DNA of 64,000 nucleotides. Source: Candidatus Daviesbacteria bacterium (GTDB lineage: Bacteria > Patescibacteriota > Microgenomatia > Daviesbacterales > UBA10151). Below the pieces are notes generated by a model, which was given only the letters and a program-made list of their open reading frames with translations, did no database searches and had not been told where the DNA came from. The translations under genes were made by a program, and so were the position numbers. This document shows positions 1-64,000 of this stretch, piece by piece. The DNA is taken from the NCBI GenBank assembly GCA_016176335.1, contig JACOXI010000003.1, positions 6,920 to 70,919 on the forward strand, written 5' to 3'. Every line of letters begins with the position of its first letter. The first letter of the stretch is position 1.

Positions 1-826
1 AGGACTGTTTTTGGCAAATTTCTTTGGTGTTTTGAAACTCTCTTCCTATATTCCGGCGCTTTCCTTTCTGCCCACACAGAAGGATTTCCAAACTGTCACA
101 AAGGTCGGAGATAAAAAGATTACGGGCCGGGATTTTGATCAACAATTCAAGGCAACGCTGGGTTTGTATGCTCAAAAAGAAGCAAGCAATGACAAGTTGA
201 AAGAAAAGATTTTTAACAGTTTAGTTGAGAAAGAAATCGTCAAACTGGAAGCGGCAAAACTTGGCATTAGCGTCTCGCCGGAGGAGATCGAGAAAATATA
301 TCAGGAACGAGTTAAACAGACAGGAGGACAGGAAAAATACAATGATATTCTTAAAACCAATGGTTGGACAATTGATGAGCAAAAGGAGAAAATTCAAGAC
401 GAGCTCCTGAAAGAAAAAGTTGAGGATCAGGTGGTTGCCTGGCGGCTGGTTGAAGGAGCAAGTTTGTTCAAAGACACATCATCTTCTGACTTTGCAGTTC
501 AAAAGAAAAAAGCCCAAGACAGCCTGGAAAAGGTGCGGGCAGGTATGCTGGCAGGTAAAACACCAAAGGATGCTATAGAGGAGGCAAAAAAGGGTGGTTC
601 TGATAAGCTGATTCGCTATAATGAGCCTGTAAGGGTTATCAAAAGCGATAATTGGGACCCTGAGTTTATCCAAGCCTTTTTTGGGCTGACCAAAGGATCA
701 ATAAGTACGGTTATTAGCTCTGCCGGTGGCTCGTTTATGGTTGTTAAGATTGTTGATGCAAATGATGCTCCATACGCTTCTTACCAAGATTGGCTTGACA
801 GCGTGAAAAAAGACTACTTAAAGTAA
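1..826 (+). CDS. SurA/PrsA-like peptidyl-prolyl isomerase chaperone, 5' partial (reading frame is open to the window edge)
   Basis: The frame is open from nt 2, and the track start at 11 is a TTG. The N-terminal part resembles a SurA_N-like chaperone domain. The C-terminal part is parvulin-like ('GGSFMVVKIVDA'). The assignment rests on motifs only. Confidence 0.4.
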   Translation, partial: GLFLANFFGVLKLSSYIPALSFLPTQKDFQTVTKVGDKKITGRDFDQQFKATLGLYAQKEASNDKLKEKIFNSLVEKEIVKLEAAKLGISVSPEEIEKIYQERVKQTGGQEKYNDILKTNGWTIDEQKEKIQDELLKEKVEDQVVAWRLVEGASLFKDTSSSDFAVQKKKAQDSLEKVRAGMLAGKTPKDAIEEAKKGGSDKLIRYNEPVRVIKSDNWDPEFIQAFFGLTKGSISTVISSAGGSFMVVKIVDANDAPYASYQDWLDSVKKDYLK

Positions 827-898
827 TAAATATCTTGTATCTTGCTTTTTAACCTAATATATGGTATGAATAACTTATAGTTATTTTAGGAAGTACTT

Positions 899-1774
899 AT
901 GTTAGAGCAAGAACCAGGATTACAGACCAGAAGAGATTTTCTCATCAGGCTAGGCAGACTAGGCCTGGCAGGTGCAGGAGCAGCTCTGGCTGCCTCCATT
1001 CCCGGAAACATAGCCAGAGGAGATGGTTCTCCCACTCCCCCAAGCCCAATTCAATCAGGTCTGCTGTGTGAGGATCCGCGTTTTAAAGACAATCCAGAAG
1101 TCAAAATTAGCCATACCCATCTTTTGGGAAAGATAGTGGTCTTCCCTGATGAGCCGGAAGGGATCTTAGCAGTGGAAAAGGATGATTTTTATCATGATGG
1201 ACTGAAAAGACAGCTGGCCACAGCCCAGGGATTTTTTGAAAGGTTCATGGATATTAAGATTACTTCTGAAGTCCAGACAGATCCCAGGTATCTGATGTCT
1301 AAAATCCCTTACAGAGAATACATTGAAAGACGGTTCCAGGGTATTTCGCTAATTGATGTAGATTTGCCTAGGATCTACTATGATGGAACAACATACCCCA
1401 TATTTATTTTGATGTATATGGCTACTCCTGATCCCGGTGATAACCTGGAGTATCCCGGAACAAGAGGTTCTTACATAAGTTTTAATAATTCCAGGCGGGA
1501 CAGAGCAGGCACAGTGAGTATCCCCTGGCTTTTAGCAGAGAGATATGGACAGGCAGAACTCTTGTGGCACGAAATAGGCCATGCTTTTGGCATGGATCAT
1601 AACCCACACAATCCCAAAAGTATTATGGCTGTAGGTACAAATGTATCGCGATTGATATATGGTGTTGAGGAACCGGTTCTTGATAGCTACGATCTTGGCG
1701 GTATGTGCCCTTCATACAGGCCTTATGGCTACAAAATCCTCATACCTGCAGCTGCCAAGAACTACCAGCCTTAA
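899..1774 (+). CDS. Tat-secreted zinc metalloprotease (metzincin/matrixin-like)
   Basis: It has a twin-arginine signal ('RRDFLIRLGRLGLAGAGAALAAS'). It carries the HExxHxxGxxH zinc-binding motif ('HEIGHAFGMDH'). Confidence 0.7.
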   Translation: MLEQEPGLQTRRDFLIRLGRLGLAGAGAALAASIPGNIARGDGSPTPPSPIQSGLLCEDPRFKDNPEVKISHTHLLGKIVVFPDEPEGILAVEKDDFYHDGLKRQLATAQGFFERFMDIKITSEVQTDPRYLMSKIPYREYIERRFQGISLIDVDLPRIYYDGTTYPIFILMYMATPDPGDNLEYPGTRGSYISFNNSRRDRAGTVSIPWLLAERYGQAELLWHEIGHAFGMDHNPHNPKSIMAVGTNVSRLIYGVEEPVLDSYDLGGMCPSYRPYGYKILIPAAAKNYQP

Positions 1775-1785
1775 CTAATTAGTAT

Positions 1786-1832
1786 TTCCCGGAGGTTCAC
1801 CTTCCAGGAGTCAAAGCCCACCTGGAAGGTGG
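1786..1832 (+). terminator. Hairpin downstream of the metalloprotease gene (11-bp stem, no clear T-run)
   Basis: 'caccttccagg' pairs with 'cctggaaggtg' across a 12-nt loop. It may be a terminator or a regulatory hairpin. A TTGACA-N17-CATACT promoter-like element follows at 1842-1870. Confidence 0.3.
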
Positions 1833-1877
1833 CAGAAGTTATTGACAGATTGCTAAAAAATCTCCATACTGAGGATA

Positions 1878-3896
1878 GTGAAAAATCTGCTGCTGTTGGT
1901 GGTGACTGTGCTTTTTTTGGGTGCTACTTGGCAGTTTTCTGCCAAAGAAGCTTGTGCTGCTCTGTGGGGAGGAGGATGTAGCCCGCCTGTTGCCTCTGAT
2001 CATCAAACCTGCCCTCTTTCAGGTGTCAGAGACGGAAGATGCGTCAGCTCAGTTGATTTGGTAGCCAACATTAACAGTAGAGGCAGTATGGCTCCCAATA
2101 CCACCATTAGTTTGAGTGTTTGGGATAATGACGGGTCCACTACTACTACTTCTGCCTGCTCTGATGTGTCCTGCCTGATGAGAGCGGACAATGAGTCAAC
2201 TGTTTGGGGAGGGGGAGAAGTAAGTACTTCAATCGCTTTGGATACCATAGGATGCAGTGCAGGAGATTGTGTGGATGCCAACGGCCAAGATTTATTTACG
2301 GTTTCCTTAACTTCCAATGACACAAATTGCACTAATCCCCCCATGCAGACAGTGGATCTATACAGTAGGAACGGACAAACAGTCACCAGAGACTTTACTT
2401 TCATATGTGCAAGGCCCCCGGCTCAAACCTGTACCATTCAAGGCTACAAAGTGATAATGCCGGGCAATCAACCAATTGAACCTGCTGCTTCGCAAACAGT
2501 GACTGTCAGCGGCAAAGGGTCGAGCACTGCTAACCCGTATTCTTTCTCAGACCTCGGTGCAGGAAATTATACTATTTCCACCACCACTCCCACAGGCTAT
2601 ATTCTAAACGGCTATACTCTTTGTACCAATGCCGCCAATTGCCACAACAACACCCCCACTGCCGGAAATTCTGTGACTGCCAACTGCCCTGCAGGCGGAT
2701 ATTTGGATCTCTGGTGGCACTACAGCCCCCAAAACCAGTTTGCAACTGTGGGCGGGCGGGCTACCAACAGCAATACCGGAGCAGGGATAGCGAGCGTGCA
2801 GTTGACTGTTTATAACTCTACTACCCAAACCTACAGATATCCTTTGACCAATTCTAACGGCTATTTCACAGTTACAGACCTTGTCAGGACAGGAGATTAC
2901 TATGCAGTGAGAGCACCCTTAACCACCGGCAGCGGAGGTTTTATTCTTAGTCCGGAGGTAAGTTATGAGAACCAGCGCCAGGGTACCGGGGATTGCGGGA
3001 CAAATTGTAACTTTACCTATAGGCCGGTCTCTGTAGGGGTGGACCTGAAGGCAAATGGATCAGATACTACAGTCAATATTGCCAGCGGAGAAACAGCCAC
3101 ACTGTCTTGGACTACCACCAATGCTTCCTCCTGCACAGCCTCAAGCTCGCCTTCAGACTCTACCTGGAGCGGTACCAAAACAACCGCAAACACCGCCGGA
3201 CAGAGAACCAGCGCTCTGACAGGTCCCAATACCTACACCTACACTCTGCGTTGCAGCAATGCCAGCGGCACTGTCTCCGCCCAAGACTCGGTATCGGTTA
3301 ACGTGGCCGCACCAGTTGCCTGTAACACTTTTTATGTCAGTCCCACTGCCGCAAGCTTAACCATCGGCGGCTCTTCCATGGGAGTTTTTGCCAATGGTCG
3401 TGACGGCACTGTCAGTTGGTCAACTGCCAACTCCTCAATTGCCCGAGTCAGCCCAACCAGCGGCAGCAGCACCCAAATCTCCCCCGGCACCACTTCTGGC
3501 ACCACCACCATCACTGCCACTGACGCAGGCACGGCCAGTTGCAGCGGAGAAACAGGCACTATCTCGGTAACGGTCTCCGCCCCTCTAAGCGGGGCACCTG
3601 TTAACCAACCCATACCGAGTGCTGCTCCAGGCGTAACCACCTATATAATAGAGGGTGTGGTTTTCCTTGACAGCAATAGAAATAGAATCAGAGATGCCAT
3701 AGAGGTCTGTTACCAGGGCCCTGTGCGTATTTCTTTGGGGACTACTTCTATCAATCACCTCCAGGATAGAGATTGCACCAATAAGTACAGGTTTTCCGGG
3801 ATACCTGTAGGGACTTACTCTCTTATTATGGATCCTGTAAATGATTGGGAGTCAACAATGTTGCCGCCGTGGACAGTAATATTTACAGTACCTTAA
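1878..3896 (+). CDS. Secreted Thr/Ser/Gly-rich cell-surface protein with a bacterial Ig-like (Big_2-like) segment
   Basis: The N-terminus is hydrophobic and signal-like. The composition is very Thr/Ser/Asn-rich. A Big_2-like stretch is present ('VSPTSGSSTQISPGTTSGTTTITATDAGTASCSGETGTISVTV'). The exact start is uncertain because the GTG at 1878 sits too close to the 'gaggat' SD-like motif. Confidence 0.5.
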   Translation: MKNLLLLVVTVLFLGATWQFSAKEACAALWGGGCSPPVASDHQTCPLSGVRDGRCVSSVDLVANINSRGSMAPNTTISLSVWDNDGSTTTTSACSDVSCLMRADNESTVWGGGEVSTSIALDTIGCSAGDCVDANGQDLFTVSLTSNDTNCTNPPMQTVDLYSRNGQTVTRDFTFICARPPAQTCTIQGYKVIMPGNQPIEPAASQTVTVSGKGSSTANPYSFSDLGAGNYTISTTTPTGYILNGYTLCTNAANCHNNTPTAGNSVTANCPAGGYLDLWWHYSPQNQFATVGGRATNSNTGAGIASVQLTVYNSTTQTYRYPLTNSNGYFTVTDLVRTGDYYAVRAPLTTGSGGFILSPEVSYENQRQGTGDCGTNCNFTYRPVSVGVDLKANGSDTTVNIASGETATLSWTTTNASSCTASSSPSDSTWSGTKTTANTAGQRTSALTGPNTYTYTLRCSNASGTVSAQDSVSVNVAAPVACNTFYVSPTAASLTIGGSSMGVFANGRDGTVSWSTANSSIARVSPTSGSSTQISPGTTSGTTTITATDAGTASCSGETGTISVTVSAPLSGAPVNQPIPSAAPGVTTYIIEGVVFLDSNRNRIRDAIEVCYQGPVRISLGTTSINHLQDRDCTNKYRFSGIPVGTYSLIMDPVNDWESTMLPPWTVIFTVP

Positions 3897-3899
3897 GAT

Positions 3900-4145
3900 A
3901 TGAAAAAGAAAAAAAGCCAACGCAGGCTACATCCTCTATTTTTGATATTATTTTTTTTGGTAATGGGTCTTTTGCTGCTAATCTTTTTACGAAGAAGTTT
4001 TGTAACAGAGAAGGAGCAGCAAAAGGTCATAGATATCTCTTTACCGATCATTCCCAAAACAGTTGAGTCTGCTCCAGCAAGCGCCAGTAGCGTCCAAGCC
4101 CCTAAGGCAGTGCCGGTTGAACAATCTTTCGGGAGGGAGTTTTAA
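3900..4145 (+). CDS. Small membrane-anchored protein (single N-terminal TM)
   Basis: The sequence is a 'KKKKSQRR' segment followed by a hydrophobic helix. It lies inside the secreted-protein cluster. Confidence 0.3.
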   Translation: MKKKKSQRRLHPLFLILFFLVMGLLLLIFLRRSFVTEKEQQKVIDISLPIIPKTVESAPASASSVQAPKAVPVEQSFGREF

Positions 4146-4148
4146 GAT

Positions 4149-4604
4149 ATGCGGAAAATAACACCATTTTTAAAGGAAAATCTGTTTCTTTTAGTGGTGA
4201 TTTCGGTACTGGTAGCTTTGAGTACAATTTTTATTATTTGGAACAAGACTGTCTTTTTCTCCACCAAAACCGTGACGCCACCTCAAATTCCTCTGGCAAA
4301 CCCACCAATCCAAACACAAAGCCAGCTGCCTTTGACACCTCTACCACCAGCAGCGGAGGCCAACAAGACAGAAGTTTTTTTGGAAAAAGTGCGTGAGGCT
4401 ATATCTGCAGTTGTATTTAGAGGATTGGGAAAGAGTGTTGAGCCAACCCCTACCCCAGGGGTAAGTTCGCAAGGCAGTCCTACGGCAAATGAAGCAGGAA
4501 GCGTTCCCCTGGGCACAAAACCCTCCCAAGACAGTGTAGATACAGCTTCTACAGCAACTGAACCTAAGAGTGCATTTTCACCAAAGCCTGTGAGAATACC
4601 ATGA
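4149..4604 (+). CDS. Membrane-anchored Pro-rich protein
   Basis: It has an N-terminal TM helix followed by a Pro/Thr/Gln-rich extended region. It is translationally coupled to the downstream gene by an ATGA overlap. Confidence 0.3.
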   Translation: MRKITPFLKENLFLLVVISVLVALSTIFIIWNKTVFFSTKTVTPPQIPLANPPIQTQSQLPLTPLPPAAEANKTEVFLEKVREAISAVVFRGLGKSVEPTPTPGVSSQGSPTANEAGSVPLGTKPSQDSVDTASTATEPKSAFSPKPVRIP

Positions 4605-5902
4605 TGATTTCCAAAAAGTTTCTTCCACTATCACTGGCAATTTTCTTTATTTTGTTCCTGTTTGCTTTATTCGCTTTTCCAAAAAGCAGTCCAGCTTATG
4701 CTGCTGCCCAGTGTGACCCATCTTTTGAGAAAAGCTGTGCCGGCGGTTGTATAGGAGCAAATGATATTTGCTGCGGCAGTGGTTATTGCACATTAGGGAA
4801 TCAGTGCGCCACTATTAACGGCAGGGCAGGTTGTATTCCTACCGGTTCGTCTGTCTGCGGCAACGGTTATTGTGAGCAGGGTTTAAACTGTGTCAGCACT
4901 ACCGCCGGATATCGCTGTGTGGAACCAGGCAGACAGCAATGCGGCAGCGGAAACTATTTTTGTTATGCAGGTAACACTTGTGTTAATGCCAGCATACCTC
5001 TTTGTTGTGGAAGTGGTCAGGTTCAATGCGGAACCGGTTGTGTACCGTCAGGGGTAAGCTGTTGTAATTTGCCTGGGACAAGTTACTATTGCCCTACCCC
5101 AGGTGATGTCTGCACAAATACCAATAATACTGTTGCCGGACTTTCTTGCATACCGCCAGGTTGGACTTCTTGCGGAGGAGGTTATGCTTGCCCGCTTAAC
5201 ACCTCTTGCAGTGGAAGTGGAAACACTGCTACTTGCTACGGATCTTTGGTTTTTCCTGTGCCCGGCAATGGTGAGATGCTTGACCAGCGGCAAGTTGTGT
5301 TTGATGCTGTGTTTGCGGAATCAGCGGACAGCCGTGCTACTGGCCAGACTTTTACACCCGCAGTTACCGGTTATCTAAAAAGAATAGTATTTGCTGTATG
5401 GGACATAAGCGGAAATCCTTCTGGTTTAGGGATACAAATAGTTAAAATCCAAGGTAGCTCATGGATAGGAACAGCAGAGGTGATTTCCAGGGAAATAGTA
5501 AAGAATGTAAGTCAATACAGCTTTGTTCAAGCAGAGTTTGCTGAAGGAGAGAGGCCGTTTTTACAGGCCGGAGGTTATTATGCAGTGGTAATCCGCAGTA
5601 CAGGAGGCAGTGGTTATTACAACTTAGCTATGTACGGCCCACATGCTTCTTCCCAGGGATATACCCGCGGAGACCTTTGTGGGTTTAATCTTAGTGGCAG
5701 CACTCCGACCCAAATTGCGCCTAGCTCTTGCTACGTTGGCGAGTATTTCCAGGTCCGTGATTTGGCCTTTTCAACTTATATGCTCCCTTCAAGAGAAACT
5801 GACTTAGGAGTCGCACCGCCTCCTGCTTTAGACCCCTGGATTCAGACCACCGGCGGGGATGTTCATTCCAATACCGGAATAAATACCCCGGGAGGACCAT
5901 GA
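4601..5902 (+). CDS. Secreted cysteine-rich repeat protein (novel CGxGxxC repeat modules plus a C-terminal globular domain)
   Basis: It has a signal peptide. About 170 aa then carry repeated 'CGSG..C..G..C(V/A)' modules with more than 40 Cys. I recognise no known family. Confidence 0.45.
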   Translation: MMISKKFLPLSLAIFFILFLFALFAFPKSSPAYAAAQCDPSFEKSCAGGCIGANDICCGSGYCTLGNQCATINGRAGCIPTGSSVCGNGYCEQGLNCVSTTAGYRCVEPGRQQCGSGNYFCYAGNTCVNASIPLCCGSGQVQCGTGCVPSGVSCCNLPGTSYYCPTPGDVCTNTNNTVAGLSCIPPGWTSCGGGYACPLNTSCSGSGNTATCYGSLVFPVPGNGEMLDQRQVVFDAVFAESADSRATGQTFTPAVTGYLKRIVFAVWDISGNPSGLGIQIVKIQGSSWIGTAEVISREIVKNVSQYSFVQAEFAEGERPFLQAGGYYAVVIRSTGGSGYYNLAMYGPHASSQGYTRGDLCGFNLSGSTPTQIAPSSCYVGEYFQVRDLAFSTYMLPSRETDLGVAPPPALDPWIQTTGGDVHSNTGINTPGGP

Positions 5903-6705
5903 GAGAATTTAGAATTAAGGTTTTTTTAAATTGCTTTTTATTAGCTTTATTCTTGATTCTTGTCGCTTTATTCTACCATCCTACTTTTGCCCAAACCTCA
6001 ACATGTGGTGGTGGAACCGGGGACCGGGCCACTGGGCTGGTCTCTACTCCCCAACTTATGTCTGGTTCTAAATTTGGTACCACAACAGGAGCTTGTATAA
6101 TTGACCCCAAAACAGCTTTTGTCCCCTTTAAAATCCCAAGCTATGAAGATTTAAAATCACTTTATTATACCCAATCCAAAGCTACTAAAATAGATGCTAC
6201 ACCTGCCTCTGGTACGGCTAATCAAGGTACCATCAGATCTGCTTTGAACAGTTCTGATATCATACTGATCAGAGGAGATCTGAACCTCAACGGTAACTTG
6301 GGAGGAAGCCCAAAAACCGCTGTCATTTTGGTTGAAGGTAACCTGAATTTTGGAGGTAGCAATTTTACATTCGGTGATAACAACACGGGTGTTGTCTTTG
6401 TAGTAAGCGGTAATGTTAATATTGACCCAACGGTTACTCAAATAGATGCAATTATTATTGCCGGCGGAATAATTTGTACAGCTTCTGGCGGTTCTGTTTG
6501 TCCAACTGCTAATGTCCCGAACTCACAACCACTTGTGATTAATGGCAGCTTAATATCTTTAAATGAGTTAGCCTCTATTAAATTCAGGCGTTCGCTCGCT
6601 GATAATAGACGGCCAGCTGAAAAAATCAATCATCAAATCAAATATCTGGTAATTTTAAGAGATCTTTTGTCCGATACTTATCAAAAATGGTCAGAAATAC
6701 CCTAA
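5899..6705 (+). CDS. Secreted hypothetical protein with beta-strand repeat (GNLN/GNVN) segment
   Basis: It has a signal peptide. It carries repeats 'GDLNLNGNLGG...VEGNLNFGGSNFTFGDNNTGVVFVVSGNVNIDP' suggestive of a beta-helix or solenoid. Confidence 0.35.
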   Translation: MREFRIKVFLNCFLLALFLILVALFYHPTFAQTSTCGGGTGDRATGLVSTPQLMSGSKFGTTTGACIIDPKTAFVPFKIPSYEDLKSLYYTQSKATKIDATPASGTANQGTIRSALNSSDIILIRGDLNLNGNLGGSPKTAVILVEGNLNFGGSNFTFGDNNTGVVFVVSGNVNIDPTVTQIDAIIIAGGIICTASGGSVCPTANVPNSQPLVINGSLISLNELASIKFRRSLADNRRPAEKINHQIKYLVILRDLLSDTYQKWSEIP

Positions 6706-6739
6706 AGAGTCATCAGCTATCAGACGTCAGTCGTCAGAC

Positions 6740-7129
6740 ATGAATACACATAAATTTAGAAAACTGAAAGTTTGGCAAAGATCAATTCAATTTGTAACTT
6801 TAATCTATAAAATTACTACTAAGTTTCCGAAAGAAGAAAAATATGGACTAGTAGATCAAATAAGAAGGGCTGCTGTGAGTATTTGTCTAAATATTGCCGA
6901 AGGCTCGGGATCAGGCTCTGATGCAGAATTTGTTAGGTTCTTAAGAATAGCACAGCGATCAGCTTATGAAGTAATTGCTGCATTAGAAATTACAATTAAT
7001 CTTAAAATGACGAACAAATCGGCATTAGATGGTGCTATAGTGGAGGTAGACCAGTTAAGCGCCATGCTTACTGGACTTATTAAAAGTCTGAAAGCTGACA
7101 GGTCCGATGTTAAATCGGACCGATACTGA
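6740..7129 (+). CDS. Four-helix-bundle protein (TIGR02436, '23S rRNA intervening sequence protein' family)
   Basis: 'KLKVWQRSIQFVTLIYKITTKFPKEEKYGLVDQIRRAAVSICLNIAEGSG...' is characteristic of this family. The ORF is flanked by inverted GTCAGTCGTCAG motifs. Confidence 0.75.
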   Translation: MNTHKFRKLKVWQRSIQFVTLIYKITTKFPKEEKYGLVDQIRRAAVSICLNIAEGSGSGSDAEFVRFLRIAQRSAYEVIAALEITINLKMTNKSALDGAIVEVDQLSAMLTGLIKSLKADRSDVKSDRY

Positions 7130-7145
7130 CGACTGAAGACTATTT

Positions 7146-8111
7146 ATGAAAAAAGGCTTCACCCTAATAGAGCTGCTTGTTGCTGTTTCGATTTTAGCAA
7201 TACTATCCACTATTGGTATTACTGCCTTCCAGGGAACTCAATCCAAGGCAAGAGATACTGTCAGAAAAAATGACCTGAATGTCCTGGCCACAGCTTTGGA
7301 GATATATCGTGAGCAAAATGGAAAATATATTGTTAACAGTGACGGAACAAATATTACCACCTGCCCTTCCTCATCTGACACCACTTCTCCATTTTATACA
7401 CAAATTGCAGCTAATTTATCCACCCCTGCCCCAAAAGACCCTAAAACAGGATCTTTCTACTGTTACATTTCAGTTAGCAATGGTCAATCCTTCAGGCTTT
7501 TTGCCGGGCTGGAAAATTGTAGTGGTTCAGGCGGTAATTTATGTGAATATACTAACTACAACTATACTGTTATTTCAGAAGATATAAGCTTAGCTTCTGC
7601 CCCGTCAGATTCGCTGATTGCAAGCGCACCAACTCCTACTCCTTCCCCTTCCCCAACTCCCACAGCCACAACTTCTCCCTCTCCTTCAGCCTCTCCCACA
7701 GCTTCCCCTTCCCCTTCCCCAACTCCTACTCCTACAGCTACCTATACCTATATTCAAACCAACGTGGGTTGTAGTACTCCTTTGGGTTTGACTCCTGACC
7801 AACTCTGCCAAAGAGAGGTTTCTTCTACCTCTCGCTCCCAAGCAGTGCCTGGCAGCAGTACCATAATGGCCAAGGGTTACTGGTGGCAAGAATGCGGCGG
7901 GGCTTCGGTAAGTGACTGTGTAGGGCTGGATTGCACAGTCAATCAGCTTGATTGTACCAATACTCCAGGGTTTTGGGGTACACAAATACCTTATCCCTCT
8001 CATTACCTAAAAACAGGTAATAACATCACAGTCTTTGATCCTGATTCTCTTGGTTGGAGTTGCGATGGTTTTAGTCCCGGTTGGACTATGAGGGTGTATT
8101 GCTCCCGTTAA
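7146..8111 (+). CDS. Type IV pilin-like protein (prepilin N-terminal methylation motif) with PT-rich linker and Cys-rich C-terminal domain
   Basis: 'MKKGFTLIELLVAVSILAILSTIGITAFQG' is a class III signal with a conserved Glu5. A long (P/T/S)n linker follows, then a C-terminal domain with about 9 Cys. Confidence 0.75.
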   Translation: MKKGFTLIELLVAVSILAILSTIGITAFQGTQSKARDTVRKNDLNVLATALEIYREQNGKYIVNSDGTNITTCPSSSDTTSPFYTQIAANLSTPAPKDPKTGSFYCYISVSNGQSFRLFAGLENCSGSGGNLCEYTNYNYTVISEDISLASAPSDSLIASAPTPTPSPSPTPTATTSPSPSASPTASPSPSPTPTPTATYTYIQTNVGCSTPLGLTPDQLCQREVSSTSRSQAVPGSSTIMAKGYWWQECGGASVSDCVGLDCTVNQLDCTNTPGFWGTQIPYPSHYLKTGNNITVFDPDSLGWSCDGFSPGWTMRVYCSR

Positions 8112-8136
8112 AGCTATTGATACTGAAGACTGACAA

Positions 8137-8847
8137 CTATTTCCCAAAATTGCGCTTTTGATTCTGATACCAAACAACGGCCTTTTTAAATTCATTCTCA
8201 TCAAAATCCGGCCATAGGGTTTTGGTAAAATAAAACTCGCTGTAGGCTGTTTGCCAAAGTAAAAAATTGGAAAGTCTACTTCTGCCTCCGGTTCTAATCA
8301 AAAGCTCCGGATCTCTCTGTCCATTGGTATATAAATGCCTTTCCACTATCTCCTCATTAATCTTTTTAACTTCAATCCCCTTTTTAACAATCTCTTTGAT
8401 AGCGGAAAGCAGTTCTTTTTTACCTCCATAATTTAAAGCTATATTTAATTTGATGGACTCATTTTTAAGATATGCCTTTCTAATTCTATCGATAATTTTT
8501 ATAATAGTTTGGGGCAAGCCTTGCACCTCACCTAAAATTGTCACCCTGACTCCTTTTTTTATCATCTTCTTTAATCTGCTGTGATAACCTTTTCGGAATA
8601 GATTGAACAATCCCAGTACCTCTCTTTTGGCCCTTTCCTTAATATTCTCTGTTGATAGCGCATAAACTGTAATGGTTTTAACTCCTAATTTTTCTGATTC
8701 ATCAACAATTTTTTCCAACACTTCTGCTCCTTTCTCATGACCTTTCATGTCAGACAGACCCTTGGATCTGGCCCACCGTCTGTTACCATCCATGATTATT
8801 GCTATGTGACTTGGTATGTTTTTAGTACTTAAGTTTTTTTTATCCAT
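8137..8847 (-). CDS. uppS: Undecaprenyl diphosphate synthase (isoprenyl transferase)
   Basis: 'IAIIMDGNRRWA' is the UPP synthase hallmark. The length fits. Confidence 0.9.
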   Translation of the reverse strand: MDKKNLSTKNIPSHIAIIMDGNRRWARSKGLSDMKGHEKGAEVLEKIVDESEKLGVKTITVYALSTENIKERAKREVLGLFNLFRKGYHSRLKKMIKKGVRVTILGEVQGLPQTIIKIIDRIRKAYLKNESIKLNIALNYGGKKELLSAIKEIVKKGIEVKKINEEIVERHLYTNGQRDPELLIRTGGRSRLSNFLLWQTAYSEFYFTKTLWPDFDENEFKKAVVWYQNQKRNFGK

Positions 8848-8921
8848 GTTTCAAATAGATTTATGATTTATGAGATATGAGTTATGATTAAATTCATAAA
8901 TCTTAAATCATTGTTCATAAA

Positions 8922-9830
8922 TCACTTTTCCCTTTCCACCATATATTGCACCATTTCCGAAAATAACTTTCTCATTTTGGCATCAGAAGTAATCTTTGGT
9001 ATTACTCTTTTTGCTCTAAAAGCATATTTTAACGCTTTGGCCTCTGCCTTGTCCACTGATTCTACTTCCCCATCCAAAATATCATCTCTAATCTGAAAAG
9101 CAATCCCTGCATTCTCCCCGAATTCTTTTATCCCGCGAAGCCTTGGCGAAGTGGGACCTGCTCCTGCCAGAATTGCTCCGAGTTTAAGAGGGCCTGAAAT
9201 AGTATATCTGGCTGTTTTAAGTTTAGCTGTAAGCTTCGGGTCAGCATGGGCAACATCAAGCATTTGTCCTATGGCAGTATCCAGCATTGTTTGGGAAAAA
9301 AATCTTAAGGCCTGGTTTTTTAATTTATCTTCAAAGTTGCTTTCAGTAATAATTTTTATTGCCAGAAAAAAGCCTGCATCTGCCAAAGTGATGGCCTGCT
9401 CCACTCCTACGCGCTTATACAAGGAGGGCTGACCACGTCTTTTGGGACTTTGATCAATTATGTCGTCATGGGCCAAAATGGCAGCATGAAATATCTCATA
9501 AGCTGCAGCAATTTTAATAATAGAGCTTTCAGCTGTCAGTATCGCTTCGCCCGCCTTTGGCGTGGCTTCGCTGTCAGCTTTCAGACTTTTTTTGTCTTTG
9601 TCTGATTGCTGATAGCTGATAGCTGATGACTCTTTTGCAATCTCATATCCCAACACCACCAAAGTTCCCCTGATTCTCTTGCCTCCCTTGCAGGCTTTGA
9701 TGAATTTGTCAACCAAAGGCAATAGACTTCCGGAAGTCTTGCCAACCCCATTCCTCCATTCTTTTAACAATCTCTTTAACTCTTTATCAATGTGTTCAAC
9801 TGTTTTTTGACTAAATATCTTAAAATCCAT
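8922..9830 (-). CDS. Polyprenyl (geranylgeranyl/farnesyl) diphosphate synthase; carries an in-frame repeat insertion
   Basis: The first Asp-rich motif is 'AHDDIIDQSPKRRG'. A ~95-bp repeat-derived insert encodes 'SYQQSDKDKKSLKADSEATPKAGEA'. Confidence 0.85.
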   Translation of the reverse strand: MDFKIFSQKTVEHIDKELKRLLKEWRNGVGKTSGSLLPLVDKFIKACKGGKRIRGTLVVLGYEIAKESSAISYQQSDKDKKSLKADSEATPKAGEAILTAESSIIKIAAAYEIFHAAILAHDDIIDQSPKRRGQPSLYKRVGVEQAITLADAGFFLAIKIITESNFEDKLKNQALRFFSQTMLDTAIGQMLDVAHADPKLTAKLKTARYTISGPLKLGAILAGAGPTSPRLRGIKEFGENAGIAFQIRDDILDGEVESVDKAEAKALKYAFRAKRVIPKITSDAKMRKLFSEMVQYMVEREK

Positions 9831-9856
9831 TGCCTAAATTTACCATATCCTTGGAT

Positions 9857-10788
9857 CTAGTGCACTTTTTTAGTAGAATTTCTTGACTCGATAACTCTTT
9901 TTGCCATAGGGATAATAATGCTTTTCCTCATCAAAACACCATCTCTACAAGAAATGTTATTTTCGAATTTAATACCCAGTGTTTGTGTAAGTAGTGTCTT
10001 AGAGGGTTCATCCACTACAACAAAAGTGTTTTTTATTTTTTCTGTATCAATAAGTGAGAGGAAAATCAAATCTAAGTTTTTTTCTTTTTTTATTTTAGTA
10101 AGTACTTTTTGTATTTCTTCTTTGTTTTTATTGACAAAATCATCAGTATTAACAATTTCTAATTGTGCAATTCCTAACTGTTTAGAACGAAATTCGAAAG
10201 TTGCAAAGTCATCACAGAATACTTCTTTTAAGGGTTTTTTAAATACTGACTTTGCCACAAACATTTTATGGACATAGTTTTCAGGTGAATCAAATTGTTT
10301 TACCAACCAATCATACATTTTCTTGTCCCTATCTGTAGTTACATTCGCTTGGAAATTAACGGTATTTGAGATGATCGCTGAGTAAAGCAGGGCTGCGGAG
10401 GAAGAAGTTATAATTATTTTTTCTTTAAAGAATTTTTCAGCAATTAAGGTTGCACAGGACCCAACCAATTCAATCTGTATTTTTGCATTAGGAAATTTAT
10501 CTGCTTGATTACTTGCTTTGGGTCAATTAAGTTTGAGATACCGCGTAAATCACTTGCATCCACAAGGATTAACCTGTCTTTCTGATTGAGAATGTTTTCT
10601 GCTTGAGCAGGTTTATCAATATCAAAGGTTTTAAAGACAAATTGTGCCTCACTGTGAGGTGTACCAAAAAGCGCAGCAATTGCATTCTTACCTTTTTTTT
10701 TAAGTAACTCTGCATATGCTATCGCAGAGGCAGTACCATCCAAGTCAGGATTGGAATAACCAGTAACAATAATACGTGATTGAGACAT
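9857..10788 (-). pseudogene. DHH-family phosphoesterase (family II inorganic pyrophosphatase-like), frameshifted and lacking the DHH motif
   Basis: Two overlapping ORFs (10444..10788 and 9857..10468, the second from a TTG) match the PpaC N- and C-parts ('YSNPDLDGTASAIAYAELL...ILVDASD', then 'GSCATLIAEKF'). The motifs are DHN->DAS and DHH->KQI. Confidence 0.45.
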
Positions 10789-10913
10789 AAGTTTTTAACA
10801 ACAATATGAGCATCTGGGAGAAGTTATTAATAACCTCGTTCCTGGAGACCTCCTTGCTTTTTCAAAAACAATTTCTTCTGAACCAACCCTCATTTGCCTA
10901 GTAACAATTTCAA

Positions 10914-11354
10914 TCATCCTTCCTCTGTAGGCAATAACTTCATCTCCAATTGGTACTGGAATAGTACTTCCCTGCATATGTTCTTCTGCTTCTTGCCTTG
11001 ACATGTGTCAAATATATAATAAGTATGTTGATAGAACCTTGGATCGAGAGATTCTGTGTAGTCTGTTCTTTGCGGTAACTCTTTTTGCCCAATCCAGAAG
11101 ATACCGCACAAGTTACCATTTTCATCTACCCTATCCGTAAGAGCATAAATAGTCCGACCTTTTTGTCTCCAGATCTCATACTTCTCCGGTGACATAAAAC
11201 GACCTTCATCACCATCCAGGTTAATAGGGTCTTTTTCAATTTGAGTGAATATGATAAGTTGGTTTACCTGATGTAGAGTTATACCGAAATGGATATAAAA
11301 AGATTCTTGCGTCTGCTCTGCAATAACTTCTTTAAGAACTTCATGCGTATTCAT
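10914..11354 (-). CDS. Hypothetical protein
   Basis: The ORF is 146 aa with no recognisable motifs. A 69-aa ORF (10795..11004) overlaps its 3' end in another frame, so it may be frameshifted. Confidence 0.3.
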   Translation of the reverse strand: MNTHEVLKEVIAEQTQESFYIHFGITLHQVNQLIIFTQIEKDPINLDGDEGRFMSPEKYEIWRQKGRTIYALTDRVDENGNLCGIFWIGQKELPQRTDYTESLDPRFYQHTYYIFDTCQGKKQKNICREVLFQYQLEMKLLPTEEG

Positions 11355-11401
11355 TATAGAGTATTATACTACTTGGTTTCTAGCCCTGTTATAATCACAG
11401 T

Positions 11402-12022
11402 ATGATAAAAGCTGTATTTTTCGATATCAATGACACTTTAACTAATCACTCTCGCGCACAAGAAGTCGCCATTAAGAAAATGGCCGTCTTTTTATCTAAA
11501 CATGATGAAACAGAATTTATCAAAGTTTGGAAAGAGACAGCCAAAAAATATTGGGAGCTTTTTGAGAAAAGGAAAATAACCTTTGAGGAGCAGCGCCTAC
11601 AGAGAGTAGAGTCCGTCTGGAATCATTTTAAAGCTAAATTGACACCTGAGCAGATTAACCAATATGCCAATTATTATGTTAGTTATTATGAGCAAGTATT
11701 AAGTATAAACCCCACTCTTAAAGTTTTTCTTGAATTATTACAAACAAACCACATTCCAGCGGGTATTATATCCAATGGACATGGACACATACAAAGGAGG
11801 AGATTAAAAGTTATCGGAATTGAGCCACACTTGACTAACAGGCTGGTCTTTATTTCTGAGGAGATTGGCATTGCTAAACCGGATGAAAAAATATTCATAC
11901 AAGCAGAAAAAGCTGTTGGTGTTTCCTCTTCAGATATCCTTTTCTTTGGAGATGACCTTAAAAACGATATTGAACCAGCTAAAAAAAGAGGTTGGAGAAC
12001 TGTACTGATAACACCTCCGTAG
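11402..12022 (+). CDS. HAD-superfamily hydrolase (subfamily IA)
   Basis: 'FFDINDTL' is the DxDxT motif I. The C-terminal 'FFGDDLKNDIEPAKKRG' is motif IV. Confidence 0.75.
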   Translation: MIKAVFFDINDTLTNHSRAQEVAIKKMAVFLSKHDETEFIKVWKETAKKYWELFEKRKITFEEQRLQRVESVWNHFKAKLTPEQINQYANYYVSYYEQVLSINPTLKVFLELLQTNHIPAGIISNGHGHIQRRRLKVIGIEPHLTNRLVFISEEIGIAKPDEKIFIQAEKAVGVSSSDILFFGDDLKNDIEPAKKRGWRTVLITPP

Positions 12023-12063
12023 TTTGCTTCTTGTGGATGCTTTTTGATGTGACGAGCCGATTA

Positions 12064-13233
12064 ATGGTAGAATTGCCTTTCATGAAAAGCAAACTTTCTC
12101 TTCGCGACTTTCCTTCCGCTCAAAAAAGACGCCAGTTTTTAGAAAAAGAGTTAAAACTAGACTTGGACAGTCTTGGTAGTTTCACTTTTTCAGAGGAAGA
12201 AGTCACCGGTAGAAATATAGAAAATCTAATTGGAGCAACACATATTCCTTTGGGTATCGCTGGTCCACTCAAAATCATAAATCATAAATCATCAATCATA
12301 AATCACTTTATACCATTGGCCACTACCGAAGGAGCATTGGTAGCTTCTTTATCCCGCGGCTGCAAGGCCATCACAGAAAGTGGCGGGACAGAAGTTTTGG
12401 TGGAAAATATCGGTATCACCCGCGGCCCGGTATTTAGGACTGAAAGCTTGCAGCATGGACAACAAATCAAAAAGTGGGTGGAGCAAAACTTCACCAAGTT
12501 GGCCAAGGTATCAAAAAGTACTTCTTCCCATCTGAAATTACTGAAAGTAGAACCAGCCATGGTGGGACGTAATTTGTGGCTTCGTTTCTATTTTGATACT
12601 GAAGATGCCATGGGCATGAATATGGCAACAATTGCCACAGATGAGGCAGTGAAACTAATTGAAAAGGAAACAAAAGCTAAGTGTATATCTTTGGCAGGAA
12701 ATTATGACATTGACAAAAAGCCCTCTTGGCTGAATTTCATTTCCGGGCGGGGTAAAAAGGTCTGGGCAGAAGCTGTCTTACCCAAAAAAGTGGTCAGGGA
12801 AGTGCTTAAAACTACGCCGGAAAAGATGGCCGAGGTAGTCTATAGAAAATGCTTGCTGGGTTCAGCAGTCAGCGGTTCATTGGGCTTTAATGCTCATTTT
12901 GCCAATATACTCTCCGCCATCTTTCTGGCCACCGGCCAAGATCCCGCTCATGTGGTGGAAGGCAGTTTGGGAGTGACCACTGCCGAGGTTATGCCCAATG
13001 GCAACTTATATTTCTCCGTCTATCTGCCATCTTTGGTGGTGGGAGTAGTTGGCGGAGGAACACATCTGCCTACCCAAAAAAAAGCCTTAGAAATTATGCA
13101 GGTGAACAATGTGCTAGAATATACTCGGGCTGTGGGAGCAGCTGTTATTTCTGGTGAAATTTCATTAATTGCCTCTCTTTCGGAAGGAAGTTTGGCAAAA
13201 GCACACCGGAAACTGGGTAGAAAAGGAAAATAG
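12064..13233 (+). CDS. hmgA: Hydroxymethylglutaryl-CoA reductase (class I, archaeal/eukaryotic type)
   Basis: 'ENLIGATHIPLGIAGPLKI...TTEGALVASLSRGCKAI' matches. The track ORF starts at 11992 inside the upstream gene, and an in-frame ATG at 12064 is the more likely start. It contains an in-frame 'atcataa' tandem repeat that encodes 'IINHKSSIINH'. Confidence 0.85.
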   Translation: MVELPFMKSKLSLRDFPSAQKRRQFLEKELKLDLDSLGSFTFSEEEVTGRNIENLIGATHIPLGIAGPLKIINHKSSIINHFIPLATTEGALVASLSRGCKAITESGGTEVLVENIGITRGPVFRTESLQHGQQIKKWVEQNFTKLAKVSKSTSSHLKLLKVEPAMVGRNLWLRFYFDTEDAMGMNMATIATDEAVKLIEKETKAKCISLAGNYDIDKKPSWLNFISGRGKKVWAEAVLPKKVVREVLKTTPEKMAEVVYRKCLLGSAVSGSLGFNAHFANILSAIFLATGQDPAHVVEGSLGVTTAEVMPNGNLYFSVYLPSLVVGVVGGGTHLPTQKKALEIMQVNNVLEYTRAVGAAVISGEISLIASLSEGSLAKAHRKLGRKGK

Positions 13234-13383
13234 GAGCGAAGTCACAAGTAATCAAAAAATGTAGTGCAGTTGAGCGCACCACTTATTCAATGTTTCGAAA
13301 CCAGAATCTGGCGCGAAACAAACACCAAGTGAGCGATCCGGTCGCGCGAACGGTTTTTTGTACTGTGACGAGCGACAAACATT
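13234..13383 (+). repeat. ~145-bp dispersed repeat element, copy 1 (fills the hmgA / HMG-CoA synthase intergenic region)
   Basis: It is near-identical to 26611..26759 and 57806..57960. It shares 'agcgaagtca...caaaaaatgt.gtgcagttgagc...ggcgcgaaac...gcgagcgacctggtcgcgcgagcggttttttg...tgacgagc'. Confidence 0.8.
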
Positions 13384-14427
13384 ATGATAGGCATTGTTTC
13401 TTACGGAGTTTATATACCAATATTTAGGATCAAACCATCGCAAATTGCTCAAGCTTGGGGTAAAGGGTTTGGGGAAATTGAAAAATCTTTGGGGGTATAT
13501 GAGAAGACAGTTGCCTCATATGATGAGGATGCTATAACTTTGGCAGTTGAAGCCTCATACCAAGCTTTAGTAAACGCCCAAATCAAACCACAACAAATAG
13601 ATGCCATCACAGTTGGTTCAGAGTCCCATCCGTACGCTGTAAAACCATCCTCAACTACAGTGGCAGGAATTTTGGGGTTACCAGAAGAATTGCTGGCAGT
13701 AGATTTGGAATTTGCCTGCAAAGCAGGAACAGCAGGGATTCAACTACTTGCCGACTTTTCCCAGGCAGGTCATGCCAAATACTGCTTGGCAGTGGGATCT
13801 GATGTTGCTCAATCGCGTCCATCCGATGTTTTGGAATACACCGCCTCATCCGCCGCCGCAGCCTTTATTTTGGGTAAAAGTAATATCATTGCCAATATAG
13901 TAGATTTCACGTCTTTCTCTTCTGATACTCCTGATTTTTGGAGAAGAGACAGCGAAAAATTTCCCTCTCATGCAGGCAGATTTACAGGCTCCCCTGCTTA
14001 CTTTGCCCACGTATTAGGTGCATCAGAAAGGATGTTTGAGAAAACTAAAATGAAGCCTCAAGATTTTGATTATGCTGTTTTCCATATGCCCAATGCCAAA
14101 TTTCCCAAAGAGGCCGCCAAAAAATTGGGATTTACTCCCAAACAACTTGAGGCAGGATTTATTGTTCCCCAAATAGGCAACCCCTATTCTGCCTCATCAA
14201 TGATCGGTTTGGCTGCCATCTTGGATGTGGCAAAGGCAGGAGATAAAATTTTTATGTGCTCATATGGATCGGGAGCCGGTTCAGATGCTTTCATGTTTGA
14301 GGTAACAAAAGAAATTACAGCTCATCAAAAAAGAAATCAGGAAACTGTAACAAAACAAATTAAAGATAAAGAGTATATAGATTACTCACTAATTGCTAAA
14401 AATATTTTGACAAAGTACAGGATCTAG
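13384..14427 (+). CDS. Hydroxymethylglutaryl-CoA synthase (archaeal type)
   Basis: 'MIGIVSYGVYIPIFRI' is the archaeal HMGCS N-terminus. It sits in the mevalonate operon with thiolase and DUF35. Confidence 0.85.
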   Translation: MIGIVSYGVYIPIFRIKPSQIAQAWGKGFGEIEKSLGVYEKTVASYDEDAITLAVEASYQALVNAQIKPQQIDAITVGSESHPYAVKPSSTTVAGILGLPEELLAVDLEFACKAGTAGIQLLADFSQAGHAKYCLAVGSDVAQSRPSDVLEYTASSAAAAFILGKSNIIANIVDFTSFSSDTPDFWRRDSEKFPSHAGRFTGSPAYFAHVLGASERMFEKTKMKPQDFDYAVFHMPNAKFPKEAAKKLGFTPKQLEAGFIVPQIGNPYSASSMIGLAAILDVAKAGDKIFMCSYGSGAGSDAFMFEVTKEITAHQKRNQETVTKQIKDKEYIDYSLIAKNILTKYRI

Positions 14428-14538
14428 AGGAATGTAGAATTCAGAGTTTAGAGTTCAGAATGGTGTAGAATTTAGAATTCTTAAATTGATTATAAATTCT
14501 AAATTTAATTCTGAATTATGAATTCTTAATTATAAATT

Positions 14539-15672
14539 ATGAAAGTAAAAGTATTAGGAACAGGTCTTACTAAGTTTGGAGAGCATTGGGACAAAAGTCT
14601 TAAAGATTTGGCTTTTGCTGCTGCTAAAGAAGCCATTGAGGACTCAGGACTTGACACTGACAAAATAGATGCTGTCTTTGTTGCTAACATGCTCCATGGA
14701 AAGCTCACGGGACAGGATCATCTGGGAGCTTTAGTTGCTTCAAATTTAGGAATTGTTGGCGGAGCTTTTAGGGTGGAAGCAGCTTGCGCTTCAGGGGGAA
14801 TCGCCATACATTTGGCCATCCAATCTCTCATGTCTGGAACCTATAAAAATGTACTGGTGGTGGGAGCTGAAAAAATGACCGATGCAGGAGCCTCCGAGAT
14901 TTCATCAGCTTTAATGGGTGCAGGTAGTGAGGATGAAAGAAAAGCTGGGCTGACCTTTCCTGCTTTATATGCCCTGATGGCCAAAGCCCACATGCAAAAA
15001 TATGGCACCACAAGATCGCATTTAGCCTCTGTTTCTGTTAAAAATCATTATCATGCTTCCTTAAATGAAAAAGCTCAATTCCCATATGAAGTAACTTTAG
15101 AAAAAGTCTTAGAAAGCCCAATCATCTCCTCTCCTTTTACTCTTTTTGATGTCTGTCCTGTTACTGATGGGGCAGGTGCTGTAGTCTTAAGTTCAGATTC
15201 CACCCAACCTGGAGTTTTTATTACTGGCTCTGCTGTGGCCACAGATACTGTAGATCTTTCCCAAAGAAGTAGCCTAATAGAAATTGCCGCCACCAGGCAG
15301 GCTGCAAAAGAAGCTCTAAAACAGGCTGGGGTCAAAATAAGTGACATCAAAGTGGCAGAAGTTCATGACTGTTTCACCATTGCAGAAATTTTGGCCATGG
15401 AAGATTTGGGCTTTTGCCAAAAAGGCGAAGGTGGAAAGTTCATCCAAAAAGGCTCAACTAAACTTGGAGGAAGCTGTCCTGTCAATACTTCTGGAGGACT
15501 TAAGGCTTGCGGTCATCCTGTGGCAGCAACAGGAGTAAAACAAATTATAGAAATTACCCGTCAGCTACAAGGAAGGGTGGGTAAAAGACAAGTTGCAAAT
15601 GCAGATGTTGGTTTAACACACAATGTAGGAGGAACTGGAGGAACAGTGGTGGTACATGTATTACAAACTTAA
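14539..15672 (+). CDS. Acetyl-CoA acetyltransferase (archaeal-type thiolase)
   Basis: 'MKVKVLGTGLTKFGEHWDKS' is the thiolase N-terminus. It has the C-terminal 'GHPVAATG' motif. Confidence 0.85.
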   Translation: MKVKVLGTGLTKFGEHWDKSLKDLAFAAAKEAIEDSGLDTDKIDAVFVANMLHGKLTGQDHLGALVASNLGIVGGAFRVEAACASGGIAIHLAIQSLMSGTYKNVLVVGAEKMTDAGASEISSALMGAGSEDERKAGLTFPALYALMAKAHMQKYGTTRSHLASVSVKNHYHASLNEKAQFPYEVTLEKVLESPIISSPFTLFDVCPVTDGAGAVVLSSDSTQPGVFITGSAVATDTVDLSQRSSLIEIAATRQAAKEALKQAGVKISDIKVAEVHDCFTIAEILAMEDLGFCQKGEGGKFIQKGSTKLGGSCPVNTSGGLKACGHPVAATGVKQIIEITRQLQGRVGKRQVANADVGLTHNVGGTGGTVVVHVLQT

Positions 15673-15773
15673 AACTCAAATGTCAAAACTCAAAACTACA
15701 ACTATAATCTCAAAAGTTTTAAGATTTAAGATGCAGATTTGCAATTTGAGATCTAAGATTTGAGATAAATATT

Positions 15774-16094
15774 ATGAATAGTAGTCCTGTACAAATTTGG
15801 AGAAAACATAAAAATTTACATAATTACCTGGGTAAAACAGGTAGGCTTTTGGTTTGGACTAAGATCTTTGTGGCCCCAACCGGTTTTGAGCACCAAACCC
15901 CCTATATTGTAGGCATTGTACAATTTGAAGACCCTTCGACAAGTTCAGGGCAAGTTAGATTGCCTGCGCAAGTTGTAGATTGTCCTGAAGAATCCCTAAA
16001 AGTAAACCAAAAGGTACAAGTAGTGATCCGAAAAATAGGTAAAGCAAAAGCTGAAGATGTTATTGAATATGGAATAAAGGTAAAACCTTTATGA
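15774..16094 (+). CDS. DUF35 OB-fold/Zn-ribbon protein (partner of archaeal thiolase/HMGCS complex)
   Basis: It is a small protein immediately downstream of the thiolase. That is the conserved archaeal arrangement. Confidence 0.65.
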   Translation: MNSSPVQIWRKHKNLHNYLGKTGRLLVWTKIFVAPTGFEHQTPYIVGIVQFEDPSTSSGQVRLPAQVVDCPEESLKVNQKVQVVIRKIGKAKAEDVIEYGIKVKPL

Positions 16095-16996
16095 TTTCGT
16101 TTTCGGCTCCAGGCAAAATTCATCTGCTTGGCGAGCATGCTGTAGTGTATGGTAAACCTGCTGTGCTTGCTGCCATAGACCTTAGAGTCCATGTCAAAAT
16201 TTCTCCCTCTCGTCATGCTGATCTCAACAAAGAATCTGATTCTCTAAAAAAAATCATTGAGCCTATTGTTAAAAAAGAGCTTAAGATTAAAAAAATTCCA
16301 CCTTATGATCTTAAGATTTTATCGGAAATACCCGTAGGCTCTGGTTTAGGCTCATCAGCTGCTGTATCATCTGCCTACATTGCCGCTATCCTCTCTTTTT
16401 TAAATGTTAAATGGAATTTGGAGCTTGTGAACAATCTGGCTTATGAAGCAGAAAAAGTCTTTCATGGCAATCCTTCAGGGGCAGACAACTTCGTGGTGGT
16501 ATATGGAGGGGTTGTTTGGTTCCACAAACAAACAGAGCCGGTTAAACTGTCCTCTCAAATTAAACAATTTATGCTGATTGATTCCGGCAAACCAGTGGAA
16601 TCAACCAAGGAAATGGTGGAGAAAGTCAGAATCAAGCTACAAGAATCAAGAATTGAGGTTCAAAAGATTTTTGATGATCAGGAAAGGTTGGTCAAAGAAC
16701 TGGTAGTAGCCTTAAAAGATGGGAACCAAAACCAATTAATCAGCATTATCAGGCAGGGAGAAAAGAATTTGGAAAGTTTAGGTGTGGTGGGTAGAAAGGC
16801 CCAAAATATCATCCGGCTGGTGGAAAAGACAGGCGGGGTAGCCAAAATCAGCGGAGCAGGCGGAGTAAAGAGCGGTTCCGGTATGCTGCTTTGCTATCAC
16901 CCACACCCCAAAACTTTGCTTAGCTTCACCAAGACCCATTATCTGCCGACCCTCTCCATTGCACTGGGAGAGAAGGGTTTACTTCTTTGTCGATAA
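16091..16996 (+). CDS. mvk: Mevalonate kinase (GHMP kinase)
   Basis: 'SAPGKIHLLGEHAVVYG' and 'PVGSGLGSSAA' are GHMP motifs. Confidence 0.8.
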   Translation: MISFSAPGKIHLLGEHAVVYGKPAVLAAIDLRVHVKISPSRHADLNKESDSLKKIIEPIVKKELKIKKIPPYDLKILSEIPVGSGLGSSAAVSSAYIAAILSFLNVKWNLELVNNLAYEAEKVFHGNPSGADNFVVVYGGVVWFHKQTEPVKLSSQIKQFMLIDSGKPVESTKEMVEKVRIKLQESRIEVQKIFDDQERLVKELVVALKDGNQNQLISIIRQGEKNLESLGVVGRKAQNIIRLVEKTGGVAKISGAGGVKSGSGMLLCYHPHPKTLLSFTKTHYLPTLSIALGEKGLLLCR

Positions 16997-17499
16997 AATA
17001 ACGAGTTTGGCTGGGTTAAGCATCTGTCCACTGCAAAACCAATCTGCTGCAATAATATCCTGGCTCCCTCCCCATTCGCCACAATTGCCTCTTGTCCAAA
17101 CTCCGCTCGAGCGGGCTGGGGATAAACAACAGAATAACCCCGGCTTTTACCCTGCTGCCCTCCCAAATAGTCCACATCCTTCCAGATTTTGAATCTCCTA
17201 CCTCCTAATATTTCTACTCTAGTGAGGTTAGCCTCAACCGAATTCCCTAACTCATCCCATTTGACCAACAGGCGGCTGATTAAAACAGTACCATGCTCAT
17301 CCTTACTATCTGTTCCCATCACAATCCCCAGATTAATTATTTCTGTTTCTGACTCGCTTGCTGTCTGCAGTCGCATCCCGAGTCTGGTAGCCGGCACCCC
17401 TTTGTCTTGATCTTCCTTACGAAGGTCCATAGCCTGAGCATCGTGTACGACTCTTTCAATGCGAGCGCGAATATTTTCTGCCTGCTCTCGTAGCGGCAC
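16939..17499 (-). CDS. Hypothetical protein encoded antisense within the mevalonate operon (GC-rich insert; possibly frameshifted with 17337..17579)
   Basis: The 186-aa ORF has no recognisable motifs. Its composition is distinct from the flanking sequence. An overlapping 80-aa ORF could be its displaced N-terminus. Confidence 0.3.
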   Translation of the reverse strand: MPLREQAENIRARIERVVHDAQAMDLRKEDQDKGVPATRLGMRLQTASESETEIINLGIVMGTDSKDEHGTVLISRLLVKWDELGNSVEANLTRVEILGGRRFKIWKDVDYLGGQQGKSRGYSVVYPQPARAEFGQEAIVANGEGARILLQQIGFAVDRCLTQPNSLFYRQRSKPFSPSAMERVGR

Positions 17500-17655
17500 C
17501 TCTGGAAATTCACTCCTTTGACCCCTTCTAACTTCTCCCCTAAGTTGTCTAATATTTCTCTTTCGGTAAATTTCGTCATATTGTAAGAATTCTAAACGTT
17601 AGTCATGCCAAAATCAAGCATAGCTTTCCTAATTTAGGTAATATATAATCCAGCC

Positions 17656-18639
17656 ATGATCAAACAAGTGCAGGTGTCTGCACCGGGAAAATTAATGTTA
17701 TTTGGGGAACATGCTGTTTTATATGGCAGGCCCTGCATTGTCACAGCTGTGGGACAAAGAATGAAAGCTACAGTTACACTCACTGATGAGCCTATTTTTG
17801 AGCTTAATGCTCCTGATGTAGCGGTTGTACACTACCAAAAACTCATGCACGAGCTTGGCCGGGGAGAAATCCCCAAGGGAGCAAAATTTGTAGAAATGGC
17901 TGTGTATAATTTTTATAATAATTATAAAAGCTATATTAAAGAGTCCGGAATTCAAGTTACCACTACTTCTGACTTTTCCTCCCAGTTTGGCTTTGGCTCC
18001 TCCTCTGCTGCTACTGTTTGCGTGATCAAAGCTTTATCCCAGTTAACCGGATCCAAACTTTCCAACAAAGCTATTTTTGATTTATCCTACCTGACAGTTT
18101 TGGATATTCAAGGCAAAGGTTCCGGCTTTGATGTGGCAGCAGCTGTATATGGTGGAACTTTGTACTTTGTGATTGGAGGCAAGGTGATTAAACCATTAAA
18201 CCTCCCTTATTTACCTCTCATAGTGGGTTATTCAGGGATTAAGGCTGATACAGTAGATCTTATAAATCAGGTTTCCCGGAAAGCTGCCAAATTTCCAAAA
18301 GTAATAGATGACATCTATACTTCCATCGGGGAATTAGTTCTTCAGGCTAAAAAAGCTATCCTAAAACAGGATTGGGAAACTTTAGGAGAACTGATGTATT
18401 TAAACCAGGGATATTTGTCTGCTTTAGGAGTAAGCAGTGGCAAATTGGAATCCATGATCCATGCTGCCAGAGAAGCTGGAGCATATGGAGCTAAATTATC
18501 CGGAGCAGGAGGCGGAGACTGTATGATAGCCTTGGCTCCTTCTAAATCCAAAAATGGTGTTGAGGAGGCCATAAACAAAGCTGGTGGACAAACAATAGAT
18601 GTCAAAACAAATGTTCCCGGTGTTAGAATAGAAAAATGA
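17656..18639 (+). CDS. GHMP kinase, mevalonate-kinase paralog (candidate phosphomevalonate kinase)
   Basis: 'SAPGKLMLFGEHAVLYG', 'FGFGSSSAA' and 'KLSGAGGGDCMIAL' are GHMP motifs. Confidence 0.7.
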   Translation: MIKQVQVSAPGKLMLFGEHAVLYGRPCIVTAVGQRMKATVTLTDEPIFELNAPDVAVVHYQKLMHELGRGEIPKGAKFVEMAVYNFYNNYKSYIKESGIQVTTTSDFSSQFGFGSSSAATVCVIKALSQLTGSKLSNKAIFDLSYLTVLDIQGKGSGFDVAAAVYGGTLYFVIGGKVIKPLNLPYLPLIVGYSGIKADTVDLINQVSRKAAKFPKVIDDIYTSIGELVLQAKKAILKQDWETLGELMYLNQGYLSALGVSSGKLESMIHAAREAGAYGAKLSGAGGGDCMIALAPSKSKNGVEEAINKAGGQTIDVKTNVPGVRIEK

Positions 18640-19625
18640 AAGCCACAGCCATAGCACCATCAAATATAGCCTTTACCAAGTACTGGGGCAGAAAAGATGA
18701 AGAATTAAGACTACCAGAAAATGGATCAGTGTCCATGAGCCTGTCTAATTTATTGACCACCACCACTGTAGAGTTTTCTGATAAATACAATAAAGATGAA
18801 ATCACAATCAATGGCGGTGGGGTGGAAGAAGGAGAAACTAACAGAGTCATTAAACACTTGGAAAGAGTCAGAAAAATGGCAGGTCCGGCAATAGCCGGAT
18901 TAAAAGCTAAGGTAGTTTCTAAAAATAACTTCCCTATTGGGACCGGACTTTCATCTTCTGCTTCAGGTTTTGCCGCACTAACTTTAGCTGCTTCCAAAGC
19001 AGCTGGGTTAGATTTATCGGAAAAAGAGCTGTCAATTTTAGCACGCCAAGGATCTGGCTCTGCCTGTCGTTCTGTCCCTTCCGGCTTTGTGGAATGGCTA
19101 GATGGAGATACATCTGATACATCTTATGCAGTTCAGATTTTTCCTCCTGACTTTTGGGATATAGCAGATGTGATAGCTATTGTTTCAGAGAGTAAAAAAG
19201 CAGTCTCAACTTCTCAAGGTCAACAATCAGCTCAATCTTCCCCTTTTATGGGGGTCCGGCTAAGCCGGATGAAAGAAAAAAATGAAAGGGTTAAAAAGTT
19301 AATTGAAGAAAGAAATTTTAAACAGTTTGGGGAGCTAATTGAGGCAGAAGCTTTGGAATTACATACTATCATGCTTACTCAAACCCCTCCCCTAATTTAC
19401 TGGACTCCAGGAACCTTACAGATTATGAAACTTACTTCCCGCTGGAGAGCGCAGGGTTTACCTGTTTATTTCACCATCAACACCGGCCAAGATATTCATT
19501 TAATTTGCGAACAAAAAAATGTTAAAAAAGTTGTGGCCAAATTAAAAGAGCTGTATTTTGTCAAAGATATTATTGTTAATACTCCAGGAGAAGGAACCAG
19601 GCTTTCAGAAAACCATTTATTTTAA
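18636..19625 (+). CDS. mvaD: Diphosphomevalonate decarboxylase
   Basis: 'APSNIAFTKYWGRKDEELRLPENGSVSMSL' is the MVD N-terminal signature. Confidence 0.85.
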   Translation: MKATAIAPSNIAFTKYWGRKDEELRLPENGSVSMSLSNLLTTTTVEFSDKYNKDEITINGGGVEEGETNRVIKHLERVRKMAGPAIAGLKAKVVSKNNFPIGTGLSSSASGFAALTLAASKAAGLDLSEKELSILARQGSGSACRSVPSGFVEWLDGDTSDTSYAVQIFPPDFWDIADVIAIVSESKKAVSTSQGQQSAQSSPFMGVRLSRMKEKNERVKKLIEERNFKQFGELIEAEALELHTIMLTQTPPLIYWTPGTLQIMKLTSRWRAQGLPVYFTINTGQDIHLICEQKNVKKVVAKLKELYFVKDIIVNTPGEGTRLSENHLF

Positions 19626-20155
19626 TTAAAAAATCCTGCTTCTTTTAACACCTTTACCCCCTCCACTGCCCAAGGGGCATATTTTTGAGGATTGGCTTCT
19701 ATGTCTTGTAAAAACTCTTTTTTGTTGACCCATTTATACTCATACCCAACATCAGGGTTCATCTTCACCTCTCCATTATATTCCCCCACCAATAGACAGC
19801 AATGCTCGTTCTCACAAAAATCTCCATCTTTGGCAAAATAATTAAATTCTCCCATTCTTTTTAGACTGATGTTTTCTATATCATACTCATTCTTAAGAGC
19901 TCTAAATGTAGCCTCTTCAAAGGTCTCATCTGTACTATCAGCCTGATGTAAAGGATGAGTTGAAGCTGTCAAATCCCATAAATTATCAAAAATTTGATGT
20001 TTTCTCCTTTGTAGTAGAAATTGCCCCGTGGAATTATACAAAAGGACTGTAATTGCCAAGTGTCTTTTACCCTCTCCAGTATGGCCTAATTCTTTTGGGA
20101 TATATTTTAAGAATTTTCCATTGTCATCTACTGCCAAAATTATTTGTTGATCCAT
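19622..20155 (-). CDS. idi: Isopentenyl-diphosphate delta-isomerase, type 1 (Nudix)
   Basis: It is a Nudix-like IDI-1 of 177 aa at the end of the MVA operon. Confidence 0.8.
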   Translation of the reverse strand: MDQQIILAVDDNGKFLKYIPKELGHTGEGKRHLAITVLLYNSTGQFLLQRRKHQIFDNLWDLTASTHPLHQADSTDETFEEATFRALKNEYDIENISLKRMGEFNYFAKDGDFCENEHCCLLVGEYNGEVKMNPDVGYEYKWVNKKEFLQDIEANPQKYAPWAVEGVKVLKEAGFFN

Positions 20156-20940
20156 TAAACTCCTTCAAGCAGAGTGATCGCCATCCAAATAGCTGCCACT
20201 CCCAAAAGAAGCATAATACTTTCCCAAAAAGCCACTTTTTTATTCTCTTGTGAGTGGATTTCTGGGATTAAATTGGCTGAGGCAATATAGATGAAAAACC
20301 CTGCAGTTAAGGCTAAAGCTACCGGCAGCAAAGCTTCAATGGAATCTTTGGCCAGATAAGTTAATATAGCACCAGCTAGGCTAGCTAAGGCAGACAAAAA
20401 ATTAATTTTTAACACTCTGCCCCTGGCCATACCTTTGTGAAGCATTAAGCCAAAATCTCCAATTTCTTGTGGTATTTCATGGGCGGCCACAGCCAAAGAG
20501 GTCACTATCCCTAAGGGAATACTGACCAAAAATGTGGCAGCTATGGCTACCCCATCAATGAAATTATGAACTGTATCCCCCACCACAATCAAAGGTACAA
20601 CAGATCTTTTTGCCTCCGGTTGATCGCCATGACCATGATGATGTATAAAGCGCTCCAAAAGGAAAAAGACCAAGATGCCTAAAATAGCCCAAAAAAAGAT
20701 GTTTACCTCCCCTGCACTCTCAGATGCCTCAGGCATTAGATCCAAAAAAGCTGTACCAAGCAAAGTCCCGGCAGCAAAAGCTGTTAGAAAATGAGAAATT
20801 TTCAGAGCAAATTTCTCTTTAATTAACAGTAATAATCCTCCAATTAAAGAGATGATACTACCGAGCAGTGTAAAAATTAGAATATATCCTAAAATATCCA
20901 TATTAATTCTTATTCTAACAAGAAAATTGCCCTTCCCCAC
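20155..20940 (-). CDS. ZIP-family metal (zinc) transporter
   Basis: 'HEIPQEIGDFGLML' is the ZIP signature. It has multiple TM helices and a His-rich loop ('HHHGHGD'). Confidence 0.8.
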   Translation of the reverse strand: MGKGNFLVRIRINMDILGYILIFTLLGSIISLIGGLLLLIKEKFALKISHFLTAFAAGTLLGTAFLDLMPEASESAGEVNIFFWAILGILVFFLLERFIHHHGHGDQPEAKRSVVPLIVVGDTVHNFIDGVAIAATFLVSIPLGIVTSLAVAAHEIPQEIGDFGLMLHKGMARGRVLKINFLSALASLAGAILTYLAKDSIEALLPVALALTAGFFIYIASANLIPEIHSQENKKVAFWESIMLLLGVAAIWMAITLLEGV

Positions 20941-21544
20941 AAGGTGATGGTAATTCTTTTGTCTTGGGGGTTCCGGGTTCTTTGCCTGGAAAAATATAAT
21001 CTTGGGGTTTTGTCAGATTCCACTCATGCTCATGATTCCAAAGAGTCCAAAAATACCTCCATTCGTTCCAACCAATCCCCAAATGTTTAACAAAAATACC
21101 ATTTTCCGCCAAAGCTAAGCCAATTTTTCTGCCTGTCATACAGGGCATGCTATAACAGTAAACAATTATCTCCCTATCTTTTGGTAACTGCCTAAACTGG
21201 TTTATTATCCTTTCTTTTTCTTCGTAAGCTGAAGTGTCCGGGTCTTTATAAGCAGGAATATTAACAGCCCCGATAATATGTTCTTTTTCATATTCCTGGG
21301 TACTTCTTAAATCAACCAGGGTATAACTATTATCTCCCTTATCCATCATTCTTCGCAAACTATGAGGGCTGACATAAACTGCATTTTCCGTTGCATAAAA
21401 ATCATAGATTAACTGGTCAGCAGTTTTTTTAACCTCTTTTTTGGAAAATAAAATAGTATAACTGACACTTCCTCCTATTATCGCCCCCACTATTGCTGAT
21501 AAAATTACTGTCTTTAAAAGATGCTTACTCATTACTTTTTTCAA
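20915..21544 (-). CDS. Membrane-anchored rhodanese-domain sulfurtransferase
   Basis: It has an N-terminal TM helix. The rhodanese fold shows the active-site loop 'VYCYSMPCMTGRK'. Confidence 0.6.
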   Translation of the reverse strand: MKKVMSKHLLKTVILSAIVGAIIGGSVSYTILFSKKEVKKTADQLIYDFYATENAVYVSPHSLRRMMDKGDNSYTLVDLRSTQEYEKEHIIGAVNIPAYKDPDTSAYEEKERIINQFRQLPKDREIIVYCYSMPCMTGRKIGLALAENGIFVKHLGIGWNEWRYFWTLWNHEHEWNLTKPQDYIFPGKEPGTPKTKELPSPCGEGQFSC

Positions 21545-22184
21545 TTCCTTTTTGTATTATACTCTTAAATTCCTCCAAATTCTTCGGGTTTTGTATTTTC
21601 TGGCCATTTATAAAAAATGTTGGTGTGGCATTTACTCCTGCTTTTACTGCGCTTTGGTAGTCTTTTTCCACTTCATCTCTTACCTGGTTAGACTCTAAAT
21701 CTTTCTTAAACTGTGCTAAATCCAATCCCAAATTTTGGGCATATTTTTCAAAAAGACTCCTAGGGTCTTGTACCTTTGCCCATTCTTCTTGTAAGTCAAA
21801 CAATAAATCATGCATCTGCCAAAACTTGCCTTGTTTGCCTGCAGCTTCTAATGCTTGGGAGGCAAGTTGAGAATTGAAATGAATTGATCTTAGAGGAAAA
21901 TGACGGTAGGCAAAAGTTATGGAGTCGTCAAATTCTTCAACTATTCTCTTTACCAGGGGATAATAAACTTTACAGGCAGGACATTGCAAATCAGAATACT
22001 CAATTAAGGATACCCTAGCCTCTCTTTTCCCTTTGATCCAGTCAGAATCTGAAACAAGATCAACTTGTGTAGTTACTAAGTTTTTATTTTCCTTTTCCTG
22101 TTCCACAGATTTAAGGAAAAGAACTGCCAGAGCTATCGTAGAAACAATAATAATACCCAGAATAATGGCTAATTTAGTTTTCAC
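21525..22184 (-). CDS. DsbA-like thioredoxin-fold thiol:disulfide oxidoreductase
   Basis: It has a signal/TM anchor. The CxxC motif is 'CPAC'. Confidence 0.7.
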   Translation of the reverse strand: MKTKLAIILGIIIVSTIALAVLFLKSVEQEKENKNLVTTQVDLVSDSDWIKGKREARVSLIEYSDLQCPACKVYYPLVKRIVEEFDDSITFAYRHFPLRSIHFNSQLASQALEAAGKQGKFWQMHDLLFDLQEEWAKVQDPRSLFEKYAQNLGLDLAQFKKDLESNQVRDEVEKDYQSAVKAGVNATPTFFINGQKIQNPKNLEEFKSIIQKGIEKSNE

Positions 22185-22807
22185 TATTGCTCCACGGTCT
22201 TTTCAGGACCCTGGTTTAGATGAGTATCTATAAACTTTTCTATCCTAGAAGCGTCAAACTGATCAAATTTATCAATATAAGTCCAGGCTGTTAAAGCAAT
22301 TCTTACATCCATATTTGGTCTGGGAATAACAATCAATTTCTTTTTGCCCTTTTTCTCATATACTGAAATTAACTGATCTACCAATTTATGGCAATCAGCG
22401 GATCTAAAAGCAGCAGATAAGGTGGCAGAAGGACTGGACTCTGAAGCTGATGACGTGGCTTCCTCCTCTATCCCATGAGCATAAACTGTTCCCTGTAACC
22501 TGTACCCTGTACCCTGTTTCTCGCAGTTATACGACATAATCACATATCCATGTTCCAAAGAGTGAATCAAATTTCCATCTTCTTTGGGGGCCTCATATAT
22601 CCCGCTTCTTACCCAATCTGCATAATGAGAACCTGATGTAGGTGGATTGGAATTATAATCTACTTTTTCTGAAGCTGGCACATGTTTTCTGCCTAAATCC
22701 GCTACTTTAATACCTGGTAAAGGTTTTGATGAAGCTATAAACAACCAAACCAAGAACCCTCCAAAAGCTAAAATTGCTACAGTGATTAAAATATATTTAT
22801 TATCCAT
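22184..22807 (-). CDS. DUF3105-domain protein, membrane-anchored
   Basis: 'HSLEHGYVIMSY' is the motif. It contains a coding 'gtaccctg' tandem repeat at about 22484-22512. Confidence 0.5.
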   Translation of the reverse strand: MDNKYILITVAILAFGGFLVWLFIASSKPLPGIKVADLGRKHVPASEKVDYNSNPPTSGSHYADWVRSGIYEAPKEDGNLIHSLEHGYVIMSYNCEKQGTGYRLQGTVYAHGIEEEATSSASESSPSATLSAAFRSADCHKLVDQLISVYEKKGKKKLIVIPRPNMDVRIALTAWTYIDKFDQFDASRIEKFIDTHLNQGPEKTVEQ

Positions 22808-22817
22808 GAAAACTTCC

Positions 22818-23564
22818 TTATCGAAATTCTAGCACAAAAGCGGAAGATCCCAAAATACCCAGAAAATACCTTGATAAAAAAGTATAATATCCTGTAATGA
22901 GTAAAACACCGATTAGTATTATCAGAACCCCGGTAATTTTTTGAATTTGTGGCAAGTATTTATTAAGCCTTGATAGCTGGGGGGTAAGTTTATCAAAAAG
23001 TAAGGCAATCAAAAGAAACGGCGTGGCCAGACCAATTCCAAAGACCGCCATCAAGATAACAGCCGACAGAATATTTTGACCTAAAGAGGAAAGCACCAGA
23101 ATTGTTGCCAGAACCGGGCCAATACAGGGAGTCCAGGCAAAGCCAAAAATAAGCCCCATTAAAAATCCGGATATTGGTTTTCCGCCTTTTACCCTACCTA
23201 AATGAAAACCTCTTTCTTTGGATAAAAAAGGCACTTTTAAAACATTTAAAAAGTATAGTCCCAAAATTATTACCATCACTCCCCCCACTTTATCTATATA
23301 ACTTCTATAAGGACCCAGCATCCTGGCCAAGCTGTTAACAGTTAATCCCAATAACATAAAAACACCGACAAATCCCGCCACAAAAAATAAACCATTAAAA
23401 AAGGCTTTAAATCTGGCAACTTCCAAACGGCGCAGACTATCAATACTCACTCCTGAAAGATATCCTAAATAAACAGGCACAATGGGAGCTACACAGCCGG
23501 CAAAAAAAGTTAAAACACCTGCCAGAAAGGCAATTAAAAGATTTAATAGATTTATCTCAACCAT
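22818..23564 (-). CDS. ccdA: Cytochrome c-type biogenesis / disulfide-reductant transfer protein CcdA (DsbD-like)
   Basis: It is a polytopic membrane protein. The conserved Cys are in TM1 ('FFAGCVAPIVP') and a later TM ('AWTPCIGP'). Confidence 0.75.
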   Translation of the reverse strand: MVEINLLNLLIAFLAGVLTFFAGCVAPIVPVYLGYLSGVSIDSLRRLEVARFKAFFNGLFFVAGFVGVFMLLGLTVNSLARMLGPYRSYIDKVGGVMVIILGLYFLNVLKVPFLSKERGFHLGRVKGGKPISGFLMGLIFGFAWTPCIGPVLATILVLSSLGQNILSAVILMAVFGIGLATPFLLIALLFDKLTPQLSRLNKYLPQIQKITGVLIILIGVLLITGYYTFLSRYFLGILGSSAFVLEFR

Positions 23565-23569
23565 GTAAA

Positions 23570-24301
23570 TTAAGACTGAAGAAGAGAATCTATGGCGGGC
23601 TTGAGTTGTTCAAATGGCACTGCCCCGGGAACAGCTATGGTTTTGCCGGACTTAGTATCCAGTAGAATATTACCAGGAGTACCGGTCACACCAGCTTTGA
23701 TACCTGATTGGTAATCTTCTTCAACATGAGCTGCGTATTTACCAGAATCCAAACAAGCCTTGAATTTATTTTGATCCAAACCTACTTGAGCAGCTAATTT
23801 TGGCAAATCATCCAAATTTAAACCATTATTAGAGGGAGTCACTTCAAAAATTTTATCTGTCATCTTCCAAAAACCATCATTACCCGAAAGTTCTGCTGCA
23901 CATTCTGTGGCCTCCGCTTCTTTGTCAGCTTTGGAATGAATTTGATCCAGAGGGAAATGTCTGTAGACCCAAGCCACCTGGCCTTTGTATTCCGAAACTG
24001 CTTGTTGAGCTGTTGGGTGAAATCTTTTGCAAAATGGACATTCCAGATCTGAATATTCAATCAGAAGTATGCGGGCATTTTTATTGCCGCGAATATGATC
24101 ATCGGCTCTTAATTTTTCCACCTCTACCTTGGTAGGCTCTGCTGGTTGAGCTACTTGAGGGGGTTGGGCAGGAGCAGCAGTTCCTGTTGTGACCTTCCCC
24201 ACTTTAATTATTCCCCCATGCAAAAGGATAGCAACTGCTATTACCAAACAGCCCAGAAGGATTGCTAAAGGGGTGGTTAAGAAGGAATTTTTATCTGTCA
24301 T
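23570..24301 (-). CDS. DsbA-like thioredoxin-fold thiol:disulfide oxidoreductase (second copy)
   Basis: It has a TM anchor. The CxxC motif is 'CPFC'. Confidence 0.7.
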   Translation of the reverse strand: MTDKNSFLTTPLAILLGCLVIAVAILLHGGIIKVGKVTTGTAAPAQPPQVAQPAEPTKVEVEKLRADDHIRGNKNARILLIEYSDLECPFCKRFHPTAQQAVSEYKGQVAWVYRHFPLDQIHSKADKEAEATECAAELSGNDGFWKMTDKIFEVTPSNNGLNLDDLPKLAAQVGLDQNKFKACLDSGKYAAHVEEDYQSGIKAGVTGTPGNILLDTKSGKTIAVPGAVPFEQLKPAIDSLLQS

Positions 24302-24351
24302 GGTTAACTCAGTCTAAAGGGAAAAATTAACTATGTCAATACTCGAAAATT

Positions 24352-24963
24352 TCAATTAAACTGATTTTGGGCTTTTTCCAAGCCCTGTTCCAAAAGAATA
24401 TCTAAAGCTTTAACAGCCTGTTTTATCATATGTTTTACTTTTGATTTTTCAGAATGCCTGAATGGTTCCAATACAAACTTATTTGTATCAACATGAGCGT
24501 GTTTATGTTCTGAACTTTGAGTTCGTAAATTGCCGATACCTAATCTTACTCTGATAAATTTATCTGTACCTAAAGAATTAATTATGGATTCCACTCCATG
24601 ATGTCCTGCTGCTGCTCCTCCCAATCTGACTTTAATTTTTCCCAAAGGTAAATCCAAATCATCATGAATCACAATTAGATCGGTAGTCGACTCGCCTCGC
24701 GAAGCGGGTAGTTTGTAGTATGTAGTAAGGAGTTTTACAGCTATCCCAGAGTTATTCATATAGGTTTGAGGTTTTACAAGGGTTAAGCGGGAAGCGTTAA
24801 GGGTGAAGTCTAAAATTTCAGACTTAAATTTTTCTTCATATTTCCAACTTTCCCCTTGCCCCTTTACCCTTTTCCCTAACTCCTCCACCACCATAAACCC
24901 CAAATTGTGCCTGACTTTGGTATATTTTTCCCCTGGATTTCCCAAACCAACTATTAATTTCAC
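24352..24963 (-). CDS. pth: Peptidyl-tRNA hydrolase; carries an in-frame GC-rich insert
   Basis: 'MKLIVGLGNPGEKYTKVRHNLGF' matches. An insert 'LPASRGESTTDLIV' comes from the 'tcgcctcgcgaagcggg' motif. Confidence 0.9.
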   Translation of the reverse strand: MKLIVGLGNPGEKYTKVRHNLGFMVVEELGKRVKGQGESWKYEEKFKSEILDFTLNASRLTLVKPQTYMNNSGIAVKLLTTYYKLPASRGESTTDLIVIHDDLDLPLGKIKVRLGGAAAGHHGVESIINSLGTDKFIRVRLGIGNLRTQSSEHKHAHVDTNKFVLEPFRHSEKSKVKHMIKQAVKALDILLEQGLEKAQNQFN

Positions 24964-25787
24964 CCTCTTAATGCCTCCAAGATTTGCTCATGGATTAACC
25001 CATTAGAAGCTACTATATTTACTCTTTCCTTAGTCCAATCAGGCTCCTTACCTTCAAAATCTGTCACCATCCCACCTGCTTCCCTAACAATCACTGTCCC
25101 AGCCACAAAATCCCAAGGATATGCATAATTTACATGTAGATCTAAGATACCTTCTGCCACCATACTCAATGAAGCTACAGCTGATCCAAAAGAATAAATA
25201 TAACCTATTTTTGTAATTAACTTGTTCACATATAGATTCAGTTTATGCTGCCTTTTTAGGTTGTGGCCAAAATCTAATACCCCAACTGATGCAGTCAAAC
25301 CTTTTTTCTTGCTAACTTGAATGGCTTTCCCATTCAAATAAGCAGAGCTTGCCTTTCCTTCTGACAGGAAAGACCCCTGTCCTTTTTGTGCCCAATATAA
25401 ATTGTTAAAACTGACGTTATATATTACGCCTAAAATTGGTTTTCCCTCCCCTAAAAGACCAATGGATACAGAAAAATATGGGATACCTGAACCGAATGAG
25501 ATGCTACCATCTAAAGGATCTACAACCCAAGTAAATTTAGATTTTTTATCTATTTTTGCTTCCTCTTCAGATATTAAGTTATGGTCGGGAAAACTAGAAG
25601 TTAATATCTTTACTATGATTTTTTCAGCTTCAAGGTCTGCCTCAGTTGCATAATCTGTGGGATCTTCATGCTTAACATTTTTATGTTGATCCTTACCAGA
25701 ATATTTTTTTATTATCTTCCCAGCCTCCAAAGCAGCTTGTTTGGCAACTTTTAAAAATTGATTATCCATGTTTTTAAATCTTTTCAA
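24960..25787 (-). CDS. Inositol monophosphatase family protein
   Basis: 'WVVDPLDGSISF' is the IMPase motif. It is a paralog of the next gene. Confidence 0.8.
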   Translation of the reverse strand: MKRFKNMDNQFLKVAKQAALEAGKIIKKYSGKDQHKNVKHEDPTDYATEADLEAEKIIVKILTSSFPDHNLISEEEAKIDKKSKFTWVVDPLDGSISFGSGIPYFSVSIGLLGEGKPILGVIYNVSFNNLYWAQKGQGSFLSEGKASSAYLNGKAIQVSKKKGLTASVGVLDFGHNLKRQHKLNLYVNKLITKIGYIYSFGSAVASLSMVAEGILDLHVNYAYPWDFVAGTVIVREAGGMVTDFEGKEPDWTKERVNIVASNGLIHEQILEALRG

Positions 25788-25800
25788 AAAGACAAAGTCC

Positions 25801-26607
25801 TTATGTTTTTAAAACATCTAAGATTTGGTTGTGCAAGACACCATTTGATGCCACAATTTCTAATCTTTTTTTTGACCAGTTAATTTTTGCTCCTTTGCTA
25901 TCTGTTACTTTACCACCTGCCTCAGTCACAATAATTGCCCCTGCGATACAATTCCAAATATTAGCTTCATTTGCAAACCCGTCAAAAGAACCTCTGCCTA
26001 TTAATGCCATCATTAATACATCCCCTCCCAAAGCAAATGGGTAACGGATTTTATCAATCAAAGGCAAAATATACTTTTGAGTTTTACTCATCCTTTTTTC
26101 ACGGTGGGCAAAATCTATTCCCAAAATTGCCCCATCCAATTTTTTTGTTTGAGAGACCTTTATCTTCTTACCATTTAGATATGCACCTTTACCTATAGCA
26201 GCATGGTAAAGATCTTTCGGTACAACATGATAAATAACACCCAAGATAGGATTATTTTTGTGTAATAAACCAATGGAAACTGTATATGTTGGTAAACCCA
26301 CTGAAAAGGCAATTGTCCCGTCCAAAGGATCAATAACCCATGTGTAGTCTGATCCTAAATCTGAGATACCTTTTTCTTCGGCAATATAGTTAAATTTGGG
26401 ATAGTTTTTGTGCAGAATCTTTAAAATTGCCTTCTCTGATTCTAAATCTGCTGCTGTTACAAAATTACTGTGATCACCATTTTTATTTTTTTTATCTAAG
26501 TCTTCACCAAGATATTTAGAAATTATTTTCCCTGCCTCAAGTGCAGCCTGTTTTGCTACTTTCAAAAATTTTAGATCGTTAGATCGCAAGCTTTGCTTAT
26601 CATTCAT
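25801..26607 (-). CDS. Inositol monophosphatase family protein (tandem paralog)
   Basis: 'WVIDPLDGTIAF' is the IMPase motif. The track start (GTG at 26631) lies inside the repeat element. The internal ATG ('MNDKQSL...FLKVAKQAALEAGKII') aligns with the paralog N-terminus. Confidence 0.75.
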   Translation of the reverse strand: MNDKQSLRSNDLKFLKVAKQAALEAGKIISKYLGEDLDKKNKNGDHSNFVTAADLESEKAILKILHKNYPKFNYIAEEKGISDLGSDYTWVIDPLDGTIAFSVGLPTYTVSIGLLHKNNPILGVIYHVVPKDLYHAAIGKGAYLNGKKIKVSQTKKLDGAILGIDFAHREKRMSKTQKYILPLIDKIRYPFALGGDVLMMALIGRGSFDGFANEANIWNCIAGAIIVTEAGGKVTDSKGAKINWSKKRLEIVASNGVLHNQILDVLKT

Positions 26608-26610
26608 ATT

Positions 26611-26759
26611 AAGTAAAGATAGCGAAGTCACAAGCAGTCAAAAAATGTTGTGCAGTTGAGCATACCACTTTATTCATGACCGATTCCATTCCATGGCGCG
26701 AAACGAACACAAGCGAGCGACCTGGTCGCGCGAGCGCTTTTTTGCGCTGTGACGAGCTA
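26611..26759 (+). repeat. ~145-bp dispersed repeat element, copy 2 (fills the PRTase/IMPase intergenic region)
   Basis: It aligns end-to-end with copies at 13234..13383 and 57806..57960. Its 'tgacgagctag' end supplies the PRTase stop codon. Confidence 0.8.
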
Positions 26760-27398
26760 GCTTGTCAATAATTGTACCACCTCTTCATCTGATACAGGCT
26801 CAAATTTGTGATAAAACTGGCCAACTGCCTGGAAATACTCAGGTGTTTCCAAAACCACTACCTCCCCGAACTCTCCTAACTCCCTGATGATTTTCTCTAC
26901 TGGTTCTTTACTTGCCACAGGTATGGCCAAGATTATTTTTTTAGCTTCATGCCTTTTTAAATACCTGACAGCAGAAAGTGTTGTTGCACCTGTGGCAATC
27001 CCATCATCAACAAGGATTACAGTTTTACCTCCGACATTAAGAGGTTTTTTTTCTCGCCTATATAAATCCTCTCTCCTTGTTATCTCTTCTACCTCATTTT
27101 TCACTGTTTCCTTCAAATCATAAATCGTTGATCCTAAATCATCAATCAAATTCTGATCCCACACCACCTCACCATCCGGATCTACTGCTCCCAAAGCCAA
27201 TTCAGGCTGGGTCAGGGCACCTATTTTTCTGGTCACAATAATATCCAAGGGTAAGTTTAATGATTCTGCTACTGCGGATGCCACCACCACTCCTCCTCTG
27301 GGAATACCAAGTACCAGGACATTATCTTTACCTTTGTAGTGTTTAAGATGTTTTGCGAGCAATTTCCCGGCTGATTGTCTATCTTTAAAAATCTTCAT
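26757..27398 (-). CDS. Phosphoribosyltransferase (type I PRTase fold)
   Basis: 'VILVDDGIATGATTLSAV' is the PRPP-binding motif. Confidence 0.7.
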   Translation of the reverse strand: MKIFKDRQSAGKLLAKHLKHYKGKDNVLVLGIPRGGVVVASAVAESLNLPLDIIVTRKIGALTQPELALGAVDPDGEVVWDQNLIDDLGSTIYDLKETVKNEVEEITRREDLYRREKKPLNVGGKTVILVDDGIATGATTLSAVRYLKRHEAKKIILAIPVASKEPVEKIIRELGEFGEVVVLETPEYFQAVGQFYHKFEPVSDEEVVQLLTS

Positions 27399-27474
27399 TA
27401 AAATTTAAAGTGTTTTGGGAATTTTTACATTTTAATATGTCATTTTTATTTTTGATATTTACATTCTACATTTA

Positions 27475-28845
27475 CTAATCGAACAACCCCAATTGTGGGG
27501 CTTGATCTTCCTTCTTTTCTTCGGCTCCGTCCTCTCTCTCGTTCCATATCTTCACCACCCCATATACTCCATCATAGCCCGGATCAATCACCAAATCTGC
27601 CTGTCGCACTTTTCCCACTCCTTCTGCAATCTTGGGGCCTGATATTTTGGCTATTTCATCTAAAGATGTTTTGGTCAAAACCTTTATCTCTCCTCCCAGA
27701 TTAGTCACTAACTTTTTATACTCTAAAATCACCTTTTGGGTTGTTGGAGCAGTATGAAAACTTTCAGCAATAATTTGTATTAAAGGCACCAGCATTCTAT
27801 ATCCCGGCCTAGTTGGAAAAGTTTTGCTTTTTATTACTCCTCCTTCATTGTCCATTGTCAATTGTCCATTGTTTCGCGAAGCGAGAACTTCCACCCTCTC
27901 CATTACCCCCACAGTCAAACCTCTACCGCATTTAGGGCAGATCGTACCTTTGGTCTTGGTCTCTTCCGGAGTATACTTTATATTACAATTTCTATGCCCT
28001 GTGTAATGATACTTTCCTTCTTCAGGATAAAATTCTATAGTTCCTGCAATTTTTTGCTCTTTTATTGTCATAAATAACCCTGAATAACCCTCACTTATCT
28101 CCCCATCAAATACTGTTGCTTCTCTGCCTAAATTTGGTAAGGAGTGGGCATCTGAAAAAGAGATAATTGATCTGTTGTCAAGCTCTTTTATCCTCCAGTT
28201 CATGGCCGGGTCAGAACTTAATCCTGTTTCTATTCCATAAATATACTGTGTTAGATCCTCAAAACATTCTTTCAGAGAATCATAGCCTGACTCGGAACCA
28301 AAAATTCCAAACCAAGGAGTCCAAGCATGAGCCGGAATAAAAAGAGCTTTTTCCGATGCCTGCAAGGCCAAAGACAGTAAGTCTTTTGAAGGTATTCCCA
28401 CAATAGGCCTGCCATCAGAACCTAAAGTTGCTCTTCTTGATAAAAGCTCCTTTTGAAATCTCTCCGCGGAAACAAAATCAGGCATAAAAACCAGATTATG
28501 TACTCTTCTTCCCCTACCTTTCTGGGAATACATTGAAGCAATTTCCACAGTTAAAACAAATCTTACCCCCCGCCTTTGGCGAGGCTCGCTCGCCTCGTGG
28601 CGAAGCAACGGGCCTTCGGCAGCTTCACCTTTTCCGCTTTCCCCTTTCATACTTAAAAATCCAGACCCATCCTCTGTCAAATCTTTTTTAAGCTCCGCAA
28701 ACCAAAGTGGGTGCAAAAAATCCCCTGTACCCAAAACATCAATGCCTTTATACTTTGCCCATTCAACCAAATTTGGAACATTTAATTGGGGGGAGCAGGC
28801 CCGGGAGTATTTGGAGTGAATATGCAAATCAGCCACATATGCCAT
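27475..28845 (-). CDS. PHP-domain nuclease, endonuclease Q (EndoQ)-like; carries two in-frame repeat inserts
   Basis: The N-terminus has the PHP motif 'VADLHIHSKYSRA'. A Zn-finger 'CPKCGRG' follows. This architecture matches archaeal EndoQ. The inserts are 'KGESGKGEAAEGPLLRHEASEPRQRRG' and 'ASRNNGQLTMDNEGG'. Confidence 0.55.
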   Translation of the reverse strand: MAYVADLHIHSKYSRACSPQLNVPNLVEWAKYKGIDVLGTGDFLHPLWFAELKKDLTEDGSGFLSMKGESGKGEAAEGPLLRHEASEPRQRRGVRFVLTVEIASMYSQKGRGRRVHNLVFMPDFVSAERFQKELLSRRATLGSDGRPIVGIPSKDLLSLALQASEKALFIPAHAWTPWFGIFGSESGYDSLKECFEDLTQYIYGIETGLSSDPAMNWRIKELDNRSIISFSDAHSLPNLGREATVFDGEISEGYSGLFMTIKEQKIAGTIEFYPEEGKYHYTGHRNCNIKYTPEETKTKGTICPKCGRGLTVGVMERVEVLASRNNGQLTMDNEGGVIKSKTFPTRPGYRMLVPLIQIIAESFHTAPTTQKVILEYKKLVTNLGGEIKVLTKTSLDEIAKISGPKIAEGVGKVRQADLVIDPGYDGVYGVVKIWNEREDGAEEKKEDQAPQLGLFD

Positions 28846-28849
28846 GAGG

Positions 28850-29383
28850 CTATTTTAGCATACCTTGTCTTTTGGCTAATCTTTTCTTGAATAGATTTTC
28901 TCTAAAACCACCTTCCCTCACAAATTTTTCTTCTAACCACCTCAGTTTTTGGTCAAGCAAACGGTTGGTTTGGTTAATGAGGCAGATAATGGCATTAGCT
29001 GCTTGTTCTGGGTTTTCAATATAATTTTTATAATCGTTATAACTATTATAATTGTTATAAACTAAGCTTCTTACTTTTTTAGCCTCTGGGGAATCCTTTT
29101 CCCAAAGTTTTAACCCCCTCTGCCTTAAAAAATCCAAATAATCATTTAAAAGTTCTTCTAAACTTCCCCTTGCTACTCCTAAAAGTTTAATTCTTCCTTC
29201 CAGGCTTTTTTGCAGATAACCTTCAGGAATATTTTGTTTTCCGGATCTGGCAGCCTGTTCCATCTGATCTTTAGTCCTGGATTTATAATCAATGTATCTT
29301 TTAACAAACTCAACAGTGAAGTCATAAATAATCTCAGCTTGTTTGAAGAAAGGAAGAGATTTGTAACCACCGGTTTGATTCAT
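28850..29383 (-). CDS. Four-helix-bundle protein (TIGR02436 family, long form)
   Basis: 'LPFFKQAEIIYDFTVEFVKRY' opens the protein. It has the C-terminal four-helix-bundle suffix region. An N/Y-rich segment comes from a 'ttataa' repeat duplicated upstream. Confidence 0.7.
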   Translation of the reverse strand: MNQTGGYKSLPFFKQAEIIYDFTVEFVKRYIDYKSRTKDQMEQAARSGKQNIPEGYLQKSLEGRIKLLGVARGSLEELLNDYLDFLRQRGLKLWEKDSPEAKKVRSLVYNNYNSYNDYKNYIENPEQAANAIICLINQTNRLLDQKLRWLEEKFVREGGFRENLFKKRLAKRQGMLK

Positions 29384-29424
29384 ATAACCGTTATAATTTT
29401 TATAATTATTATAACTTTTATATT

Positions 29425-31158
29425 CTACTTTCTAAACTGCAGTTTGTACATTTCCATCAGCTCTTTCAGGGTGGTGGCATCTTCGGCCTTCTTGTCTGCT
29501 TCCCTAAATTTGACCAATCTGGGAAAACGCAGGGCCAGACCGGCCGTATGAAGCGGGCTTTTAGTGATCTCATCTGCCAGAACCTCAATCACAATCTTTG
29601 GTTCCACCCACACACTGGGAGTAATCAATGACCTTACTCTGGCTGGTTTACTTTTAACCTTCAACTTCTCACCTTTAACTTTTATCTCTCTCCACTCTTC
29701 ATCTGTCAACCCTGTCCCAATTTTGGAAACTGTTACAAACTCATCTTTGTCCTGATCATAAACTCCCACGAGGAGCGCTCCTGCTCCAAAAGCAGATCTT
29801 TTACCTTTACCAAAAATATATCCTAAAATCACACAATCTATGGTATCTTTTAACTCTCCGTCAGAGTGTCTTTTTAACTTGACCCAGTTAAAATTCCTGG
29901 CCCCTGCCTCATACTTGGAAGTAGGCCTTTTGACAATTAACCCTTCCAAACCCTTAGTCAGTGCGTCATCAAAAAGCTCCTGTATCCTTTCCACTGAATC
30001 TGTGATCTCTCCTGGCTGCGGAATTAAAACTTCGTGTCCCTTAATTCTTGATTCTAACTGCTTGATTCTTACTTTAAGAGGCAAATCCATTAAAGATTGG
30101 TCATCCAAATACATCACATCAAATACAAATGCCTTAAGCGGTAATTTTACAGCCATCTCCTCTATTCCGTACTTACGACGCCTTTTGGTGGTTTCCTGAA
30201 AAGGTAAAAACTCTTCAGACTGCGGATTAAAAGCCAAAGCTTCTGAATCTAAAATTGCAGTTTTTGCCGATACCTGAGATAAAACTCCTTTAATAATATC
30301 CGGAAACATAGGAGTTGTTTCTTCTAAATTTCTGGAAAAAAGTCTGACCTTGCTACCGTCTTTATGAATTTGTACCCTGAACCCATCGAATTTTTGTTGG
30401 ACATGGGCTTTCCCTCCATATTTTTCCAAAATGGTTTTGGCATCAGGTAATCTTTCTGCAAGTTGTGATCTAATTGGCCTTCCCACAGTTACATCCAAAC
30501 CTTGAACTCCCCGAAGTCCCTGACTCCACAAAACCTCCCCAATCAAACCTAAATCAGACACTTTATTATATGCACCTTCCAAAAGCTTTCTTTTACTTTT
30601 ATCACCCAATTTAGACTTGGCAAAAGCATCCATAATAGTGGGATCACCAATTCCTAACCTTGAGGTTCCCAAAGGGATTCGTACCAGGTGTTTGGCAGAA
30701 ACTCCATCCACTTTATTCAAAAGACTAGAAAGAGCTGTAACCTTCTTTTCAACAGCCCCTTCCCCTGTGGTTTTGGCAATTTCTGTTAAAGTTTTAAAGA
30801 CTTCTGCAACTGACAGAGATCCTTCGACTCTCCCTCGACTAGCTCGGGATCGCTCAGGATGGCTCGCAAATTTGCTCGCCACTATCCCCAAATCCCCTAA
30901 CCTCCCATACTCTTTCAGTACTTGCTCACGTTCTACCCCATAAGCCCGGGCCATTGCTTGAGCAACTAATTTTTCGCTCATCCCAATCTCAATTGGTTCA
31001 TAAAAAGGGGCCACCCGTCCTTGCAGTAAATAAACAACCTCCGCTATTTCACGAGACTTTACTTCATCAAAAAGCTTGGACATGATATCAATAAGCGTAA
31101 GGCGGGAAGAGGTTGATTCTAAATTTTCAAAATACTGCGCCAGTTTACCAAATGTCAT
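29425..31158 (-). CDS. lig: ATP-dependent DNA ligase (archaeal/eukaryotic LigI-like)
   Basis: 'KFDGFRVQIH' is the KxDG adenylation motif I. The length and OB/ligase domains fit. It carries an in-frame insert 'ASHPERSRASRGRVEGS'. Confidence 0.9.
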   Translation of the reverse strand: MTFGKLAQYFENLESTSSRLTLIDIMSKLFDEVKSREIAEVVYLLQGRVAPFYEPIEIGMSEKLVAQAMARAYGVEREQVLKEYGRLGDLGIVASKFASHPERSRASRGRVEGSLSVAEVFKTLTEIAKTTGEGAVEKKVTALSSLLNKVDGVSAKHLVRIPLGTSRLGIGDPTIMDAFAKSKLGDKSKRKLLEGAYNKVSDLGLIGEVLWSQGLRGVQGLDVTVGRPIRSQLAERLPDAKTILEKYGGKAHVQQKFDGFRVQIHKDGSKVRLFSRNLEETTPMFPDIIKGVLSQVSAKTAILDSEALAFNPQSEEFLPFQETTKRRRKYGIEEMAVKLPLKAFVFDVMYLDDQSLMDLPLKVRIKQLESRIKGHEVLIPQPGEITDSVERIQELFDDALTKGLEGLIVKRPTSKYEAGARNFNWVKLKRHSDGELKDTIDCVILGYIFGKGKRSAFGAGALLVGVYDQDKDEFVTVSKIGTGLTDEEWREIKVKGEKLKVKSKPARVRSLITPSVWVEPKIVIEVLADEITKSPLHTAGLALRFPRLVKFREADKKAEDATTLKELMEMYKLQFRK

Positions 31159-31180
31159 ATTTGGATTGTAGTAGATTCAG

Positions 31181-31708
31181 ATGATCTTGACAAGCAGAAT
31201 TGCTCTTGTAAAATTACCCTCTATGCTTTATCCTGAGGGAGAGATGGAACAGACACCAAAACAACCTCCCACAGCTGAGGGGCCTAAACTTCCTCAAACT
31301 GAAGAAGAGCTGAATCAAATACTTAATACTGCCCGTAGAGCAGGTGCCATAGCGGCTATTAACTCCATACACGAGGAGATAGCACAAACACTTAGCACTA
31401 ATACAGGATATATGGAACTAATTCAATTGGGGTTAGCTAGGGCTGCTGCAACTGGAGGTTTTACTCGGCAAAACTTTAGACCGATACTTCAGTATCTTGA
31501 GGAAATCTTGAATGCTGGAAAAAAAGAAGTAACAATCCTCTTAAAATATAAACAAGCGGCAGTAGAGGGGAGAATCAATTTTGCTGAAATTGGTAGTGAT
31601 CCACAAAGTAGATTACAGGTTTTGGATATTCATCCCCAGGTTCAACCATCGTCAACAACTCAAGATGTTTCACCAGCGAATCCTAGCTCTCCTTTAACAC
31701 ATAAATAG
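31181..31708 (+). CDS. Hypothetical protein
   Basis: No motifs are recognised. Its 3' end overlaps the first 46-bp direct repeat. Confidence 0.3.
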   Translation: MILTSRIALVKLPSMLYPEGEMEQTPKQPPTAEGPKLPQTEEELNQILNTARRAGAIAAINSIHEEIAQTLSTNTGYMELIQLGLARAAATGGFTRQNFRPILQYLEEILNAGKKEVTILLKYKQAAVEGRINFAEIGSDPQSRLQVLDIHPQVQPSSTTQDVSPANPSSPLTHK

Positions 31709-31738
31709 CTTTTTTGGTGCCGCCGGACTTTTTAACCA
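31693..31738 (+). repeat. 46-bp direct repeat, left copy, flanking the BrnTA cassette
   Basis: It is 45/46 identical to 32331..32376, which encodes the Fic C-terminus. Confidence 0.8.
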
Positions 31739-31739
31739 T

Positions 31740-32063
31740 TTATTTAGGCTTTTGATTTTTTAAATTCTCCTGCAGTTTTTCCATTAACCACATACGGGCT
31801 AAAGTGGAGAGGTTTAAACCCATGCTTCTGGCAAATTTATCCAAACTCTCTTTAACTTGTTTTTGTACTCTTAAAACAATAGCTTCGTCCCTAGGTTTAT
31901 TGAGTTCAAAAATAATGTCTACATCTTTAAACTCATCCCAGTAATCTCCCAAATCATGCGTATCCCACCAGTTTGCTTCTTCTTTGTAAGTCATTTTATT
32001 GAAATCAGGCAATCTGCTTTTTTTCTTTTTCATAAATTTTTCTCCTTTCTTTTTTAGCTGCAT
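31740..32063 (-). CDS. brnA: BrnA-like antitoxin (RHH/CopG-type)
   Basis: It is a small protein downstream of and overlapping a BrnT-like gene. Its C-terminus is RHH-like ('NLSTLARMWLMEKL'). Confidence 0.6.
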   Translation of the reverse strand: MQLKKKGEKFMKKKKSRLPDFNKMTYKEEANWWDTHDLGDYWDEFKDVDIIFELNKPRDEAIVLRVQKQVKESLDKFARSMGLNLSTLARMWLMEKLQENLKNQKPK

Positions 32064-32292
32064 CTCTCGCAGTTACCGGATAATAAATTCCAGTTTCTTT
32101 TCTATTTATAATTACAGTTAAAATTCTTGATCCAACCCTACCAATTATTAAATATCTCCCCTGTTTAGTACCCTCATGAGCTATTACATTTTTAGATACA
32201 TCTTCAATCTCTTGTTGAGAAACATTATGTTTTTTAATATGCTCTCTATTCCACTCATCCCAAATCAGTTTCCTAACAATGATTCTAGTCAT
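32005..32292 (-). CDS. brnT: BrnT-like toxin (DUF497 ribonuclease toxin family)
   Basis: 'KLIWDEWNREHIKKHNVSQQEIEDV...LIIGRVGSRILTVII' matches the BrnT fold signature. Confidence 0.65.
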   Translation of the reverse strand: MTRIIVRKLIWDEWNREHIKKHNVSQQEIEDVSKNVIAHEGTKQGRYLIIGRVGSRILTVIINRKETGIYYPVTARDAAKKERRKIYEKEKKQIA

Positions 32293-32326
32293 TATTGTAT
32301 TACACTATTATACATTTGTCAACTGC

Positions 32327-33403
32327 TTACTTTAACACATAAATCGCTTTTTTGGTGCCGCCGGACTTTTTAACCAAACCCTTTTGACGCAAAAATTTAA
32401 GTTCCCGCAGCACTGTATCATCAGAATGATCCGGGAAAATTTTCCTAAAATCCTTATTGGACATTCCCTTGTGCCTGTGGATATATTCCATAATCATCAT
32501 CTGCCTCTCATTTAAGGCCACCTGCTCCCCCAGCTTATCTTTAATCCTGGCATCAGTGGAAATTCTTTGAACCTTTTCCTTAACTCTGTTTAACTCTATT
32601 GCCACACCCTGGGTAAAATACTCCAGCCAGGGAGTTAAATCCCTCTCATGTGTATCTAGTACAAGCTGGTTTGATACAGCTTGTAATGTTAAGTAATAGT
32701 CCATAGGGTTTTCATCAAAATACTCTTCAAATGAGAAAAATTTTCTAATGTCGTAATTATCCAAAAACATCACCAGTGTGGCAACTGCTCTTGCCACTCT
32801 GCCGTTTCCATCAACAAAAGGGTGAATCCTGGCAATTTCATAATGAATAATTCCTGCTTTAATGACCGGGTGGGTACTTTTTCCCTCATCAGAGTTGATC
32901 CAATTAACCACATCCTCAATTTGATATGGCACCTCAACTGCCGGAGGAGGCGTGTAAGATACTTGTCCGGTTTTGGTATTGCGGATTACTACCTGACGCA
33001 GCCTAAACTTACCGCATGACTCCGGAGGCAAGATTTTGTCTGTTGTCAGCTTGTGAATTTCCAAAATTGTTTCAAGTGTAAAATTATATGCACCGGAAGT
33101 GCCGATTTGGGCTTGCACCGCATCAATAAATTTTAAGACATTTCTGTAATTTATTATCTCCCAAACATCTCTATCCCGGGCAATTACTTCTTGTCCGTCT
33201 AAAACATCCCTAACTTCTTCCTCTGACAGCGGATTTCCTTCAAGATGAGTTCCGTGGTGAACTGTCCGCTCTATGGCCTCTTTTCTAAATTTTGCCTCCC
33301 AGGCAGGTATCAGCGGAGCATTCATAATAACTTCTCTCGCAGCCTCAACAATACCTATGTCTTTGAGGATTTTATTGGTAATTGTATACTTGGGAATAAA
33401 CAT
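32327..33403 (-). CDS. fic: Fic/DOC family protein with C-terminal wHTH
   Basis: 'HPFVDGNGRVARAVATL' is the Fic motif HPFx[DE]GNGR. Confidence 0.85.
   Translation of the reverse strand: MFIPKYTITNKILKDIGIVEAAREVIMNAPLIPAWEAKFRKEAIERTVHHGTHLEGNPLSEEEVRDVLDGQEVIARDRDVWEIINYRNVLKFIDAVQAQIGTSGAYNFTLETILEIHKLTTDKILPPESCGKFRLRQVVIRNTKTGQVSYTPPPAVEVPYQIEDVVNWINSDEGKSTHPVIKAGIIHYEIARIHPFVDGNGRVARAVATLVMFLDNYDIRKFFSFEEYFDENPMDYYLTLQAVSNQLVLDTHERDLTPWLEYFTQGVAIELNRVKEKVQRISTDARIKDKLGEQVALNERQMMIMEYIHRHKGMSNKDFRKIFPDHSDDTVLRELKFLRQKGLVKKSGGTKKAIYVLK
32331..32376 (+). repeat. 46-bp direct repeat, right copy (= 3' end of fic coding sequence)
   Basis: It encodes '...VKKSGGTKKAIYVLK*' of Fic on the minus strand. 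Confidence 0.8.
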
Positions 33404-33485
33404 GATTATAGCTATCAGTCTTCAGCTATCAGCTTTCAGACTGTACCTAAAAATGTCTGACGACTGACGACTGAAAGCCGACGAC
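33404..33485 (+). repeat. Palindromic 'CAGCTATCAG...GTCTGACGACTGACGACTGA' element (copy A)
   Basis: It matches copies at 42343..42422 and 56706..56785. Confidence 0.7.
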
Positions 33486-33521
33486 TACTTCAATTTTCGC
33501 ATATTTCCCGCAAAATTCCAA

Positions 33522-36500
33522 CTAAGGAATGACATATTCATCCCAACTTTTGATCTGTAAATCTGCTATTTTTTTGGAAGACAAACTTGATACTAATAAT
33601 TCTGCAGCTTGAAGATTGGTGATAAGCGGAATTCCCAAATCAATACAATGCCTTCTTATCACAAATCCATCCGTTTCTCCTTTGGAAGATCCTCCCACGG
33701 AGATATTGATGGCAAGATCAATATGACCTGCTTTCAGTAAGTCCAAAACCGACGGATGTTTTTTCTCTGAAATTTTGTAAACTCTTATACTACTTATTCT
33801 ATGCTGTTTTAAAAACTGATGTGTGTGTTCTGTGGCATAAATTTTAAATCCTAAACCGAAGAGCAGTTTGGCAGATTCCAGAAAATCCAGCTTATTTTTC
33901 TCTCCCCCAAGTCCCAAAAATACACTTTTCTTTGGCATTTTAAAGCCGGTTGCCAGCAGTGCTTTAAGATAGCCTTCCTCTAAGTCATCACCAAAACAGG
34001 CCACCTCACCGGTTGAGGACATCTCTACTCTTAACCTGGGATCTGCTCCTTTTATTCTGTTAAAAGAAAATTGAGGAGCCTTAACTGCTACATAATCCAA
34101 ATCTATAGTTTTAAAATCTCCCTGAATGTCCTCTCCAAGCATGACTTTTGTTGCCATCTCCACCAAGTTGTAACCGGTAACTTTGGAGACAAACGGGAAG
34201 GACCTCGAGGCTCTTAAATTAAGCTCGATCACTTTAATCTCATTATCTTTGGCTATAAATTGAATGTTGAACGGACCACAAATCTTAAGTTCTCTTAGAA
34301 TCTTTTTTGTAGCCTCTTTGATCTGTCTGACAGTTTCAAGGTAGAGTTTTTGCGGAGGCAAAACCAGCGTTGCATCACCGGAGTGAACCCCGGCATTTTC
34401 AACATGCTCTGATATGGCATAAATTAAAAGATTCCCGTTTACTCCTACTCCGTCAATTTCAATCTCTTTGGCGCCCTCCACAAATTTGGAGATAACAACA
34501 GGATGCTCACTTAAAATATCCGCTGCCTGTTTTAGATATTTTTTAAGCTCAGAAGAAGAGTAAGCAACATTCATGGCAGAGCCTGACAAAACATATGAGG
34601 GTCTGATCAAAACAGGGTAGCCAATTTTTCTTGCAAACTCTAGAGCATCACCCAAACTTTTAAGACTCATCCAGGCAGGTTGTTCAATGTTTAACTTATC
34701 CAAAATTTTGGAGAATTTATGCCTATCTTCTGCTCTGTCTATAGAAATAGGTGAGGTGCCGATAATTTTGTAGCCTGCTTTGTAACATTTTAAAGCTAGG
34801 TTGTTTGGAACTTGTCCACCAAAGCCCAAAACTAAACTGCCTTTTTCAATATCATAAATATCGGACACTCTCTCGAAAGTTAATTCTTCAAAGTATAATT
34901 TATCGGCCAAATCATAATCTGTGGAAACAGTTTCCGGGTTACAATTTATGATGATTGTTTCCAAACCTCTCTGCCTTAAGGTTTGTGCAGCGGTAACGCA
35001 GCACCAATCAAACTCCACTGACGAACCAATACTGTATGGTCCGGAACCTAAAACAATCGCTTGGTCCTTGAGTAGCTTAGGTGACTTAAGTGACTTAATA
35101 TTTGCCTCTGACTCTTCACCATGATAGGTCAAATATAAATAATTGGTCTTTGCCGGAAATTCTGCTGCCAAAGTATCTATGTGCTTGACCTTTGGGATAA
35201 TGCCATGTTTTTTTCTAAATTTCCTGACCTGTTCTTCTGTTGTGTTAAAAGCTTTTGCAATCACTCTATCTGAAAAACCCAGCTTCTTTGCTTTTGCAAT
35301 CGTCTGATTGCTCGCCTCGCTGAAGCTCTGGCGAAGCGGGCTGAAAGCTGAAGGCTGAAGGCTATCTTCAAACTCCGCCATCTCTTTAATTTGATGCAAA
35401 AACCAGGGATCAATGCCTGTTTCCTGATAAATTTTCTCGACACCCTCTCCTTTTGAAAACTCTTTGGCAATTGAGAAAAGTCTTTGTGATGTGGGAAGGA
35501 GTGTGCTACTATCAACTCCGTTTGATAAGCCGTCTTGCCCTATCTCCAGCATTCTAATAGCTTTTTGCAAGGCCTCCGGAAAAGACCTGCCTATTGCCAT
35601 GACCTCCCCCACACTTTTCATCTCCGATCCGATAGCCTCATACGCCCCCACAAATTTTTGTAAATCCCATCTGGGAATTTTAACCACAATATAATCCAAA
35701 GCAGGCTCAAAAAAAGCAGAAGTTGATAGGGTGATCCTGTTTTTTAAGTTGGGTAAGTTGTAACCCAAAGCTATTTTGGCAGCGATATATGCTAAAGGGT
35801 AACCAGTTGCTTTTGAGGCTAAAGCCGATGAGCGGGATAGCCTGGCATTAACTTCAATTACCCGGTAATCATTATTTCGGGGATTTAGGGCAAATTGAAT
35901 ATTACACTCCCCCAAGATCCCCAAATGCTCAATAACCTGCAAAGACAGTCTTCTTAAGAAGTGGTACTGATAATTGTTTAAGGTTTGTGATGGTGCAACA
36001 ACTATACTTTCACCGGTGTGAACCCCCATTGGATCCAAGTTCTCCATATTACAAACAGTAATCTTGTTTCCATTGTTATCTCGGACAACCTCATATTCAA
36101 TCTCTTTCCAGTGTTTTAAATACTCTTCAACAGTAATTTGGGGGACATGTTTTAAGGTGATTGACACCATTTTTACTAAATCTTCCTTATTACTCACCAC
36201 CCCTGATCCCAAACCTCCCAAGGAAAAACCTGATCTGACAAGAAGGGGGAACCCCAAATTTTCAGCAATTTCTTCTGCTTCTTTGACGGTTTTTGCAAAT
36301 CCACCTTTTGGAACTTTAACAGCAATTTTTGAAAGTGCTTTTGCAAACAATTCCCTATCTTCGGTTACTTCAATACTTCTAATCGGTGTTCCTAAAACTT
36401 TTACACCGTATTTTTTAAATATATCTTTTTTATCTAAAGCAAGGCCGCAATTTAAAGCAGTCTGTCCCCCGAATGAAAGGAAAATTCCATCAGGTTTTTC

Positions 36501-36722
36501 TTTTTCAATGACCTTTGTCACAAAATATGGAGTAACAGGCAGAAAGTAGATTTTATTGGCTAGACTTTTAGAAGTTTGGATGGTGGCAATATTAGGGTTG
36601 ATTAGTACAGCCTCCACACTCTCTTCTTTTAAAGCTTTTAAAGCTTGTGAACCGGAGTAATCAAATTCTCCGGCCTCACCGATTTTTAATGCCCCAGAGC
36701 CCAAAATAAGAATCTTTTTCAT
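33522..36722 (-). CDS. carB: Carbamoyl-phosphate synthase large subunit; carries an in-frame repeat insert
   Basis: It is 1066 aa with duplicated ATP-grasp halves and an MGS-like C-terminus. The insert 'SLQPSAFSPLRQSFSEASNQ' lies at 35308-35370. Confidence 0.95.
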   Translation of the reverse strand: MKKILILGSGALKIGEAGEFDYSGSQALKALKEESVEAVLINPNIATIQTSKSLANKIYFLPVTPYFVTKVIEKEKPDGIFLSFGGQTALNCGLALDKKDIFKKYGVKVLGTPIRSIEVTEDRELFAKALSKIAVKVPKGGFAKTVKEAEEIAENLGFPLLVRSGFSLGGLGSGVVSNKEDLVKMVSITLKHVPQITVEEYLKHWKEIEYEVVRDNNGNKITVCNMENLDPMGVHTGESIVVAPSQTLNNYQYHFLRRLSLQVIEHLGILGECNIQFALNPRNNDYRVIEVNARLSRSSALASKATGYPLAYIAAKIALGYNLPNLKNRITLSTSAFFEPALDYIVVKIPRWDLQKFVGAYEAIGSEMKSVGEVMAIGRSFPEALQKAIRMLEIGQDGLSNGVDSSTLLPTSQRLFSIAKEFSKGEGVEKIYQETGIDPWFLHQIKEMAEFEDSLQPSAFSPLRQSFSEASNQTIAKAKKLGFSDRVIAKAFNTTEEQVRKFRKKHGIIPKVKHIDTLAAEFPAKTNYLYLTYHGEESEANIKSLKSPKLLKDQAIVLGSGPYSIGSSVEFDWCCVTAAQTLRQRGLETIIINCNPETVSTDYDLADKLYFEELTFERVSDIYDIEKGSLVLGFGGQVPNNLALKCYKAGYKIIGTSPISIDRAEDRHKFSKILDKLNIEQPAWMSLKSLGDALEFARKIGYPVLIRPSYVLSGSAMNVAYSSSELKKYLKQAADILSEHPVVISKFVEGAKEIEIDGVGVNGNLLIYAISEHVENAGVHSGDATLVLPPQKLYLETVRQIKEATKKILRELKICGPFNIQFIAKDNEIKVIELNLRASRSFPFVSKVTGYNLVEMATKVMLGEDIQGDFKTIDLDYVAVKAPQFSFNRIKGADPRLRVEMSSTGEVACFGDDLEEGYLKALLATGFKMPKKSVFLGLGGEKNKLDFLESAKLLFGLGFKIYATEHTHQFLKQHRISSIRVYKISEKKHPSVLDLLKAGHIDLAINISVGGSSKGETDGFVIRRHCIDLGIPLITNLQAAELLVSSLSSKKIADLQIKSWDEYVIP

Positions 36723-36725
36723 AAG

Positions 36726-37781
36726 TTACTTAAGACACTTAATAAATTCATCAAATAAATAACCACCGTCAAATGGACCCGGGTTTGCCTCCGGGTGAAA
36801 TTGAACGGCCATAAATGGCTTTGTTTGATGTTTAATTCCCTCATTTGTCCCATCATTGAGATTGATAAACCATTCACTCCAATCCCGACCTAAACTTTTC
36901 ATATCCACTGCAAAACCATGATTTTGAGCGGTTTGTATAGCAATTTTCCTAGTTTGATCTAGTACAGGCTGATTTTGACCCCTGTGACCATATTTTAACT
37001 TATAGGTGTTTCCGCCGGCTGCCAAAGATAAGATCTGGCTACCCAAACAGATACCAAAGATGGGAATGTTCTTTTTGAGGATTTTTCTGACATTTCCAAC
37101 AGTTTCTTTTGCCTGTTTTGGATCCCCGGGCCCATTTGAAATAAAAACTCCATCGAATTCTATTCCGGAGGTGATTGGATTAAAATCCCAGGGAACTTTT
37201 GTCACCTTAACTCCCCTTTTAACCAAGCTTCTGACAATATTTTCCTTAACCCCGCAATCAATCAGCACAATATTCTTTCTGCCGTCTCCATAAACTTCCA
37301 CTTTATCGCAACTGACGTATGGAAGCATGTTCTCTGAATTCGGATCATAGATGCTTAATTCTTTATTCTTGCTGCTTGATTCTAATTCTATTCTCCCCAA
37401 CATCACCCCGTGCTCTCTTAATTTTGCAGTTAAAGCTCTGGTATCAATCCCCTGCAAGGCCGGAATTTTCTCCTGCTTGAGCCACTCCCCCAAAGTTTTT
37501 TTCGACTCAAAATGAGAAGGATTTTCTATATAATTTTGCACAATCAATCCTTTAACCTGAATTTTTTTTGATTCCCAAAATTGCCTTTTTGGTACTCCGT
37601 AATTACCCTGCAGCGGATAAGTTAAACTTAAAATCTGTCCAAAATATGAAGGATCTGTCAAAGATTCCGGGTATCCTACCATACCGGTATTAAAAACCAC
37701 CTCTCCTGAGGTGGTAACCTCTGATCCAAAACTTTGCCCTAAAAAAACTGTCCCATCGGACAGAGCCAGTCTTCCCTGCAT
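36726..37781 (-). CDS. carA: Carbamoyl-phosphate synthase small subunit (glutamine amidotransferase)
   Basis: It has a CPSase small N-domain and a GATase with a Cys-His ('GICLGSQIL', 'HPE'). Confidence 0.9.
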   Translation of the reverse strand: MQGRLALSDGTVFLGQSFGSEVTTSGEVVFNTGMVGYPESLTDPSYFGQILSLTYPLQGNYGVPKRQFWESKKIQVKGLIVQNYIENPSHFESKKTLGEWLKQEKIPALQGIDTRALTAKLREHGVMLGRIELESSSKNKELSIYDPNSENMLPYVSCDKVEVYGDGRKNIVLIDCGVKENIVRSLVKRGVKVTKVPWDFNPITSGIEFDGVFISNGPGDPKQAKETVGNVRKILKKNIPIFGICLGSQILSLAAGGNTYKLKYGHRGQNQPVLDQTRKIAIQTAQNHGFAVDMKSLGRDWSEWFINLNDGTNEGIKHQTKPFMAVQFHPEANPGPFDGGYLFDEFIKCLK

Positions 37782-37800
37782 TGTTGCTCCTTTCTAATTT

Positions 37801-38730
37801 TTAAATCCTGCCAAGTATTAATGTCAACAGTGCCTCCCTAATATAAAGCCCATTTCTGGCTTGTTCAAAATAAATTGCGTTGGGGTGAGCGTCCAAAACA
37901 GAATCAATCTCGTTGACTCTAGGAAGCGGATGCATTAATTTCACTCCTCTATCCAGATATTTTTTAAAAGATGCATCCAAAATAAACTTATCTTTGATTT
38001 TTTTATACTCATTTAAATCCTTGAACCGTTCTTTTTGAATCCTGGTTTGATAAACAAAATCAGCTTTCAAATCTTCAGGAAGAACATCAAACTCTTCATA
38101 TTCAACTCCTCTCTTGTCCAAGACTTGCAAAAATTCATCCGGCATTCGAAGTGTAGGGTGCGAAATAAAAATTTGCTTAACTTTAAAATGAGACAGGGCC
38201 AAGGAAAGGGCATGAACAGTCCTGCCGTATTTTAAATCCCCCATCAGAGCAACGATGATTCCATCAAGTTTTCCTGCCTCTTTCATCATGGTGTAAAGGT
38301 CTAATATGGTTTGAGTGGGATGTTGGTTAGGACCATCCCCAGCATTAATAACTGGAATTTGCGCCAGATCTGCTGCCTCTTTAGCGGAACCTACTTTTGG
38401 GTGTCTTATGATTAGTACATCAGCATATGCATCCATAATTCTGATGGTGTCTGAAAAACTTTCTCCCTTGTGAATTGAAGTTGAATGCGGATCATTAAAG
38501 CCGATTATGCCCATGCCAATTTTTTGGGCTGCGGATTTAAAGGATTGCTCGGTGCGAGTGGACTGTTCAAAAAACAAAGTAGCGGCAATTTTCCCTTGTG
38601 CTATAGTGTAGTTAGATCTGTCTTTTTTGGCAAAAGCAGGGTCAAATTTTTTGGCAGATTTTAGAATATATAACAATTCCTCTTTGGAGAAATCATTTAT
38701 ATCTATTATGTCCCTTCCCTTAAAGTCCAT
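37801..38730 (-). CDS. pyrB: Aspartate carbamoyltransferase catalytic subunit
   Basis: 'STRTEQSF', 'HPTQ' and 'HPLPRVNEI' are ATCase motifs. Confidence 0.8.
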   Translation of the reverse strand: MDFKGRDIIDINDFSKEELLYILKSAKKFDPAFAKKDRSNYTIAQGKIAATLFFEQSTRTEQSFKSAAQKIGMGIIGFNDPHSTSIHKGESFSDTIRIMDAYADVLIIRHPKVGSAKEAADLAQIPVINAGDGPNQHPTQTILDLYTMMKEAGKLDGIIVALMGDLKYGRTVHALSLALSHFKVKQIFISHPTLRMPDEFLQVLDKRGVEYEEFDVLPEDLKADFVYQTRIQKERFKDLNEYKKIKDKFILDASFKKYLDRGVKLMHPLPRVNEIDSVLDAHPNAIYFEQARNGLYIREALLTLILGRI

Positions 38731-38755
38731 ATTGTTCCTCCGATTTAATCGGAGT

Positions 38756-38784
38756 TCAAAAAAAATCCGCCCCCTGGCGGATAA
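38756..38784 (-). terminator. Rho-independent terminator after argF (minus strand)
   Basis: On the minus strand the hairpin 'uccgcc agggg ggcgga' is followed by a U8 run. Confidence 0.55.
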
Positions 38785-38811
38785 ACTAATACTTCAGATT
38801 TAATTCAAAAA

Positions 38812-39804
38812 TCATTCTTTTTTGCATATACTTATCGAATCTCCGCCTAGTTTAACGTTAGAAATCCTTTCTGTCAATCCCTCAAATATCCATATTAAAA
38901 GAGCTTTTTGAACATGAAGTCTGTTTTCTGCTTGTCTAAATACTACTGATTGAGGTCCATCAATCACCTCAGCTGATACTTCATTTCCCCTGTATGCTGG
39001 CAAATCATGCATAAAAATAGCATCCTTTTTAGCTAAAATCATTAAACTTTGATTAACCTGGAAGGGTTGAAAGATTTTTAGCCGTTTGTTTCTATCGGTA
39101 TCCCCCATGCTAAGCCAGGTATCTGTATAAACTACATCAGTACCCTTAACTGCTTCTTTAGGATTATCAGTTTCAAGAATTTGTGCTCCTGAATTTAGGG
39201 CAAGTTGCCTGGCTTTGTTAACAATATCTTTATTCATCCAAAAGCCATCGGGCGCAGCACACTTAAAATTGATGCCTAAAAGTGCACAACCTAAACTCAA
39301 TGAGTGAGAAACATTGTTCTCCCCATCTCCAATATAAGTTAAGGTTAGACTTTTAAGCTTTCTTTTGATTTCCCATATTGTCATAAGATCGGCTAATACC
39401 TGACAAGGATGCTCTATATCGGATAAAGCATTAATTACCGGTACTCTTGAATTTTGGGACAAGCTTTCTAAATCTTGGTGACTAAAAACCCTGGCAACAA
39501 TTAAATCAGCCATGCTTGAGATGACTTTGGAAACGTCTGCAATAGATTCTCTTTTACCTAAACCTACTTCCTTTGGACCAAAGTACACCGCATGTCCGCC
39601 CAACTGACTGATGGCGATATCAAAACTTAATTTAGTCCTCAAACTCGGCTTTTCAAAAAGCATGACCATTTGTTTGTCAATTAATTGAGGTTTATTCTTC
39701 CCCTTAGTTTTTAGCTCAATTTTGAGCTTTTTTGCCCATATTAAAACCTGCCAAATTTCTTTGGCCGAAAGATCGGTTATTGATAAAAAGTCTCTTTTGA
39801 TCAT
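38812..39804 (-). CDS. argF: Ornithine carbamoyltransferase
   Basis: 'SLRTKLSF', 'HPCQ' and 'DTWLSMG' are OTCase motifs. Confidence 0.85.
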   Translation of the reverse strand: MIKRDFLSITDLSAKEIWQVLIWAKKLKIELKTKGKNKPQLIDKQMVMLFEKPSLRTKLSFDIAISQLGGHAVYFGPKEVGLGKRESIADVSKVISSMADLIVARVFSHQDLESLSQNSRVPVINALSDIEHPCQVLADLMTIWEIKRKLKSLTLTYIGDGENNVSHSLSLGCALLGINFKCAAPDGFWMNKDIVNKARQLALNSGAQILETDNPKEAVKGTDVVYTDTWLSMGDTDRNKRLKIFQPFQVNQSLMILAKKDAIFMHDLPAYRGNEVSAEVIDGPQSVVFRQAENRLHVQKALLIWIFEGLTERISNVKLGGDSISICKKE

Positions 39805-41072
39805 ACTTTCTCTGTCTTCTTCCCTACCTGACTTGCCAGCTTCATTTGTAAGGAATAGATTTCAATAAACCCGGCACTTGTATTAGTGTTAAAGTCGTAT
39901 CCTTCCGCGTTGTTAAACGAAGCAAAAGCTAGCGCATACGGTGATTCAATAGCCACCACAGTTGCTTGACCCTTAAATAGTTTTACTGTTACCTCTCCTG
40001 TAACTTTCTCATTAACCTGATCGTTAAAAGCATTTATAGCCTCCATGCTTGGATCAAACCATAAAGCTCCATAACACAAGTAACCCCACTTAATATCCAT
40101 TTGCTCTTTTAACTCATTAAGCTGTCTTGTTGACACATACTTTTCCAAATTTTTATGAGCCTCCACAATCACATGGGCTGCCGGATGTTCATAAACACCC
40201 CTGTTTTTAAGTCCAACTAACCTGTCTTCCAAAATATGGAAAGTACCTACTCCATGTTTGCCAACAATTTGATTTAGCTTCTTAATTAGCTTGGCTAAAC
40301 TTAACTTTTCCCCATTAATGGAAATTGGTAAGCCTTCCTTAAATCCCAATTTAAGCAGTTCAGCCTTATCAGGAGCGTTTTCTGGTAATGTATAGGTAGT
40401 TAAGAACTTCTCCACAGGAACAATTAATGAGGGGTCGGTAATCTCTCCACCTTCCCAGGTAATTCCCCACATATTGTCATCATCAGAATAGGGCACATCT
40501 ACTGAAGCAGGAATTGGTATCCCGTGCATCTCCGCATATTTAATCTCTTCATTTCTATCCATGGCCCATTCCCGAACTGGAGCCAAAATTTTCATTTTTG
40601 GATCATGAGTTAAGATATACCCATCCAACCTGACCTGATCGTTTCCTTTACCTGTACACCCATGAGCTATGGCATCACAACCATACTTTTTAGCTAATTT
40701 CACAGCATTCTTACCCAAAACTGCCCTTCCCATTGGAGTTGAGAGATGATAATCACCTTGATATGAAGCATTAGCTTTAATACCTTTAGCAATATACTCC
40801 TTTGCAAATTCCTCCTCAAGATCTAAAACAATTGCCTCTTTTGCACCAAATTTCAGGGCTTTTTGTTTTATAACTCTCAAATCATCATGTTGTTGACCCA
40901 AATCTGCAGTTAAAGTGACCACCTGACATTTGTACTGATCTTGAATCCACTTCAGCATCACCGATGTATCAAGCCCTCCGGAATAAAGGAGCAATACCTT
41001 TTTAATTTCTCCTATCTTCCCTTCGTAAGATGCTACTTTTATATAATCAGTCGTCTTTTTCATTAGTATCAC
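39801..41072 (-). CDS. argG: Argininosuccinate synthase
   Basis: 'LLYSGGLDTSV' is the PP-loop. The length fits. Confidence 0.9.
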   Translation of the reverse strand: MILMKKTTDYIKVASYEGKIGEIKKVLLLYSGGLDTSVMLKWIQDQYKCQVVTLTADLGQQHDDLRVIKQKALKFGAKEAIVLDLEEEFAKEYIAKGIKANASYQGDYHLSTPMGRAVLGKNAVKLAKKYGCDAIAHGCTGKGNDQVRLDGYILTHDPKMKILAPVREWAMDRNEEIKYAEMHGIPIPASVDVPYSDDDNMWGITWEGGEITDPSLIVPVEKFLTTYTLPENAPDKAELLKLGFKEGLPISINGEKLSLAKLIKKLNQIVGKHGVGTFHILEDRLVGLKNRGVYEHPAAHVIVEAHKNLEKYVSTRQLNELKEQMDIKWGYLCYGALWFDPSMEAINAFNDQVNEKVTGEVTVKLFKGQATVVAIESPYALAFASFNNAEGYDFNTNTSAGFIEIYSLQMKLASQVGKKTEKV

Positions 41073-42288
41073 CTCCTTTCAAATATTTTTTACCCACCTG
41101 TTTGTATGCATCTCTAAAAGTTTCCCCTTTTAGAACCTGTTTCAAAACTTCCTCTGTGGCAAAAAGATCTTCTGTCATAGCAGCTTCTAACTTCTCTTTA
41201 TTAGGAGTTAAATTTTCTAGCAAAATCTTGGTTACCATAAGAGTTTCTAGGGTAATTTCTAAACTTTCTATCAAAGGTTTTTTGCTATCTTGCAAATCCC
41301 TGTTATAACCGGAGATTAAATTGCTCGAAAGGCTAACCATCTGAATATAATTTCCTAAAACAAGATGTACCTTTGATCTTAAAAGTTCTGCTAGATCAAC
41401 GTTTTTCTTTTGCGGCATGATGCTGCTGCCTGTAGTAATTTTACCTGTGGCTTTAAAAAAGCTAAATTCCGAAGTAGTAAAAAGCAGCACATCTGAGGCG
41501 AATTTATTGATTGTTTGCAAAACAGAAATCAAAGCGGCTATTATACTAGCCTCAATTTTTCCTCTGGAGTTTTGGCAATACAACGGGTTTTGTTGGACCC
41601 TGGTAAATCCTAAGAGCTTAGCTGAATACTCCCTATCTAATTTAATTGGCACACCATACCCTGCTCCTGAACCTAAAGGAGATTGGTTATTTAATTTATA
41701 AACGATTTTCAAAAGTGTCAGGTCGTTCTCTAAAGAATCAATAAAACTCCCTGCCCATAATCCAATCGATGAAGGCATGGCTTTTTGCATATGGGTATAA
41801 CCGGCCATTTGTATATAGCCATATTCTTTAGAAAAGCCTTTGAAACTTTTTGTTAAATTGGTAAGCTCGAGTTCAATACTTTCTAGTGCGTTCTTGCTAT
41901 ACAGCCGGATAGCAGTTAATACTTGATCGTTTCTTGACCTACCGGTGTGGATTTTTTTACCTATGTCACCATATTTTTCCGTTATATAGTTTTCAATTTT
42001 GGTATGCATATCTTCGTCTCCTATTTTCAGATCAAACTCACCCTTTTTATAAAGGTTTAATATTTCCTCAAAACCCTTCAGCAACTTCTTTAGTTCCGGC
42101 TCAGATATGATACCAATCAAAAATAATTTATTAAGCGTCTTCACATGAGCTATAGAAGCTAAGATATCATACTCAATTAGTTTTTGATCCATTAAAAGAT
42201 CCCCCTTTGTTTCAAAGGCTTCCACCACTGGGTCTAATTTTTTATTATTTTTCTGCCAAAGTTTTTTCATATTTCCTTTCCGGGCCAT
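41047..42288 (-). CDS. argH: Argininosuccinate lyase
   Basis: It belongs to the fumarate-lyase family. The 'GSSIMPQKKN' signature is present. Confidence 0.9.
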   Translation of the reverse strand: MARKGNMKKLWQKNNKKLDPVVEAFETKGDLLMDQKLIEYDILASIAHVKTLNKLFLIGIISEPELKKLLKGFEEILNLYKKGEFDLKIGDEDMHTKIENYITEKYGDIGKKIHTGRSRNDQVLTAIRLYSKNALESIELELTNLTKSFKGFSKEYGYIQMAGYTHMQKAMPSSIGLWAGSFIDSLENDLTLLKIVYKLNNQSPLGSGAGYGVPIKLDREYSAKLLGFTRVQQNPLYCQNSRGKIEASIIAALISVLQTINKFASDVLLFTTSEFSFFKATGKITTGSSIMPQKKNVDLAELLRSKVHLVLGNYIQMVSLSSNLISGYNRDLQDSKKPLIESLEITLETLMVTKILLENLTPNKEKLEAAMTEDLFATEEVLKQVLKGETFRDAYKQVGKKYLKGGDTNEKDD

Positions 42289-42346
42289 TAAAAAAGCCCT
42301 TGCAAGTTCCCAAAGATTAACTTTAGAAACTTACAAGGGCCTTATT
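42289..42346 (-). terminator. Terminator/attenuator-like hairpin immediately upstream of argH RBS (minus strand)
   Basis: On the minus strand 'aaggcccuuguaaguu' pairs with 'aacuugcaagggcuu' and is followed by 'uuuuuuaa'. It lies between the leader region and the argH SD. Confidence 0.45.
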
Positions 42347-42422
42347 TCAGCTTTCAGACTTCAGCTATCAGCTTTCAGACTTTTGTAATTGTCTGATGAC
42401 TGACGCCTGACGACTGATGACT
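42343..42422 (+). repeat. Palindromic CAGCTATCAG/GACTGA element (copy B) in the argH leader
   Basis: The sequence is 'cagctttcagacttcagctatcagctttcagactt...gtctgatgactgacgcctgacgactgatgact'. Confidence 0.7.
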
Positions 42423-42457
42423 AATCAAGACGGTGCCACCTTGCTTAAATTTTGCTA

Positions 42458-42643
42458 CAAAAAATCCTCCATTTCGGAGGATCACTGTAGAAAATTTATC
42501 TCTTACAGCGCTCCGTTGCCGACACGCTTGTTGAATTTTACAGTTCAACTTCTGTCATACTCTATCCTAAGACTTTGCTTGGGACTGACGTATGCTGCTT
42601 GCCCGCTGCGGCGGACTCAAACGCATTTAAAATATTAAATTGT
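42458..42643 (-). ncRNA. Candidate small RNA / argH leader RNA with consensus sigma70 promoter and intrinsic terminator
   Basis: On the minus strand the promoter is TTGACA(42678-42673)-N17-TATAAT(42655-42650). A GC-rich, structured ~190 nt follows. It ends in the hairpin 'uccuccgaaauggagga' plus U6 (42481-42458). The 73-aa + strand ORF here has no coding support. Confidence 0.4.
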
Positions 42644-42649
42644 AGATAC

Positions 42650-42678
42650 ATTATATCTAAAGAAAACTTATTTGTCAA
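42650..42678 (-). promoter_or_regulatory. Consensus sigma70-type promoter (TTGACA-17-TATAAT) driving the candidate sRNA/arg leader
   Basis: Both hexamers match exactly with 17-bp spacing. I read this directly from the minus strand. Confidence 0.5.
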
Positions 42679-42706
42679 ATCAATTAATGTTTGTTAAAGT
42701 GTAATT

Positions 42707-42967
42707 ATGGCGAAACAAAATCAGACCTCTTTCCGAAAAGAGCTAATCCAGCAACTTATCACCCTCTCCACCTCTGCCTTTGGTTTGGCAGCTGCTTTGG
42801 CCTGGAATGATACTATCCAGCAAACAGTCAAGGAATTTATCGAGCCAAGAATTCCAGGCTCAGGGATTTTCTCCAGATTTATATATGCCGGTATAGTCAC
42901 AATTTTAGGTGTAATTATCACTATCCAGCTGTCCCGTCTGGCCTCCCGTTGGGGACTAAAGAGGTAA
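42707..42967 (+). CDS. Small membrane protein (two predicted TM helices)
   Basis: It is 86 aa with hydrophobic segments 'LITLSTSAFGLAAALAW' and 'FIYAGIVTILGVIITI'. Confidence 0.35.
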   Translation: MAKQNQTSFRKELIQQLITLSTSAFGLAAALAWNDTIQQTVKEFIEPRIPGSGIFSRFIYAGIVTILGVIITIQLSRLASRWGLKR

Positions 42968-44054
42968 TCTTTCCATTCTCTACCCTCAAAATCCTGGAAG
43001 AATCCAAAAAGGTCTTGGGGATGTTTTCCAGCTCCACCGTGGCAATGATGGTCTGTTGTTTTCCCACCACTTCCACTACATGAGCTCTGTGCATAGCATC
43101 CAGTTCGGAAAAAACATCATCCAGCAAAAGTATTGGTCTTTTGCCTAAAATTTTGGCCATGTATTCAAGTTGAGCTAATTTAAACGCTAAAGTGGCTGTT
43201 CTTTGTTCACCACGGGAGCCAAAACGAGCCAAATTCCGATCTTCCAGTAAGATTTCAAAATCATCCCGATGAGGCCCAATCAAAGTGGCAGCTGCAGCCA
43301 CTTCCCGACCATTTGTTTCCATCAACCGCTCAACTGTCACTGCGCTTTGTTTATACTCAAACCTAAACTCACCTAAAGGTTTTTCCAAACCATTAATAAA
43401 ATTAAAAAAAACTTTTCTTTTTTCACTGATCACTGATCCCTTTTTTACCAACTCATCTGTCCAATAACTTAACTCGTCTGCTTTTCCATAGCCTTCTCTA
43501 ATTCTTTTTAGGATCCTGTTTCTGGAAGTTAAAAACTGCTCATATGAAGTCAGTGTCTTTTTATATTCAGGATCAATTTGTGCCAACCCCAAGTCCAAAT
43601 GCCAGCGGCGAAGACTTGGTGCACCTGCTACCATATTTATATCCTGGGGATAAAAAATTACGGCAGGCAAATTGCCGATAAAATCCAAAACTCTTCTTGG
43701 AACCCCGTTTACCAAAGCCTTTTTTCTAAAACTCACTTCATCGGATACCTTGTTGATAATCACTAAAAGCTCTGTTTCTATTTCCCCTTCTTTTAGAAAA
43801 CCCTCTACTCTGGTAAAACTTTCATTATCGTAAATCAGCTCGTCTTCAGTCCCAACCCTTAAAGACTTGGTGGTGGAAAGAAGATAGATTGACTCCAGCA
43901 AGTTTGACTTGCCCGCAGCATTATTCCCCACTAGGATGGTTGGCCGGGCATCGAATCGTAATTCGAGTTGTGCATAATTTCTGAAGTTAGTCAAATTAAT
44001 TTGCTTAAGAAACACGATGATGCCTAGAATAAAGAATAAAGAATCAAGAATCAA
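42921..44054 (-). CDS. recF: DNA replication and repair protein RecF
   Basis: 'LTNFRNYAQLELRFDARPTILVGNNAAGKSNLLESIYLLS' contains the Walker A motif. The SMC-like signature is present. Confidence 0.85.
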   Translation of the reverse strand: MILDSLFFILGIIVFLKQINLTNFRNYAQLELRFDARPTILVGNNAAGKSNLLESIYLLSTTKSLRVGTEDELIYDNESFTRVEGFLKEGEIETELLVIINKVSDEVSFRKKALVNGVPRRVLDFIGNLPAVIFYPQDINMVAGAPSLRRWHLDLGLAQIDPEYKKTLTSYEQFLTSRNRILKRIREGYGKADELSYWTDELVKKGSVISEKRKVFFNFINGLEKPLGEFRFEYKQSAVTVERLMETNGREVAAAATLIGPHRDDFEILLEDRNLARFGSRGEQRTATLAFKLAQLEYMAKILGKRPILLLDDVFSELDAMHRAHVVEVVGKQQTIIATVELENIPKTFLDSSRILRVENGKITSLVPNGRPDGTAG

Positions 44055-44098
44055 GCATGAGTTACTGTCTATTAAGCTTCATTCATAATTCTTACAGC

Positions 44099-45475
44099 TT
44101 AATTCTTGCCCTCCCAGTGTCCCAGTCCCAAAAACTCCCTGACATGTAACGGCAAGGATTTTTTGGAAAAAAACAGGCTGGGCTTCAGACCAAATAACCC
44201 AATCAATAAAATTGCCCCACCCAGTCCGATAAAGATTGGTGTTGTTCCAAAGATATCTGCCAAAACCCCTGAAATAAGTACAGGTATTAAAGATAATCCA
44301 GACATAACCGCCCCTAATACAGAAAAGACCTTACCTCTATCTGTTTCAGAGGTATTTTCCTGTAAGACTGTTTGAGATGGAACTAATATAGAGACCATGG
44401 CCATACCCATCAAAAATGATCCAACCACCAGTATTTTAGATAAAGGCGGCTGATAGAAAAAGGGCAGGGGTCTAGGATGCGGTAGATAGGCAATAGCAGG
44501 TGAAATAATTGGGGCAATTCCCACCAGGAAAAATAATAATCCGGCAAAAATAATTGCTCGGGAAACCAATTTCCTTTTGATCAATTTATTACCAAATCTG
44601 CCTAACATGATTCCCCCTGCAATAATTCCTAATCCCAGCGGAATGATTAAAACATAAGATGCGTCTGTGGCTTTAATTTGTAGAGATTTTTCCAAAAAAG
44701 AGGGCACCAGCACAGCCAAAGTTCCAATTACCATCTGCACTCCTGCCAAAATCATAATTGATGTAAGAACCGACAACTTCCCTCTAATCAACTTGATAGT
44801 CTCAAAAATCTCAAACAGACCAATTTCTTTGATATCAGCATATTTCCTCTTTCTTAATGCCACAATCAATCTCTCTCCCTGCTCATCAGCTTTTGTCACA
44901 ATAGATGGAAAAGCAAGAGCTAATAAAAAGGCGCCAAAAAGTAGCACCCCACCAAGTCCAAAAACAAAGTTTATTCCCAAATGATTAATTAAGGGACCTG
45001 CCAAACCAAAGCCTAAAAGAAAGCAGGAATAAAGGGTGGCAGAAAAAAGAGAGTTGGCAGTGATTAATTGATTTCTTCTGACAACCAAAGGAATTGCTGA
45101 AGCCTCGGCTGGGCCATAAAATTGGCCTAAGGCATTAACAAAAAAGGCAACCATAAGGATTGCCGGAAAACTGCCTTTGAAAAATATTAAGCTGAAAAAA
45201 GACAAACTCAAGAAAAGATCTATCATCATAATGATCTTTTTTCTGTCAATTAAATCTACCAATACTCCTGAAAAAAGTCCTAAGATTACTGCCGGCAGAT
45301 ATATGGCAAAAAGAAGAGCTGAAACTGCTAAGGACGAGTCAGTTAACTTAAAAACCCAAATAATTAAAGCAAAATTGAGGGCGTTATAGGAAAGCTGAAC
45401 TAAAATTTGATTTATCCAAAGGTTTAAAAATCCCCTGTTTTGTAAAACATGGGTGATAGATGTCTTCTCAACCAT
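44099..45475 (-). CDS. MFS transporter
   Basis: It has 12-14 predicted TM helices and an MFS-like loop 'GRFGNKL'. Confidence 0.8.
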   Translation of the reverse strand: MVEKTSITHVLQNRGFLNLWINQILVQLSYNALNFALIIWVFKLTDSSLAVSALLFAIYLPAVILGLFSGVLVDLIDRKKIIMMIDLFLSLSFFSLIFFKGSFPAILMVAFFVNALGQFYGPAEASAIPLVVRRNQLITANSLFSATLYSCFLLGFGLAGPLINHLGINFVFGLGGVLLFGAFLLALAFPSIVTKADEQGERLIVALRKRKYADIKEIGLFEIFETIKLIRGKLSVLTSIMILAGVQMVIGTLAVLVPSFLEKSLQIKATDASYVLIIPLGLGIIAGGIMLGRFGNKLIKRKLVSRAIIFAGLLFFLVGIAPIISPAIAYLPHPRPLPFFYQPPLSKILVVGSFLMGMAMVSILVPSQTVLQENTSETDRGKVFSVLGAVMSGLSLIPVLISGVLADIFGTTPIFIGLGGAILLIGLFGLKPSLFFSKKSLPLHVREFLGLGHWEGKN

Positions 45476-45488
45476 AATATTTCCTGAA

Positions 45489-46385
45489 TTATTCTACACT
45501 CTTTTGACACTTTGGGCAAAAGTATGTGCCGCGGTTTCCAAGTTGTATCTTTCTGATATTTGTTTTGCATACCTTACATTTGTGTCTGTCTCTGCCATAA
45601 ACGTATGCATAGTCTAAAAAATAGCCTTTATGGCCTTCTGCATCCACAAAATGAGCCTTGGTTGATCCACCGTGCTTTATCCCATCATTTAATGACTGCA
45701 CGATACCATGGTGTAGTTTTTTAATTTGCTCATCAGACAGTTGGGAAACTTTAGTTCTCGGGTCAATTCCAGCATCAAAACAGCCCTCATTAGCATAGAT
45801 ATTGCCTACTCCGGAAACTACACTCTGATCCATAATTGCCACCTTAACAGGCATGCTTTGGTGTTTTAGAAGATTATTTTTTAAAACTGCCCAGGTAAAA
45901 TCCTTTGCCAACGGCTCTGGCCCCAAACTATTTAAGGATTTGTCAATTGTCAATTGTCCATTGTCAATTACTCTTACCCACCCAAACCTCCTTTGGTCAT
46001 TAAAATATAAATGTGAACCATCAGAAAAGCTAAAGATAACTCTAGTATGGTTATTCGGTAATGGTCCAACCATATCTTCAGTGGGATGACCACCAATAAA
46101 TCTTCCCCCTTTACCCTTTCCGCTTTCCCCTTTCCATACCAATTGACCAGTCATCTTCAGGTGAAAAAGTAATGATATCCGATAATCGATATCCGATATA
46201 CCTCCTAAATCTATCCCTAGATATTTAGCTTTTCTCCAAACATTGAACACTTTTTTACCCTGAACTAAATTTGGATTTCCAATGAAAGATTTAGAAGAAA
46301 GTATTTGGATTTTGATAATTTTTAATCCAATTATCCTTTTTTGTAATCCATTTTTAATGGTTTCTACTTCTGGCAACTCCGGCAT
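45489..46385 (-). CDS. fpg: Formamidopyrimidine-DNA glycosylase; carries two or three in-frame repeat inserts
   Basis: 'MPELPEVETI' is the N-terminal catalytic Pro2/Glu3. The C-terminus has a CxxC...CxxC zinc finger. The inserts are 'VIDNGQLTIDKSLN', 'WKGESGKGKGGRFIGG' and the tandem 'GISDIDYRIS'. Confidence 0.85.
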   Translation of the reverse strand: MPELPEVETIKNGLQKRIIGLKIIKIQILSSKSFIGNPNLVQGKKVFNVWRKAKYLGIDLGGISDIDYRISLLFHLKMTGQLVWKGESGKGKGGRFIGGHPTEDMVGPLPNNHTRVIFSFSDGSHLYFNDQRRFGWVRVIDNGQLTIDKSLNSLGPEPLAKDFTWAVLKNNLLKHQSMPVKVAIMDQSVVSGVGNIYANEGCFDAGIDPRTKVSQLSDEQIKKLHHGIVQSLNDGIKHGGSTKAHFVDAEGHKGYFLDYAYVYGRDRHKCKVCKTNIRKIQLGNRGTYFCPKCQKSVE

Positions 46386-46397
46386 GCGATTATTTTA

Positions 46398-47261
46398 CTA
46401 CACACTAAATATAGACAGCAGCACAATACCAATTAAGGTAGTAACAATTCCTGCAATTTGTTGTCTGGTAATAGGGTCTTTAAAGATTAAAAAGGCTAAA
46501 ATAACAAATAAGGTGGGATTTGCTCCTGCAATAGGGGCAACTACTGTAACCAGTCCCTTGCTGATCCCAAGATTGTAACTTAACTCTGCCATACGAACTA
46601 AAACTGTAGCAACAATAAGAAAAATTAAAGCATTATTTTTAGTTGGTGCCTCAAGTTTTATTTTTCTAAACCTCATATAAAGGTAAAATACGGGAAAGAT
46701 CAAAAAAGTAATATAATTTGGCCAAAACCAGCCAATTTCTTTGACTGGAATCTTAATAAACGCAAAATATAATCCCCAAGTAAACATAGTGAGGGTTGCA
46801 AACAGTATTCCTTTGTTCATTAAAGACTTATTTTTGATCTTTGTCAGATTAAATACAGATAAAAATAAACCTAAAAAAATAATTGCTATTGCCGCTCCTT
46901 GCTGAGCGGATATTTTTTCATTCAGGAAAAGCACTGACAAAATAACTGTCACTGCCGGAAATGATGAGGCTATAGCTCCTACAAGAGCACGATTTGATAT
47001 TTTTAAGGCCTCATAATAAAACACAGTTCCAAAGGAAATACCAACAAATGATATGAAAAGTATGAGAATTAAAAGTTCCCAAGTCAGGTTTTTAAGGTCT
47101 CCTATTGAAAAAGGAGTGTAAAAGCTAAGAATAAGTGTGGTTATTATGTATCCCCAAATTACCAGTGAGAATGAATTTAGTTTTCTGGCAACAATTGCCT
47201 CAAAAAATACTCCTGTCCCCCAAGAAAAATATGAAATTAAGGCAAAAATGATGGCTTCCAT
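46398..47261 (-). CDS. EamA/DMT-family transporter
   Basis: It has 10 TM helices in two EamA-like halves. Confidence 0.75.
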   Translation of the reverse strand: MEAIIFALISYFSWGTGVFFEAIVARKLNSFSLVIWGYIITTLILSFYTPFSIGDLKNLTWELLILILFISFVGISFGTVFYYEALKISNRALVGAIASSFPAVTVILSVLFLNEKISAQQGAAIAIIFLGLFLSVFNLTKIKNKSLMNKGILFATLTMFTWGLYFAFIKIPVKEIGWFWPNYITFLIFPVFYLYMRFRKIKLEAPTKNNALIFLIVATVLVRMAELSYNLGISKGLVTVVAPIAGANPTLFVILAFLIFKDPITRQQIAGIVTTLIGIVLLSIFSV

Positions 47262-47349
47262 TAAATAACCTTAACAAGCTTTCCGCTTTTTAAAACATGC
47301 CTTAATGTAAAGCCAAACAGGGCAACTGAGAGGGCAAGATAGACCAAAT

Positions 47350-48042
47350 TCAAGAGTAAAGCTGCCAAAATTGTTCTTGCATAAATTGTCCTGTTTGCAA
47401 AACGCCTCTCATGCCCTCAAATACATAAGAGATGGGAATCAAGTAAGCAATTTTTTGAAAAATAGGCGGTAAAATACTAACAGGATAAAATACAGCAGCA
47501 AAAGGTTGGACCAAAAATGGTAAAATCCAAGTTAATGGTCCAATTGAATGACCGAATCTTAAAACTAAAGAAACATTAAAAATGCCAAAAGCAGTGGCAA
47601 AAATAAAAAGATTGAGGGCAAATAGGGCAAGGGCTAGTCCTAAAGAAGTAATTTGGAAATTGTAAAAAATTGAAGCAATAACCCACATAGAAAGGAAAGT
47701 CACCATAATTTTTACTAAACTAACAACAATTAACCCTGTGATATACTCCAAAAAAGTAATTGGGGTGGATAAAACATTAATCAAATTCCTATCCCAAATT
47801 TCAAACATAAAGTCTACTCCAATATTGGTGGAGACTTTTTCAAAAATCACCCACAAAATTACTCCTCCCAAAAGAAAAGCTGCCAATAGAGAAATTTGTA
47901 CAGAAGCCACATACCTACTTAAAAAACCAATTAACAACACCATCAGAACTGGAGAAATCAACATATCAAAAAATCTCTCCAGTTGATGGATTGATAAAAA
48001 GTAATGTCTTAAAATAATTGCCAAAACTCTATTTAAATTCAT
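47350..48042 (-). CDS. ABC-2 type transporter permease
   Basis: It is a 6-TM permease translationally coupled to the ATPase. Confidence 0.7.
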   Translation of the reverse strand: MNLNRVLAIILRHYFLSIHQLERFFDMLISPVLMVLLIGFLSRYVASVQISLLAAFLLGGVILWVIFEKVSTNIGVDFMFEIWDRNLINVLSTPITFLEYITGLIVVSLVKIMVTFLSMWVIASIFYNFQITSLGLALALFALNLFIFATAFGIFNVSLVLRFGHSIGPLTWILPFLVQPFAAVFYPVSILPPIFQKIAYLIPISYVFEGMRGVLQTGQFMQEQFWQLYS

Positions 48043-48790
48043 CTCTTTTGACCCTTGATAATTGTATAAATACCTCTCTTAAATTTGGTTCATCTGATTC
48101 TAACTGCAAAACTTGTTTGGTTAATTCAAGTGGTGACCCTTGAGCAATAATTTTCCCATGTTTAATAAATACTACATGATTTGCTACCTGCTCTATCTCC
48201 CACATGTTGTGTGAGGTGTAAAGGATACTGATCTTTTCCTCTTTTTGAATTTGCTTGATTAAATTAATCCCCTTATCTACAACATCAGGATCCATAGAAG
48301 CCATTGGCTCATCAAGAAGAAGAATCTTTGGTTTATTTAACAATGCTTTCACTAAATTTCCCCTGGCCCTTTGTCCGAAAGATAACTCTCTGATGTGTTT
48401 ATTTTTTAGGTGACTAATTTCAAAAATTTCCAAAAGCTCATCTATTCTTTTGTTAATATTTTTAACCTCATACAATTTTCCAAACACAAATAAACATTCC
48501 CAAAGTTTTAAATTCCAGGGCAGATGAAATTCGGCTGAAGCATAATTTACTTGTTTTAAAATTTCTGATCTTGCTTTTTTAATATCTTTGCCAAAGATAC
48601 TAATTTGCCCAAAATCAGGATCGATTAAGCCTAAAAGACAATAGATAGTGGTGGATTTGCCTGCACCATTTGGACCTAAAAAGCCCAAGATCTTGCCTTC
48701 TCCCAAAGAAAAAGAGATATCATCAATGGCTAAAAAGTCACCAAAACTCTTCCTTAAATTTTTCACCTCTAAAATAATGTTTTGACTCAT
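48029..48790 (-). CDS. ABC transporter ATP-binding protein
   Basis: 'GPNGAGKSTT' is Walker A. 'LSFGQRARGNL' is the signature. 'LLLDEP' is Walker B. Confidence 0.85.
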   Translation of the reverse strand: MSQNIILEVKNLRKSFGDFLAIDDISFSLGEGKILGFLGPNGAGKSTTIYCLLGLIDPDFGQISIFGKDIKKARSEILKQVNYASAEFHLPWNLKLWECLFVFGKLYEVKNINKRIDELLEIFEISHLKNKHIRELSFGQRARGNLVKALLNKPKILLLDEPMASMDPDVVDKGINLIKQIQKEEKISILYTSHNMWEIEQVANHVVFIKHGKIIAQGSPLELTKQVLQLESDEPNLREVFIQLSRVKRDEFK

Positions 48791-48827
48791 AGAAGATTAT
48801 TGTAGTCCAACCGAGGCTGAATTCCAA

Positions 48828-49847
48828 TCAGGAGAGTTTGCCTTGGCGGGCAAGAGAGACTTTTTTTGTAACTTCCAGGAAAGCTTTTTGGGCAGCAGGA
48901 ACATTTTTCTCTTTCCCAGCTCGCCTCGCTCCGCGGGCGGAGCGGGCCCAAATTTCCAAAGCCTCGCCTTGTAAGGCTCTGGCAAAAGAGAAAGATAATT
49001 GCCATGGCCCGCCTATGTTATTTATTGCCTGCAGATTATCTGTTGCCATATCAGCAGACTGACCTCCGGATAAAAATACCACTCCCGGAAGCTCTTTTGG
49101 CACTGATTCCAAAAGCGCATCAACTGTTGCCTTTGCCACCTCATCTGCTGTTGCCTGTTTGGGGTTGTCCTCACCGGCTGTGGCCATATTGGTTTTCAAC
49201 AGCAATCCTTCCAAGGCTACTTTATGAACATTAATCCTTTCAAAAACAGCCTTCAGAGTTTGAGCTGTAACTTGTGCGCACTTTTCCAAAGTGTGAGAAC
49301 CGCCTCTTATTACTTCCGGCTCAATAATTGGTACCAGTCCTGCATTTTGAGTGATGGCTGCATAACGGGCTAAAACCTCTGCATTTGCCTCCAAACAAGT
49401 CTGTGTTGGGATTTCCTCCCCTATGGTTATCACGGCTCTCCATTTGGCAAACTTGGCACCCATTTGGGCATATTCTTCCAACCTTCCTCGCAATCCATCC
49501 AATCCCTCGGTAATTTTTTCTGCCGGAAAATTAGCAAAATCTACCACTCCTTTATCCACTTTTATTCCAGGGATAATTCCTTTATTTTCCAGATATTTTG
49601 GCACAGATACTCCCTCAATCTCCTGTCTGATTGTTTCATCATAGAGGATTACTCCTGATAGAAATTGTTCCACCCCGGGAGTAGTAAAAAGCATGCTTCT
49701 GTAAGCTAAATTGGTTTGGGGGGTTGAGGTTAAGCCAATCTTATCAAACCTTTTTTGGATGGTTTTGGATGACTCATCAGCTGCCAGAATACCTTTGGTT
49801 GGATTAAGTAAAGCAGAAACTGTTTGTTTTAATTGGTTAATATCCAT
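48828..49847 (-). CDS. fba: Fructose-bisphosphate aldolase, class I; C-terminal in-frame GC-rich insert
   Basis: 'GILAADESSKTIQKRFDKIGL' is the class I FBA N-terminus. The insert is 'ARSARGARRAGKEKN'. Confidence 0.8.
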   Translation of the reverse strand: MDINQLKQTVSALLNPTKGILAADESSKTIQKRFDKIGLTSTPQTNLAYRSMLFTTPGVEQFLSGVILYDETIRQEIEGVSVPKYLENKGIIPGIKVDKGVVDFANFPAEKITEGLDGLRGRLEEYAQMGAKFAKWRAVITIGEEIPTQTCLEANAEVLARYAAITQNAGLVPIIEPEVIRGGSHTLEKCAQVTAQTLKAVFERINVHKVALEGLLLKTNMATAGEDNPKQATADEVAKATVDALLESVPKELPGVVFLSGGQSADMATDNLQAINNIGGPWQLSFSFARALQGEALEIWARSARGARRAGKEKNVPAAQKAFLEVTKKVSLARQGKLS

Positions 49848-50935
49848 TAATGATGTAATCGCTTTTCTATCTTTACACCACTCTGATCTACAGTCAAGGT
49901 AGTAACTTCATGCCCCCCTATAGTCCTGAGCGAAGTCGTACTTCGATTCCACTCAGTACGACCTCTTCGAGCCTGAGCGGCCTCAGAGCCGAAGGCCTGA
50001 GTATTAATCGAATGGGTCGAAGGATTTACCCTTACCCCTTTTAAATCAAACCATTTATCGTGAGTTATGGCAGAAATTGACACCAAACAATCTTCTACTT
50101 TTCCGGAAACCACATCACAAACATCCCAAATTTTTGTATATCTTTTGGCAATCCGGCTATCGCCGGACCAACCTCTTGTTTCACAAGCAGCTCCCAGTGC
50201 TTTTGCGGCAACAACTGCCATCACTCCTTCCTCAAATCCTCCAATACCCATGAGAATATGGATGCCTTTTTGATGGTTTTTGGGGGCCATGCACGATAAA
50301 ATTGAGGGCATAAAATCTCCGGCCTTAATTAAAATCAAATTCACTCCAAACTTTTGGCAACCATTTATATAGTGAGCATTTCTGTCCCTATCCATCGCCA
50401 CCACATTAATCTGGTGAGGCTCCACCTTAAATGTGTCCGCCACCTTTGCCAGATTTTCTTCCACGCTTTTGTTAAGAGAAATTTTCCCTTTGAGTTGAGG
50501 CGGGCCAAAAAGTTTGTCCATATAATCAATATCTGAAGGTGTTCCCATCAGGCCATTTTCTGACCCAACTGCAATCACAGAAACAGCTCCCGCAGAATTA
50601 AGTTTGGCAGCTTTTGAACCCTCAACAACATCATTTACGCAGTCTAGTTTTAAATCCCCCTTACCAAACACCCCTTCCAAAGTAGGCAATTTTTCTCCGT
50701 ATTGGTGGATATGTTTCCTTCCCTCACTGCCTACCACCCTTAAAACAAATTGTACATCCACCAAAGCTGTATACATGGCATCTGCACCTGCTTGATCAAT
50801 TAACCTTTCTCTTTTGATAGATTCCTCTTCAGTTAAAAGATCATCTTTGGAAAATCCTTGTTCATAAATAAGTTTGGAAACTGAAATTGCAGTTAATTCT
50901 GTGGCACGGGTGATGTATTTTTTAACCTGATCCAT
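49847..50935 (-). CDS. glpX: Fructose-1,6-bisphosphatase class II (GlpX-type); carries a ~120-bp in-frame insert
   Basis: It is GlpX-like ('GIGGFEEGVMAVVAAKALG'). The insert 'STHSINTQAFGSEAAQARRGRTEWNRSTTSLRTIGG' lies at 49915-50035. Confidence 0.7.
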   Translation of the reverse strand: MDQVKKYITRATELTAISVSKLIYEQGFSKDDLLTEEESIKRERLIDQAGADAMYTALVDVQFVLRVVGSEGRKHIHQYGEKLPTLEGVFGKGDLKLDCVNDVVEGSKAAKLNSAGAVSVIAVGSENGLMGTPSDIDYMDKLFGPPQLKGKISLNKSVEENLAKVADTFKVEPHQINVVAMDRDRNAHYINGCQKFGVNLILIKAGDFMPSILSCMAPKNHQKGIHILMGIGGFEEGVMAVVAAKALGAACETRGWSGDSRIAKRYTKIWDVCDVVSGKVEDCLVSISAITHDKWFDLKGVRVNPSTHSINTQAFGSEAAQARRGRTEWNRSTTSLRTIGGHEVTTLTVDQSGVKIEKRLHH

Positions 50936-51068
50936 GAGGTGAGACTACACTATCTTAACTCTTATTTTTTGTCAAACACAAATTCTTCGTGTATGGTGTC
51001 CAGGACGCTGTCTTAGAGTATAGTTTCAATGGAAAAGTTTTGACAACAGGTTAAAAGAATTTGTCAAT

Positions 51069-51809
51069 TTACATAGTTTTTGGAGAAGAGGAAGGTGGTT
51101 CAGTTTTTCGGCTGGCTCTTTCCATAATTTGGTTAGCAAATGCCTCTGAATCCCCTAATGGTTGTTCAAAACCCGTTATTCCAGCTTGAAAGTGGAACCA
51201 ACCTACTAATGTTTGTCTGGTTATTCTTTGTAGCTCTTTCTCTGGCACTACTCTTGGTTTTTTCAAAACCTCATACATTACCTGACCTTGGGCATTTTCT
51301 TCCCGCGCACCATGAAAATCTCTACGGTTTAAAACTGGAGTCATTTTAGCTAAAAATAAAAGCGGTATTAAATCGTTCCCAGCCCAGCCTGCTGCTGGTT
51401 GTTCACCAGAAGACGGGGCCAACCCACTGAGTGCTAATAATTTCATTATTACTCCTTCTCTAACTCTACCCCTAACACCTTCGAATTCTTCCCAAGCTCT
51501 TTTGATGTCTTCAGGAGGGTTTTCTGTTACCTGTAATAAAGCTACATCTAATCTTTTCTCAGCTTCTTGTAATGGTTGTGAATACTCTCTAGTTAATCTG
51601 TCCGATTCATTATCATTCCTCTCTTCTACAAGTTTACTGTATTTCGCTACTCCCCTGCCCAAATCTTCCATTATATGAGGTAGCTCTGCCATATCAGCAA
51701 TTTTTTCAGCTTGCGCTTGAGCCACAGATTTACCTTCAGCAATTCTTCTTGCTTCTTCAATTATATTTAGTCCACTGTCACCTTGAGGTTGATCTTCTTC
51801 TCCAGCCAT
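51069..51809 (-). CDS. Hypothetical protein (acidic, Glu/Arg-rich)
   Basis: It is 246 aa with no motifs. It is paired with an upstream XRE HTH gene. Confidence 0.3.
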   Translation of the reverse strand: MAGEEDQPQGDSGLNIIEEARRIAEGKSVAQAQAEKIADMAELPHIMEDLGRGVAKYSKLVEERNDNESDRLTREYSQPLQEAEKRLDVALLQVTENPPEDIKRAWEEFEGVRGRVREGVIMKLLALSGLAPSSGEQPAAGWAGNDLIPLLFLAKMTPVLNRRDFHGAREENAQGQVMYEVLKKPRVVPEKELQRITRQTLVGWFHFQAGITGFEQPLGDSEAFANQIMERASRKTEPPSSSPKTM

Positions 51810-51855
51810 AATTATGTACTAATCCATTATGGGATACTAGAACAGGGATGTCAAA

Positions 51856-52224
51856 TTATATGTGGGCTGGTTTTGATGAATCTAGGGGTACAATCCTTAT
51901 TTCCAGCCTGGCTTTTAAGGCTTTGGTAATTTTTTCCAGAGTCTTCCAGGTATAACTTGTATAATCTGCAGACTCAATCCTGGCGATATTGGATTGCTTG
52001 GTGTGGATCAGTTTTGCCAGCTGAGTCTGGGTTAATCCAGCTTTTTTTCTAAGATCATAGACCTGAAAAGCAATATCCCAAGCTTGATCTGCCTTTTCAA
52101 ACTCCTCCTTTAAGGAAGGATTTTTTTTAAGTAGTTTCTCTGTCAGTCTATCTAAATCATCTTTTTTTCTTCTCATATTAACTCTCCCCTCTTTCCAACT
52201 CTTCCAAATAAAAAATAATCTCAA
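51856..52224 (-). CDS. XRE-family helix-turn-helix transcriptional regulator
   Basis: 'LRKKAGLTQTQLAKLIHTKQSNIARIES' is an HTH_XRE motif. Confidence 0.6.
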   Translation of the reverse strand: MRLFFIWKSWKEGRVNMRRKKDDLDRLTEKLLKKNPSLKEEFEKADQAWDIAFQVYDLRKKAGLTQTQLAKLIHTKQSNIARIESADYTSYTWKTLEKITKALKARLEIRIVPLDSSKPAHI

Positions 52225-52236
52225 AATCCATTTTAA

Positions 52237-53466
52237 TTATATCAAATTTGATATATTAGTCAAGTGGAGGATTTTCTTTTTAAATCTCTCTTTAGAAAAA
52301 TTTTGGGCATTTTTTCGCAAAGTTTCTGGATCAAACTGGCTTGGATCAAATTTTTGTAGAGCATCTACTAAAGCATCCACAGTTACCATCCCTGGCCCAC
52401 CATATAAAATACCAGTTGCCACTCGTCCTGAGCTCTTCGAGTCTGAGCCTGAGGGTTCATCCCTCAGAGTCGAATGACCTGTCGAAGGATCAATAACTGT
52501 TTCCAAAAAACCACCCGAAGCAGGAGCAATCACCGGAGTACCGGCAGCTTGAGCCTCAATTGAGGTGATGCCAAAATCCTCATCCTCTGCTGCCACAATT
52601 AGAGCCTTGGCATTTTGCAACAGCTTAACTCTTTCTTCATCACTCACCCATCCTAAGAAGGTGGTAGTTGGTAGGCCTTCAGCTCTGAGGCTCAGGCTCG
52701 AAGAGTTGTAGGTTGTAGCAAGCTTTTTAAGATTTTCCATCTCCGGGCCACTGCCTGCCACTTTTAATGGTAATCGCAATCTTCCACATGCTTCCACTAC
52801 CACATCTACTCCTTTCCCTCTTACTAATCTGCTTAATACTAAAAAGTAATCTTTTTCCCCTTTATACTTTATACTTGATACTTGATACTCTTTCAGATTC
52901 ACTGGCGGATAAATCACCACTGAGTCTCTTCTGTAGAACTTCTTGATCCTTGCCTGGACATTTTTGGAATTGGCCACCAAAATATCAGGGCGTTGCGAAA
53001 CTTCATAATCATAAATCCTCATAAAATGGTTAATTATCTCTCCTCCGATCCTAGTCCACCAATGCTTTTTATAGTTAAAAGAAGTCACATAGCCATATAA
53101 AAATCTGGGTGGGGTATGGATATAGCTGATATGTAAAGTTTCAGGTTTGGTAATGACCGCTTTGGCAAGATGGGTGGCTGATGAGGAAGAGATAACCACC
53201 TCATACTGTGATAAATCAAAGCTTTCAAACATCAACGGCCCAAAAATTCTAAAAGGAGAAAGAAGCTGATCAGCAAACGGGAATTTTTGAAACCAAGAAG
53301 GTCTAATATCCCAATCTTTGAATCTTTTCCCATTCTCCCCCATGGCAGAAAGATTCACATAAGCAGTATAGACAGGAGCATTGGGAAAAATTTCATGCAA
53401 GGCTTCCAGTACTCTCTCAGCACCCCCATATTCCTTCAAATAATCATGAGCTAAAGCAACTTTCAC
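52237..53466 (-). CDS. Glycosyltransferase family 4; carries two inverted copies of a GC-rich in-frame insert
   Basis: It has a GT4 fold ('EDFGITSIEAQAAGTPVIA'). The inserts 'DEPSGSDSKSSGRVATG' and 'SSSLSLRAEGLP' come from 'ctcttcgag.ctgagcctgag' motifs at 52425-52495 and 52672-52722. Confidence 0.8.
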   Translation of the reverse strand: MKVALAHDYLKEYGGAERVLEALHEIFPNAPVYTAYVNLSAMGENGKRFKDWDIRPSWFQKFPFADQLLSPFRIFGPLMFESFDLSQYEVVISSSSATHLAKAVITKPETLHISYIHTPPRFLYGYVTSFNYKKHWWTRIGGEIINHFMRIYDYEVSQRPDILVANSKNVQARIKKFYRRDSVVIYPPVNLKEYQVSSIKYKGEKDYFLVLSRLVRGKGVDVVVEACGRLRLPLKVAGSGPEMENLKKLATTYNSSSLSLRAEGLPTTTFLGWVSDEERVKLLQNAKALIVAAEDEDFGITSIEAQAAGTPVIAPASGGFLETVIDPSTGHSTLRDEPSGSDSKSSGRVATGILYGGPGMVTVDALVDALQKFDPSQFDPETLRKNAQNFSKERFKKKILHLTNISNLI

Positions 53467-53487
53467 CCTTAAATTGTAGCAGATTGG

Positions 53488-53655
53488 CTATTTGTTTTGC
53501 CCAACTTGTTTTTTAAGTAGCTCTAGAGTATTTTTTTTAGCTTCTTCAATGCTTTGGCCAGAGGCTTTGGAAGCTTCATCAAAAGTTTTATTGGTGATAT
53601 TTTTGGGATTTCCCATATCATCATCAGGCATTCCACAACCGCAGTTGTAACACAT
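53488..53655 (-). CDS. Small Cys-rich protein (CxxCxC N-terminus), 55 aa, not in the ORF track
   Basis: The ATG sits 8 nt after a strong SD 'aaaggaggtg'. The protein is 'MCYNCGCGMPDDDMGNPKNITNKTFDEASKASGQSIEEAKKNTLELLKKQVGQNK'. Confidence 0.4.
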   Translation of the reverse strand: MCYNCGCGMPDDDMGNPKNITNKTFDEASKASGQSIEEAKKNTLELLKKQVGQNK

Positions 53656-53678
53656 AAATTAACACCTCCTTTCAAATA

Positions 53679-54488
53679 TCAGACTGCTTTGGCTACCTTT
53701 ATCAATTGCCCAAAGCTTAATTTTGTTTGTCTTGCGTCAGGAGCTGCGGATGAGCCACAAAGTACCATATGATGGGATTGGTGTAAATACCAGGAAGCAG
53801 CAGGATCAATCTCTTTGGCCTTTTCATAGATTGGAGTTAAATCCAAAGTTTGGGATGGAGTGAAATATTGAACTGATTTGTATTTGGGATGGTAGATTAA
53901 AAACAAATCTCCACCCATCCTTTTGCAAAAAGGTCTGTCTATTGTTTCTGAATTTAGCGCGTAAGATTTGCCGAATTTGGATTCAAACTCAATCCTTCCT
54001 TCCCAATCCTTAATAGACTGTTGTTTCTTTTGCAATCCCTTCAAAATCCTATCTAAAATATCAGTACCCAAAATAACATCTTTTAAAGAACCCCTTTCTG
54101 TTGTATCTTTGCTTCTTATGAATGCCGGAACAGAAAATTCATCATATGCTTCAATTGGAATTGTTCCCGTATCAATTTTTTTATTCCAGTCCACCATTTC
54201 TGCCAAAGCCGGAGCAGTGATCTCATCCTTGGGCAGTAAATTTTCTTTTTTAAGATAGTCAAAAACCAGGCTGCCTGCGCAAGTGTTTAAACCTTCTTTG
54301 TGCTCATCAAACTTTCCCCCGCCTGTTCCCACAAAAACCCGGTCCTCTGTCTCCTGATCCGCCAGATTATGGGTAGCGGAAATAAATTCAATTTTTGCGC
54401 CAGCATATTTGGGATCATATTTTTTCAAAAGCCAAATGGCAAAAATATCATCCAAATGCGGGTTGATGTGTGTGACTAAGTTTTTCAT
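53679..54488 (-). CDS. MYG1/UPF0160-like metal-dependent hydrolase
   Basis: 'THINPHLDDIFAIW' resembles the MYG1 'THNGTFHCDEALA'. 'GGGKFDEHKEG' resembles 'YDHHQ'. Confidence 0.5.
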   Translation of the reverse strand: MKNLVTHINPHLDDIFAIWLLKKYDPKYAGAKIEFISATHNLADQETEDRVFVGTGGGKFDEHKEGLNTCAGSLVFDYLKKENLLPKDEITAPALAEMVDWNKKIDTGTIPIEAYDEFSVPAFIRSKDTTERGSLKDVILGTDILDRILKGLQKKQQSIKDWEGRIEFESKFGKSYALNSETIDRPFCKRMGGDLFLIYHPKYKSVQYFTPSQTLDLTPIYEKAKEIDPAASWYLHQSHHMVLCGSSAAPDARQTKLSFGQLIKVAKAV

Positions 54489-54579
54489 AACAAGTGATTT
54501 ATGAACAATGATTTAAGATTATGAATTTTATCATAAATACAATCTTCTAAATCATAGATCAATTCTGTACTATGATAGT

Positions 54580-55464
54580 ATGGTTTATATTAAAAAGCTA
54601 GTCTTTGCCCCGCTTTTTCTTATTGTTTTTGCTTTTTTGATTTACCAGTCTGCACCTATTTTAAAATCTTATGAGGCCATATTTGCCCTTTCAACAACCG
54701 TCTTAATCAATTTAATCCTCATTTCAAGCTTAATTTGCCTTTCCAGCCTATCTTTTGTCATTTTCGCAACATTTGCCAATAACTGGAAATTTTCTTTGCC
54801 TATTGCCATATCAGCCTCATTCATGCCTATAATTTTGATAAATCAGCTTGCGGGGTTAATACTTTCTGTGGGATTTTTAGTAAGCTTTCTTATTACTCTT
54901 GTGATCCTGGACTCTTCTTTAAAAAAATATCTTGACTTTCAACCTGCATCTATTTTGGGGCCCCCCATAAAACAGTTGGCTGGACTCTTAATCATCTCCA
55001 TATCTTTGACCTATTTTGTCTCTGTCAACACCATCATCCAGCAACAAGGCTTTCAAATTCCTGATTCTCTGATTGATACTGCCTTAAAGTTTTCTGCTCC
55101 AACTACCCCTAATTCCCCCGACCTCCCACAGCTGTCCATCCCACCTGATCAATTAGAACTTTTAAAACAATCCGGATTGGATCCCAGTATTTTGGATAAT
55201 TTGAACTCCCCAAAAACCCAAAATACCCCAAACGACCTACTTAAACAAACAGTAAAAGACCAATTGCAAGGCTTGATAAAACCATATCAAGCTTTTGTAC
55301 CGGCAATTTTGGCAGTACTACTTTTCCTGACTCTCCAATCTCTAACCTCAATTCTCAATCTTCTCACTTATCCTCTGCTATGGCTCACTTTTTTTATTTT
55401 AGAAAAAAGTGGGTTTGTTAAATTTGTAACCGAACAAAGACCAGTTAAAAAACTGATGGTTTAA
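54580..55464 (+). CDS. Integral membrane protein, hypothetical
   Basis: It has multiple TM helices and a Pro/Gln-rich extracellular segment. Confidence 0.35.
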   Translation: MVYIKKLVFAPLFLIVFAFLIYQSAPILKSYEAIFALSTTVLINLILISSLICLSSLSFVIFATFANNWKFSLPIAISASFMPIILINQLAGLILSVGFLVSFLITLVILDSSLKKYLDFQPASILGPPIKQLAGLLIISISLTYFVSVNTIIQQQGFQIPDSLIDTALKFSAPTTPNSPDLPQLSIPPDQLELLKQSGLDPSILDNLNSPKTQNTPNDLLKQTVKDQLQGLIKPYQAFVPAILAVLLFLTLQSLTSILNLLTYPLLWLTFFILEKSGFVKFVTEQRPVKKLMV

Positions 55465-55469
55465 AGCTA

Positions 55470-56525
55470 CTAGTTACCTGTTAAGGTAAAATCACTTCTT
55501 GCAAACTGTGGTATTTTTGGTTGAATTCTCATTAGGTAATTTAATCTCCATCTATTACATAAAGTGTCAGCAAAATAATTTGTATGGCCTGGGTTAGGCT
55601 GTAAAACAGCTAGATTCTGAAAGGCTGAAAATATTTGACCCATATCTGGGACAAATGGATAATCCGTAGGAGCATCTTTCTTATACTGAAAATAATATTT
55701 AACTCGTTCCTCCCACATACTCCACCCAATAGGACGCCAGAGCCAGTCAGCTATATTTGATAGATAAATAACATTATTAGAATCTTTTAGTCCAGGCAGT
55801 CTACTAATGATTTCTAACAATGCAGGATCGAGAAAATCCTGTTGGACTACTGCAATATTGCCTTCTTGAGCCAACTTAACTAGCATATCGTGATATTTAT
55901 CCATAACTAATTCTGTGTCTACTTGTCTTTCTCCATTTCCATAAGCGCATTCGTAGTATTTACTAATTTTTTCACCTGAATACAACCTAGCTATCATCCC
56001 AACAGATCTACCGTATGAATCGAACGTTACTGATGAACCGCTCTTAACTACCTCTACAAAGTTTCTGGCATTTTTAACAGCTTCGGGGTCTGTATTTACC
56101 AATACAATCCCTTTCGGAGGAGAATCTTTTGGGAAAGTATCTAGAAGGGAGAAGATGTTTGACACCCCAACTCCTATTAAATAACCATTGGGAGGTAAAT
56201 CTGAAAGCATAACTGTTTCTAGTGTTCTGGGATCAATTCGTTCATTAGTGCTTGTAAACCCACTTGCTCCTTGTGACTCAAATTCCGGAGGCTTTAACCC
56301 CTTTCTGGCAATCTCTTCATCTATAAACTCTGCTATTCCAGACTGCTTAGGATATTCTTGCTCAGCAGATTGATCAGCAAGTGTTATTTTCTCTTCAGAG
56401 TGAGCTACTGTAGCCCTTTTTCTAAATTTATCTCTTATTCCTTCTAGAAAGTTCCTAAATCTTTGAGGTCTGTAGTTTGGTATTTGAGAAGCAGAACTAA
56501 TACCTTTACCAGCGGATGACTCCAT
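55470..56525 (-). CDS. Hypothetical protein
   Basis: It is 351 aa with no motifs recognised. Confidence 0.3.
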   Translation of the reverse strand: MESSAGKGISSASQIPNYRPQRFRNFLEGIRDKFRKRATVAHSEEKITLADQSAEQEYPKQSGIAEFIDEEIARKGLKPPEFESQGASGFTSTNERIDPRTLETVMLSDLPPNGYLIGVGVSNIFSLLDTFPKDSPPKGIVLVNTDPEAVKNARNFVEVVKSGSSVTFDSYGRSVGMIARLYSGEKISKYYECAYGNGERQVDTELVMDKYHDMLVKLAQEGNIAVVQQDFLDPALLEIISRLPGLKDSNNVIYLSNIADWLWRPIGWSMWEERVKYYFQYKKDAPTDYPFVPDMGQIFSAFQNLAVLQPNPGHTNYFADTLCNRWRLNYLMRIQPKIPQFARSDFTLTGN

Positions 56526-56532
56526 AACTAAA

Positions 56533-58830
56533 TCATAACACTAATAACTTCATCTCTCCCCAATTGGGGCCTACTTTTAGATCCACCACTACTGGTACAG
56601 ATAATTTTAGGGCATTTTCCATTTTATCTTTGACCATTTGGGCAATTTCTTTAACGCTCTTGGGGTCACACTCAAACAACAATTCATCATGAACCTGGAG
56701 GATGAGTCGGCAGCTATCAGATCGTTCGCTGCGCTCACTGTCAGCTTTCAGACTGTCTGACGACTGATGACTGATGACTGATAACTCCTTATCAATTTCC
56801 ACCATGGCCTTTTTGATCATATCTGCTGCTGTTCCTTGAACCGGATGATTGATGGCTGCTCTCTCACCAGCTGCTTTGATGGCGTGATTTGAGGCTGTAA
56901 GTTCAGGGATATATCTTTTCCTGCCCCAAAGAGTTTCAACATACCCCCTTTCATATCCAAAGGCTAAAGTCTTTTGCATCCACTGGGAAACTTTGGGGAA
57001 TTGTGCAAAATATTCCGCAATATATGTTCGCGCCACCTCATATTCCACCCCTAACTGACGGGACAAGGCATGGGGGCCCTGACCATATAACGTTGCAAAG
57101 TTCATGGTTTTACCTACATTTCTTTGCTGTTTTGTAATTTTATCAATTGGCATTTTGAAAATTTTACTGGCAGTTGCTACATGAATGTCTAATCCTTCTC
57201 TGAAGGACTTTCTTAATCCCGGATCATCTGCCAAATGAGCCATAATCCTAAGCTCGATTTGTGAATAATCAGCTGCCAAAAGTACCTTGCCTTTGGGAGC
57301 AATGAAGGCGCGTCTTATTTCTCCACCCTCCTCACCTTTAATTGGGATATTTTGCATGTTTGGGTTTTGAGAAGACAGCCTGCCTGTGGCAGCTCCTTCC
57401 ACATTAAAAGTGGAGTGAATCCTGCCATCTAATCCTACAGATTTAGGCAAGGCATCTATGTAGGTTGATACCAGTTTGAAAAGCTGGCGATACTCTAAAA
57501 GTAATGGCACTACAGGATGAGCTGCTACCAACTCATGAAGGGTGGCCTCATCTGTTGATCTACCAGTTTTGGTCTTTCTCACCACTGGTAATTTAAGTTC
57601 GTCAAACAGAATCTGCGACAGTTGCTTTGGGCTGTTCGGATTAAACTCATGTCCTATTTTTGAGTAAATTTCTTTTTCTAATTTAATTAATCTACCTTTT
57701 AAGGCTTTCCCAAGTCTCTCTAAAAACCTTAAATCTATTAGTACACCAGTTTTGGACATCCTTTCTAAAACTGGCTGTACAGCTAAATCCAAATCCGTGG
57801 TATTTATGGAGTTAGCGAAGTCAGAGGTAGCCAAAAAATGTGGCGCAGTTGAGCGCACATCCTTATCCATGCTTGAATTACCTACTTGGCGCGAAACAAG
57901 TCCCAAGCGAGCGACCTGGTCGCGCGAGCGGTTTTTTGCATCCTGACGAGCTACTCCCACACCTGGAATCCTACCAATCAAACTTTTAAACTCCAATTCT
58001 TCAAACAATTTAACTACTTTTTCTTTATCAAAATCATGAACCTCACACTTCTTCAAATCTAACTTAATTGGGGCTTTGCCATCTAAGGTGGCTAGTTTTT
58101 TACTCATTACAGCATCTTCTGCACCTTCTGCCAACAGCTTTTGCATTCTTTGCGGTAAAGTTTTTAAATTCTTGGGACGGTAAATTTCTTCAATCGTGCC
58201 AAACTGGTGTATTAATTTTGTCGCAGATACATCCCCTATTCCAGAAACTCCCGGGATATTATCCGATGCATCTCCTGCCAGCGCCTTATAATCAACCAAA
58301 AGTTTGGGTGCAAATCCATATCTTGCCACAAACTCTTCCTCCCCATACAGCCCCACATCCGCAAGGGTTTTTTTAGGCATAAAAACTTTCACTTTTCCAT
58401 TAATCAGCTGCATGATATCCCGATCACCTGTCACAATAATAATTTCTAATTTCAAATTTTTAATTTTTAATGCTTGGCTTGCCAGTGTGGCAATCAGATC
58501 ATCTGCCTCATAACCTGATAAGCTAAATTGCGGCATGTTAAATGCCCTGATGACCTCATGCACTCTGTGATATTGATTACCCAATGCCTGATCCAGCTCA
58601 CGTCTTGTGGCTTTATATTGAGTATAAGCTTGATGTCTAAATGTCGGCCCCCTTTCATCCCAGGCAACGGCCAGAAATGTAGGTTTAAGCTCATTTAAAA
58701 CCTTCAGCATCATTGAGGAAAATCCATATACAGCATTGACCAGTTCTCCTTGGGAAGTAGTAAAAGGAGGAGTAGCATGATAAGCCCGATGCAGCAAAGC
58801 ATTACCATCAACTAAAACCAGTCGTTTCAT
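56533..58830 (-). CDS. polA: DNA polymerase I (5'-3' exonuclease + polymerase domains; no evident 3'-5' exonuclease domain); carries two in-frame repeat inserts
   Basis: The N-terminal 5' nuclease is 'MKRLVLVDGNALLHRAYHA'. The Pol A motifs 'DYSQIELRI' and 'QVHDELLFE' are present. Inserts lie at 57806-57960 (the 145-bp element) and 56706-56785. Confidence 0.9.
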   Translation of the reverse strand: MKRLVLVDGNALLHRAYHATPPFTTSQGELVNAVYGFSSMMLKVLNELKPTFLAVAWDERGPTFRHQAYTQYKATRRELDQALGNQYHRVHEVIRAFNMPQFSLSGYEADDLIATLASQALKIKNLKLEIIIVTGDRDIMQLINGKVKVFMPKKTLADVGLYGEEEFVARYGFAPKLLVDYKALAGDASDNIPGVSGIGDVSATKLIHQFGTIEEIYRPKNLKTLPQRMQKLLAEGAEDAVMSKKLATLDGKAPIKLDLKKCEVHDFDKEKVVKLFEELEFKSLIGRIPGVGVARQDAKNRSRDQVARLGLVSRQVGNSSMDKDVRSTAPHFLATSDFANSINTTDLDLAVQPVLERMSKTGVLIDLRFLERLGKALKGRLIKLEKEIYSKIGHEFNPNSPKQLSQILFDELKLPVVRKTKTGRSTDEATLHELVAAHPVVPLLLEYRQLFKLVSTYIDALPKSVGLDGRIHSTFNVEGAATGRLSSQNPNMQNIPIKGEEGGEIRRAFIAPKGKVLLAADYSQIELRIMAHLADDPGLRKSFREGLDIHVATASKIFKMPIDKITKQQRNVGKTMNFATLYGQGPHALSRQLGVEYEVARTYIAEYFAQFPKVSQWMQKTLAFGYERGYVETLWGRKRYIPELTASNHAIKAAGERAAINHPVQGTAADMIKKAMVEIDKELSVISHQSSDSLKADSERSERSDSCRLILQVHDELLFECDPKSVKEIAQMVKDKMENALKLSVPVVVDLKVGPNWGEMKLLVL
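56706..56785 (+). repeat. Palindromic CAGCTATCAG/GACTGA element (copy C) in-frame inside polA
   Basis: The sequence is 'cagctatcag...ctgtcagctttcagactgtctgacgactgatgactgatgactga'. It encodes 'SVISHQSSDSLKADSERSERSDS'. Confidence 0.7.
57806..57960 (+). repeat. ~145-bp dispersed repeat element, copy 3, in-frame inside polA (antisense to the gene)
   Basis: It aligns over its full length with the 13234..13383 and 26611..26759 copies. It is translated as 'ARQDAKNRSRDQVARLGLVSRQVGNSSMDKDVRSTAPHFLATSDFANSINT'. Confidence 0.8.
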
Positions 58831-58899
58831 ACCCGCATTTTAGCAGAAATTAAACAAAATATTTTACAGCCGGGGAATATGCTAAACTAACTTCATCGG

Positions 58900-59733
58900 A
58901 TGAACGGCAAATATTTCACCAGTTTTGACGGGACTAAAATTTATTATCATAAAAAGGAGAAAGATGAAGGTAAATGGTTAATATTTTTGCATGGGTTTGG
59001 CGGTGACCTGACAGCCTGGCAGAAAGAAAGAGATTATTTTGCCAAACTGGGCATATCCACCATTGCTATGGATTTAAGAGGCCATGGTTTGTCTGAGCGA
59101 AGTGACAGAAAACAGTTCTATAATTTGGAAAATTTTGCCAAAGATTTAGAGATGCTTTTGCAGCAGGAAGAAATCAAAAATTATGTAACTGTCGGCCACT
59201 GTTTTGGCGGCATGGTGGCTATTTTTTTCCAGGCTAAGTTACCTAATCAATCAAAGGGGTTGATTTTAATTGATACCAGTTATAAACCCCCCTTTATCGG
59301 TAACAGTCCCGTTTCGAAAATCTTACTCAGGTATATTTTTGATCTGTTTTCCCGCCTGCCTAATTTGCAGACCAAAGGACATGCTGATTTTAATCAATTT
59401 GTCGGTACCTCTGATTTGGATATCACAAGAATTTTGTCTGATATGCTGCATACTTCTTTAAAAAGCTACCTGACAATTTGTCAAACCCTGGCAGGACTGG
59501 ATGCTGAAAAACTGCTTGATCAAATTTCCGTGCCTACTTTGGTTGTGCAGGGCACAAAAGATACTATTTTCCCACCTGATGTTGCAAAGTATCTTCACAA
59601 AAGGATTAAAAAATCCGAACTTGATTTAATAGAAGGAGCAAATCATATTATTGTGATCAATAACCCAAAAGAGCTTGAAGCAAGCCTAGAAAAATTCCTC
59701 AAAAAGATCAATTTCCTCGGCAAAAATTTTTGA
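58900..59733 (+). CDS. Alpha/beta-fold hydrolase
   Basis: 'FLHGFGGDLTAWQ' and the nucleophile elbow 'VGHCFGGMVA' match. Confidence 0.75.
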   Translation: MNGKYFTSFDGTKIYYHKKEKDEGKWLIFLHGFGGDLTAWQKERDYFAKLGISTIAMDLRGHGLSERSDRKQFYNLENFAKDLEMLLQQEEIKNYVTVGHCFGGMVAIFFQAKLPNQSKGLILIDTSYKPPFIGNSPVSKILLRYIFDLFSRLPNLQTKGHADFNQFVGTSDLDITRILSDMLHTSLKSYLTICQTLAGLDAEKLLDQISVPTLVVQGTKDTIFPPDVAKYLHKRIKKSELDLIEGANHIIVINNPKELEASLEKFLKKINFLGKNF

Positions 59734-60894
59734 TTAAGCAGCTTGTTTTTGGAAAACCTGGCTAATAACTTTTTGAGGTTCAATTAAAACAGTTGAATGA
59801 AATCCATTTGGATCATCAATAACTTCCATTTGGGGGTTTACCTGTCTCAATCTTGCTTCTAATTCTTTATCACCTCTAAAAAGCTCGTAACTTCTGGTCA
59901 GGTTATCCTTCTGTCCTGAGTAAACAATGATACGCCCGCCTTCTCTCACTCTGACATTCTGCCATACTTGATACAAAGTACAAACTTTTTCCAGCATAAT
60001 TCTTGTTAAATTAGCCTTTAGATCGTTTTGCTCCATTTGACCTCTATTACTAAGCGTATATTTAGGCAGATTACGCGACAGTAAATTTCTAAGCTCATTA
60101 AGGATACCCAGATTTAAAGAATGTTCTGAAATATTTGCACTGGAAGCAGGATTTAAAAGTACAGCCCTCTCTACCCTTGCTCGATTCTTTGGATCGTTTA
60201 GAAATTCTGCAATAATTACAGCTCCTATTGAATGCCCCCATAACTCTACTTGATTATTTTCTCCTACTAAGGCATTAATCGCACCTTTAAAAAACTTCGT
60301 ATGAGGCCCAAATCCGGGAGTCTGGGAAACTGCTTCAGCAAATTCAGGCGTAATCCTGCCCATAATTGATTCAGGCATACCTACCACAATTACTTTTCTT
60401 CCCATATAGGCAATCTCCTGAGCTAAGGCGCCTACACAATCAATATCATTAGATAGACCAGGGATTAAAAAAATGGGAGGATTACTATACAGTACAGTAT
60501 TGGGAGTTTTTCTGGATTCAGGAGAAATCATTATTGTATATCTGGCAGACTGTTCTCCTAAGCCCGGAATATTTACTTTAACTTCTCCTTGAGTAAGATA
60601 CTGTTCGGCTATTTCATCCCGTGCATGAGCTTCCAATAAAATACTTATCCTAGCTTCCTTATCAGCTTTTGAAGTTGATTTAAACTCTTTCAACAGTTGT
60701 GCTCTGGTTGTCCTTATTGATAAAAATCGTTCTGATTGTACTTCTGACCTGTTAACTCCTTTAACGGTGGATCGATGAGTGACAAGCCTAAGCGCATACA
60801 GTAGTTTTTCCAAATTTGCAACTAGATTTTTTTCCGGTACAACCTTTTCTTGAATTGGAGGTGTTCTAATCACACCTGATTCAGCATTCCCCAT
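59734..60894 (-). CDS. Alpha/beta-hydrolase-like protein (lipase/esterase GHSxG motif)
   Basis: 'LWGHSIGAVIIAEF' is the motif. The rest is uncharacterised. Confidence 0.45.
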   Translation of the reverse strand: MGNAESGVIRTPPIQEKVVPEKNLVANLEKLLYALRLVTHRSTVKGVNRSEVQSERFLSIRTTRAQLLKEFKSTSKADKEARISILLEAHARDEIAEQYLTQGEVKVNIPGLGEQSARYTIMISPESRKTPNTVLYSNPPIFLIPGLSNDIDCVGALAQEIAYMGRKVIVVGMPESIMGRITPEFAEAVSQTPGFGPHTKFFKGAINALVGENNQVELWGHSIGAVIIAEFLNDPKNRARVERAVLLNPASSANISEHSLNLGILNELRNLLSRNLPKYTLSNRGQMEQNDLKANLTRIMLEKVCTLYQVWQNVRVREGGRIIVYSGQKDNLTRSYELFRGDKELEARLRQVNPQMEVIDDPNGFHSTVLIEPQKVISQVFQKQAA

Positions 60895-60918
60895 ACCCTA
60901 TCATGATATCATACTGAT

Positions 60919-61983
60919 TTACTTAAATACTTTTTTGGCATAATCTAGATACTGGGGATGACCCATTTTTTCCATAAAGTACCACCACTCAACTCCCCAA
61001 ATATAGGCTGTATCAAAGCCTGTTTTTTGGGCATAGGTGATATTTTTCCTAAATTCATCTACAGAGAAAAGTGAAAGTTGTTGAGCAATAGGCATATTTT
61101 TGAAATCATTGTTGGGGGACCAAGGCTCGGCTTGAAGTTCTGTAATGATGGTTTTTTGATTATTTTTGGCAAATATGGCCCGCACAATGGTTGATTTTAG
61201 ACTGTAGAAATATGGCGGGAGTGGATAGGTCACATATCCAAATGTTTTATCATAGACTTTACGATAAAGAGTGGTTCCGAAAATATCTGAAAGCTCCATA
61301 GGGGTAATCCAAAATCCCAATTCCCCTGAATCAGTCACAATAATTGATTTGCTATTTAGTTTACGGACCAGTTCCACCTCGGCTCTCAAGAAATCTTTAT
61401 CCGGAGGATCACAACCCTCACCAAAGGAAGCAAGCAGAGGCTCATTCTCCACCTGCCAGGCCCAAACAGCAGGATTATTTTGATACCTTTCAACAACTTT
61501 GGTGATAAATTGTAAAGTTTTTTCTTGTCTGTCTTTGACGCTCAACTTTTTGACCCAATCAGGTATGTGACACTCTGGCCAGCGTGGCTGGCGAGCCCCT
61601 AAAACCAAAATAACCTTAGCTTGTCTTCTGCCTGCTTCCGCAAGCATAAAATCAACCCCAGAATAGTCATCATTGCTCTCGTCTGCTTGTAAAACATCCC
61701 AGTAAGCAGGCAGCCTTAAATTTTTAACTTTGAGGTCATCTAAGATCTTAGGATAAATCTCCTGCCAATCCAGCTTTAAATCATTGGCAGACTTTGGGGA
61801 AAAAGTCACACCGTATTTTATCTTTGAAGGATATGGATATGCAACTTTAAAGATGGAATCTGCCAGAAAAATTAATGCCAGAAAGGCTACTAAAATTATT
61901 AAAATAACCTTCATACAACCATGATACCTTAAATTATCTTGGATTACCCATAAAAACAGGTTCTCTTTTGAGTTTATAGCCAT
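60919..61983 (-). CDS. Membrane-anchored TIM-barrel glycoside hydrolase-like protein
   Basis: It has an N-terminal TM helix. 'WQVENEP' is a catalytic-acid motif typical of GH5-like clan A hydrolases. Confidence 0.4.
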   Translation of the reverse strand: MAINSKENLFLWVIQDNLRYHGCMKVILIILVAFLALIFLADSIFKVAYPYPSKIKYGVTFSPKSANDLKLDWQEIYPKILDDLKVKNLRLPAYWDVLQADESNDDYSGVDFMLAEAGRRQAKVILVLGARQPRWPECHIPDWVKKLSVKDRQEKTLQFITKVVERYQNNPAVWAWQVENEPLLASFGEGCDPPDKDFLRAEVELVRKLNSKSIIVTDSGELGFWITPMELSDIFGTTLYRKVYDKTFGYVTYPLPPYFYSLKSTIVRAIFAKNNQKTIITELQAEPWSPNNDFKNMPIAQQLSLFSVDEFRKNITYAQKTGFDTAYIWGVEWWYFMEKMGHPQYLDYAKKVFK

Positions 61984-62653
61984 AAATAAATGTTTTTATA
62001 TAGGCAAGTATGCCGCTTAAGAGTCCTTGTTTAAATCTTCTGCCGGAAAAAATAACCGGTTTGTTGATGAATTTAATTCTGCCAAATTTTTTAACTCTTT
62101 GGGCTAAATCTGTATCCTCAAGTGCTTGAAGGTTTGGACTAAAACCACCAGATTTAATATAGACATCCTTTTTAATGGCAAAACTAAATCCGGCCAGCCA
62201 GTAATGGCCGAAGAATACTTTGTAAAGATAGGTTGCTGTGGGCTGTACAGAGTTAAATATGGCATCATTTATTGCACCCAAATCCAAAGTCTTACATGAA
62301 GTGGTGGTGGCAATTATCTCTCCATTAGCCAGTCCGCCTACCAAAGTATCTATCCATTCTGGATAAACTATGGCATCAGCATCAGTTGATAAAATTATTT
62401 CTCCTTTTGCTTCTTTAAATCCCCTGTACCTAGCTGCTCCCCTGCTCTGTTTTTTTTCATTTACCACCTTCAGATTAAATTTGTCTTTAAACTTTTCTGC
62501 TATTTGAACTGTAGTATCAGTTGAGTTGTTATCCACCACAATCACCTCATAATTTAGACTGGTCCTCTGTTCTACCAAAGACTTGAGACAATTCTCAATA
62601 TATTTCTCTTCATTGTAAGCAGGAATTACAATTGAAACATCTACTTTGCTCAT
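61934..62653 (-). CDS. Glycosyltransferase family 2
   Basis: 'VSIVIPAYNEEKYIENCLKSL' opens the protein. The 'DADAIV' DxD motif is present. Confidence 0.8.
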   Translation of the reverse strand: MSKVDVSIVIPAYNEEKYIENCLKSLVEQRTSLNYEVIVVDNNSTDTTVQIAEKFKDKFNLKVVNEKKQSRGAARYRGFKEAKGEIILSTDADAIVYPEWIDTLVGGLANGEIIATTTSCKTLDLGAINDAIFNSVQPTATYLYKVFFGHYWLAGFSFAIKKDVYIKSGGFSPNLQALEDTDLAQRVKKFGRIKFINKPVIFSGRRFKQGLLSGILAYIKTFIYGYKLKREPVFMGNPR

Positions 62654-62734
62654 ACTTATGAGTATTCTAACAGGATTTTGACAAAAACATAAATTTTGAC
62701 AATTCTTTTGTGCTTCTATATTATTTAATTTAAG

Positions 62735-63460
62735 ATGAATTTACCTATAAGCATCATCGTCCCTACTTTTAATGAGGGACTCTACCTTCCTAAACTACTG
62801 CAATCTTTACAAAATCAGACCAAAAAACCGACCCAAACTATAGTGGCCGATGCCTTCTCGCTTGATAATACCAGGCAAATTGCTAAATCTTTCGGTTGTA
62901 TGGTGGTAGATGGCGGATTACCCTCTGTTGCCAGAAACCGCGGAGTAAAATTTGCCACACAGCCAATCCTGCTTTTTTTGGATGCGGATGTAGACTTACC
63001 GCCCTATTTTTTAGAGCGGACTTTTACTGAAATGGTGACCAGAAACTTGGATATTGCCTCATGCTTCATCATTCCCAAATCTTCGCTGCGTGTTGATCAC
63101 CTTCTGCACTTGTTCGCCAACCATTACATGAAACTGACGCAAAGGTTCCACCCTCACGTCCCCGGATGTTGCATATTCGTTAAAAAAGATGTCCATCAAG
63201 CCATCGGAGGCTTTGATGAATCACTAATTCTTTCTGAAGATCATGACTACGTCAGACGCGCCAAAAAAGTGGGCAGGTTTGATTACCTAAAATCATACAA
63301 GATACCAGTTTCCGTCAGAAGATTATCAGCAGAAGGTCGGATCAAAATTGCACTCAAATATATTGCAATTGAGCTGCATCTAATTTTTATCGGTAACATC
63401 AGAAGAAATATTTTCAAATACCGTTTTGGGCACTACTACAAACTTTTCAAAGACGCATAG
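62735..63460 (+). CDS. Glycosyltransferase family 2
   Basis: 'ISIIVPTFNEGLYLPKLLQSL' opens the protein. The 'LDADVDL' DxD motif is present. Confidence 0.8.
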   Translation: MNLPISIIVPTFNEGLYLPKLLQSLQNQTKKPTQTIVADAFSLDNTRQIAKSFGCMVVDGGLPSVARNRGVKFATQPILLFLDADVDLPPYFLERTFTEMVTRNLDIASCFIIPKSSLRVDHLLHLFANHYMKLTQRFHPHVPGCCIFVKKDVHQAIGGFDESLILSEDHDYVRRAKKVGRFDYLKSYKIPVSVRRLSAEGRIKIALKYIAIELHLIFIGNIRRNIFKYRFGHYYKLFKDA

Positions 63461-63996
63461 CATTTTTGGGCGCGGCTAGTTAAAACTAGTTTCTCTACGT
63501 CATTTAAGGCAGAAGAGGTTGCTTCTTTGGCAAAAAAATCACAAACCGGCGCTCTTGCATCGCTTGGGATATCTTGCCTATCCGTCAGTCTGTTGAGGAC
63601 GTTTCTTACGGCCATTTTAGCTCTGGGGTTGGAAATTTGAGGGTAAACTTTTTCCAGAGTTTGAATATGAATCACCAAATTATTACTGATTTCTTTGGCA
63701 AAAAAACTCGCAGTTTTCAAATCTTTGGGAACCGGCAATGATGCTACAAGCACCCAATACCGATCCAGTGTTGGTTCTATCAAATCTTGTCTGTTTCCCG
63801 GGATAAGGCTTTTTACCTCCCGCAGCCTTCTTGTGGCAAATTCCAAGCTTCTGATGAGTTTAATGTTTGTGGTTTGGGCAAAGTGCATCTCCAAAGATTC
63901 CCTAACAGCTTTCAGAAAGTATAACGGCGAAGCAGGGTTAATTTGTGACTGACCAATATCATTCTCATAAGCTAAAGCGCTGTTACAACTTGCCAA
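63436..63996 (-). CDS. Hypothetical protein (start close to window end)
   Basis: It is 186 aa with no motifs. Confidence 0.25.
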   Translation of the reverse strand: MASCNSALAYENDIGQSQINPASPLYFLKAVRESLEMHFAQTTNIKLIRSLEFATRRLREVKSLIPGNRQDLIEPTLDRYWVLVASLPVPKDLKTASFFAKEISNNLVIHIQTLEKVYPQISNPRAKMAVRNVLNRLTDRQDIPSDARAPVCDFFAKEATSSALNDVEKLVLTSRAQKCYASLKSL

Positions 63997-64000
63997 AAAA

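Follow-up and report, generated by a model that had tools for sequence, protein, structure and literature searches.

The gene at positions 4601..5902 (forward strand) of the window, that is, of the whole 64,000-nt stretch of DNA that was analysed, encodes a cysteine-rich protein of 433 aa that ends in a conserved tail of about 21 aa, PWIQTTGGDVHSNTGINTPGGP. As judged by sequence comparison, this tail is a previously undescribed tag common to many otherwise unrelated secreted proteins. The tag usually lies just upstream of genes for a beta-solenoid protein, here called Sol, and a type IV pilin, and this order points to a plug-in system in which surface-binding heads could be exchanged. We propose that the 433-aa protein is a putative exchangeable binding head and that its tail docks it to Sol within a surface assembly linked to the pilin, a model whose chances we put at about even. 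The protein would be one head of a polymorphic set, its relatives bearing different bodies on the same tail, and the tail, unstructured alone, would be the docking tag for the product of the next gene, Sol. The two genes would be translationally coupled, with the ribosome binding site and start codon of Sol lying within the last tail codons, and in consequence head and Sol would be expected in matched amounts. The head-Sol pair would then belong to a pilin-associated surface assembly for binding to another cell or to a surface, most likely by way of a glycan ligand there.

A modular protein of cysteine repeats and a beta-sandwich

The ATG-started ORF overlaps the stop codon of the upstream gene (CCATGA) and its product is identical to the NCBI hypothetical protein HYS96_00140 of Candidatus Daviesbacteria, so that the original prediction was right in supposing a CPR bacterium. 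An ortholog in another locus (L016:3021-4298) shares 73% identity with the protein and keeps all 30 of its 30 cysteines. Between the two genes dN/dS is 0.21 at a dS of 0.81, and about 0.2 in the Cys-rich and in the Cys-poor region alike. The identical database entry, the ortholog and the low dN/dS agree with the original reading of 4601..5902 as a real gene, one that is under purifying selection.

From N- to C-terminus the protein consists of a Sec signal peptide, seven 4-Cys modules, a beta-sandwich, a Pro-rich linker and the C-terminal tail. The layout had been anticipated for the most part (signal peptide, Cys modules, then a Cys-poor part, which is of about 220 aa), whereas the cysteines number 30 and not more than 40. 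The signal peptide predicted from the sequence covers residues 1-34 (4601..4702, forward strand) and has a hydrophobic core followed by AYA↓AAQC, with cleavage after AYA; the AF2 model places a helix over residues 8-24. The same type of cleavage site, (V/A)YA↓(A/Q)xC, is found in the L016 ortholog and in the database protein P0002. Neither the 433-aa protein nor Sol matches N_methyl or TIGR02532 in Pfam and NCBIfam, and both carry Sec-type signal peptides with AxA-like sites, not those of type IV pilins or pseudopilins. The protein is a modular extracellular protein exported by Sec, its secretion being predicted from these features. According to the original prediction, the case for a novel secreted protein would fall if the model was disordered and no relatives could be found. 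Because the AF2 model is of moderate confidence (mean pLDDT 70, with confident hairpins and sandwich and a disordered tail) and relatives exist, although they are few, the case stands.

The Cys-rich region (residues 38-212; 4712..5236, forward strand) is built of seven 4-Cys modules with 28 Cys in total, and CG[SNG]G opens five of these modules. The 28 cysteines in 175 aa amount to 16%, where the median ORF of the window has 0.68%, and no other ORF of the window is as rich in Cys. The CG.G motif occurs 6 times where 0.87 would be expected, a number attained in 2 of 20000 shuffles, and the longer module CG.G-x(1-3)-C-x(3-5)-C, with an expectation of 0.135, is present in 5 copies, which none of 20000 shuffles attained; the repeats noticed originally are thereby confirmed, with a parse into seven modules. 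AF2 models the region as beta-hairpins, with pLDDT 71-93 over residues 56-130 and 60-84 over residues 145-212. The Cys total is even (28 + 2) and, as modelled, the seven hairpin modules presumably form a stalk with 14 disulfides. The repeat had been described as belonging to no recognised family, and sequence searches of Pfam, NCBIfam, PHROGs and PDB indeed returned none. The protein and six others with related repeats match no Pfam or NCBIfam family (EGF, granulin, furin-like and others) at E<=1, and structure searches gave no match attributable to this region. It is matched weakly by other proteins from metagenomes that carry 4-Cys repeats of 26-28 aa in tandem.

The Cys-poor domain (residues about 237-396; 5309..5788, forward strand), whose presence was correctly noted but which had been treated as unknown, is in the predicted structure a beta-sandwich remotely related to DUF4082 (Pfam PF13313). 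Its fold is a jelly-roll or CBM-like sandwich, and its Foldseek matches in PDB include the baseplate of phi812 and the central fibre of Douge at E 9e-5. Profile-level similarity to PF13313-bearing proteins reaches E of about 1e-7, 22 of 48 aligned relatives match PF13313 at E<=0.1, and two of them (P0189 and P0190, 30.5 and 30.3 bits) exceed its gathering threshold of 28.4 bits. The protein itself stays below that threshold and has no PF13313 match in Pfam even at E<=1; its kinship with DUF4082 lies in profile-level homology and in the matching sandwich. The domain family shares with DUF4082 the (A/G)QTFTP...G.L motif region, the protein belonging to a divergent branch, and DUF4082 has no assigned function. 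Sandwiches like it serve for binding in phage baseplates and fibres and likewise in carbohydrate-binding modules.

Could the protein then be a prophage-derived or phage-like receptor-binding protein? The resemblance to baseplate and central-fibre modules raises this reading, and one member of the domain family, P0143, matches large PHROGs families. Against it, the locus occupies a conserved chromosomal position in many MAGs, between a SurA/PrsA-like gene and uppS with mevalonate genes, no phage genes lie nearby, neither the protein nor Sol has PHROGs matches, and a search of 2.9 million viral contigs found no tail. We regard a phage origin as largely refuted already and very improbable.

The C-terminal tail and its junction with the Sol gene

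The tail occupies residues 412-433 (5834..5899, forward strand), after the Pro-rich linker APPPALD; both the tail and its coupling to the solenoid gene had been overlooked in the original prediction, which was incomplete in this respect. Although the scan pattern did not demand a C-terminal position, the tail forms the exact C-terminus in 20 of 20 database proteins and in 30 of 30 metagenome loci. Altogether, about 50 proteins bear it, all with N-terminal signal peptides and with very diverse, unrelated bodies (PA14, Ig-like, FN3-like, Cys-rich). In isolation it has a pLDDT below 50 in AF2. We found no paper containing the tail motif string and none combining Patescibacteria, cysteine-rich and pili.

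Is it the peptide or the nucleic acid that is conserved? Tail codons differ synonymously between loci, and therefore selection acts on the tail peptide itself; a DNA or RNA element was rejected for most of the tail, where third codon positions differ freely from one locus to another. The last five codons, which contain the Shine-Dalgarno sequence and the ATGA overlap, are nearly constant at the DNA level, and dS against the L016 ortholog is 0.25 in the tail, a value from 25 codons only, compared with 0.81 for the gene. Constraint at the nucleotide level is thus likely in part.

In the window, a Shine-Dalgarno-like GGAGGA (5891-5896, forward strand) lies inside the Gly-Gly codons of the tail, and the start codon of Sol (ATG, 5899-5901, forward strand) overlaps the TGA stop of the tail gene (ATGA). 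The same arrangement is present in five other genome loci (L001, L009, L012, L013 and L014) and in many metagenome loci, and some relatives have gaps or TAA-N-ATG junctions between the two genes. A programmed -1 frameshift at CCA-UGA, fusing head and Sol, was rejected on three grounds: there is no slippery heptamer, Sol has its own signal peptide, and relatives have the gapped or TAA-N-ATG junctions. Downstream of the tail gene comes a Sol homolog in the window as well as in L001, L003, L005, L008, L009 and L012-L016. Among 30 metagenome loci selected by the tail, 16 have Sol downstream and 3 more have a downstream ORF that is homologous to a known Sol-fusion protein and runs off the flank, whereas 11 lack Sol within 3 kb on either strand; conversely, of the 8 genome loci that were selected by Sol and show their upstream region, 3 lack a tail gene. 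An obligatory adjacency of tail and Sol is therefore not upheld, as it holds in only 16-19 of the 30 tail-selected metagenome loci. In P0002, a Cys-rich head 46-57% identical to that of the window is fused to a Sol domain, and this fusion has neither the tail nor the Sol signal peptide.

The tail might instead direct sorting or processing, recognised by some enzyme or secretion step that, for example, attaches the protein to the cell wall or S-layer or cleaves it. Such a signal would act independently of Sol, their adjacency reflecting only a shared surface-protein operon. Its strictly C-terminal position is that of known sorting signals, the combination of N-terminal signal peptides and diverse bodies is that of sortase and exosortase substrates, and the 11 tail genes without a neighbouring Sol fit such a role. 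Unlike LPXTG, PEP-CTERM, GlyGly-CTERM and PGF-CTERM signals, however, the tail has no hydrophobic helix with a basic cluster, the protein ending 21 residues past a Trp, at PGGP, without any hydrophobic stretch. With 21 aa the tail is too short for a T9SS CTD, no sorting-domain model of NCBIfam or Pfam matches it, the loci have no conserved candidate processing enzyme, and the tail-less P0002 fusion suits docking better. On balance, we consider a sorting signal unlikely.

Sol, the pilin and the gene neighbourhood

Sol, the proposed docking partner and adaptor, is a secreted beta-solenoid protein of 268 aa (5899..6705, forward strand). Its structure was predicted with database homologs, and the predicted fold is a triangular right-handed beta-solenoid with an accompanying helix, as in ice-binding (DUF3494) proteins. 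By sequence, Sol has no Pfam match at E<=10, whether or not the tail is placed in front of it, its 58-sequence profile matches no PDB sequence, and neither tail nor Sol matches DUF3494 or another family. The tail may resemble the first rung of ice-binding proteins; a sequence link of Sol or of tail plus Sol to DUF3494 was tried and dropped, there being no match even with a chimeric tail+Sol query. Some Sol homologs bear CBM_4_9 or DUF1554 extensions. Residues 32-74 form a conserved mature N-terminal segment that is not modelled alone. The tail could co-fold with the N-terminal segment of Sol, adding a rung or strand, or could even bond to it covalently and spontaneously.

Upstream of the Cys-rich protein lie genes for an Ig-like secreted protein of 672 aa with SdrD_B, Big_2 and SpaA-type matches (1878-3896), a transmembrane protein of 81 aa (3900-4145) and a Pro-rich transmembrane protein of 151 aa (4149-4604), all on the forward strand. 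The genes in 1878..4604 are separated by 3 nt or overlap, and their order is kept in L016 and L015 and partly in L002. Downstream of Sol come a gene (6740-7129) for a four-helix-bundle "23S rRNA intervening sequence protein" and one (7146..8111, forward strand) for a modular type IV pilin of 321 aa with a prepilin motif, a PT linker and a Cys-rich C-terminal module. The last is a pilin by its matches to PF07963 N_methyl (E 1.6e-7) and TIGR02532. The cluster at 1878-8111 had been described as nine co-oriented genes; it has seven. The Ig-like protein, the two small, N-terminally anchored Pro-rich proteins, the solenoid and the pilin were described correctly, whereas the product of 6740-7129 is of cytoplasmic type and not a surface protein.

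This four-helix-bundle gene, being Avd-like, raises the question of whether the locus is the target of a diversity-generating retroelement. The gene matches bAvd and DivGenRetAVD weakly (E 4.5e-4 and 4.6e-5), but 23S_rRNA_IVP/TIGR02436 far better (1e-36), and it is missing from the equivalent position in most relatives. No template/variable repeat pair longer than 45 nt was found in 1-20000, the ORFs scanned include no reverse transcriptase, and the dN/dS of the Cys-rich and Cys-poor regions is ordinary. The retroelement reading was rejected as scarcely credible.

How close is the link with the pilin? The gene order next to the pilin is kept in relatives, as the co-occurrence check suggested at the outset required. 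The start of the homologous pilin gene overlaps the end of Sol in L002, L004, L006, L007 and L008, and on this ground the head-Sol pair is probably pilin-associated; pilin-like ORFs also lie downstream of Sol in L014, L031, L035, L041 and L045. A different view is that the protein and Sol form a surface, S-layer-associated or free glycan-binding complex unrelated to pili, with the pilin merely a conserved neighbour. Sol has no pilin domain or prepilin leader, in five Sol loci (L003, L009, L011, L012 and L013) the interval from Sol to uppS contains no pilin, a scan of ORFs in the window turned up no genes of a type IV pilus machinery, and ice-binding-type solenoids are widespread as stand-alone secreted proteins. 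Set against this are the overlaps and the downstream pilin-like ORFs just described, together with the fact that ComZ, the only solved solenoid from a pilus locus, is of the same fold class. A complex unrelated to pili seems to us improbable.

A bolder form of the docking model takes the tail as a universal docking tag and Sol as an adaptor riding on the modular pilin in Daviesbacteria and related CPR, with interchangeable heads (Cys-rich/DUF4082-like, PA14, Ig-like) encoded beside and away from Sol. We advance this generalisation tentatively, as somewhat less probable than not being the case. Attachment to a host is made plausible only by the DUF4082-like, PA14 and CBM_4_9 modules predicted at equivalent positions in relatives.

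Significance and comparison with known systems

The lifestyle of CPR/Patescibacteria is believed to be one of attachment to other cells, and the molecules by which partners are recognised are known only for a few cultivated Saccharibacteria. The locus offers a concrete, testable module of head, tag, solenoid and pilin. With the tail as a simple sequence handle, metagenomes can be searched to catalogue which exchangeable surface-binding proteins Daviesbacteria possess, and binding within the putative tail-Sol peptide-protein pair is open to tests in vitro that need no culture of the organism. Docking, if confirmed, would be a new way of diversifying binding by a pilus-associated structure, a cohesin-dockerin-like principle on a pilus-associated adhesin, and the tag-adaptor pair might serve as a protein-engineering tool; otherwise there remains a secreted Cys-rich protein, restricted to its lineage and equipped with a DUF4082-like domain, of modest interest.

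Among known systems, LPXTG/sortase, PEP-CTERM/exosortase and the T9SS CTD resemble the tail in that a conserved motif stands strictly at the C-terminus of secreted proteins of many kinds. They differ from it in that the tail has no transmembrane helix, basic tail or beta-sandwich CTD and matches none of their models. PilY1 and PilC are non-pilin pilus adhesins, and PilC of Streptococcus sanguinis is a modular pilin. The PilB of S. sanguinis is likewise a modular pilin (bioRxiv 10.1101/2021.01.27.428410). The likeness to PilY1/PilC and PilB lies in the variable binding modules at a type IV pilin locus, where the 321-aa pilin is itself modular by its extra C-terminal module. In contrast to these adhesins, the 433-aa protein would be attached through a short tail to a non-pilin adaptor; it is not a pilin, and it shares no domain with PilY1 (no beta-propeller).

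ComZ-PilA2, at the tip of the Thermus thermophilus competence pilus (PDB 6qvi), offers the comparison for Sol, since ComZ and Sol are of the same solenoid fold class. ComZ is itself one of the pilins: it has a prepilin leader, its solenoid forms an insertion in a GspK-like pilin domain, and it binds DNA (PMC6561018). Sol has a Sec signal peptide, no prepilin leader or pilin domain and no sequence similarity to ComZ, and cannot polymerise as proposed for ComZ; whereas ComZ itself binds DNA, the putative binding modules of the present system are separate heads. Cohesin and dockerin resemble the proposed arrangement in its logic. The tail, of only 21 aa, has no Dockerin match and lacks the duplicated Ca-binding loop-helix of Dockerin_1 (about 70 aa), and in place of a cohesin sandwich its proposed partner has a beta-solenoid fold. 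What the two have in common is a set of unrelated bodies that carry one short, conserved C-terminal module after a Pro/Thr-rich linker, with a scaffold-type partner encoded nearby.

A secreted protein with a Cys-rich stalk

The ORF at 4601..5902 (+) of the window starts with ATG and encodes 433 aa identical to NCBI 'hypothetical protein HYS96_00140 [Candidatus Daviesbacteria bacterium]'; the genome is therefore a CPR/Microgenomates MAG, as originally guessed. The N-terminus (MMISKKF, a hydrophobic core and the cleavage-like site AYA|AAQC) is a typical predicted Sec signal peptide, so the leader claimed for this protein stands. This is a real gene under purifying selection: against a full-length ortholog on a Logan contig (L016:3021-4298; 73% identity, 30/30 Cys kept), dN/dS is 0.21 at dS 0.81, and the Cys-rich and Cys-poor halves are alike in dN/dS.

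The protein has a repeated 4-Cys stalk. It contains 30 Cys and not the more than 40 of the original prediction; 28 of them lie in residues 38-212 (16%), and with 6.9% Cys, against a median of 0.68%, this is the most Cys-rich ORF of the window. The repeat exceeds what composition alone explains, with six CG.G motifs versus 0.87 expected (a count reached in 2/20000 shuffles) and five CG.G-x(1-3)-C-x(3-5)-C modules versus 0.135 expected (0/20000 shuffles). The predicted repetition is thus upheld, while its 'about six' CGSG-type units become seven 4-Cys modules, each of 19-36 residues.

How rare is such a stalk? A word-indexed search of 5.8 billion proteins returned the protein itself and one partial relative only. 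At E<=1e-3, 16 of 1.84 billion cluster representatives matched in an exhaustive HMMER search, and they form four groups: a fragment of the L016 ortholog resulting from a gene miscall (P0004); P0006, of 490 aa and 31% identical over residues 117-433; P0002, whose first ~190 residues are a Cys-rich head 46-57% identical to ours; and weak matches (E 1e-11 to 2e-4) to proteins of unknown origin carrying tandem 26-28-residue 4-Cys repeats, roughly C-G-x-G-x-C-x2-G-x2-C-x6-8-C-x-P-x-G, for which there is no Pfam family. P0006 is the sole other protein with the same architecture, and its gene order is also the same (Ig-like protein, small Pro-rich protein, head, solenoid). Because of the weak matches elsewhere, we regard the repeat as an uncurated module not restricted to this lineage. 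Neither the structure searches nor a PDB sequence search gave any match for the stalk, in keeping with the unrecognised family noted at the outset. Taken alone, the protein is a lineage-restricted hypothetical.

Structure prediction and the search for relatives, both proposed originally, yielded a moderate AF2 model (48-sequence alignment, mean pLDDT 70, pTM 0.46) and existing relatives. Stacked beta-hairpins are modelled at residues 56-130 (pLDDT 71-93) and 145-212 (60-84) and a beta-sandwich at 237-396 (62-91), with disorder at 214-233 and 400-433 (both <50). Foldseek with this model returned the phi812 baseplate and the Douge central fibre (E 9e-5, probability 1.0), in agreement with the beta-sandwich reading. 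A profile of the Cys-poor domain pulls in a large family with the motif W.AQTFTPSV...L, which takes in PF13313 (DUF4082) proteins (E ~1e-7). DUF4082 is matched by 22/48 aligned relatives but not by the protein itself, and we therefore call the sandwich DUF4082-like and not a Pfam member. In domain terms, the protein combines a divergent DUF4082-like sandwich with the uncurated Cys repeat.

A strictly C-terminal tail conserved at the peptide level

The original prediction overlooked the tail at 5834..5899 (+). The last 22 residues, PWIQTTGGDVHSNTGINTPGGP, recur near-unchanged at the C-terminus of proteins whose unrelated bodies have nothing else in common with ours. Protein searches identified 20 tail-bearing proteins, with a Trp 18-22 residues from the end in 20/20; the single 18-residue tail is the one without the terminal GGP. 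A metagenome contig scan, using a pattern that did not demand a C-terminal position, added 30 loci, and in 30/30 the stop codon came 21-25 residues past the Trp. Every complete tail-bearing protein begins with a signal peptide, and a Pro-rich linker usually stands just before the tail; the bodies include PA14 (1e-30), Ig-like, FN3-like repeats, a CarboxypepD_reg-like domain and other Cys-rich arrays.

Third codon positions of the tail vary freely between loci, so selection acts on the peptide itself. Over 25 tail codons (5834-5899, window against L016), dS is 0.25 versus 0.81 in the rest of the gene, a small sample that hints at extra nucleotide-level constraint from the ribosome-binding site or coupling, beyond peptide selection. 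The tail was not found in 2.9 million viral contigs, nor its motif string in the literature searched.

Coupling to Sol and linkage to pilins

The final tail codons are CCG GGA GGA CCA TGA. They hold the Shine-Dalgarno sequence GGAGGA (5891-5896), and the next gene opens with an ATG (5899) that shares bases with the stop; most related loci are arranged likewise. The head gene is translationally coupled in this way to a solenoid gene of ice-binding-protein/ComZ-like fold, Sol (5899..6705 (+), 268 aa). All 177 homologs of Sol are unnamed and lack Pfam domains. Throughout the family the protein starts with a Sec signal peptide that ends in (T/P)x(F/Y)A|Q. The AF2 model (58 sequences) has pLDDT 80, exceeding 90 over the beta-solenoid (residues ~80-250), and a helix comes after it at the C-terminus; segment 32-74, at the mature N-terminus, is strongly conserved and unmodelled (pLDDT ~40). 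Sol is itself modular: some homologs are extended at the C-terminus by CBM_4_9 or DUF1554, others at the N-terminus by 700-1100 aa of Cys-rich sequence.

Two irregularities of Sol genes were also observed. At L014:7239-9870, Sol is split between a 93-aa ORF (signal peptide and N-terminal segment) and a 790-aa ORF (remaining solenoid within a larger protein), which could reflect rearrangement, insertion or misassembly. In the signal-peptide regions of P0019, P0043, P0046 and the L003 and L012 junctions, the peptides TNYKLPTAYA, FTIYNLQFTIF and VTGNRLQ recur and coincide with short repetitive DNA, e.g. GGTTACAGGTTATAGGTTACAGG, directly past the stop codon of the tail gene, as though the junction housed a small repeat element.

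Does the tail always accompany Sol? Among tail-selected look-ups (P0003, P0224, P0235, P0006), Sol is next in 4/4. For tail-selected metagenome loci, a Sol HMM match lies downstream on the same strand in 16/30; in 3/30 more, the ORF downstream resembles the 1379-aa Sol-fusion protein found in L012, as a homolog, and extends beyond the 3-kb flank, and in the other 11/30 neither strand carries a Sol within 3 kb. Conversely, a tail gene is found in 5/8 Sol-selected genome loci with a visible upstream region. The association is strong, not obligatory. One adaptor serving several heads would be expected to give such a pattern, which is equally compatible with a Sol-independent role of the tail. A sorting or processing signal would be such a role, and we consider it unlikely: sortase, exosortase and T9SS hallmarks are absent from the tail, no sorting-signal or other model matched it, and it has no hydrophobic or basic segment. 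A natural head-Sol fusion also exists. P0002, encoded between a Pro-rich gene and a pilin, joins its Cys-rich head to an Ig-like domain and a Sol domain; neither the DUF4082-like domain nor the tail nor the signal peptide of Sol is present. On the Rosetta-stone argument, head and Sol act together, and the tail can be dispensed with once they are covalently joined.

Region 1878-8111 holds seven co-oriented ORFs, not the nine proposed, with gaps of 3 nt or overlaps of 4 nt. Nor are all of them surface proteins, since 6740-7129 encodes a four-helix-bundle '23S rRNA intervening sequence protein' (PF05635, 1e-36). The remaining neighbours are as first described: a 672-aa Ig-like protein (SdrD_B, Big_2 and SpaA-type matches), two small, N-terminally anchored Pro-rich proteins, secreted Sol and a 321-aa pilin (N_methyl motif, PT linker, Cys-rich module). 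Prophage and DGR readings, of the head gene and the cluster respectively, were rejected.

The suggested co-occurrence in related genomes was borne out, the order in related MAGs being tail-bearing secreted protein, Sol, type IV pilin and convergent uppS. Linkage to modular pilins is conserved: the pilin gene begins before Sol has ended in L002, L004, L006, L007 and L008, and pilin-like ORFs follow Sol in L014, L031, L035, L041 and L045. Because of this direct overlap in relatives, 6740-7129, which separates Sol from the pilin in the window, looks like an insertion. That head and Sol form a complex without any connection to pili seems improbable given this linkage, even though Sol itself is no pilin, having neither prepilin leader nor pilin domain; a pilus location for the pair is nonetheless quite doubtful.

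Further observations concern these surroundings. The space ahead of the four-helix-bundle gene is occupied by a 37-nt inverted-repeat arm (6704-6740), whose partner (9599-9635, 84% complementary) lies inside the polyprenyl synthase gene; in L008 and L010, homologs of the 23S_rRNA_IVP-type gene are placed elsewhere or on the opposite strand. L004 and L006 are separate Sol-pilin loci of one MAG (CAYSNN01), so the module can be multi-copy. Post-Sol pilins (window 7146-8111; L014:9874-13242; L007:1052-2308) have conserved N-terminal halves and different C-terminal modules (Cys-rich, DUF1554 and, by eye, a LamG-looking end, respectively), making the pilin also a variable-head protein. Upstream, 11-826 (+) encodes a SurA_N/Rotamase_2 (PrsA-like parvulin) foldase, possibly an extracytoplasmic folding helper for disulfide-rich proteins; a homolog (L005:2492-3454) directly precedes a tail-bearing gene. 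Directly before the cluster, and kept there in L016 (71% identity), 899-1774 (+) encodes a 291-aa protein with a twin-arginine-like leader (RRDFLIRLGRLGLAGAGA), a metzincin-type HEIGHAFGMDH motif and sub-threshold Pfam peptidase matches only (E 0.006-0.2), which could be a protease that processes cluster proteins. Downstream, uppS, which adjoins the cluster in nearly all related loci, and polyprenyl synthase accompany a complete-looking mevalonate pathway (8137-19625: HMG-CoA reductase, HMG-CoA synthase-like, thiolase, two GHMP kinases, diphosphomevalonate decarboxylase). A DHH-family phosphoesterase (9857-10788 (-)) is seemingly split into overlapping ORFs, 10444-10788 (-) (N-terminal part, by eye) and 9857-10468 (-) (DHHA2, E 7.6e-13), which could be a frameshift, pseudogene or assembly error. 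Farther away, 29425-31158 (-) encodes an ATP-dependent DNA ligase of archaeal/eukaryotic type and 32327-33403 (-) a protein with a Fic/DOC domain.

A possible binding device and its analogues

We read the protein as a modular binder, associated with the surface or with pili, whose putative pairing of tag and adaptor has not been described before. We propose that it belongs to a set of interchangeable binding heads whose tail, disordered alone, would dock on Sol, perhaps by co-folding with the conserved N-terminal segment of Sol. GGDVHSNTGIN of the tail resembles the Sol rungs G(D/N)(L/V)x(I/L), which makes it reasonable to picture the tail as an extra rung or strand. Head, Sol and the neighbouring modular pilin would together form a surface-binding device, and the DUF4082-like, PA14 and CBM_4_9 modules at equivalent positions point to glycans as putative ligands. 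We hold the anatomy of the protein with high confidence, and the proposal as a whole has about an even chance of being right. The tail-solenoid-pilin module offers a concrete, cheaply testable hypothesis on how an uncultivated CPR lineage diversifies binding.

Among known systems, the tail shares no defining feature with sortase, exosortase or T9SS signals. Cohesin-dockerin pairs are alike in that many bodies carry one short C-terminal module after a Pro-rich linker, but the tail has no dockerin feature. The closest functional analogue of Sol is the ComZ/PilA2 tip complex.

Follow-up and report, generated by a model that had tools for sequence, protein, structure and literature searches.

Comparison with relatives shows that positions 6703-7145 of the 64,000-nucleotide stretch analysed here (the window) correspond to an insertion of ~443 nt, placed precisely at the ATGA junction between a pilus-operon gene for a 268-aa protein and a type IV pilin-like gene. 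The inserted segment is a cassette made up of an open reading frame for a four-helix-bundle (4HB) protein and the arrays of 7-nt repeats at its two ends; the pilin gene is not part of it. At a probability of roughly 0.6, we interpret this segment as a selfish cassette of the intervening-sequence type that lives in mRNA operons. 4HB genes and heptamer arrays are physically coupled across many phyla, including the classical intervening sequences (IVS) of rRNA genes, and purifying selection acts on both the 4HB protein and the arrays.

The preliminary description of this locus had proposed a 4HB gene and a pilin gene bracketed by inverted copies of a palindromic motif, with the 4HB gene forming a cassette similar to those in rRNA intervening sequences. 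The cassette itself is borne out by an empty site in relatives, by its recurrence in other gene contexts and by a true 23S IVS of the same build. The bracketing holds for the 4HB gene but not for the pilin gene, a resident gene that the insertion has split from its upstream partner, and the third motif copy does not mark a cassette boundary but belongs to a separate array at the pilin/uppS junction. The parts of the locus are:

6703-6739, + strand: left end of the insertion, recognised from its sequence, its 7-nt run, the conserved ends and the empty-site comparison.
6740-7129, + strand: 4HB ORF, 129 aa, PF05635/TIGR02436, pI 9.7.
7087-7100, + strand: inner heptamers of the downstream array, GTCTGAAAGCTGAC, reverse-complementary to the GTCAGCTTTCAGAC type.
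7101-7121, + strand: nested mini-hairpin GGTCCGAT-GTTAA-ATCGGACC within the repeat region.
7122-7145, + strand: right end of the insertion, GATACTGACGACTGAAGACTATTT, which stops right at the pilin ATG; recognised from inverted and direct repeats, 7-nt runs and the empty-site comparison.
7146-8111, + strand: type IV pilin-like gene (N_methyl, GspG-like), resident in the operon as judged from relatives and outside the cassette.
8119-8149, + strand: third array copy, beginning GATACTGAAGACTGACAACTATTT, which repeats 7122-7152 directly and 6726-6737 in inverted form.

All four strings quoted earlier are present, with coordinates that were off by 1-7 nt: the upstream motif tcagctatcagacgtcagtcgtcagac lies at 6713-6739 (not 6712-6739), the inverted downstream motif actgacgactgaagac at 7125-7140 (not 7118-7136), the hairpin ggtccgatgttaaatcggacc at 7101-7121 (not 7107-7127) and the third copy actgaagactgacaac, past the pilin gene, at 8122-8137 (not 8119-8140). 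The motif is in fact a degenerate 7-nt tandem repeat, (TCAGNNN)n 5' of the 4HB ORF and (CTGANNN)n at and past its stop codon, and the upstream and downstream copies are indeed inverted, with 16-nt arms at 6722-6737 and 7126-7141 that are 88% complementary. The left end opens with a TAA stop codon (6703-6705) that is new for the upstream 268-aa gene, followed by AGAG and then by the array TCATCAG CTATCAG ACGTCAG TCGTCAG AC, in which TCAG occurs in a run of four at 7-nt spacing (6713-6737) and which adjoins the 4HB start codon. At the other end, the downstream repeat region encodes the last ~14 residues of the 4HB protein (KSLKADRSDVKSDRY), the TGA stop of the gene is part of a CTGA heptamer, and 7122-7145 together with 7087-7100 place TGA in all three reading frames. 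Arrays lie directly 5' of both the 4HB and the pilin start codons, at distances of 0 nt and 4 nt respectively, and neither start has a Shine-Dalgarno sequence. The mini-hairpin is perfect (8 bp, 5-nt loop) and lies inside the 4HB ORF as described; it is unique within the window and limited to the window lineage, with the relative L087 keeping the stem (loop t>c) and other cassette copies (cf. L001, L002) being without it. The third array copy matches 7122-7152 as a direct repeat over 31 nt (81%) and sits in the 25 nt that separate pilin and uppS, two convergent genes whose junction has no array in L117 and L118.

Whether the 4HB gene is present or absent at the syntenic position could be read from relatives, which have an empty site exactly where the cassette lies. 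In L115 and L117 the junction reads ...WSEIP-ATGA-pilin, compared with ...WSEIP-TAA-[arrays-4HB-arrays]-ATG-pilin in the window, and the ~443 nt of 6703-7145 are missing. The orthologous pilin gene overlaps the 268-aa gene by ATGA in L115, L116 and L117, and the same overlapping gene order is found in L118, where the upstream C-terminus is divergent; L084, L085 and L086 have neither the 4HB gene nor the pilin gene. Since relatives join the pilin gene to the 268-aa gene in this overlapping manner, we regard it as resident and reject the possibility that it is a passenger of the cassette. The direction of the change, insertion rather than loss, rests on parsimony, because the empty-site orthologues are distant (44-66% protein identity). 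Comparison of empty and filled sites revealed no clear target-site duplication, and there was no recombinase or transposase among the genes scanned.

Daviesbacteria carry near-identical cassettes in no fewer than five further gene contexts, among them after a Wzy_C gene (L001), after argS (L002) and before smpB (L105), and at the uppS/268-aa junction of L090-L099 the cassette is found in the opposite orientation. Its ends are the same elsewhere, with TCAGTCGTCAGAC-ATG at the start, identical in L001, L002, L087 and L090, and CTGA arrays at the end. A metagenome scan for the DNA pattern gave 8 loci, mostly ones already known from other comparisons. A strict nested model, in which a cassette of one arm type lies inside a solo element of another, was dropped, since L001, L002 and L090 have mixed spacer types. 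Between the window 4HB gene and other Daviesbacteria copies dN/dS is 0.03-0.10 at a dS of 0.7-2.9, and despite this divergence the 13 non-coding bases before the 4HB ATG are invariant, which makes the arrays more conserved than synonymous sites. Relative to L087, the 4HB protein is 88% identical, compared with 56% for the flanking 268-aa protein and 48% for the pilin.

The flanks of other 4HB genes, which the preliminary description had proposed to inspect, carry 7-nt arrays in many phyla. We surveyed 81 loci and scored as an array any 4-mer with three or more occurrences spaced by 7 nt, a criterion that replaced an earlier periodicity threshold (18/21 matches) too strict for arrays of 2-4 units. 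Arrays were found upstream of the 4HB ATG in 29 of the 81 loci and around the stop codon in 32, compared with 2.2% of control windows, and spacings other than 7 nt gave only 0-2 loci of the 81. Other genes at the same loci had arrays less often, at 11 of 115 starts (p = 1e-5) and at 8 of 109 stops (p = 8e-8), which means that arrays are four to five times as frequent at 4HB genes as at their neighbours; under the strict criterion ~44% of the loci have no array. The two arrays are inverted relative to each other in 40 loci and direct in 6, a minority that includes L028, L057 and L108, and the upstream neighbour is co-oriented with the 4HB gene in 71 of 78 loci. Duplexes of upstream and downstream arrays have an energy of -32.7 kcal/mol, compared with -22.8 for pairs taken across loci (p = 4e-10); duplex stability is equal for sense and antisense and G-U content is no different, and the pairing may therefore be a DNA-level inverted repeat just as well as a product of selection on the RNA. 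The same 4HB-plus-array layout is present in cultured cyanobacteria, for example in a cas10-4HB-cmr3 operon of Picosynechococcus PCC 7003. In a true 23S rRNA IVS, that of Azospirillum lipoferum 4B, the 4HB ORF is flanked by inverted arms with a 7-nt period.

Arrays are enriched at 4HB genes and not exclusive to them, since the motif also occurs at sites without a 4HB gene, including sites inside coding genes; the idea that the motif is tied to 4HB genes thus stands in part. The window alone has dispersed copies with shared inverted ends at no fewer than six sites in 64 kb. Five of these sites carry solo arrays, three of them in frame inside essential genes:

33405-33490, + strand: solo (TCAGNNN)4-CAGAC, 14-nt loop, GTCTGA-(CGACTGA)n, between carB and a Fic gene.
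42340-42426, + strand: solo, 11-nt loop, intergenic, upstream of a lyase gene.
9529-9635, + strand: solo, in frame in the polyprenyl synthetase gene (8922-9830, minus strand).
35290-35365, + strand: array element in frame in carB (33522-36722, minus strand), in the oligomerisation domain.
56700-56790, + strand: solo, 2-nt loop, in frame in polA (56533-58830, minus strand), in the polymerase domain.

The copy in the polyprenyl synthetase gene adds ~30 residues that are missing from its orthologues, and the carB and polA ORFs are intact despite the array copies inside them. Several heptamer families unrelated to the one that flanks the 4HB gene are also present in the window, at places without a 4HB gene. 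Arrays were found at 7-10% of other gene boundaries in the surveyed loci, and the core common to the local 4HB arrays recurs in 10 of 56 distal arrays. Because of such boundaries, the unrelated families and the few shared cores, the arrays may be more widespread in their own right, with 4HB genes settling into them.

The identification of the ORF product as a 4HB protein was confirmed by PF05635 (125.7 bits against a cutoff of 33.8, E 1.1e-36, profile positions 1-106 of 106) and by TIGR02436 (125.4 bits against a cutoff of 24), and that of the next gene as a pilin by its N_methyl match. Avd and the related XCC0516 are reported pentamers, and Avd is a reported nucleic-acid binder. In the PDB, the sequence of the 4HB protein matches 2GSC at E 1e-18 and 2RLD at E 4e-5, both of them five-chain entries. 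2GSC is reported to be a homopentamer, and by homology the basic window protein (pI 9.7) is probably a pentamer as well.

In the minimum-free-energy RNA fold predicted for 6700-7150, 6703-6740 is paired with 7087-7147 (z = -2.7), with the heptamers at 7087-7100 pairing with 6726-6739. The predicted stem would be a non-canonical substrate for RNase III because its helices, of 4-6 bp, are interrupted by bulges of 1-3 nt. A promoter and terminator scan of 5800-8900 found none near the cassette, and the arrays do not belong to a curated RNA family, since Rfam at the gathering threshold and a tRNA scan gave no matches in the whole window. We envisage the cassette as a promoter-less, functional 4HB gene with inverted heptamer arrays as its ends, which would have landed in the ATGA stop/start overlap, supplied a new stop codon to the upstream gene and left the pilin start directly behind its 3' array. 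It would be transcribed by read-through from the host operon, and base pairing between the arrays in the transcript could hold the ORF within a long, interrupted stem. RNase III cuts elements of this build out of 23S rRNA precursors, and by analogy similar processing might occur here. The other arrays in the window may be ORF-less relatives of the cassette, in the way that short rRNA intervening sequences have no ORF, and these would have reached gene boundaries as well as the inside of coding genes, where they lie in frame. The cassette itself would be mobile although no transposase was seen, and the basic and probably pentameric 4HB protein may act on the heptamer arrays.

The closest known counterparts are the ORF-bearing 23S IVS of Leptospira, Coxiella, Brucella, Xanthomonas and Azospirillum, whose proteins belong to the same family (PF05635, 'S23p'). 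The likeness extends to size (443 nt here and 428-444 nt in Coxiella, where RNase III cuts the IVS, which has a stem at its ends; PMC4990558), to terminal inverted repeats that place the ORF within a stem, to the sense orientation in the host transcript, to the sporadic distribution and short ORF-less relatives and, in Azospirillum, to the 7-nt periodic arms; in being a discrete insertion relative to relatives, the cassette also agrees with elements of ~0.4-0.8 kb. Unlike these IVS, which lie inside the 23S rRNA gene (helix 25 or 45), the cassette is situated between two protein genes of an operon, the 268-aa gene and the pilin gene, at their overlapping stop and start codons, and Rfam detects no rRNA in the window. 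Its stem is also more interrupted, and its ORF is under strong purifying selection, in contrast to the Coxiella ORF, which is reported to be decaying.

Several other explanations of these observations have to be weighed against a selfish cassette. The single motif copies are short (12-16 nt) and degenerate, and one might suspect meaningless CTGA- and TCAG-rich strings near a gene in an AT-rich genome. This is refuted by the motif statistics: GTCAGTCGTCAG with up to 2 mismatches has 14 matches in the 64-kb window against 1.38 expected, a number reached in 0 of 100 shuffles, and runs at 7-nt spacing number 8 for TCAG and 9 for CTGA where ~0.7 are expected. The signal is also specific to 7-nt spacing, the cassette ends are kept in independent genomes, and the pattern recurs in the surveyed loci and in complete isolate genomes. 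A second possibility, which we regard as unlikely, is that the arrays are a general post-transcriptional or translational signal and the 4HB protein a trans-acting binder or regulator, whose own gene has the strongest sites through autoregulation; the cassette would then not be mobile, nor the arrays transposon ends. The position of arrays right before starts without a Shine-Dalgarno sequence, their occurrence at other gene boundaries and at solo sites in the window and their conservation beyond that of synonymous sites all agree with this, as do the basic charge of the protein and its homology to 2GSC and to the Avd of diversity-generating retroelements (DGR). MacGregor 2015 moreover described the same placement for TAACTGA repeats and sought a binding protein (PMC4679880). 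A signal of this kind, however, leaves unexplained the precise insertion polymorphism and the inverted relation of the two arrays, and it does not account for a gene that recurs with its ends in five contexts unrelated to each other and that faces either way at one junction, for the in-frame copies in polA, carB and the polyprenyl synthetase gene, or for window heptamer families that differ from the one at the sole 4HB gene seen.

Two further alternatives concern the neighbouring pilin. Pilins are classic phase-variable genes, and the arrays could be recombination sites between which the 4HB-plus-pilin segment flips, at 6726-6737 and 8123-8134, as a phase-variation switch. These outer copies are indeed inverted and 92% complementary over 12 nt, and the 4HB gene is reversed at the uppS/268-aa junction of other Daviesbacteria. 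That difference in orientation, however, is between species (UppS 77% identical) and not within a population, gene order is identical at all eight places listed for the P0012 genome, and no invertase or recombinase gene lies nearby; the repeat, at 12-16 nt, is short for site-specific inversion, and relatives without any arrays have the pilin as a resident gene. A pilin switch is thus highly improbable. The other alternative is that the 4HB protein serves as the Avd of a DGR, a type of retroelement said to be frequent in CPR bacteria, and helps to diversify the unusual Cys-rich C-terminal domain of the pilin; its family, PF05635, corresponds to the Avd superfamily, and it has weak bAvd and NF033474 matches. 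We rejected this reading, which is scarcely credible given scores well below the cutoffs (NF033474 23.7 against 80; bAvd 21 against 40), the lack of a reverse transcriptase among the neighbouring genes scanned with Pfam and, in the window, of a long repeat at the locus or a template/variable repeat pair involving the pilin, and the fact that the same cassette adjoins unrelated genes elsewhere. The likeness to Avd lies in a shared superfamily and a basic charge.

Heptamer repeats of other bacteria have been catalogued without a mechanism, both the STRR of cyanobacteria and the TAACTGA repeats of Beggiatoaceae, Cyanobacteria and Bacteroidetes (PMC4679880). Genomes rich in TAACTGA include those of Orange Guaymas 'Maribeggiatoa', Thiomargarita, Microcystis and Gramella forsetii. 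STRR and TAACTGA repeats resemble the arrays described here in being 7-nt tandem arrays of 2-6 copies with a CTGA core, in lying directly upstream of starts without a Shine-Dalgarno sequence and occasionally inside ORFs, and in a patchy cross-phylum distribution that suggests horizontal spread. The arrays before the 4HB and pilin genes likewise consist of at least 2 tandem units, are intergenic and abut start codons; the local units CGACTGA, TGACTGA and AAGCTGA have the CTGA core in common with TAACTGA, and a single TAACT unit is present at 56779-56785. The published repeats differ in being mostly direct, whereas here they form inverted pairs around the 4HB ORF or a short loop, and the heptamer sequence here varies with lineage. 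MacGregor 2015 did not connect the TAACTGA repeats to 4HB genes and asked which protein binds or carries them (PMC4679880). A literature search, in which subscription journals were mostly outside the material covered, returned no paper linking 4HB genes to heptamer repeats; an earlier description is possible. Rickettsia palindromic elements (RPE), REP elements and MITEs are short dispersed palindromic repeats as well. As with RPE, array copies in the window lie in frame inside essential protein genes and are evidently tolerated there. Unlike RPE, REP and MITE, the arrays consist of 7-nt tandem units in place of a unique palindrome, no transposase (RAYT or other) was seen as their partner, and the loop of one version contains an ORF that is not for a transposase.

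It is possible, although we hold this extension to be doubtful, that bacterial heptanucleotide arrays have their missing partners in the PF05635 proteins. The protein might form a pentameric ring with one protomer per 7-nt unit, and the gene with its cognate inverted arrays might constitute a transposase-free selfish element that seeds arrays (STRR, TAACTGA and similar) at gene boundaries, in coding genes and, as IVS, in 23S rRNA. Proteins of the PF05635/TIGR02436 family are annotated in a very large number of bacterial genomes; to our knowledge, a function is known for Avd alone.

The coupling reported here ties together two long-unexplained features, the 4HB family and the heptamer repeats, and turns two descriptive puzzles into testable questions, for which Nostoc, Trichormus and Picosynechococcus are culturable carriers. 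It also matters for annotation, as array copies extend or interrupt coding sequences, give 4HB proteins array-encoded C-terminal tails and, in CPR genomes, form in-frame parts of genes like polA and carB. Were the role of PF05635 proteins as partners of the arrays true, it would explain both how heptamer repeats have come to be spread across phyla and what the proteins of this very large orphan family do.

The motif GTCAGTCGTCAG, searched with at most 2 mismatches, occurs 14 times in the window, which is part of a 456,706-bp contig of Candidatus Daviesbacteria (CPR/Microgenomates), compared with 1.38 expected occurrences, and none of 100 shuffles reached 14. It is a 7-nt tandem repeat, reading on the plus strand (TCAGNNN)n 5' of a four-helix-bundle (4HB) protein ORF and (CTGANNN)n at and after its stop, and TCAG and CTGA runs with 7-nt spacing number 8 and 9 versus about 0.7 expected. 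All four strings quoted in the preliminary description were found in the window sequence, its coordinates being 1-7 nt off. The features concerned are:

6740-7129, + strand: 4HB protein ORF (PF05635/TIGR02436 profile match, E 1e-36)
7146-8111, + strand: type IV pilin-like protein ORF (profile search)
8119-8149: third motif copy, in the pilin/uppS spacer, an array separate from the cassette; the same spacer lacks an array in two relatives (L117, L118)

Because 7 mod 3 = 1, three successive CTGANNN units stop all three reading frames; TGA is present in every frame at 7089-7136, and the 4HB stop codon is an in-frame TGA at 7127-7129. In the pilin, imperfect 12-30-nt repeats (7629-7739) make up a linker rich in Pro, Thr and Ser, and the C-terminal domain is Cys-rich; homologues of this protein mostly keep the N-terminal half.

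The 268-aa pilus-operon gene (window 5899-6705) has orthologues in the relatives L115, L116 and L117 that terminate in ...WSEIP and whose stop overlaps the pilin start (ATGA); in L118 the genes overlap in the same order, but the upstream C-terminus diverges. The window junction reads ...WSEIP-TAA-AGAG-[TCAG array]-ATG...4HB...[CTGA array]-CTATTT-ATG-pilin. Because relatives join the two genes by ATGA and the window does not, about 443 nt (6703-7145) appear to have been inserted precisely into the translationally coupled 268-aa/pilin junction; this segment provides the stop codon of the 268-aa gene, and the pilin ATG lies directly behind the 3' array. The gene arrangement of the window recurs in L087, and three other relatives (L084, L085, L086) have neither a 4HB nor a pilin gene at this junction. 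The motifs had been proposed to bracket the 4HB and pilin genes together: the 4HB gene is indeed a bounded insertion, but the pilin is resident, being joined to the 268-aa gene in relatives without arrays, and the third motif copy is separate. One relative (L115, 4072-4549) carries a HicAB toxin-antitoxin pair at the convergent pilin/uppS junction, where accessory DNA appears to have landed repeatedly.

Other Daviesbacteria copies of the cassette have 80-88% protein identity and the same ends, (A)ATAG-(TCAGNNN)3-4-AC-ATG at the 5' side and GTCTGA-(NNNCTGA)n-CTATT(T)-ATG at the 3' side, in unrelated gene contexts. The contexts in loci from other genomes are:

L001: Wzy_C - 4HB - 86-aa gene
L002: argS - 4HB - metallophosphatase
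L105: 4HB - smpB
L090-L099, L101-L103: uppS/268-aa convergent junction, opposite orientation

The window's 4HB protein shares 88% identity with its L087 counterpart, compared with 56% for the flanking 268-aa protein and 48% for the pilin. A dN/dS of 0.03-0.10 at dS 0.7-2.9 indicates that the 4HB protein is functional. The 13 non-coding bases TCAGTCGTCAGAC 5' of the 4HB ATG are identical across all independently found copies, and array copy number varies among near-identical strains, altering the array-encoded C-terminus (...SLIAEKV versus ...SLKAEKSDS).

Five further sites in the 64 kb carry arrays like those of the 4HB locus:

33405-33490: intergenic solo hairpin, (TCAGNNN)n-CAGAC, short loop, GTCTGA-(NNNCTGA)n
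42340-42426: intergenic solo hairpin of the same form
9529-9635: in-frame array copy inside the intact polyprenyl synthetase gene
35290-35365: in-frame array copy inside intact carB
56700-56790: in-frame array copy inside intact polA

The last three are essential genes, and their array elements fall within Pfam domains; in polyprenyl synthetase, the one of the three compared with orthologues, the copy adds about 30 residues absent from them. The inner boundary, ...TCAGAC / loop or ORF / GTCTGA..., is common to the solo elements and the 4HB locus, and therefore the 4HB ORF occupies exactly the loop position of the solo elements, which are best read as ORF-less relatives of the cassette, like the short ORF-less rRNA intervening sequences (IVS). 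About 630 nt adjoining the second solo hairpin (42289-42920) lack an ORF of at least 90 aa, and neither an Rfam family nor a tRNA was detected there. In the polyprenyl synthetase orthologue of L085 (4992-5852), two other peptide inserts share an HLGGV... motif and occupy loops that in the window protein contain the array insert or none, which points to another kind of in-frame repeat element in that genome.

The window holds other repeats. A dispersed family of about 150 nt, AGCGAAGTCACAAG...GTGCAGTTGAGCGCAC...GGCGCGAAAC...AGCGAGCGACCTGGTCGCGCGAGCG-TTTTTTG...TGACGAGC, without an Rfam match, lies at 13231-13376, 26617-26760 and 57810-57954, the third copy within the polA ORF (56533-58830, minus strand). 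AAATCAT/ATGATTT heptamer arrays (8846-8928, 12271-12316, 27114-27152, 54492-54529) occur in part as inverted pairs at gene boundaries, one of these being just before the start of uppS, and have no associated 4HB gene within the window. A third heptamer family, TTGATTC/GAATCAA, occurs at 5944-5981 (in the 5' part of the 268-aa gene), 16622-16671, 30026-30076, 37354-37390 and 44025-44113. A 47-nt direct repeat, CTTTAACACATAAAT.GCTTTTTTGGTGCCGCCGGACTTTTTAACCA, has copies 98% identical and 638 nt apart (31692-31738, 32330-32376), close to the 3' ends of two genes.

Searching species-representative genomes yielded 80 PF05635 loci; adding L001 and L002 and dropping two duplicates gave a set of 81. 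Their sources include Chloroflexota, Omnitrophota, Actinomycetota, Gammaproteobacteria, Acidobacteriota, Nitrospirota, Planctomycetota, Bacteroidota and Patescibacteria. On inspection, tandem heptamers lie 5' of the ATG, usually with the reverse complement 3' of the stop, the unit varying with lineage (TCAGCTN, CAGANNN, AGTTCGG, TAGTCCA and others). Scoring as an array any 4-mer with three or more occurrences spaced 7 nt apart (upstream search window 73 nt), we found arrays upstream in 29/81 loci, around the stop in 32/81, at either end in 45/81 and at both in 16/81, compared with 0-2 loci for 5-, 6-, 8-, 9- or 10-nt spacing and a rate of 2.2% in control windows more than 400 nt away. The fairer control, other genes of the same loci, had arrays at 11/115 starts and 8/109 stops (odds ratio for 4HB genes 5.3, p = 1e-5, and 8.2, p = 8e-8). 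In the downstream flank, the upstream core was commoner as its reverse complement than in direct form in 40 loci, with the opposite in 6, and duplex energy between a gene's own flanks averaged -32.7 kcal/mol versus -22.8 across loci and -21.4 when shuffled (p = 4e-10). Neighbours are on the same strand upstream in 71/78 loci and downstream in 61/74, at median gaps of about 48 and 22 nt; these cross-locus figures describe a promoter-less, operon-embedded gene. Three loci (L014, L015, L020) each have two 4HB paralogues, the L014 and L020 pairs differing in repeat unit; the second Candidatus Kuenenia paralogue (L014, 37-330) is followed by an array of 8-nt rather than 7-nt period, (CTCCTTAA)n, and no clear array surrounds the second L015 copy.

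Cultured cyanobacteria have the same layout on complete plasmids, so it cannot be an artefact of metagenome assembly. In Nostoc punctiforme and Trichormus variabilis, (TCAGRAN)n precedes the 4HB gene and (TTCTGAN)n follows it; inverted arrays are also present in Geminocystis and Picosynechococcus, and Pseudanabaena has long direct (AAAAGCT)12 arrays. Array-flanked 4HB genes lie within CRISPR-cas operons of Pseudanabaena galeata plasmid pPg_01 (L108, 392-751; cas6-4HB-cas4) and a Picosynechococcus PCC 7003 plasmid (L111, 401-757; cas10/cmr2-4HB-cmr3). A genuine 23S rRNA IVS on an Azospirillum lipoferum 4B replicon (L114; LSU rRNA 1283-4481, 4HB match 2501-2725) has inverted arms, TCAGAGGACGGATGACAGAGGACGGAGGACAGAAAGG and CCGTCCTCTGTCTTCTGTCATCCGTCTTCTGA, with lag-7 identity of 0.59 and 0.70 versus 0.08-0.43 at other lags, and in this one example the heptamer architecture reaches a classical IVS.

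We favor, with a probability of about 0.6, the reading that the window element is an IVS-type selfish cassette in an mRNA operon. The earlier proposal of an IVS-like cassette bounded by palindromic arms gains support from the insertion at a junction that lacks it in relatives, the same ends elsewhere and the similar Azospirillum IVS. The cassette would be transcribed by read-through from the host operon, and its two arrays would pair in the RNA, probably then to be processed. The predicted fold of 6700-7150 (MFE -110.6 kcal/mol, z = -2.7) pairs the 5' array region (6703-6740) with 7087-7147 in an interrupted stem that encloses the whole ORF, with a mini-hairpin at 7101-7121 as a side branch. 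This layout matches that of the Coxiella IVS, which has a terminal stem, a 4HB ORF in the loop, sense orientation in the host transcript and a length of 428-444 nt (PMC4990558). Sense and antisense pairings of the flanks are equally good and so do not point to selection at the RNA level. Neither a recombinase nor a target duplication was found at the cassette.

That the arrays are general translational signals and the 4HB protein a trans-acting binder is compatible with many of these data and agrees with MacGregor's proposal (PMC4679880), but we consider it unlikely, as it leaves the insertion polymorphism, the multiple contexts and the in-frame copies unexplained. An invertible pilin switch is far less plausible, given that no recombinase gene lies nearby, that orientation differences are between species and that relatives have the resident pilin without arrays. 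Identity of the 4HB protein with the Avd of a DGR is more improbable still: equivalog models score under their cutoffs, and there is neither an RT in the neighbouring genes scanned nor a template/variable repeat pair. Chance association of motif and 4HB gene is refuted by the motif statistics and the specificity for 7-nt spacing, and we give it practically no weight.

Several components of the selfish-cassette reading have precedents. Cyanobacterial STRR are known heptamer repeats, RPE are known in-frame palindromic elements, and IVS that encode an S23p/4HB protein and end in inverted repeats are already known. TAACTGA heptamer repeats have also been described, in a paper that does not mention 4HB proteins and poses a binding or mobile protein as a question (PMC4679880). 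Our search, of a library with a minority of subscription journals, found no literature linking 4HB genes to heptamer repeats or describing IVS-type cassettes in mRNA operons, and an earlier description is possible. Large surveys list '23S rRNA IVP' as a CRISPR-linked gene (PMC10910872), for which 4HB insertions in cas operons may be the reason. More tentatively, PF05635 pentamers might read the 7-nt units, and the gene with its arrays could be an autonomous element that seeds heptamer repeats across bacteria.

Follow-up and report, generated by a model that had tools for sequence, protein, structure and literature searches.

Archaeal-type first steps combined with bacterial-type later steps in a conserved mevalonate gene cluster from a Candidatus Daviesbacteria bacterium

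Introduction

The mevalonate gene set of CPR bacteria, including Microgenomates, was described by Hoshino and Gaucher in 2018 (PMC6107057) for the same host group as the locus analyzed here. In that study, the gene set is clustered with a cis-prenyltransferase gene, as it is in the present locus, and nothing essential differs between the two. Since this layout was published in 2018, the cluster itself is no discovery.

Individual parts of the locus resemble systems characterized elsewhere. In Methanothermococcus thermolithotrophicus, acetoacetyl-CoA thiolase (AACT), HMG-CoA synthase (HMGS) and a DUF35 protein form a channelling complex (6ESQ/6ET9) encoded by a three-gene trio. The mvaK1-mvaD-mvaK2 operon of Gram-positive cocci groups three GHMP-superfamily genes for mevalonate kinase (MVK), phosphomevalonate kinase (PMVK) and diphosphomevalonate decarboxylase (MDD). 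In the Aeropyrum-type modified mevalonate pathway, PMVK and MDD are replaced by phosphomevalonate dehydratase, anhydromevalonate phosphate decarboxylase and IPK, and in the haloarchaea/Chloroflexi-type route a single mevalonate kinase is followed by a decarboxylase (PMD) that produces isopentenyl phosphate, and by IPK. The closest characterized counterparts of the decarboxylase homologue and the IDI-like protein described here are the PMD of Anaerolinea thermophila (6N0X) and E. coli Idi (1NFS and others).

Against this background, three features of the locus may be new: a DUF35 protein that lacks a zinc ribbon, an Asp-to-Asn replacement in the decarboxylase, and Ser or Ala at Cys67 combined with an invariant Cys113 in the IDI-like protein. 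DUF35 has no occurrence in the available text of PMC6107057, nor was any mention found there of these active-site variants or of the mutual exclusivity of the second kinase and IPK described below.

Organization of the cluster

The stretch of DNA that was analyzed (64 kb, hereafter the window) carries the mevalonate genes of a Candidatus Daviesbacteria (Microgenomates, CPR) bacterium, in which the first steps are of archaeal type and the later steps of bacterial type. The bacterial host proposed by a first-pass annotation was confirmed, as its HMGS shares 100% identity with a protein encoded on a 456-kb contig from Ca. Daviesbacteria, and the genes it listed were all recovered at or near their annotated positions. 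On the plus strand, the order is class I HMG-CoA reductase (HMGR), archaeal-type HMGS, archaeal-type thiolase, DUF35, a first GHMP kinase (GHMP1), a second GHMP kinase (GHMP2) and a decarboxylase homologue. The NUDIX gene for an IDI-1-like protein had been counted as part of this run; it lies on the minus strand, convergent to the cluster, and is therefore outside the cluster's transcript. Two prenyl synthase genes reported upstream were found there on the minus strand, 2-4 kb from the cluster.

Archaeal-type upper pathway

The HMG-CoA reductase gene hmgA (12064-13233, plus strand; PF00368, E=7e-120, 401 bits) encodes a class I (NADPH-type) enzyme, scoring 425 bits against the class I model TIGR00533 (slightly below its cut-off of 442) versus 65 bits against the class II model TIGR00532. 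Translation from the ATG at 12064 yields 389 aa, within the 383-392 aa of its orthologues. HMGS (13384-14427, plus strand) exceeds the cut-offs of TIGR00748 (434 bits, cut-off 353) and NF003274 (485 bits), whereas it reaches only 136 bits with the bacterial model TIGR01835. Its top solved structure is 6ESQ_I (344 bits), compared to 81 bits for bacterial HMGS. The catalytic tetrad E80, C112, H234 and N266 is retained within the motifs GSES, FACKAG, FHMPN and GNPYS. The thiolase (14539-15672, plus strand; NF004720, 476 bits, cut-off 420) likewise carries its catalytic motifs, namely CAS (C83), HDCF (276-279) and GHP (325-327); the HMGS tetrad and the CxS/HDxF/GHx thiolase motifs are as defined in PMC12960953.

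The neighboring gene (15774-16094, plus strand) encodes a DUF35 OB-fold protein with PF01796 as its sole domain match (E=4e-12) and 6ESQ_E as its sole PDB match (29 bits), covering 6ESQ_E residues 48-127 and, weakly, 3-18. The OB fold named in the first-pass annotation is thus present, but the protein consists of the OB-fold part only, and the rubredoxin-like zinc-ribbon segment is absent. None of the 13 CPR DUF35 orthologues (98-106 aa each) contains a CxxC motif. The genes for thiolase, HMGS and DUF35 are adjacent on one strand (13384-16094), an arrangement kept in 13 CPR loci, and the assignment of the trio as archaeal-type held, with 6ESQ as top structure for HMGS and DUF35 and 6ESQ_A (280 bits) a close second to 7YVY (288 bits) for the thiolase. 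The gene trio, the HMGS tetrad and the thiolase HDxF/CxS/GHx motifs are all shared with the Methanothermococcus complex, from which the window differs by its bacterial host and by a DUF35 protein of ~100 aa with neither zinc ribbon nor CxxC. By analogy with that complex, thiolase and HMGS are probably held together by the zinc-ribbon-less DUF35 protein.

Conservation across Microgenomates

The first three proteins match the archaeal complex subunits best (with the thiolase exception noted above), which could be read as recent horizontal acquisition of the module from an archaeon, and the first-pass annotation had described a bacterium using an archaeal-style module. However, the order HMGR-HMGS-AACT-DUF35-GHMP1-GHMP2-MVD, with NUDIX and/or UppS close by, recurs in loci of Davies-, Levyi-, Roizman- and Gottesmanbacteria and of unclassified Microgenomates, and the lower-pathway portion is also seen in Woese-, Chisholm- and Pacebacteria loci. 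Daviesbacteria and other Microgenomates additionally share the surrounding genes for a ZIP transporter, DsbA, pth and inositol monophosphatase. This recurrence of gene order indicates a lineage trait rather than a recent archaeal import. The GC content of the cluster (0.41) is close to that of the window (0.40), the lower-half genes are of non-archaeal type, and the phylogenies published in PMC6107057 place CPR sequences in clades of their own. Overall, recent transfer appears extremely unlikely, and the module is better described as a conserved Microgenomates cluster than as an unusual acquisition.

Two GHMP kinases and the lower pathway

The claim of a complete archaeal-type pathway was half right: it applies to the upper half, but the lower half, with two MVK-like GHMP kinases, an MDD/PMD-type decarboxylase and an IDI-1-like protein, corresponds to the bacterial/eukaryotic route. 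GHMP1 (16091-16996, plus strand), whose start overlaps the DUF35 stop codon (ATGA), was assigned as mevalonate kinase (TIGR00549, 205 bits, cut-off 163). Its HGNPSGADN motif is shared with Leishmania MVK, and GHMP1 is the kinase type retained by L069 and L076, two clusters that have a single kinase together with IPK. GHMP2 (17656-18639, plus strand) was assigned as phosphomevalonate kinase, of an MVK-like, deep-branching PMK type, based on its PMK motifs (GSGFDVAAA and GAGGGDC), its hhalign score to PMK (326 versus 244 for GHMP1) and a neighbor-joining tree in which it is sister to a clade holding a verified classical PMK, with weak backbone support. In NCBIfam and PDB searches, however, mevalonate kinase is the top-scoring assignment for GHMP1 and GHMP2 alike, and both have the MVK-type GEHAV motif. 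The question raised in the first-pass annotation, namely which paralog is the PMVK and whether an alternative route is used, was a legitimate one.

A provisional answer is provided by the distribution of the kinases. Within ±10 kb of the decarboxylase in related clusters, 16 loci contain GHMP2 and 12 contain IPK, with both found together in none. Roizmanbacteria have both versions (GHMP1 with GHMP2 in L013, GHMP1 with IPK in L069), and the GHMP1 orthologues of these two loci are sisters with a bootstrap of 100. Together with the PMK motifs, this comparative pattern favors GHMP1 as MVK and GHMP2 as PMVK, which would feed a diphosphomevalonate decarboxylase. The clustering of three GHMP-superfamily genes for MVK, PMVK and MDD would then be shared with mvaK1-mvaD-mvaK2, although the gene order differs, the putative PMVK is MVK-like (~327 aa, GEHAV) as opposed to the roughly 360-aa Gram-positive PMK type, and the canonical K/I/S-R/M/DAGPN signature is missing from the decarboxylase.

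Substrate signature of the decarboxylase homologue

The mevalonate (di)phosphate decarboxylase homologue (18636-19625, plus strand), the start of which overlaps the GHMP2 stop, was assigned as diphosphomevalonate decarboxylase (TIGR01240, 265 bits, cut-off 171). Its top PDB match is nevertheless A. thermophila PMD 6N0X (45% identity, 305 bits), as compared to 37-39% identity and ~200-218 bits for MDDs (E. faecalis MDD, 218 bits), and its nearest non-CPR genomic relatives are Chloroflexota. It carries the residues R19, R25 and Q196, and its overall signature falls between those of MDD and PMD. It has in common with A. thermophila PMD an Arg at position 27 and the lack of Arg193 and Met196, but differs by an Arg in place of Asn20 (Lys in MDDs), by an Asn in place of the catalytic Asp280 and by adjoining a second kinase rather than an IPK.

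These similarities to PMD raise the possibility of a haloarchaea/Chloroflexi-type route, in which one kinase and a PMD would produce isopentenyl phosphate for an IPK encoded elsewhere, with the second GHMP kinase being redundant or acting on another substrate. CPR bacteria do possess IPK genes (PMC6107057; L069 and L046). However, no IPK was found by tblastn in the 64-kb window, none of the 16 GHMP2 clusters has one in the ±10 kb around the decarboxylase, no AA_kinase match occurred among the window ORFs scanned, and the IPK-bearing clusters are without GHMP2. For this genome the analysis covered the 64-kb window, and other parts of it could encode an IPK, a type 2 IDI or MEP enzymes. The absence of IPK from the window, along with its GHMP-family lower half, also sets the locus apart from the Aeropyrum-type pathway. 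Position 21 of the decarboxylase (S. epidermidis numbering) follows the same division: of 15 GHMP2-containing clusters, 14 have Lys or Arg there, and almost all of those linked to IPK have Asn, Gln or Ala; exceptions are the Lys of the IPK-linked L046 decarboxylase and the Arg of an IPK-decarboxylase fusion (P0157), the latter speaking for the single-kinase route. Lys at this position is the residue of canonical MDDs and one of the two changes that separate 6N0Z from the wild-type PMD 6N0X, and PMD specificity has been turned into that of a DMD by mutagenesis (PMC9254496). The basic residue in the window is MDD-like, and a single-kinase route would leave no role for the second kinase, which is conserved and whose gene shows translational coupling to that of the decarboxylase. 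Taken together, we regard that route as improbable and favor mevalonate 5-diphosphate as the putative substrate of the decarboxylase.

Active-site substitutions in the decarboxylase and IDI-1-like proteins

In an ungapped alignment (FTINTGQD versus FTMDAGPN), the T(M/L)DAGPN motif is replaced by TINTGQD, and the catalytic Asp (D283 in S. epidermidis, D282 in E. faecalis and D280 in A. thermophila) becomes Asn282 in the window protein as well as in L002-L012 and L083. The NTG variant is carried by ~10 of 150 decarboxylase representatives at 50% identity.

A second substitution was identified in the IDI-1-like NUDIX protein (19622-20155, minus strand), for which the top PDB matches are E. coli IDI entries (~52 bits). 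It remains below both NCBIfam IDI cut-offs (81 < 127 and 64 < 105.8), and its NCBI name is only "NUDIX domain-containing protein". It shares the NUDIX fold with E. coli Idi, and also the residues H25, H32, H69, E114 and E116, which serve as metal ligands, along with E87, Y104 and W161; all of these residues are invariant in the 120 closest homologues. In contrast, the catalytic Cys67 of E. coli Idi is replaced by Ser in the window and by Ser (74) or Ala (46) in these 120 homologues, whereas position 113 is Cys in the window and in all 120. Judged from this alignment, the thiol has apparently moved from position 67 to 113. The annotation as type-1 IPP isomerase stands as far as IDI-1-like character and metal ligands are concerned, but not in score or in Cys67.

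Because the catalytic Asp is Asn and Cys67 is Ser, neither activity is guaranteed, and the lower half might be decaying or repurposed, leaving the decarboxylase homologue as a kinase only and the NUDIX protein no longer an isomerase. Consistent with such a loss, replacing the Asp of Sulfolobus DMD by Thr or Val turns the enzyme into a kinase, and P. torridus MBD is inactivated by an Asp-to-Asn change; conversely, Sulfolobus DMD D281N retains decarboxylase activity (all PMC9254496). The low IDI scores and generic name of the NUDIX protein would fit decay as well, yet many genomes share each of the two variants as a fixed trait, with every other catalytic residue invariant, as illustrated by the ubiquitous Cys113 and the recurrent NTG. 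Moreover, the entire cluster is kept in small genomes under strong reduction, and no second decarboxylase homologue is present as a substitute. We thus consider decay or repurposing very unlikely, and suggest that decarboxylase and isomerase activities may both persist despite the non-canonical residues.

Proposed route and prenyl synthases

All considered, it is quite likely that this is a conserved Microgenomates mevalonate cluster running a classical-type route with GHMP1 as MVK, GHMP2 as PMVK and an MDD. Two acetyl-CoA would be condensed by the archaeal-type thiolase and the acetoacetyl-CoA passed to the archaeal-type HMGS, both probably bound via DUF35, before class I HMGR produces mevalonate. 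Sequential phosphorylation by GHMP1 and GHMP2 would then yield mevalonate 5-phosphate and mevalonate 5-diphosphate, the latter being converted to IPP by the decarboxylase homologue, with IPP and DMAPP interconverted by the convergent IDI-1-like protein. These products would be elongated by the nearby trans-prenyl synthase and UppS, and the IPP and DMAPP supplied by the cluster most likely go into polyprenyl carrier lipids.

The cis-prenyltransferase gene uppS (8137-8847, minus strand; undecaprenyl diphosphate synthase; PF01255, E=3e-77; TIGR00055, 242 bits, cut-off 110) encodes a consumer of the pathway's products and adjoins the mevalonate cluster in L002, L004, L005 and other Microgenomates. 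Beside it lies a gene for an ispA-like trans-polyprenyl diphosphate synthase (8922-9830, minus strand; PF00348, E=1e-40), for which no NCBIfam equivalog was matched at cut-off.

An inserted minus-strand gene

The two kinase genes, described as consecutive in the first-pass annotation, are split by a 0.66-kb insert with a minus-strand hypothetical ORF. This gene (16939-17579) is frameshifted and shortened, being represented by two ORFs in different frames (17337-17579 and 16939-17499). Pfam and NCBIfam searches gave no match, and the gene is probably outside the mevalonate pathway. Its GC content is 0.46 versus 0.41 for the cluster. It shares 99% identity with HYS96_00215, a hypothetical protein, and six homologues of ~250 aa start with an identical MTKFTE.

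Composition of the mevalonate gene cluster

Gene identities were established from an ORF listing and profile searches of the window, and all of the mevalonate (MVA) genes listed in the first-pass annotation were found. The cluster begins on the plus strand with a class I HMG-CoA reductase (hmgA, 12064-13233; PF00368, 401 bits), which scored 425 bits with the class I model TIGR00533 versus 65 with the class II model. This is followed on the same strand by an archaeal-type HMG-CoA synthase (HMGS, 13384-14427; TIGR00748, 434 bits with a cut-off of 353; bacterial model, 136), a thiolase (14539-15672; NF004720, 476 bits, cut-off 420), a 106-aa DUF35 protein whose sole domain is an OB-fold (15774-16094; PF01796), two GHMP kinases referred to here as GHMP1 (16091-16996) and GHMP2 (17656-18639), and a mevalonate-decarboxylase homologue (18636-19625; TIGR01240, 265 bits, cut-off 171). 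A NUDIX protein resembling type 1 IPP isomerase (IDI) is encoded convergently on the minus strand (19622-20155), and uppS (8137-8847) and the trans-polyprenyl synthase gene ispA (8922-9830) lie upstream of the cluster, also on the minus strand.

These genes had been described as a complete archaeal-type pathway in a bacterium. The archaeal-style module in a bacterium stands, and was already published in 2018 (PMC6107057), but the word "complete" does not: the lower half is a GHMP-based bacterial/eukaryotic gene set, no isopentenyl phosphate kinase (IPK) was found in the window, and the ORFs scanned encode neither this enzyme nor a type 2 IDI. The explanation of the cluster that we favour, and consider quite probable, is a classical route entered through archaeal-type and probably channelled steps. 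Promoter-like sites in a scan of the window were close to shuffled background (29 versus a mean of 25.9) and terminator-like sites exceeded it by about two standard deviations (17 versus a mean of 10.6, s.d. 3.2); neither was used as evidence.

Archaeal-type upper half

The solved structure closest to the window HMGS is chain I of the Methanothermococcus thermolithotrophicus thiolase/HMGS/DUF35 complex (6ESQ_I, 344 bits versus 81 for bacterial HMGS), while the thiolase matched 7YVY (288 bits) and 6ESQ_A (280 bits), and the only PDB match of the DUF35 protein was 6ESQ_E. The HMGS catalytic tetrad (E80, C112, H234 and N266) and the thiolase motifs CAS, HDCF and GHP, as defined previously (PMC12960953), were all found. 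In the alignment with the archaeal subunit (130 aa), the DUF35 protein covers the OB fold (residues 48-127), with a weak match to residues 3-18 as well. Between those segments the archaeal subunit carries a rubredoxin-like zinc ribbon, a family-defining feature of DUF35, whereas the window protein has no counterpart. Orthologues in 13 CPR loci were 98-106 aa long and no CxxC motif was present in any of them, even when read from stop to stop. The proposed archaeal channelling trio is thus upheld by the 6ESQ-type matches and catalytic motifs but lacks the DUF35 zinc ribbon, and it is reasonable to suppose from these sequences that the three proteins may form a channelling complex.

Assignment of the two GHMP kinases

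Both GHMP1 and GHMP2 scored best as mevalonate kinase (MVK) in NCBIfam and PDB searches, so these scores alone cannot tell MVK from phosphomevalonate kinase (PMK or PMVK). Four other lines were therefore considered: motifs, tree, profiles and gene content. GHMP1 carries the motif HGNPSGADN, the same as in Leishmania MVK. The GHMP2 motifs GSGFDVAAA and GAGGGDC match those of a verified classical PMK from a related locus (L035; best PDB matches 3K17 and S. pneumoniae PMK 1K47) and of the PMK portion of a fused MDD-PMK protein (MDD, diphosphomevalonate decarboxylase), whereas the second motif reads GAGGGGC in archaeal MVKs. In a neighbor-joining tree (Kimura distances, 100 bootstrap replicates), whose deep nodes were weakly supported, the classical PMK clade was sister to GHMP2, and GHMP1 clustered with the kinase of gene clusters that have only one. 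Profile comparison gave a score of 326 for GHMP2 with PMK, compared to 244 for GHMP1 with PMK and 226 for PMK with MVK.

The strongest of the four lines is gene content. Within ±10 kb of the decarboxylase, GHMP2 was found in 16 loci and IPK in 12, and no locus had both. Such exclusivity is what a shared MVK (GHMP1), a classical-route PMVK (GHMP2) and an alternative-route IPK would be expected to produce. Both forms occur in Roizmanbacteria, as GHMP1-GHMP2-decarboxylase in one locus (L013) and GHMP1-decarboxylase-IPK in another (L069), and the GHMP1 genes of the two loci were sisters with a bootstrap value of 100. On these sequence comparisons, GHMP1 is probably the MVK and GHMP2 the PMVK. Gene fusions, also considered as a guide to kinase order, were uninformative, as GHMP1-decarboxylase, GHMP2-decarboxylase, MVK-MDD, MDD-PMK and IPK-decarboxylase fusions all exist.

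The Ca. Roizmanbacteria locus L069 (5412-11793) reads HMGR-HMGS-AACT-DUF35-GHMP1-decarboxylase-IPK without GHMP2, has Gln at decarboxylase position 21 (S. epidermidis numbering), and seems to represent this cluster in an alternative-route form. A further arrangement was seen in L086 (GCA_015657915.1, 6774-12883), where there are two decarboxylase homologues, one with an N-terminally fused IPK (608 aa), together with a NUDIX-GHMP kinase fusion (543 aa) and another GHMP kinase; close to this cluster are genes for a geranylgeranyl-reductase-like protein and a heliorhodopsin.

The 0.66-kb stretch between the two kinases, with its minus-strand hypothetical gene, had been overlooked in the first-pass annotation. 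A single gene, read in two frames, accounts for the minus-strand ORFs 17337-17579 and 16939-17499; NCBI annotates a 186-aa part of it as hypothetical protein HYS96_00215. Six homologues of ~250 aa with the same MTKFTE start were found on short metagenomic contigs, indicating that the window copy (16939-17579) is frameshifted and has a deletion of about 40 aa. No family or known domain could be assigned to this gene, which has a higher GC content (0.46) than its flanks and shares 58 nt at its 3' end with the end of a still full-length GHMP1. A known RNA was rejected as the content of the gap, since neither Rfam at gathering thresholds nor a tRNA scan gave a match anywhere in the window and the gap holds this degraded protein gene. 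The cluster tolerates small insertions. The GHMP1-GHMP2 gap is an insertion hot spot, occupied in L005 (11142-12647) by a PIN-domain toxin-antitoxin pair and two small ORFs and in L006 (6382-8558) by about 2.2 kb of extra DNA.

Variant residues in the decarboxylase and NUDIX protein

The best solved relative of the decarboxylase is Anaerolinea thermophila 6N0X (305 bits, 45% identity), identified as a phosphomevalonate decarboxylase (PMD; PMC9254496), versus 218 bits and 39% identity for the MDD of E. faecalis; its nearest non-CPR relatives in genomes are from Chloroflexota. The window protein is intermediate at the positions that Dellas et al. (PMC3857490) list for phosphate recognition. Position 21 is Arg, in contrast to Lys in MDDs and Asn in the A. 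thermophila PMD, position 27 is Arg as in PMDs, and Arg193 and Met196 are missing. PMD specificity has been turned into that of a diphosphomevalonate decarboxylase (DMD) by mutagenesis (PMC9254496); two aligned residues, and no others, separate 6N0Z from 6N0X (Asn-to-Lys and His-to-Met), and the Lys and Met of 6N0Z are the residues of canonical MDDs. Across related loci, 14 of the 15 clusters with GHMP2 have a basic residue (Lys or Arg) at position 21, and those linked to IPK mostly have Asn there, the exceptions being Thr in L010, Lys in L046 and Arg in the IPK-decarboxylase fusion P0157. The main rival to the classical route, a PMD/IPK route, would fit the 6N0X match and Arg27 but not Arg21 or a window without IPK, and is improbable. 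We read the window enzyme as a putative diphosphomevalonate decarboxylase whose evolutionary position is near the PMDs.

All DMDs, PMDs and MBDs share the catalytic Asp (D282 in E. faecalis; PMC9254496), which has been assigned a role in orienting the 3'-OH (PMC7414129). In the window decarboxylase this residue is Asn282, in an ungapped alignment of FTINTGQD versus FTMDAGPN; an Asp is found four residues later, at the position of the Asn of canonical enzymes. The window's clade (L002-L012) has the Asn variant throughout, usually together with the downstream Asp, and so does a Peribacteria locus (L083) for the Asn; among 150 representatives at 50% identity, about 10 carry the variant, and other Microgenomates decarboxylases retain DAGPN. 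Asn could also fill the 3'-OH-orienting role. Sulfolobus DMD was still active as D281N, with D281T and D281V becoming kinases (PMC9254496), whereas D309N of the P. torridus MBD was dead (PMC9254496).

The NUDIX protein, named only "NUDIX domain-containing" by NCBI and falling under both NCBIfam cut-offs for IDI, retains all metal ligands of E. coli IDI together with the catalytic Glu, Tyr and Trp, and has Ser at the position of Cys67. Among its 120 closest homologues, position 67 was Ser in 74, Ala in 46 and never Cys, and position 113 was Cys in every one; the canonical VCGHP is retained in CPR homologues at greater distance. Judged from these alignments, the decarboxylase and NUDIX patterns look more like a relocation of catalytic residues, maintained by purifying selection, than like decay. 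In L004 (14617-16125), the decarboxylase is fused to an IDI-like NUDIX domain in a 502-aa protein; this domain, too, has Ser in place of Cys67, and a separate NUDIX gene lies downstream.

Conservation across Microgenomates and relation to previous work

The window HMGS was 100% identical to a Candidatus Daviesbacteria protein, and the next 120 matches (73-91% identity) carried only the names Daviesbacteria, Microgenomates or unclassified bacteria. In the loci of relatives, uppS and ispA (minus strand) precede HMGR, HMGS, thiolase, DUF35, GHMP1, GHMP2 and decarboxylase, followed by the NUDIX protein and a ZIP transporter (both minus strand), and downstream neighbours (DsbA-like proteins, pth and inositol monophosphatase) also recur. 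When 185,579 species genomes were scanned with a decarboxylase alignment, the full HMGR-to-decarboxylase order was found in Levyi-, Roizman- and Gottesmanbacteria and unclassified Microgenomates, and at least the kinase-decarboxylase part in Woese-, Chisholm- and Pacebacteria. The GC content of the cluster (0.41) is close to that of the window (0.40). The cluster is a vertically maintained lineage trait.

According to Hoshino & Gaucher 2018 (PMC6107057), CPR MVA genes are clustered and syntenic with a cis-prenyltransferase gene, combine archaeal and bacterial/eukaryotic features, and in some CPR are accompanied by an IPK of unknown function. The cluster shows how isoprenoid precursors are supplied in genome-reduced CPR bacteria, through an archaeal-style entry module and a bacterial-style exit, and bears on the debate whether the MVA pathway dates to the last universal common ancestor, a point already made in 2018. 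Added here are a provisional assignment of two look-alike kinases, the mutual replacement of a putative PMVK and IPK in related clusters, and three conserved, directly testable variants: a DUF35 protein without zinc ribbon, a decarboxylase with Asn282 and an isomerase whose Cys appears to be relocated. In the related literature accessible to us, these variants and the replacement appear not to be described; they are worth the attention of biochemists and leave the overall picture unchanged. More tentatively, the last two pathway enzymes of the Daviesbacteria-proximal clade might work with relocated catalytic residues which, together with a ribbon-less DUF35 and the exchange of GHMP2 for IPK around closely related decarboxylases, could make the CPR a natural series linking PMDs and MDDs and a source of new mechanistic subfamilies of two textbook enzymes.

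Between ispA and hmgA, directly adjacent in relatives, the window holds a HAD hydrolase, a 146-aa ORF and a family II (Mn-dependent) inorganic pyrophosphatase gene (9857-10788, minus strand) split into overlapping DHH (114 aa) and DHHA2 (203 aa) ORFs, representing either a frameshift or a pseudogene. Genes for four-helix-bundle 23S rRNA intervening sequence proteins recur beside the MVA cluster, in the window (6740-7129, plus strand), L002 (6659-7024 and 14850-15206) and L086 (19726-20109), with one L002 copy within the cluster between GHMP2 and decarboxylase. Downstream in the window, a run of thiol-redox genes (20915-24301, minus strand) encodes a rhodanese, two DsbA-like thioredoxins, a DUF3105 protein and a DsbD-type membrane protein, and two inositol-monophosphatase-family paralogues (275 and 276 aa) lie in tandem (24960-26631, minus strand) where relatives have one.
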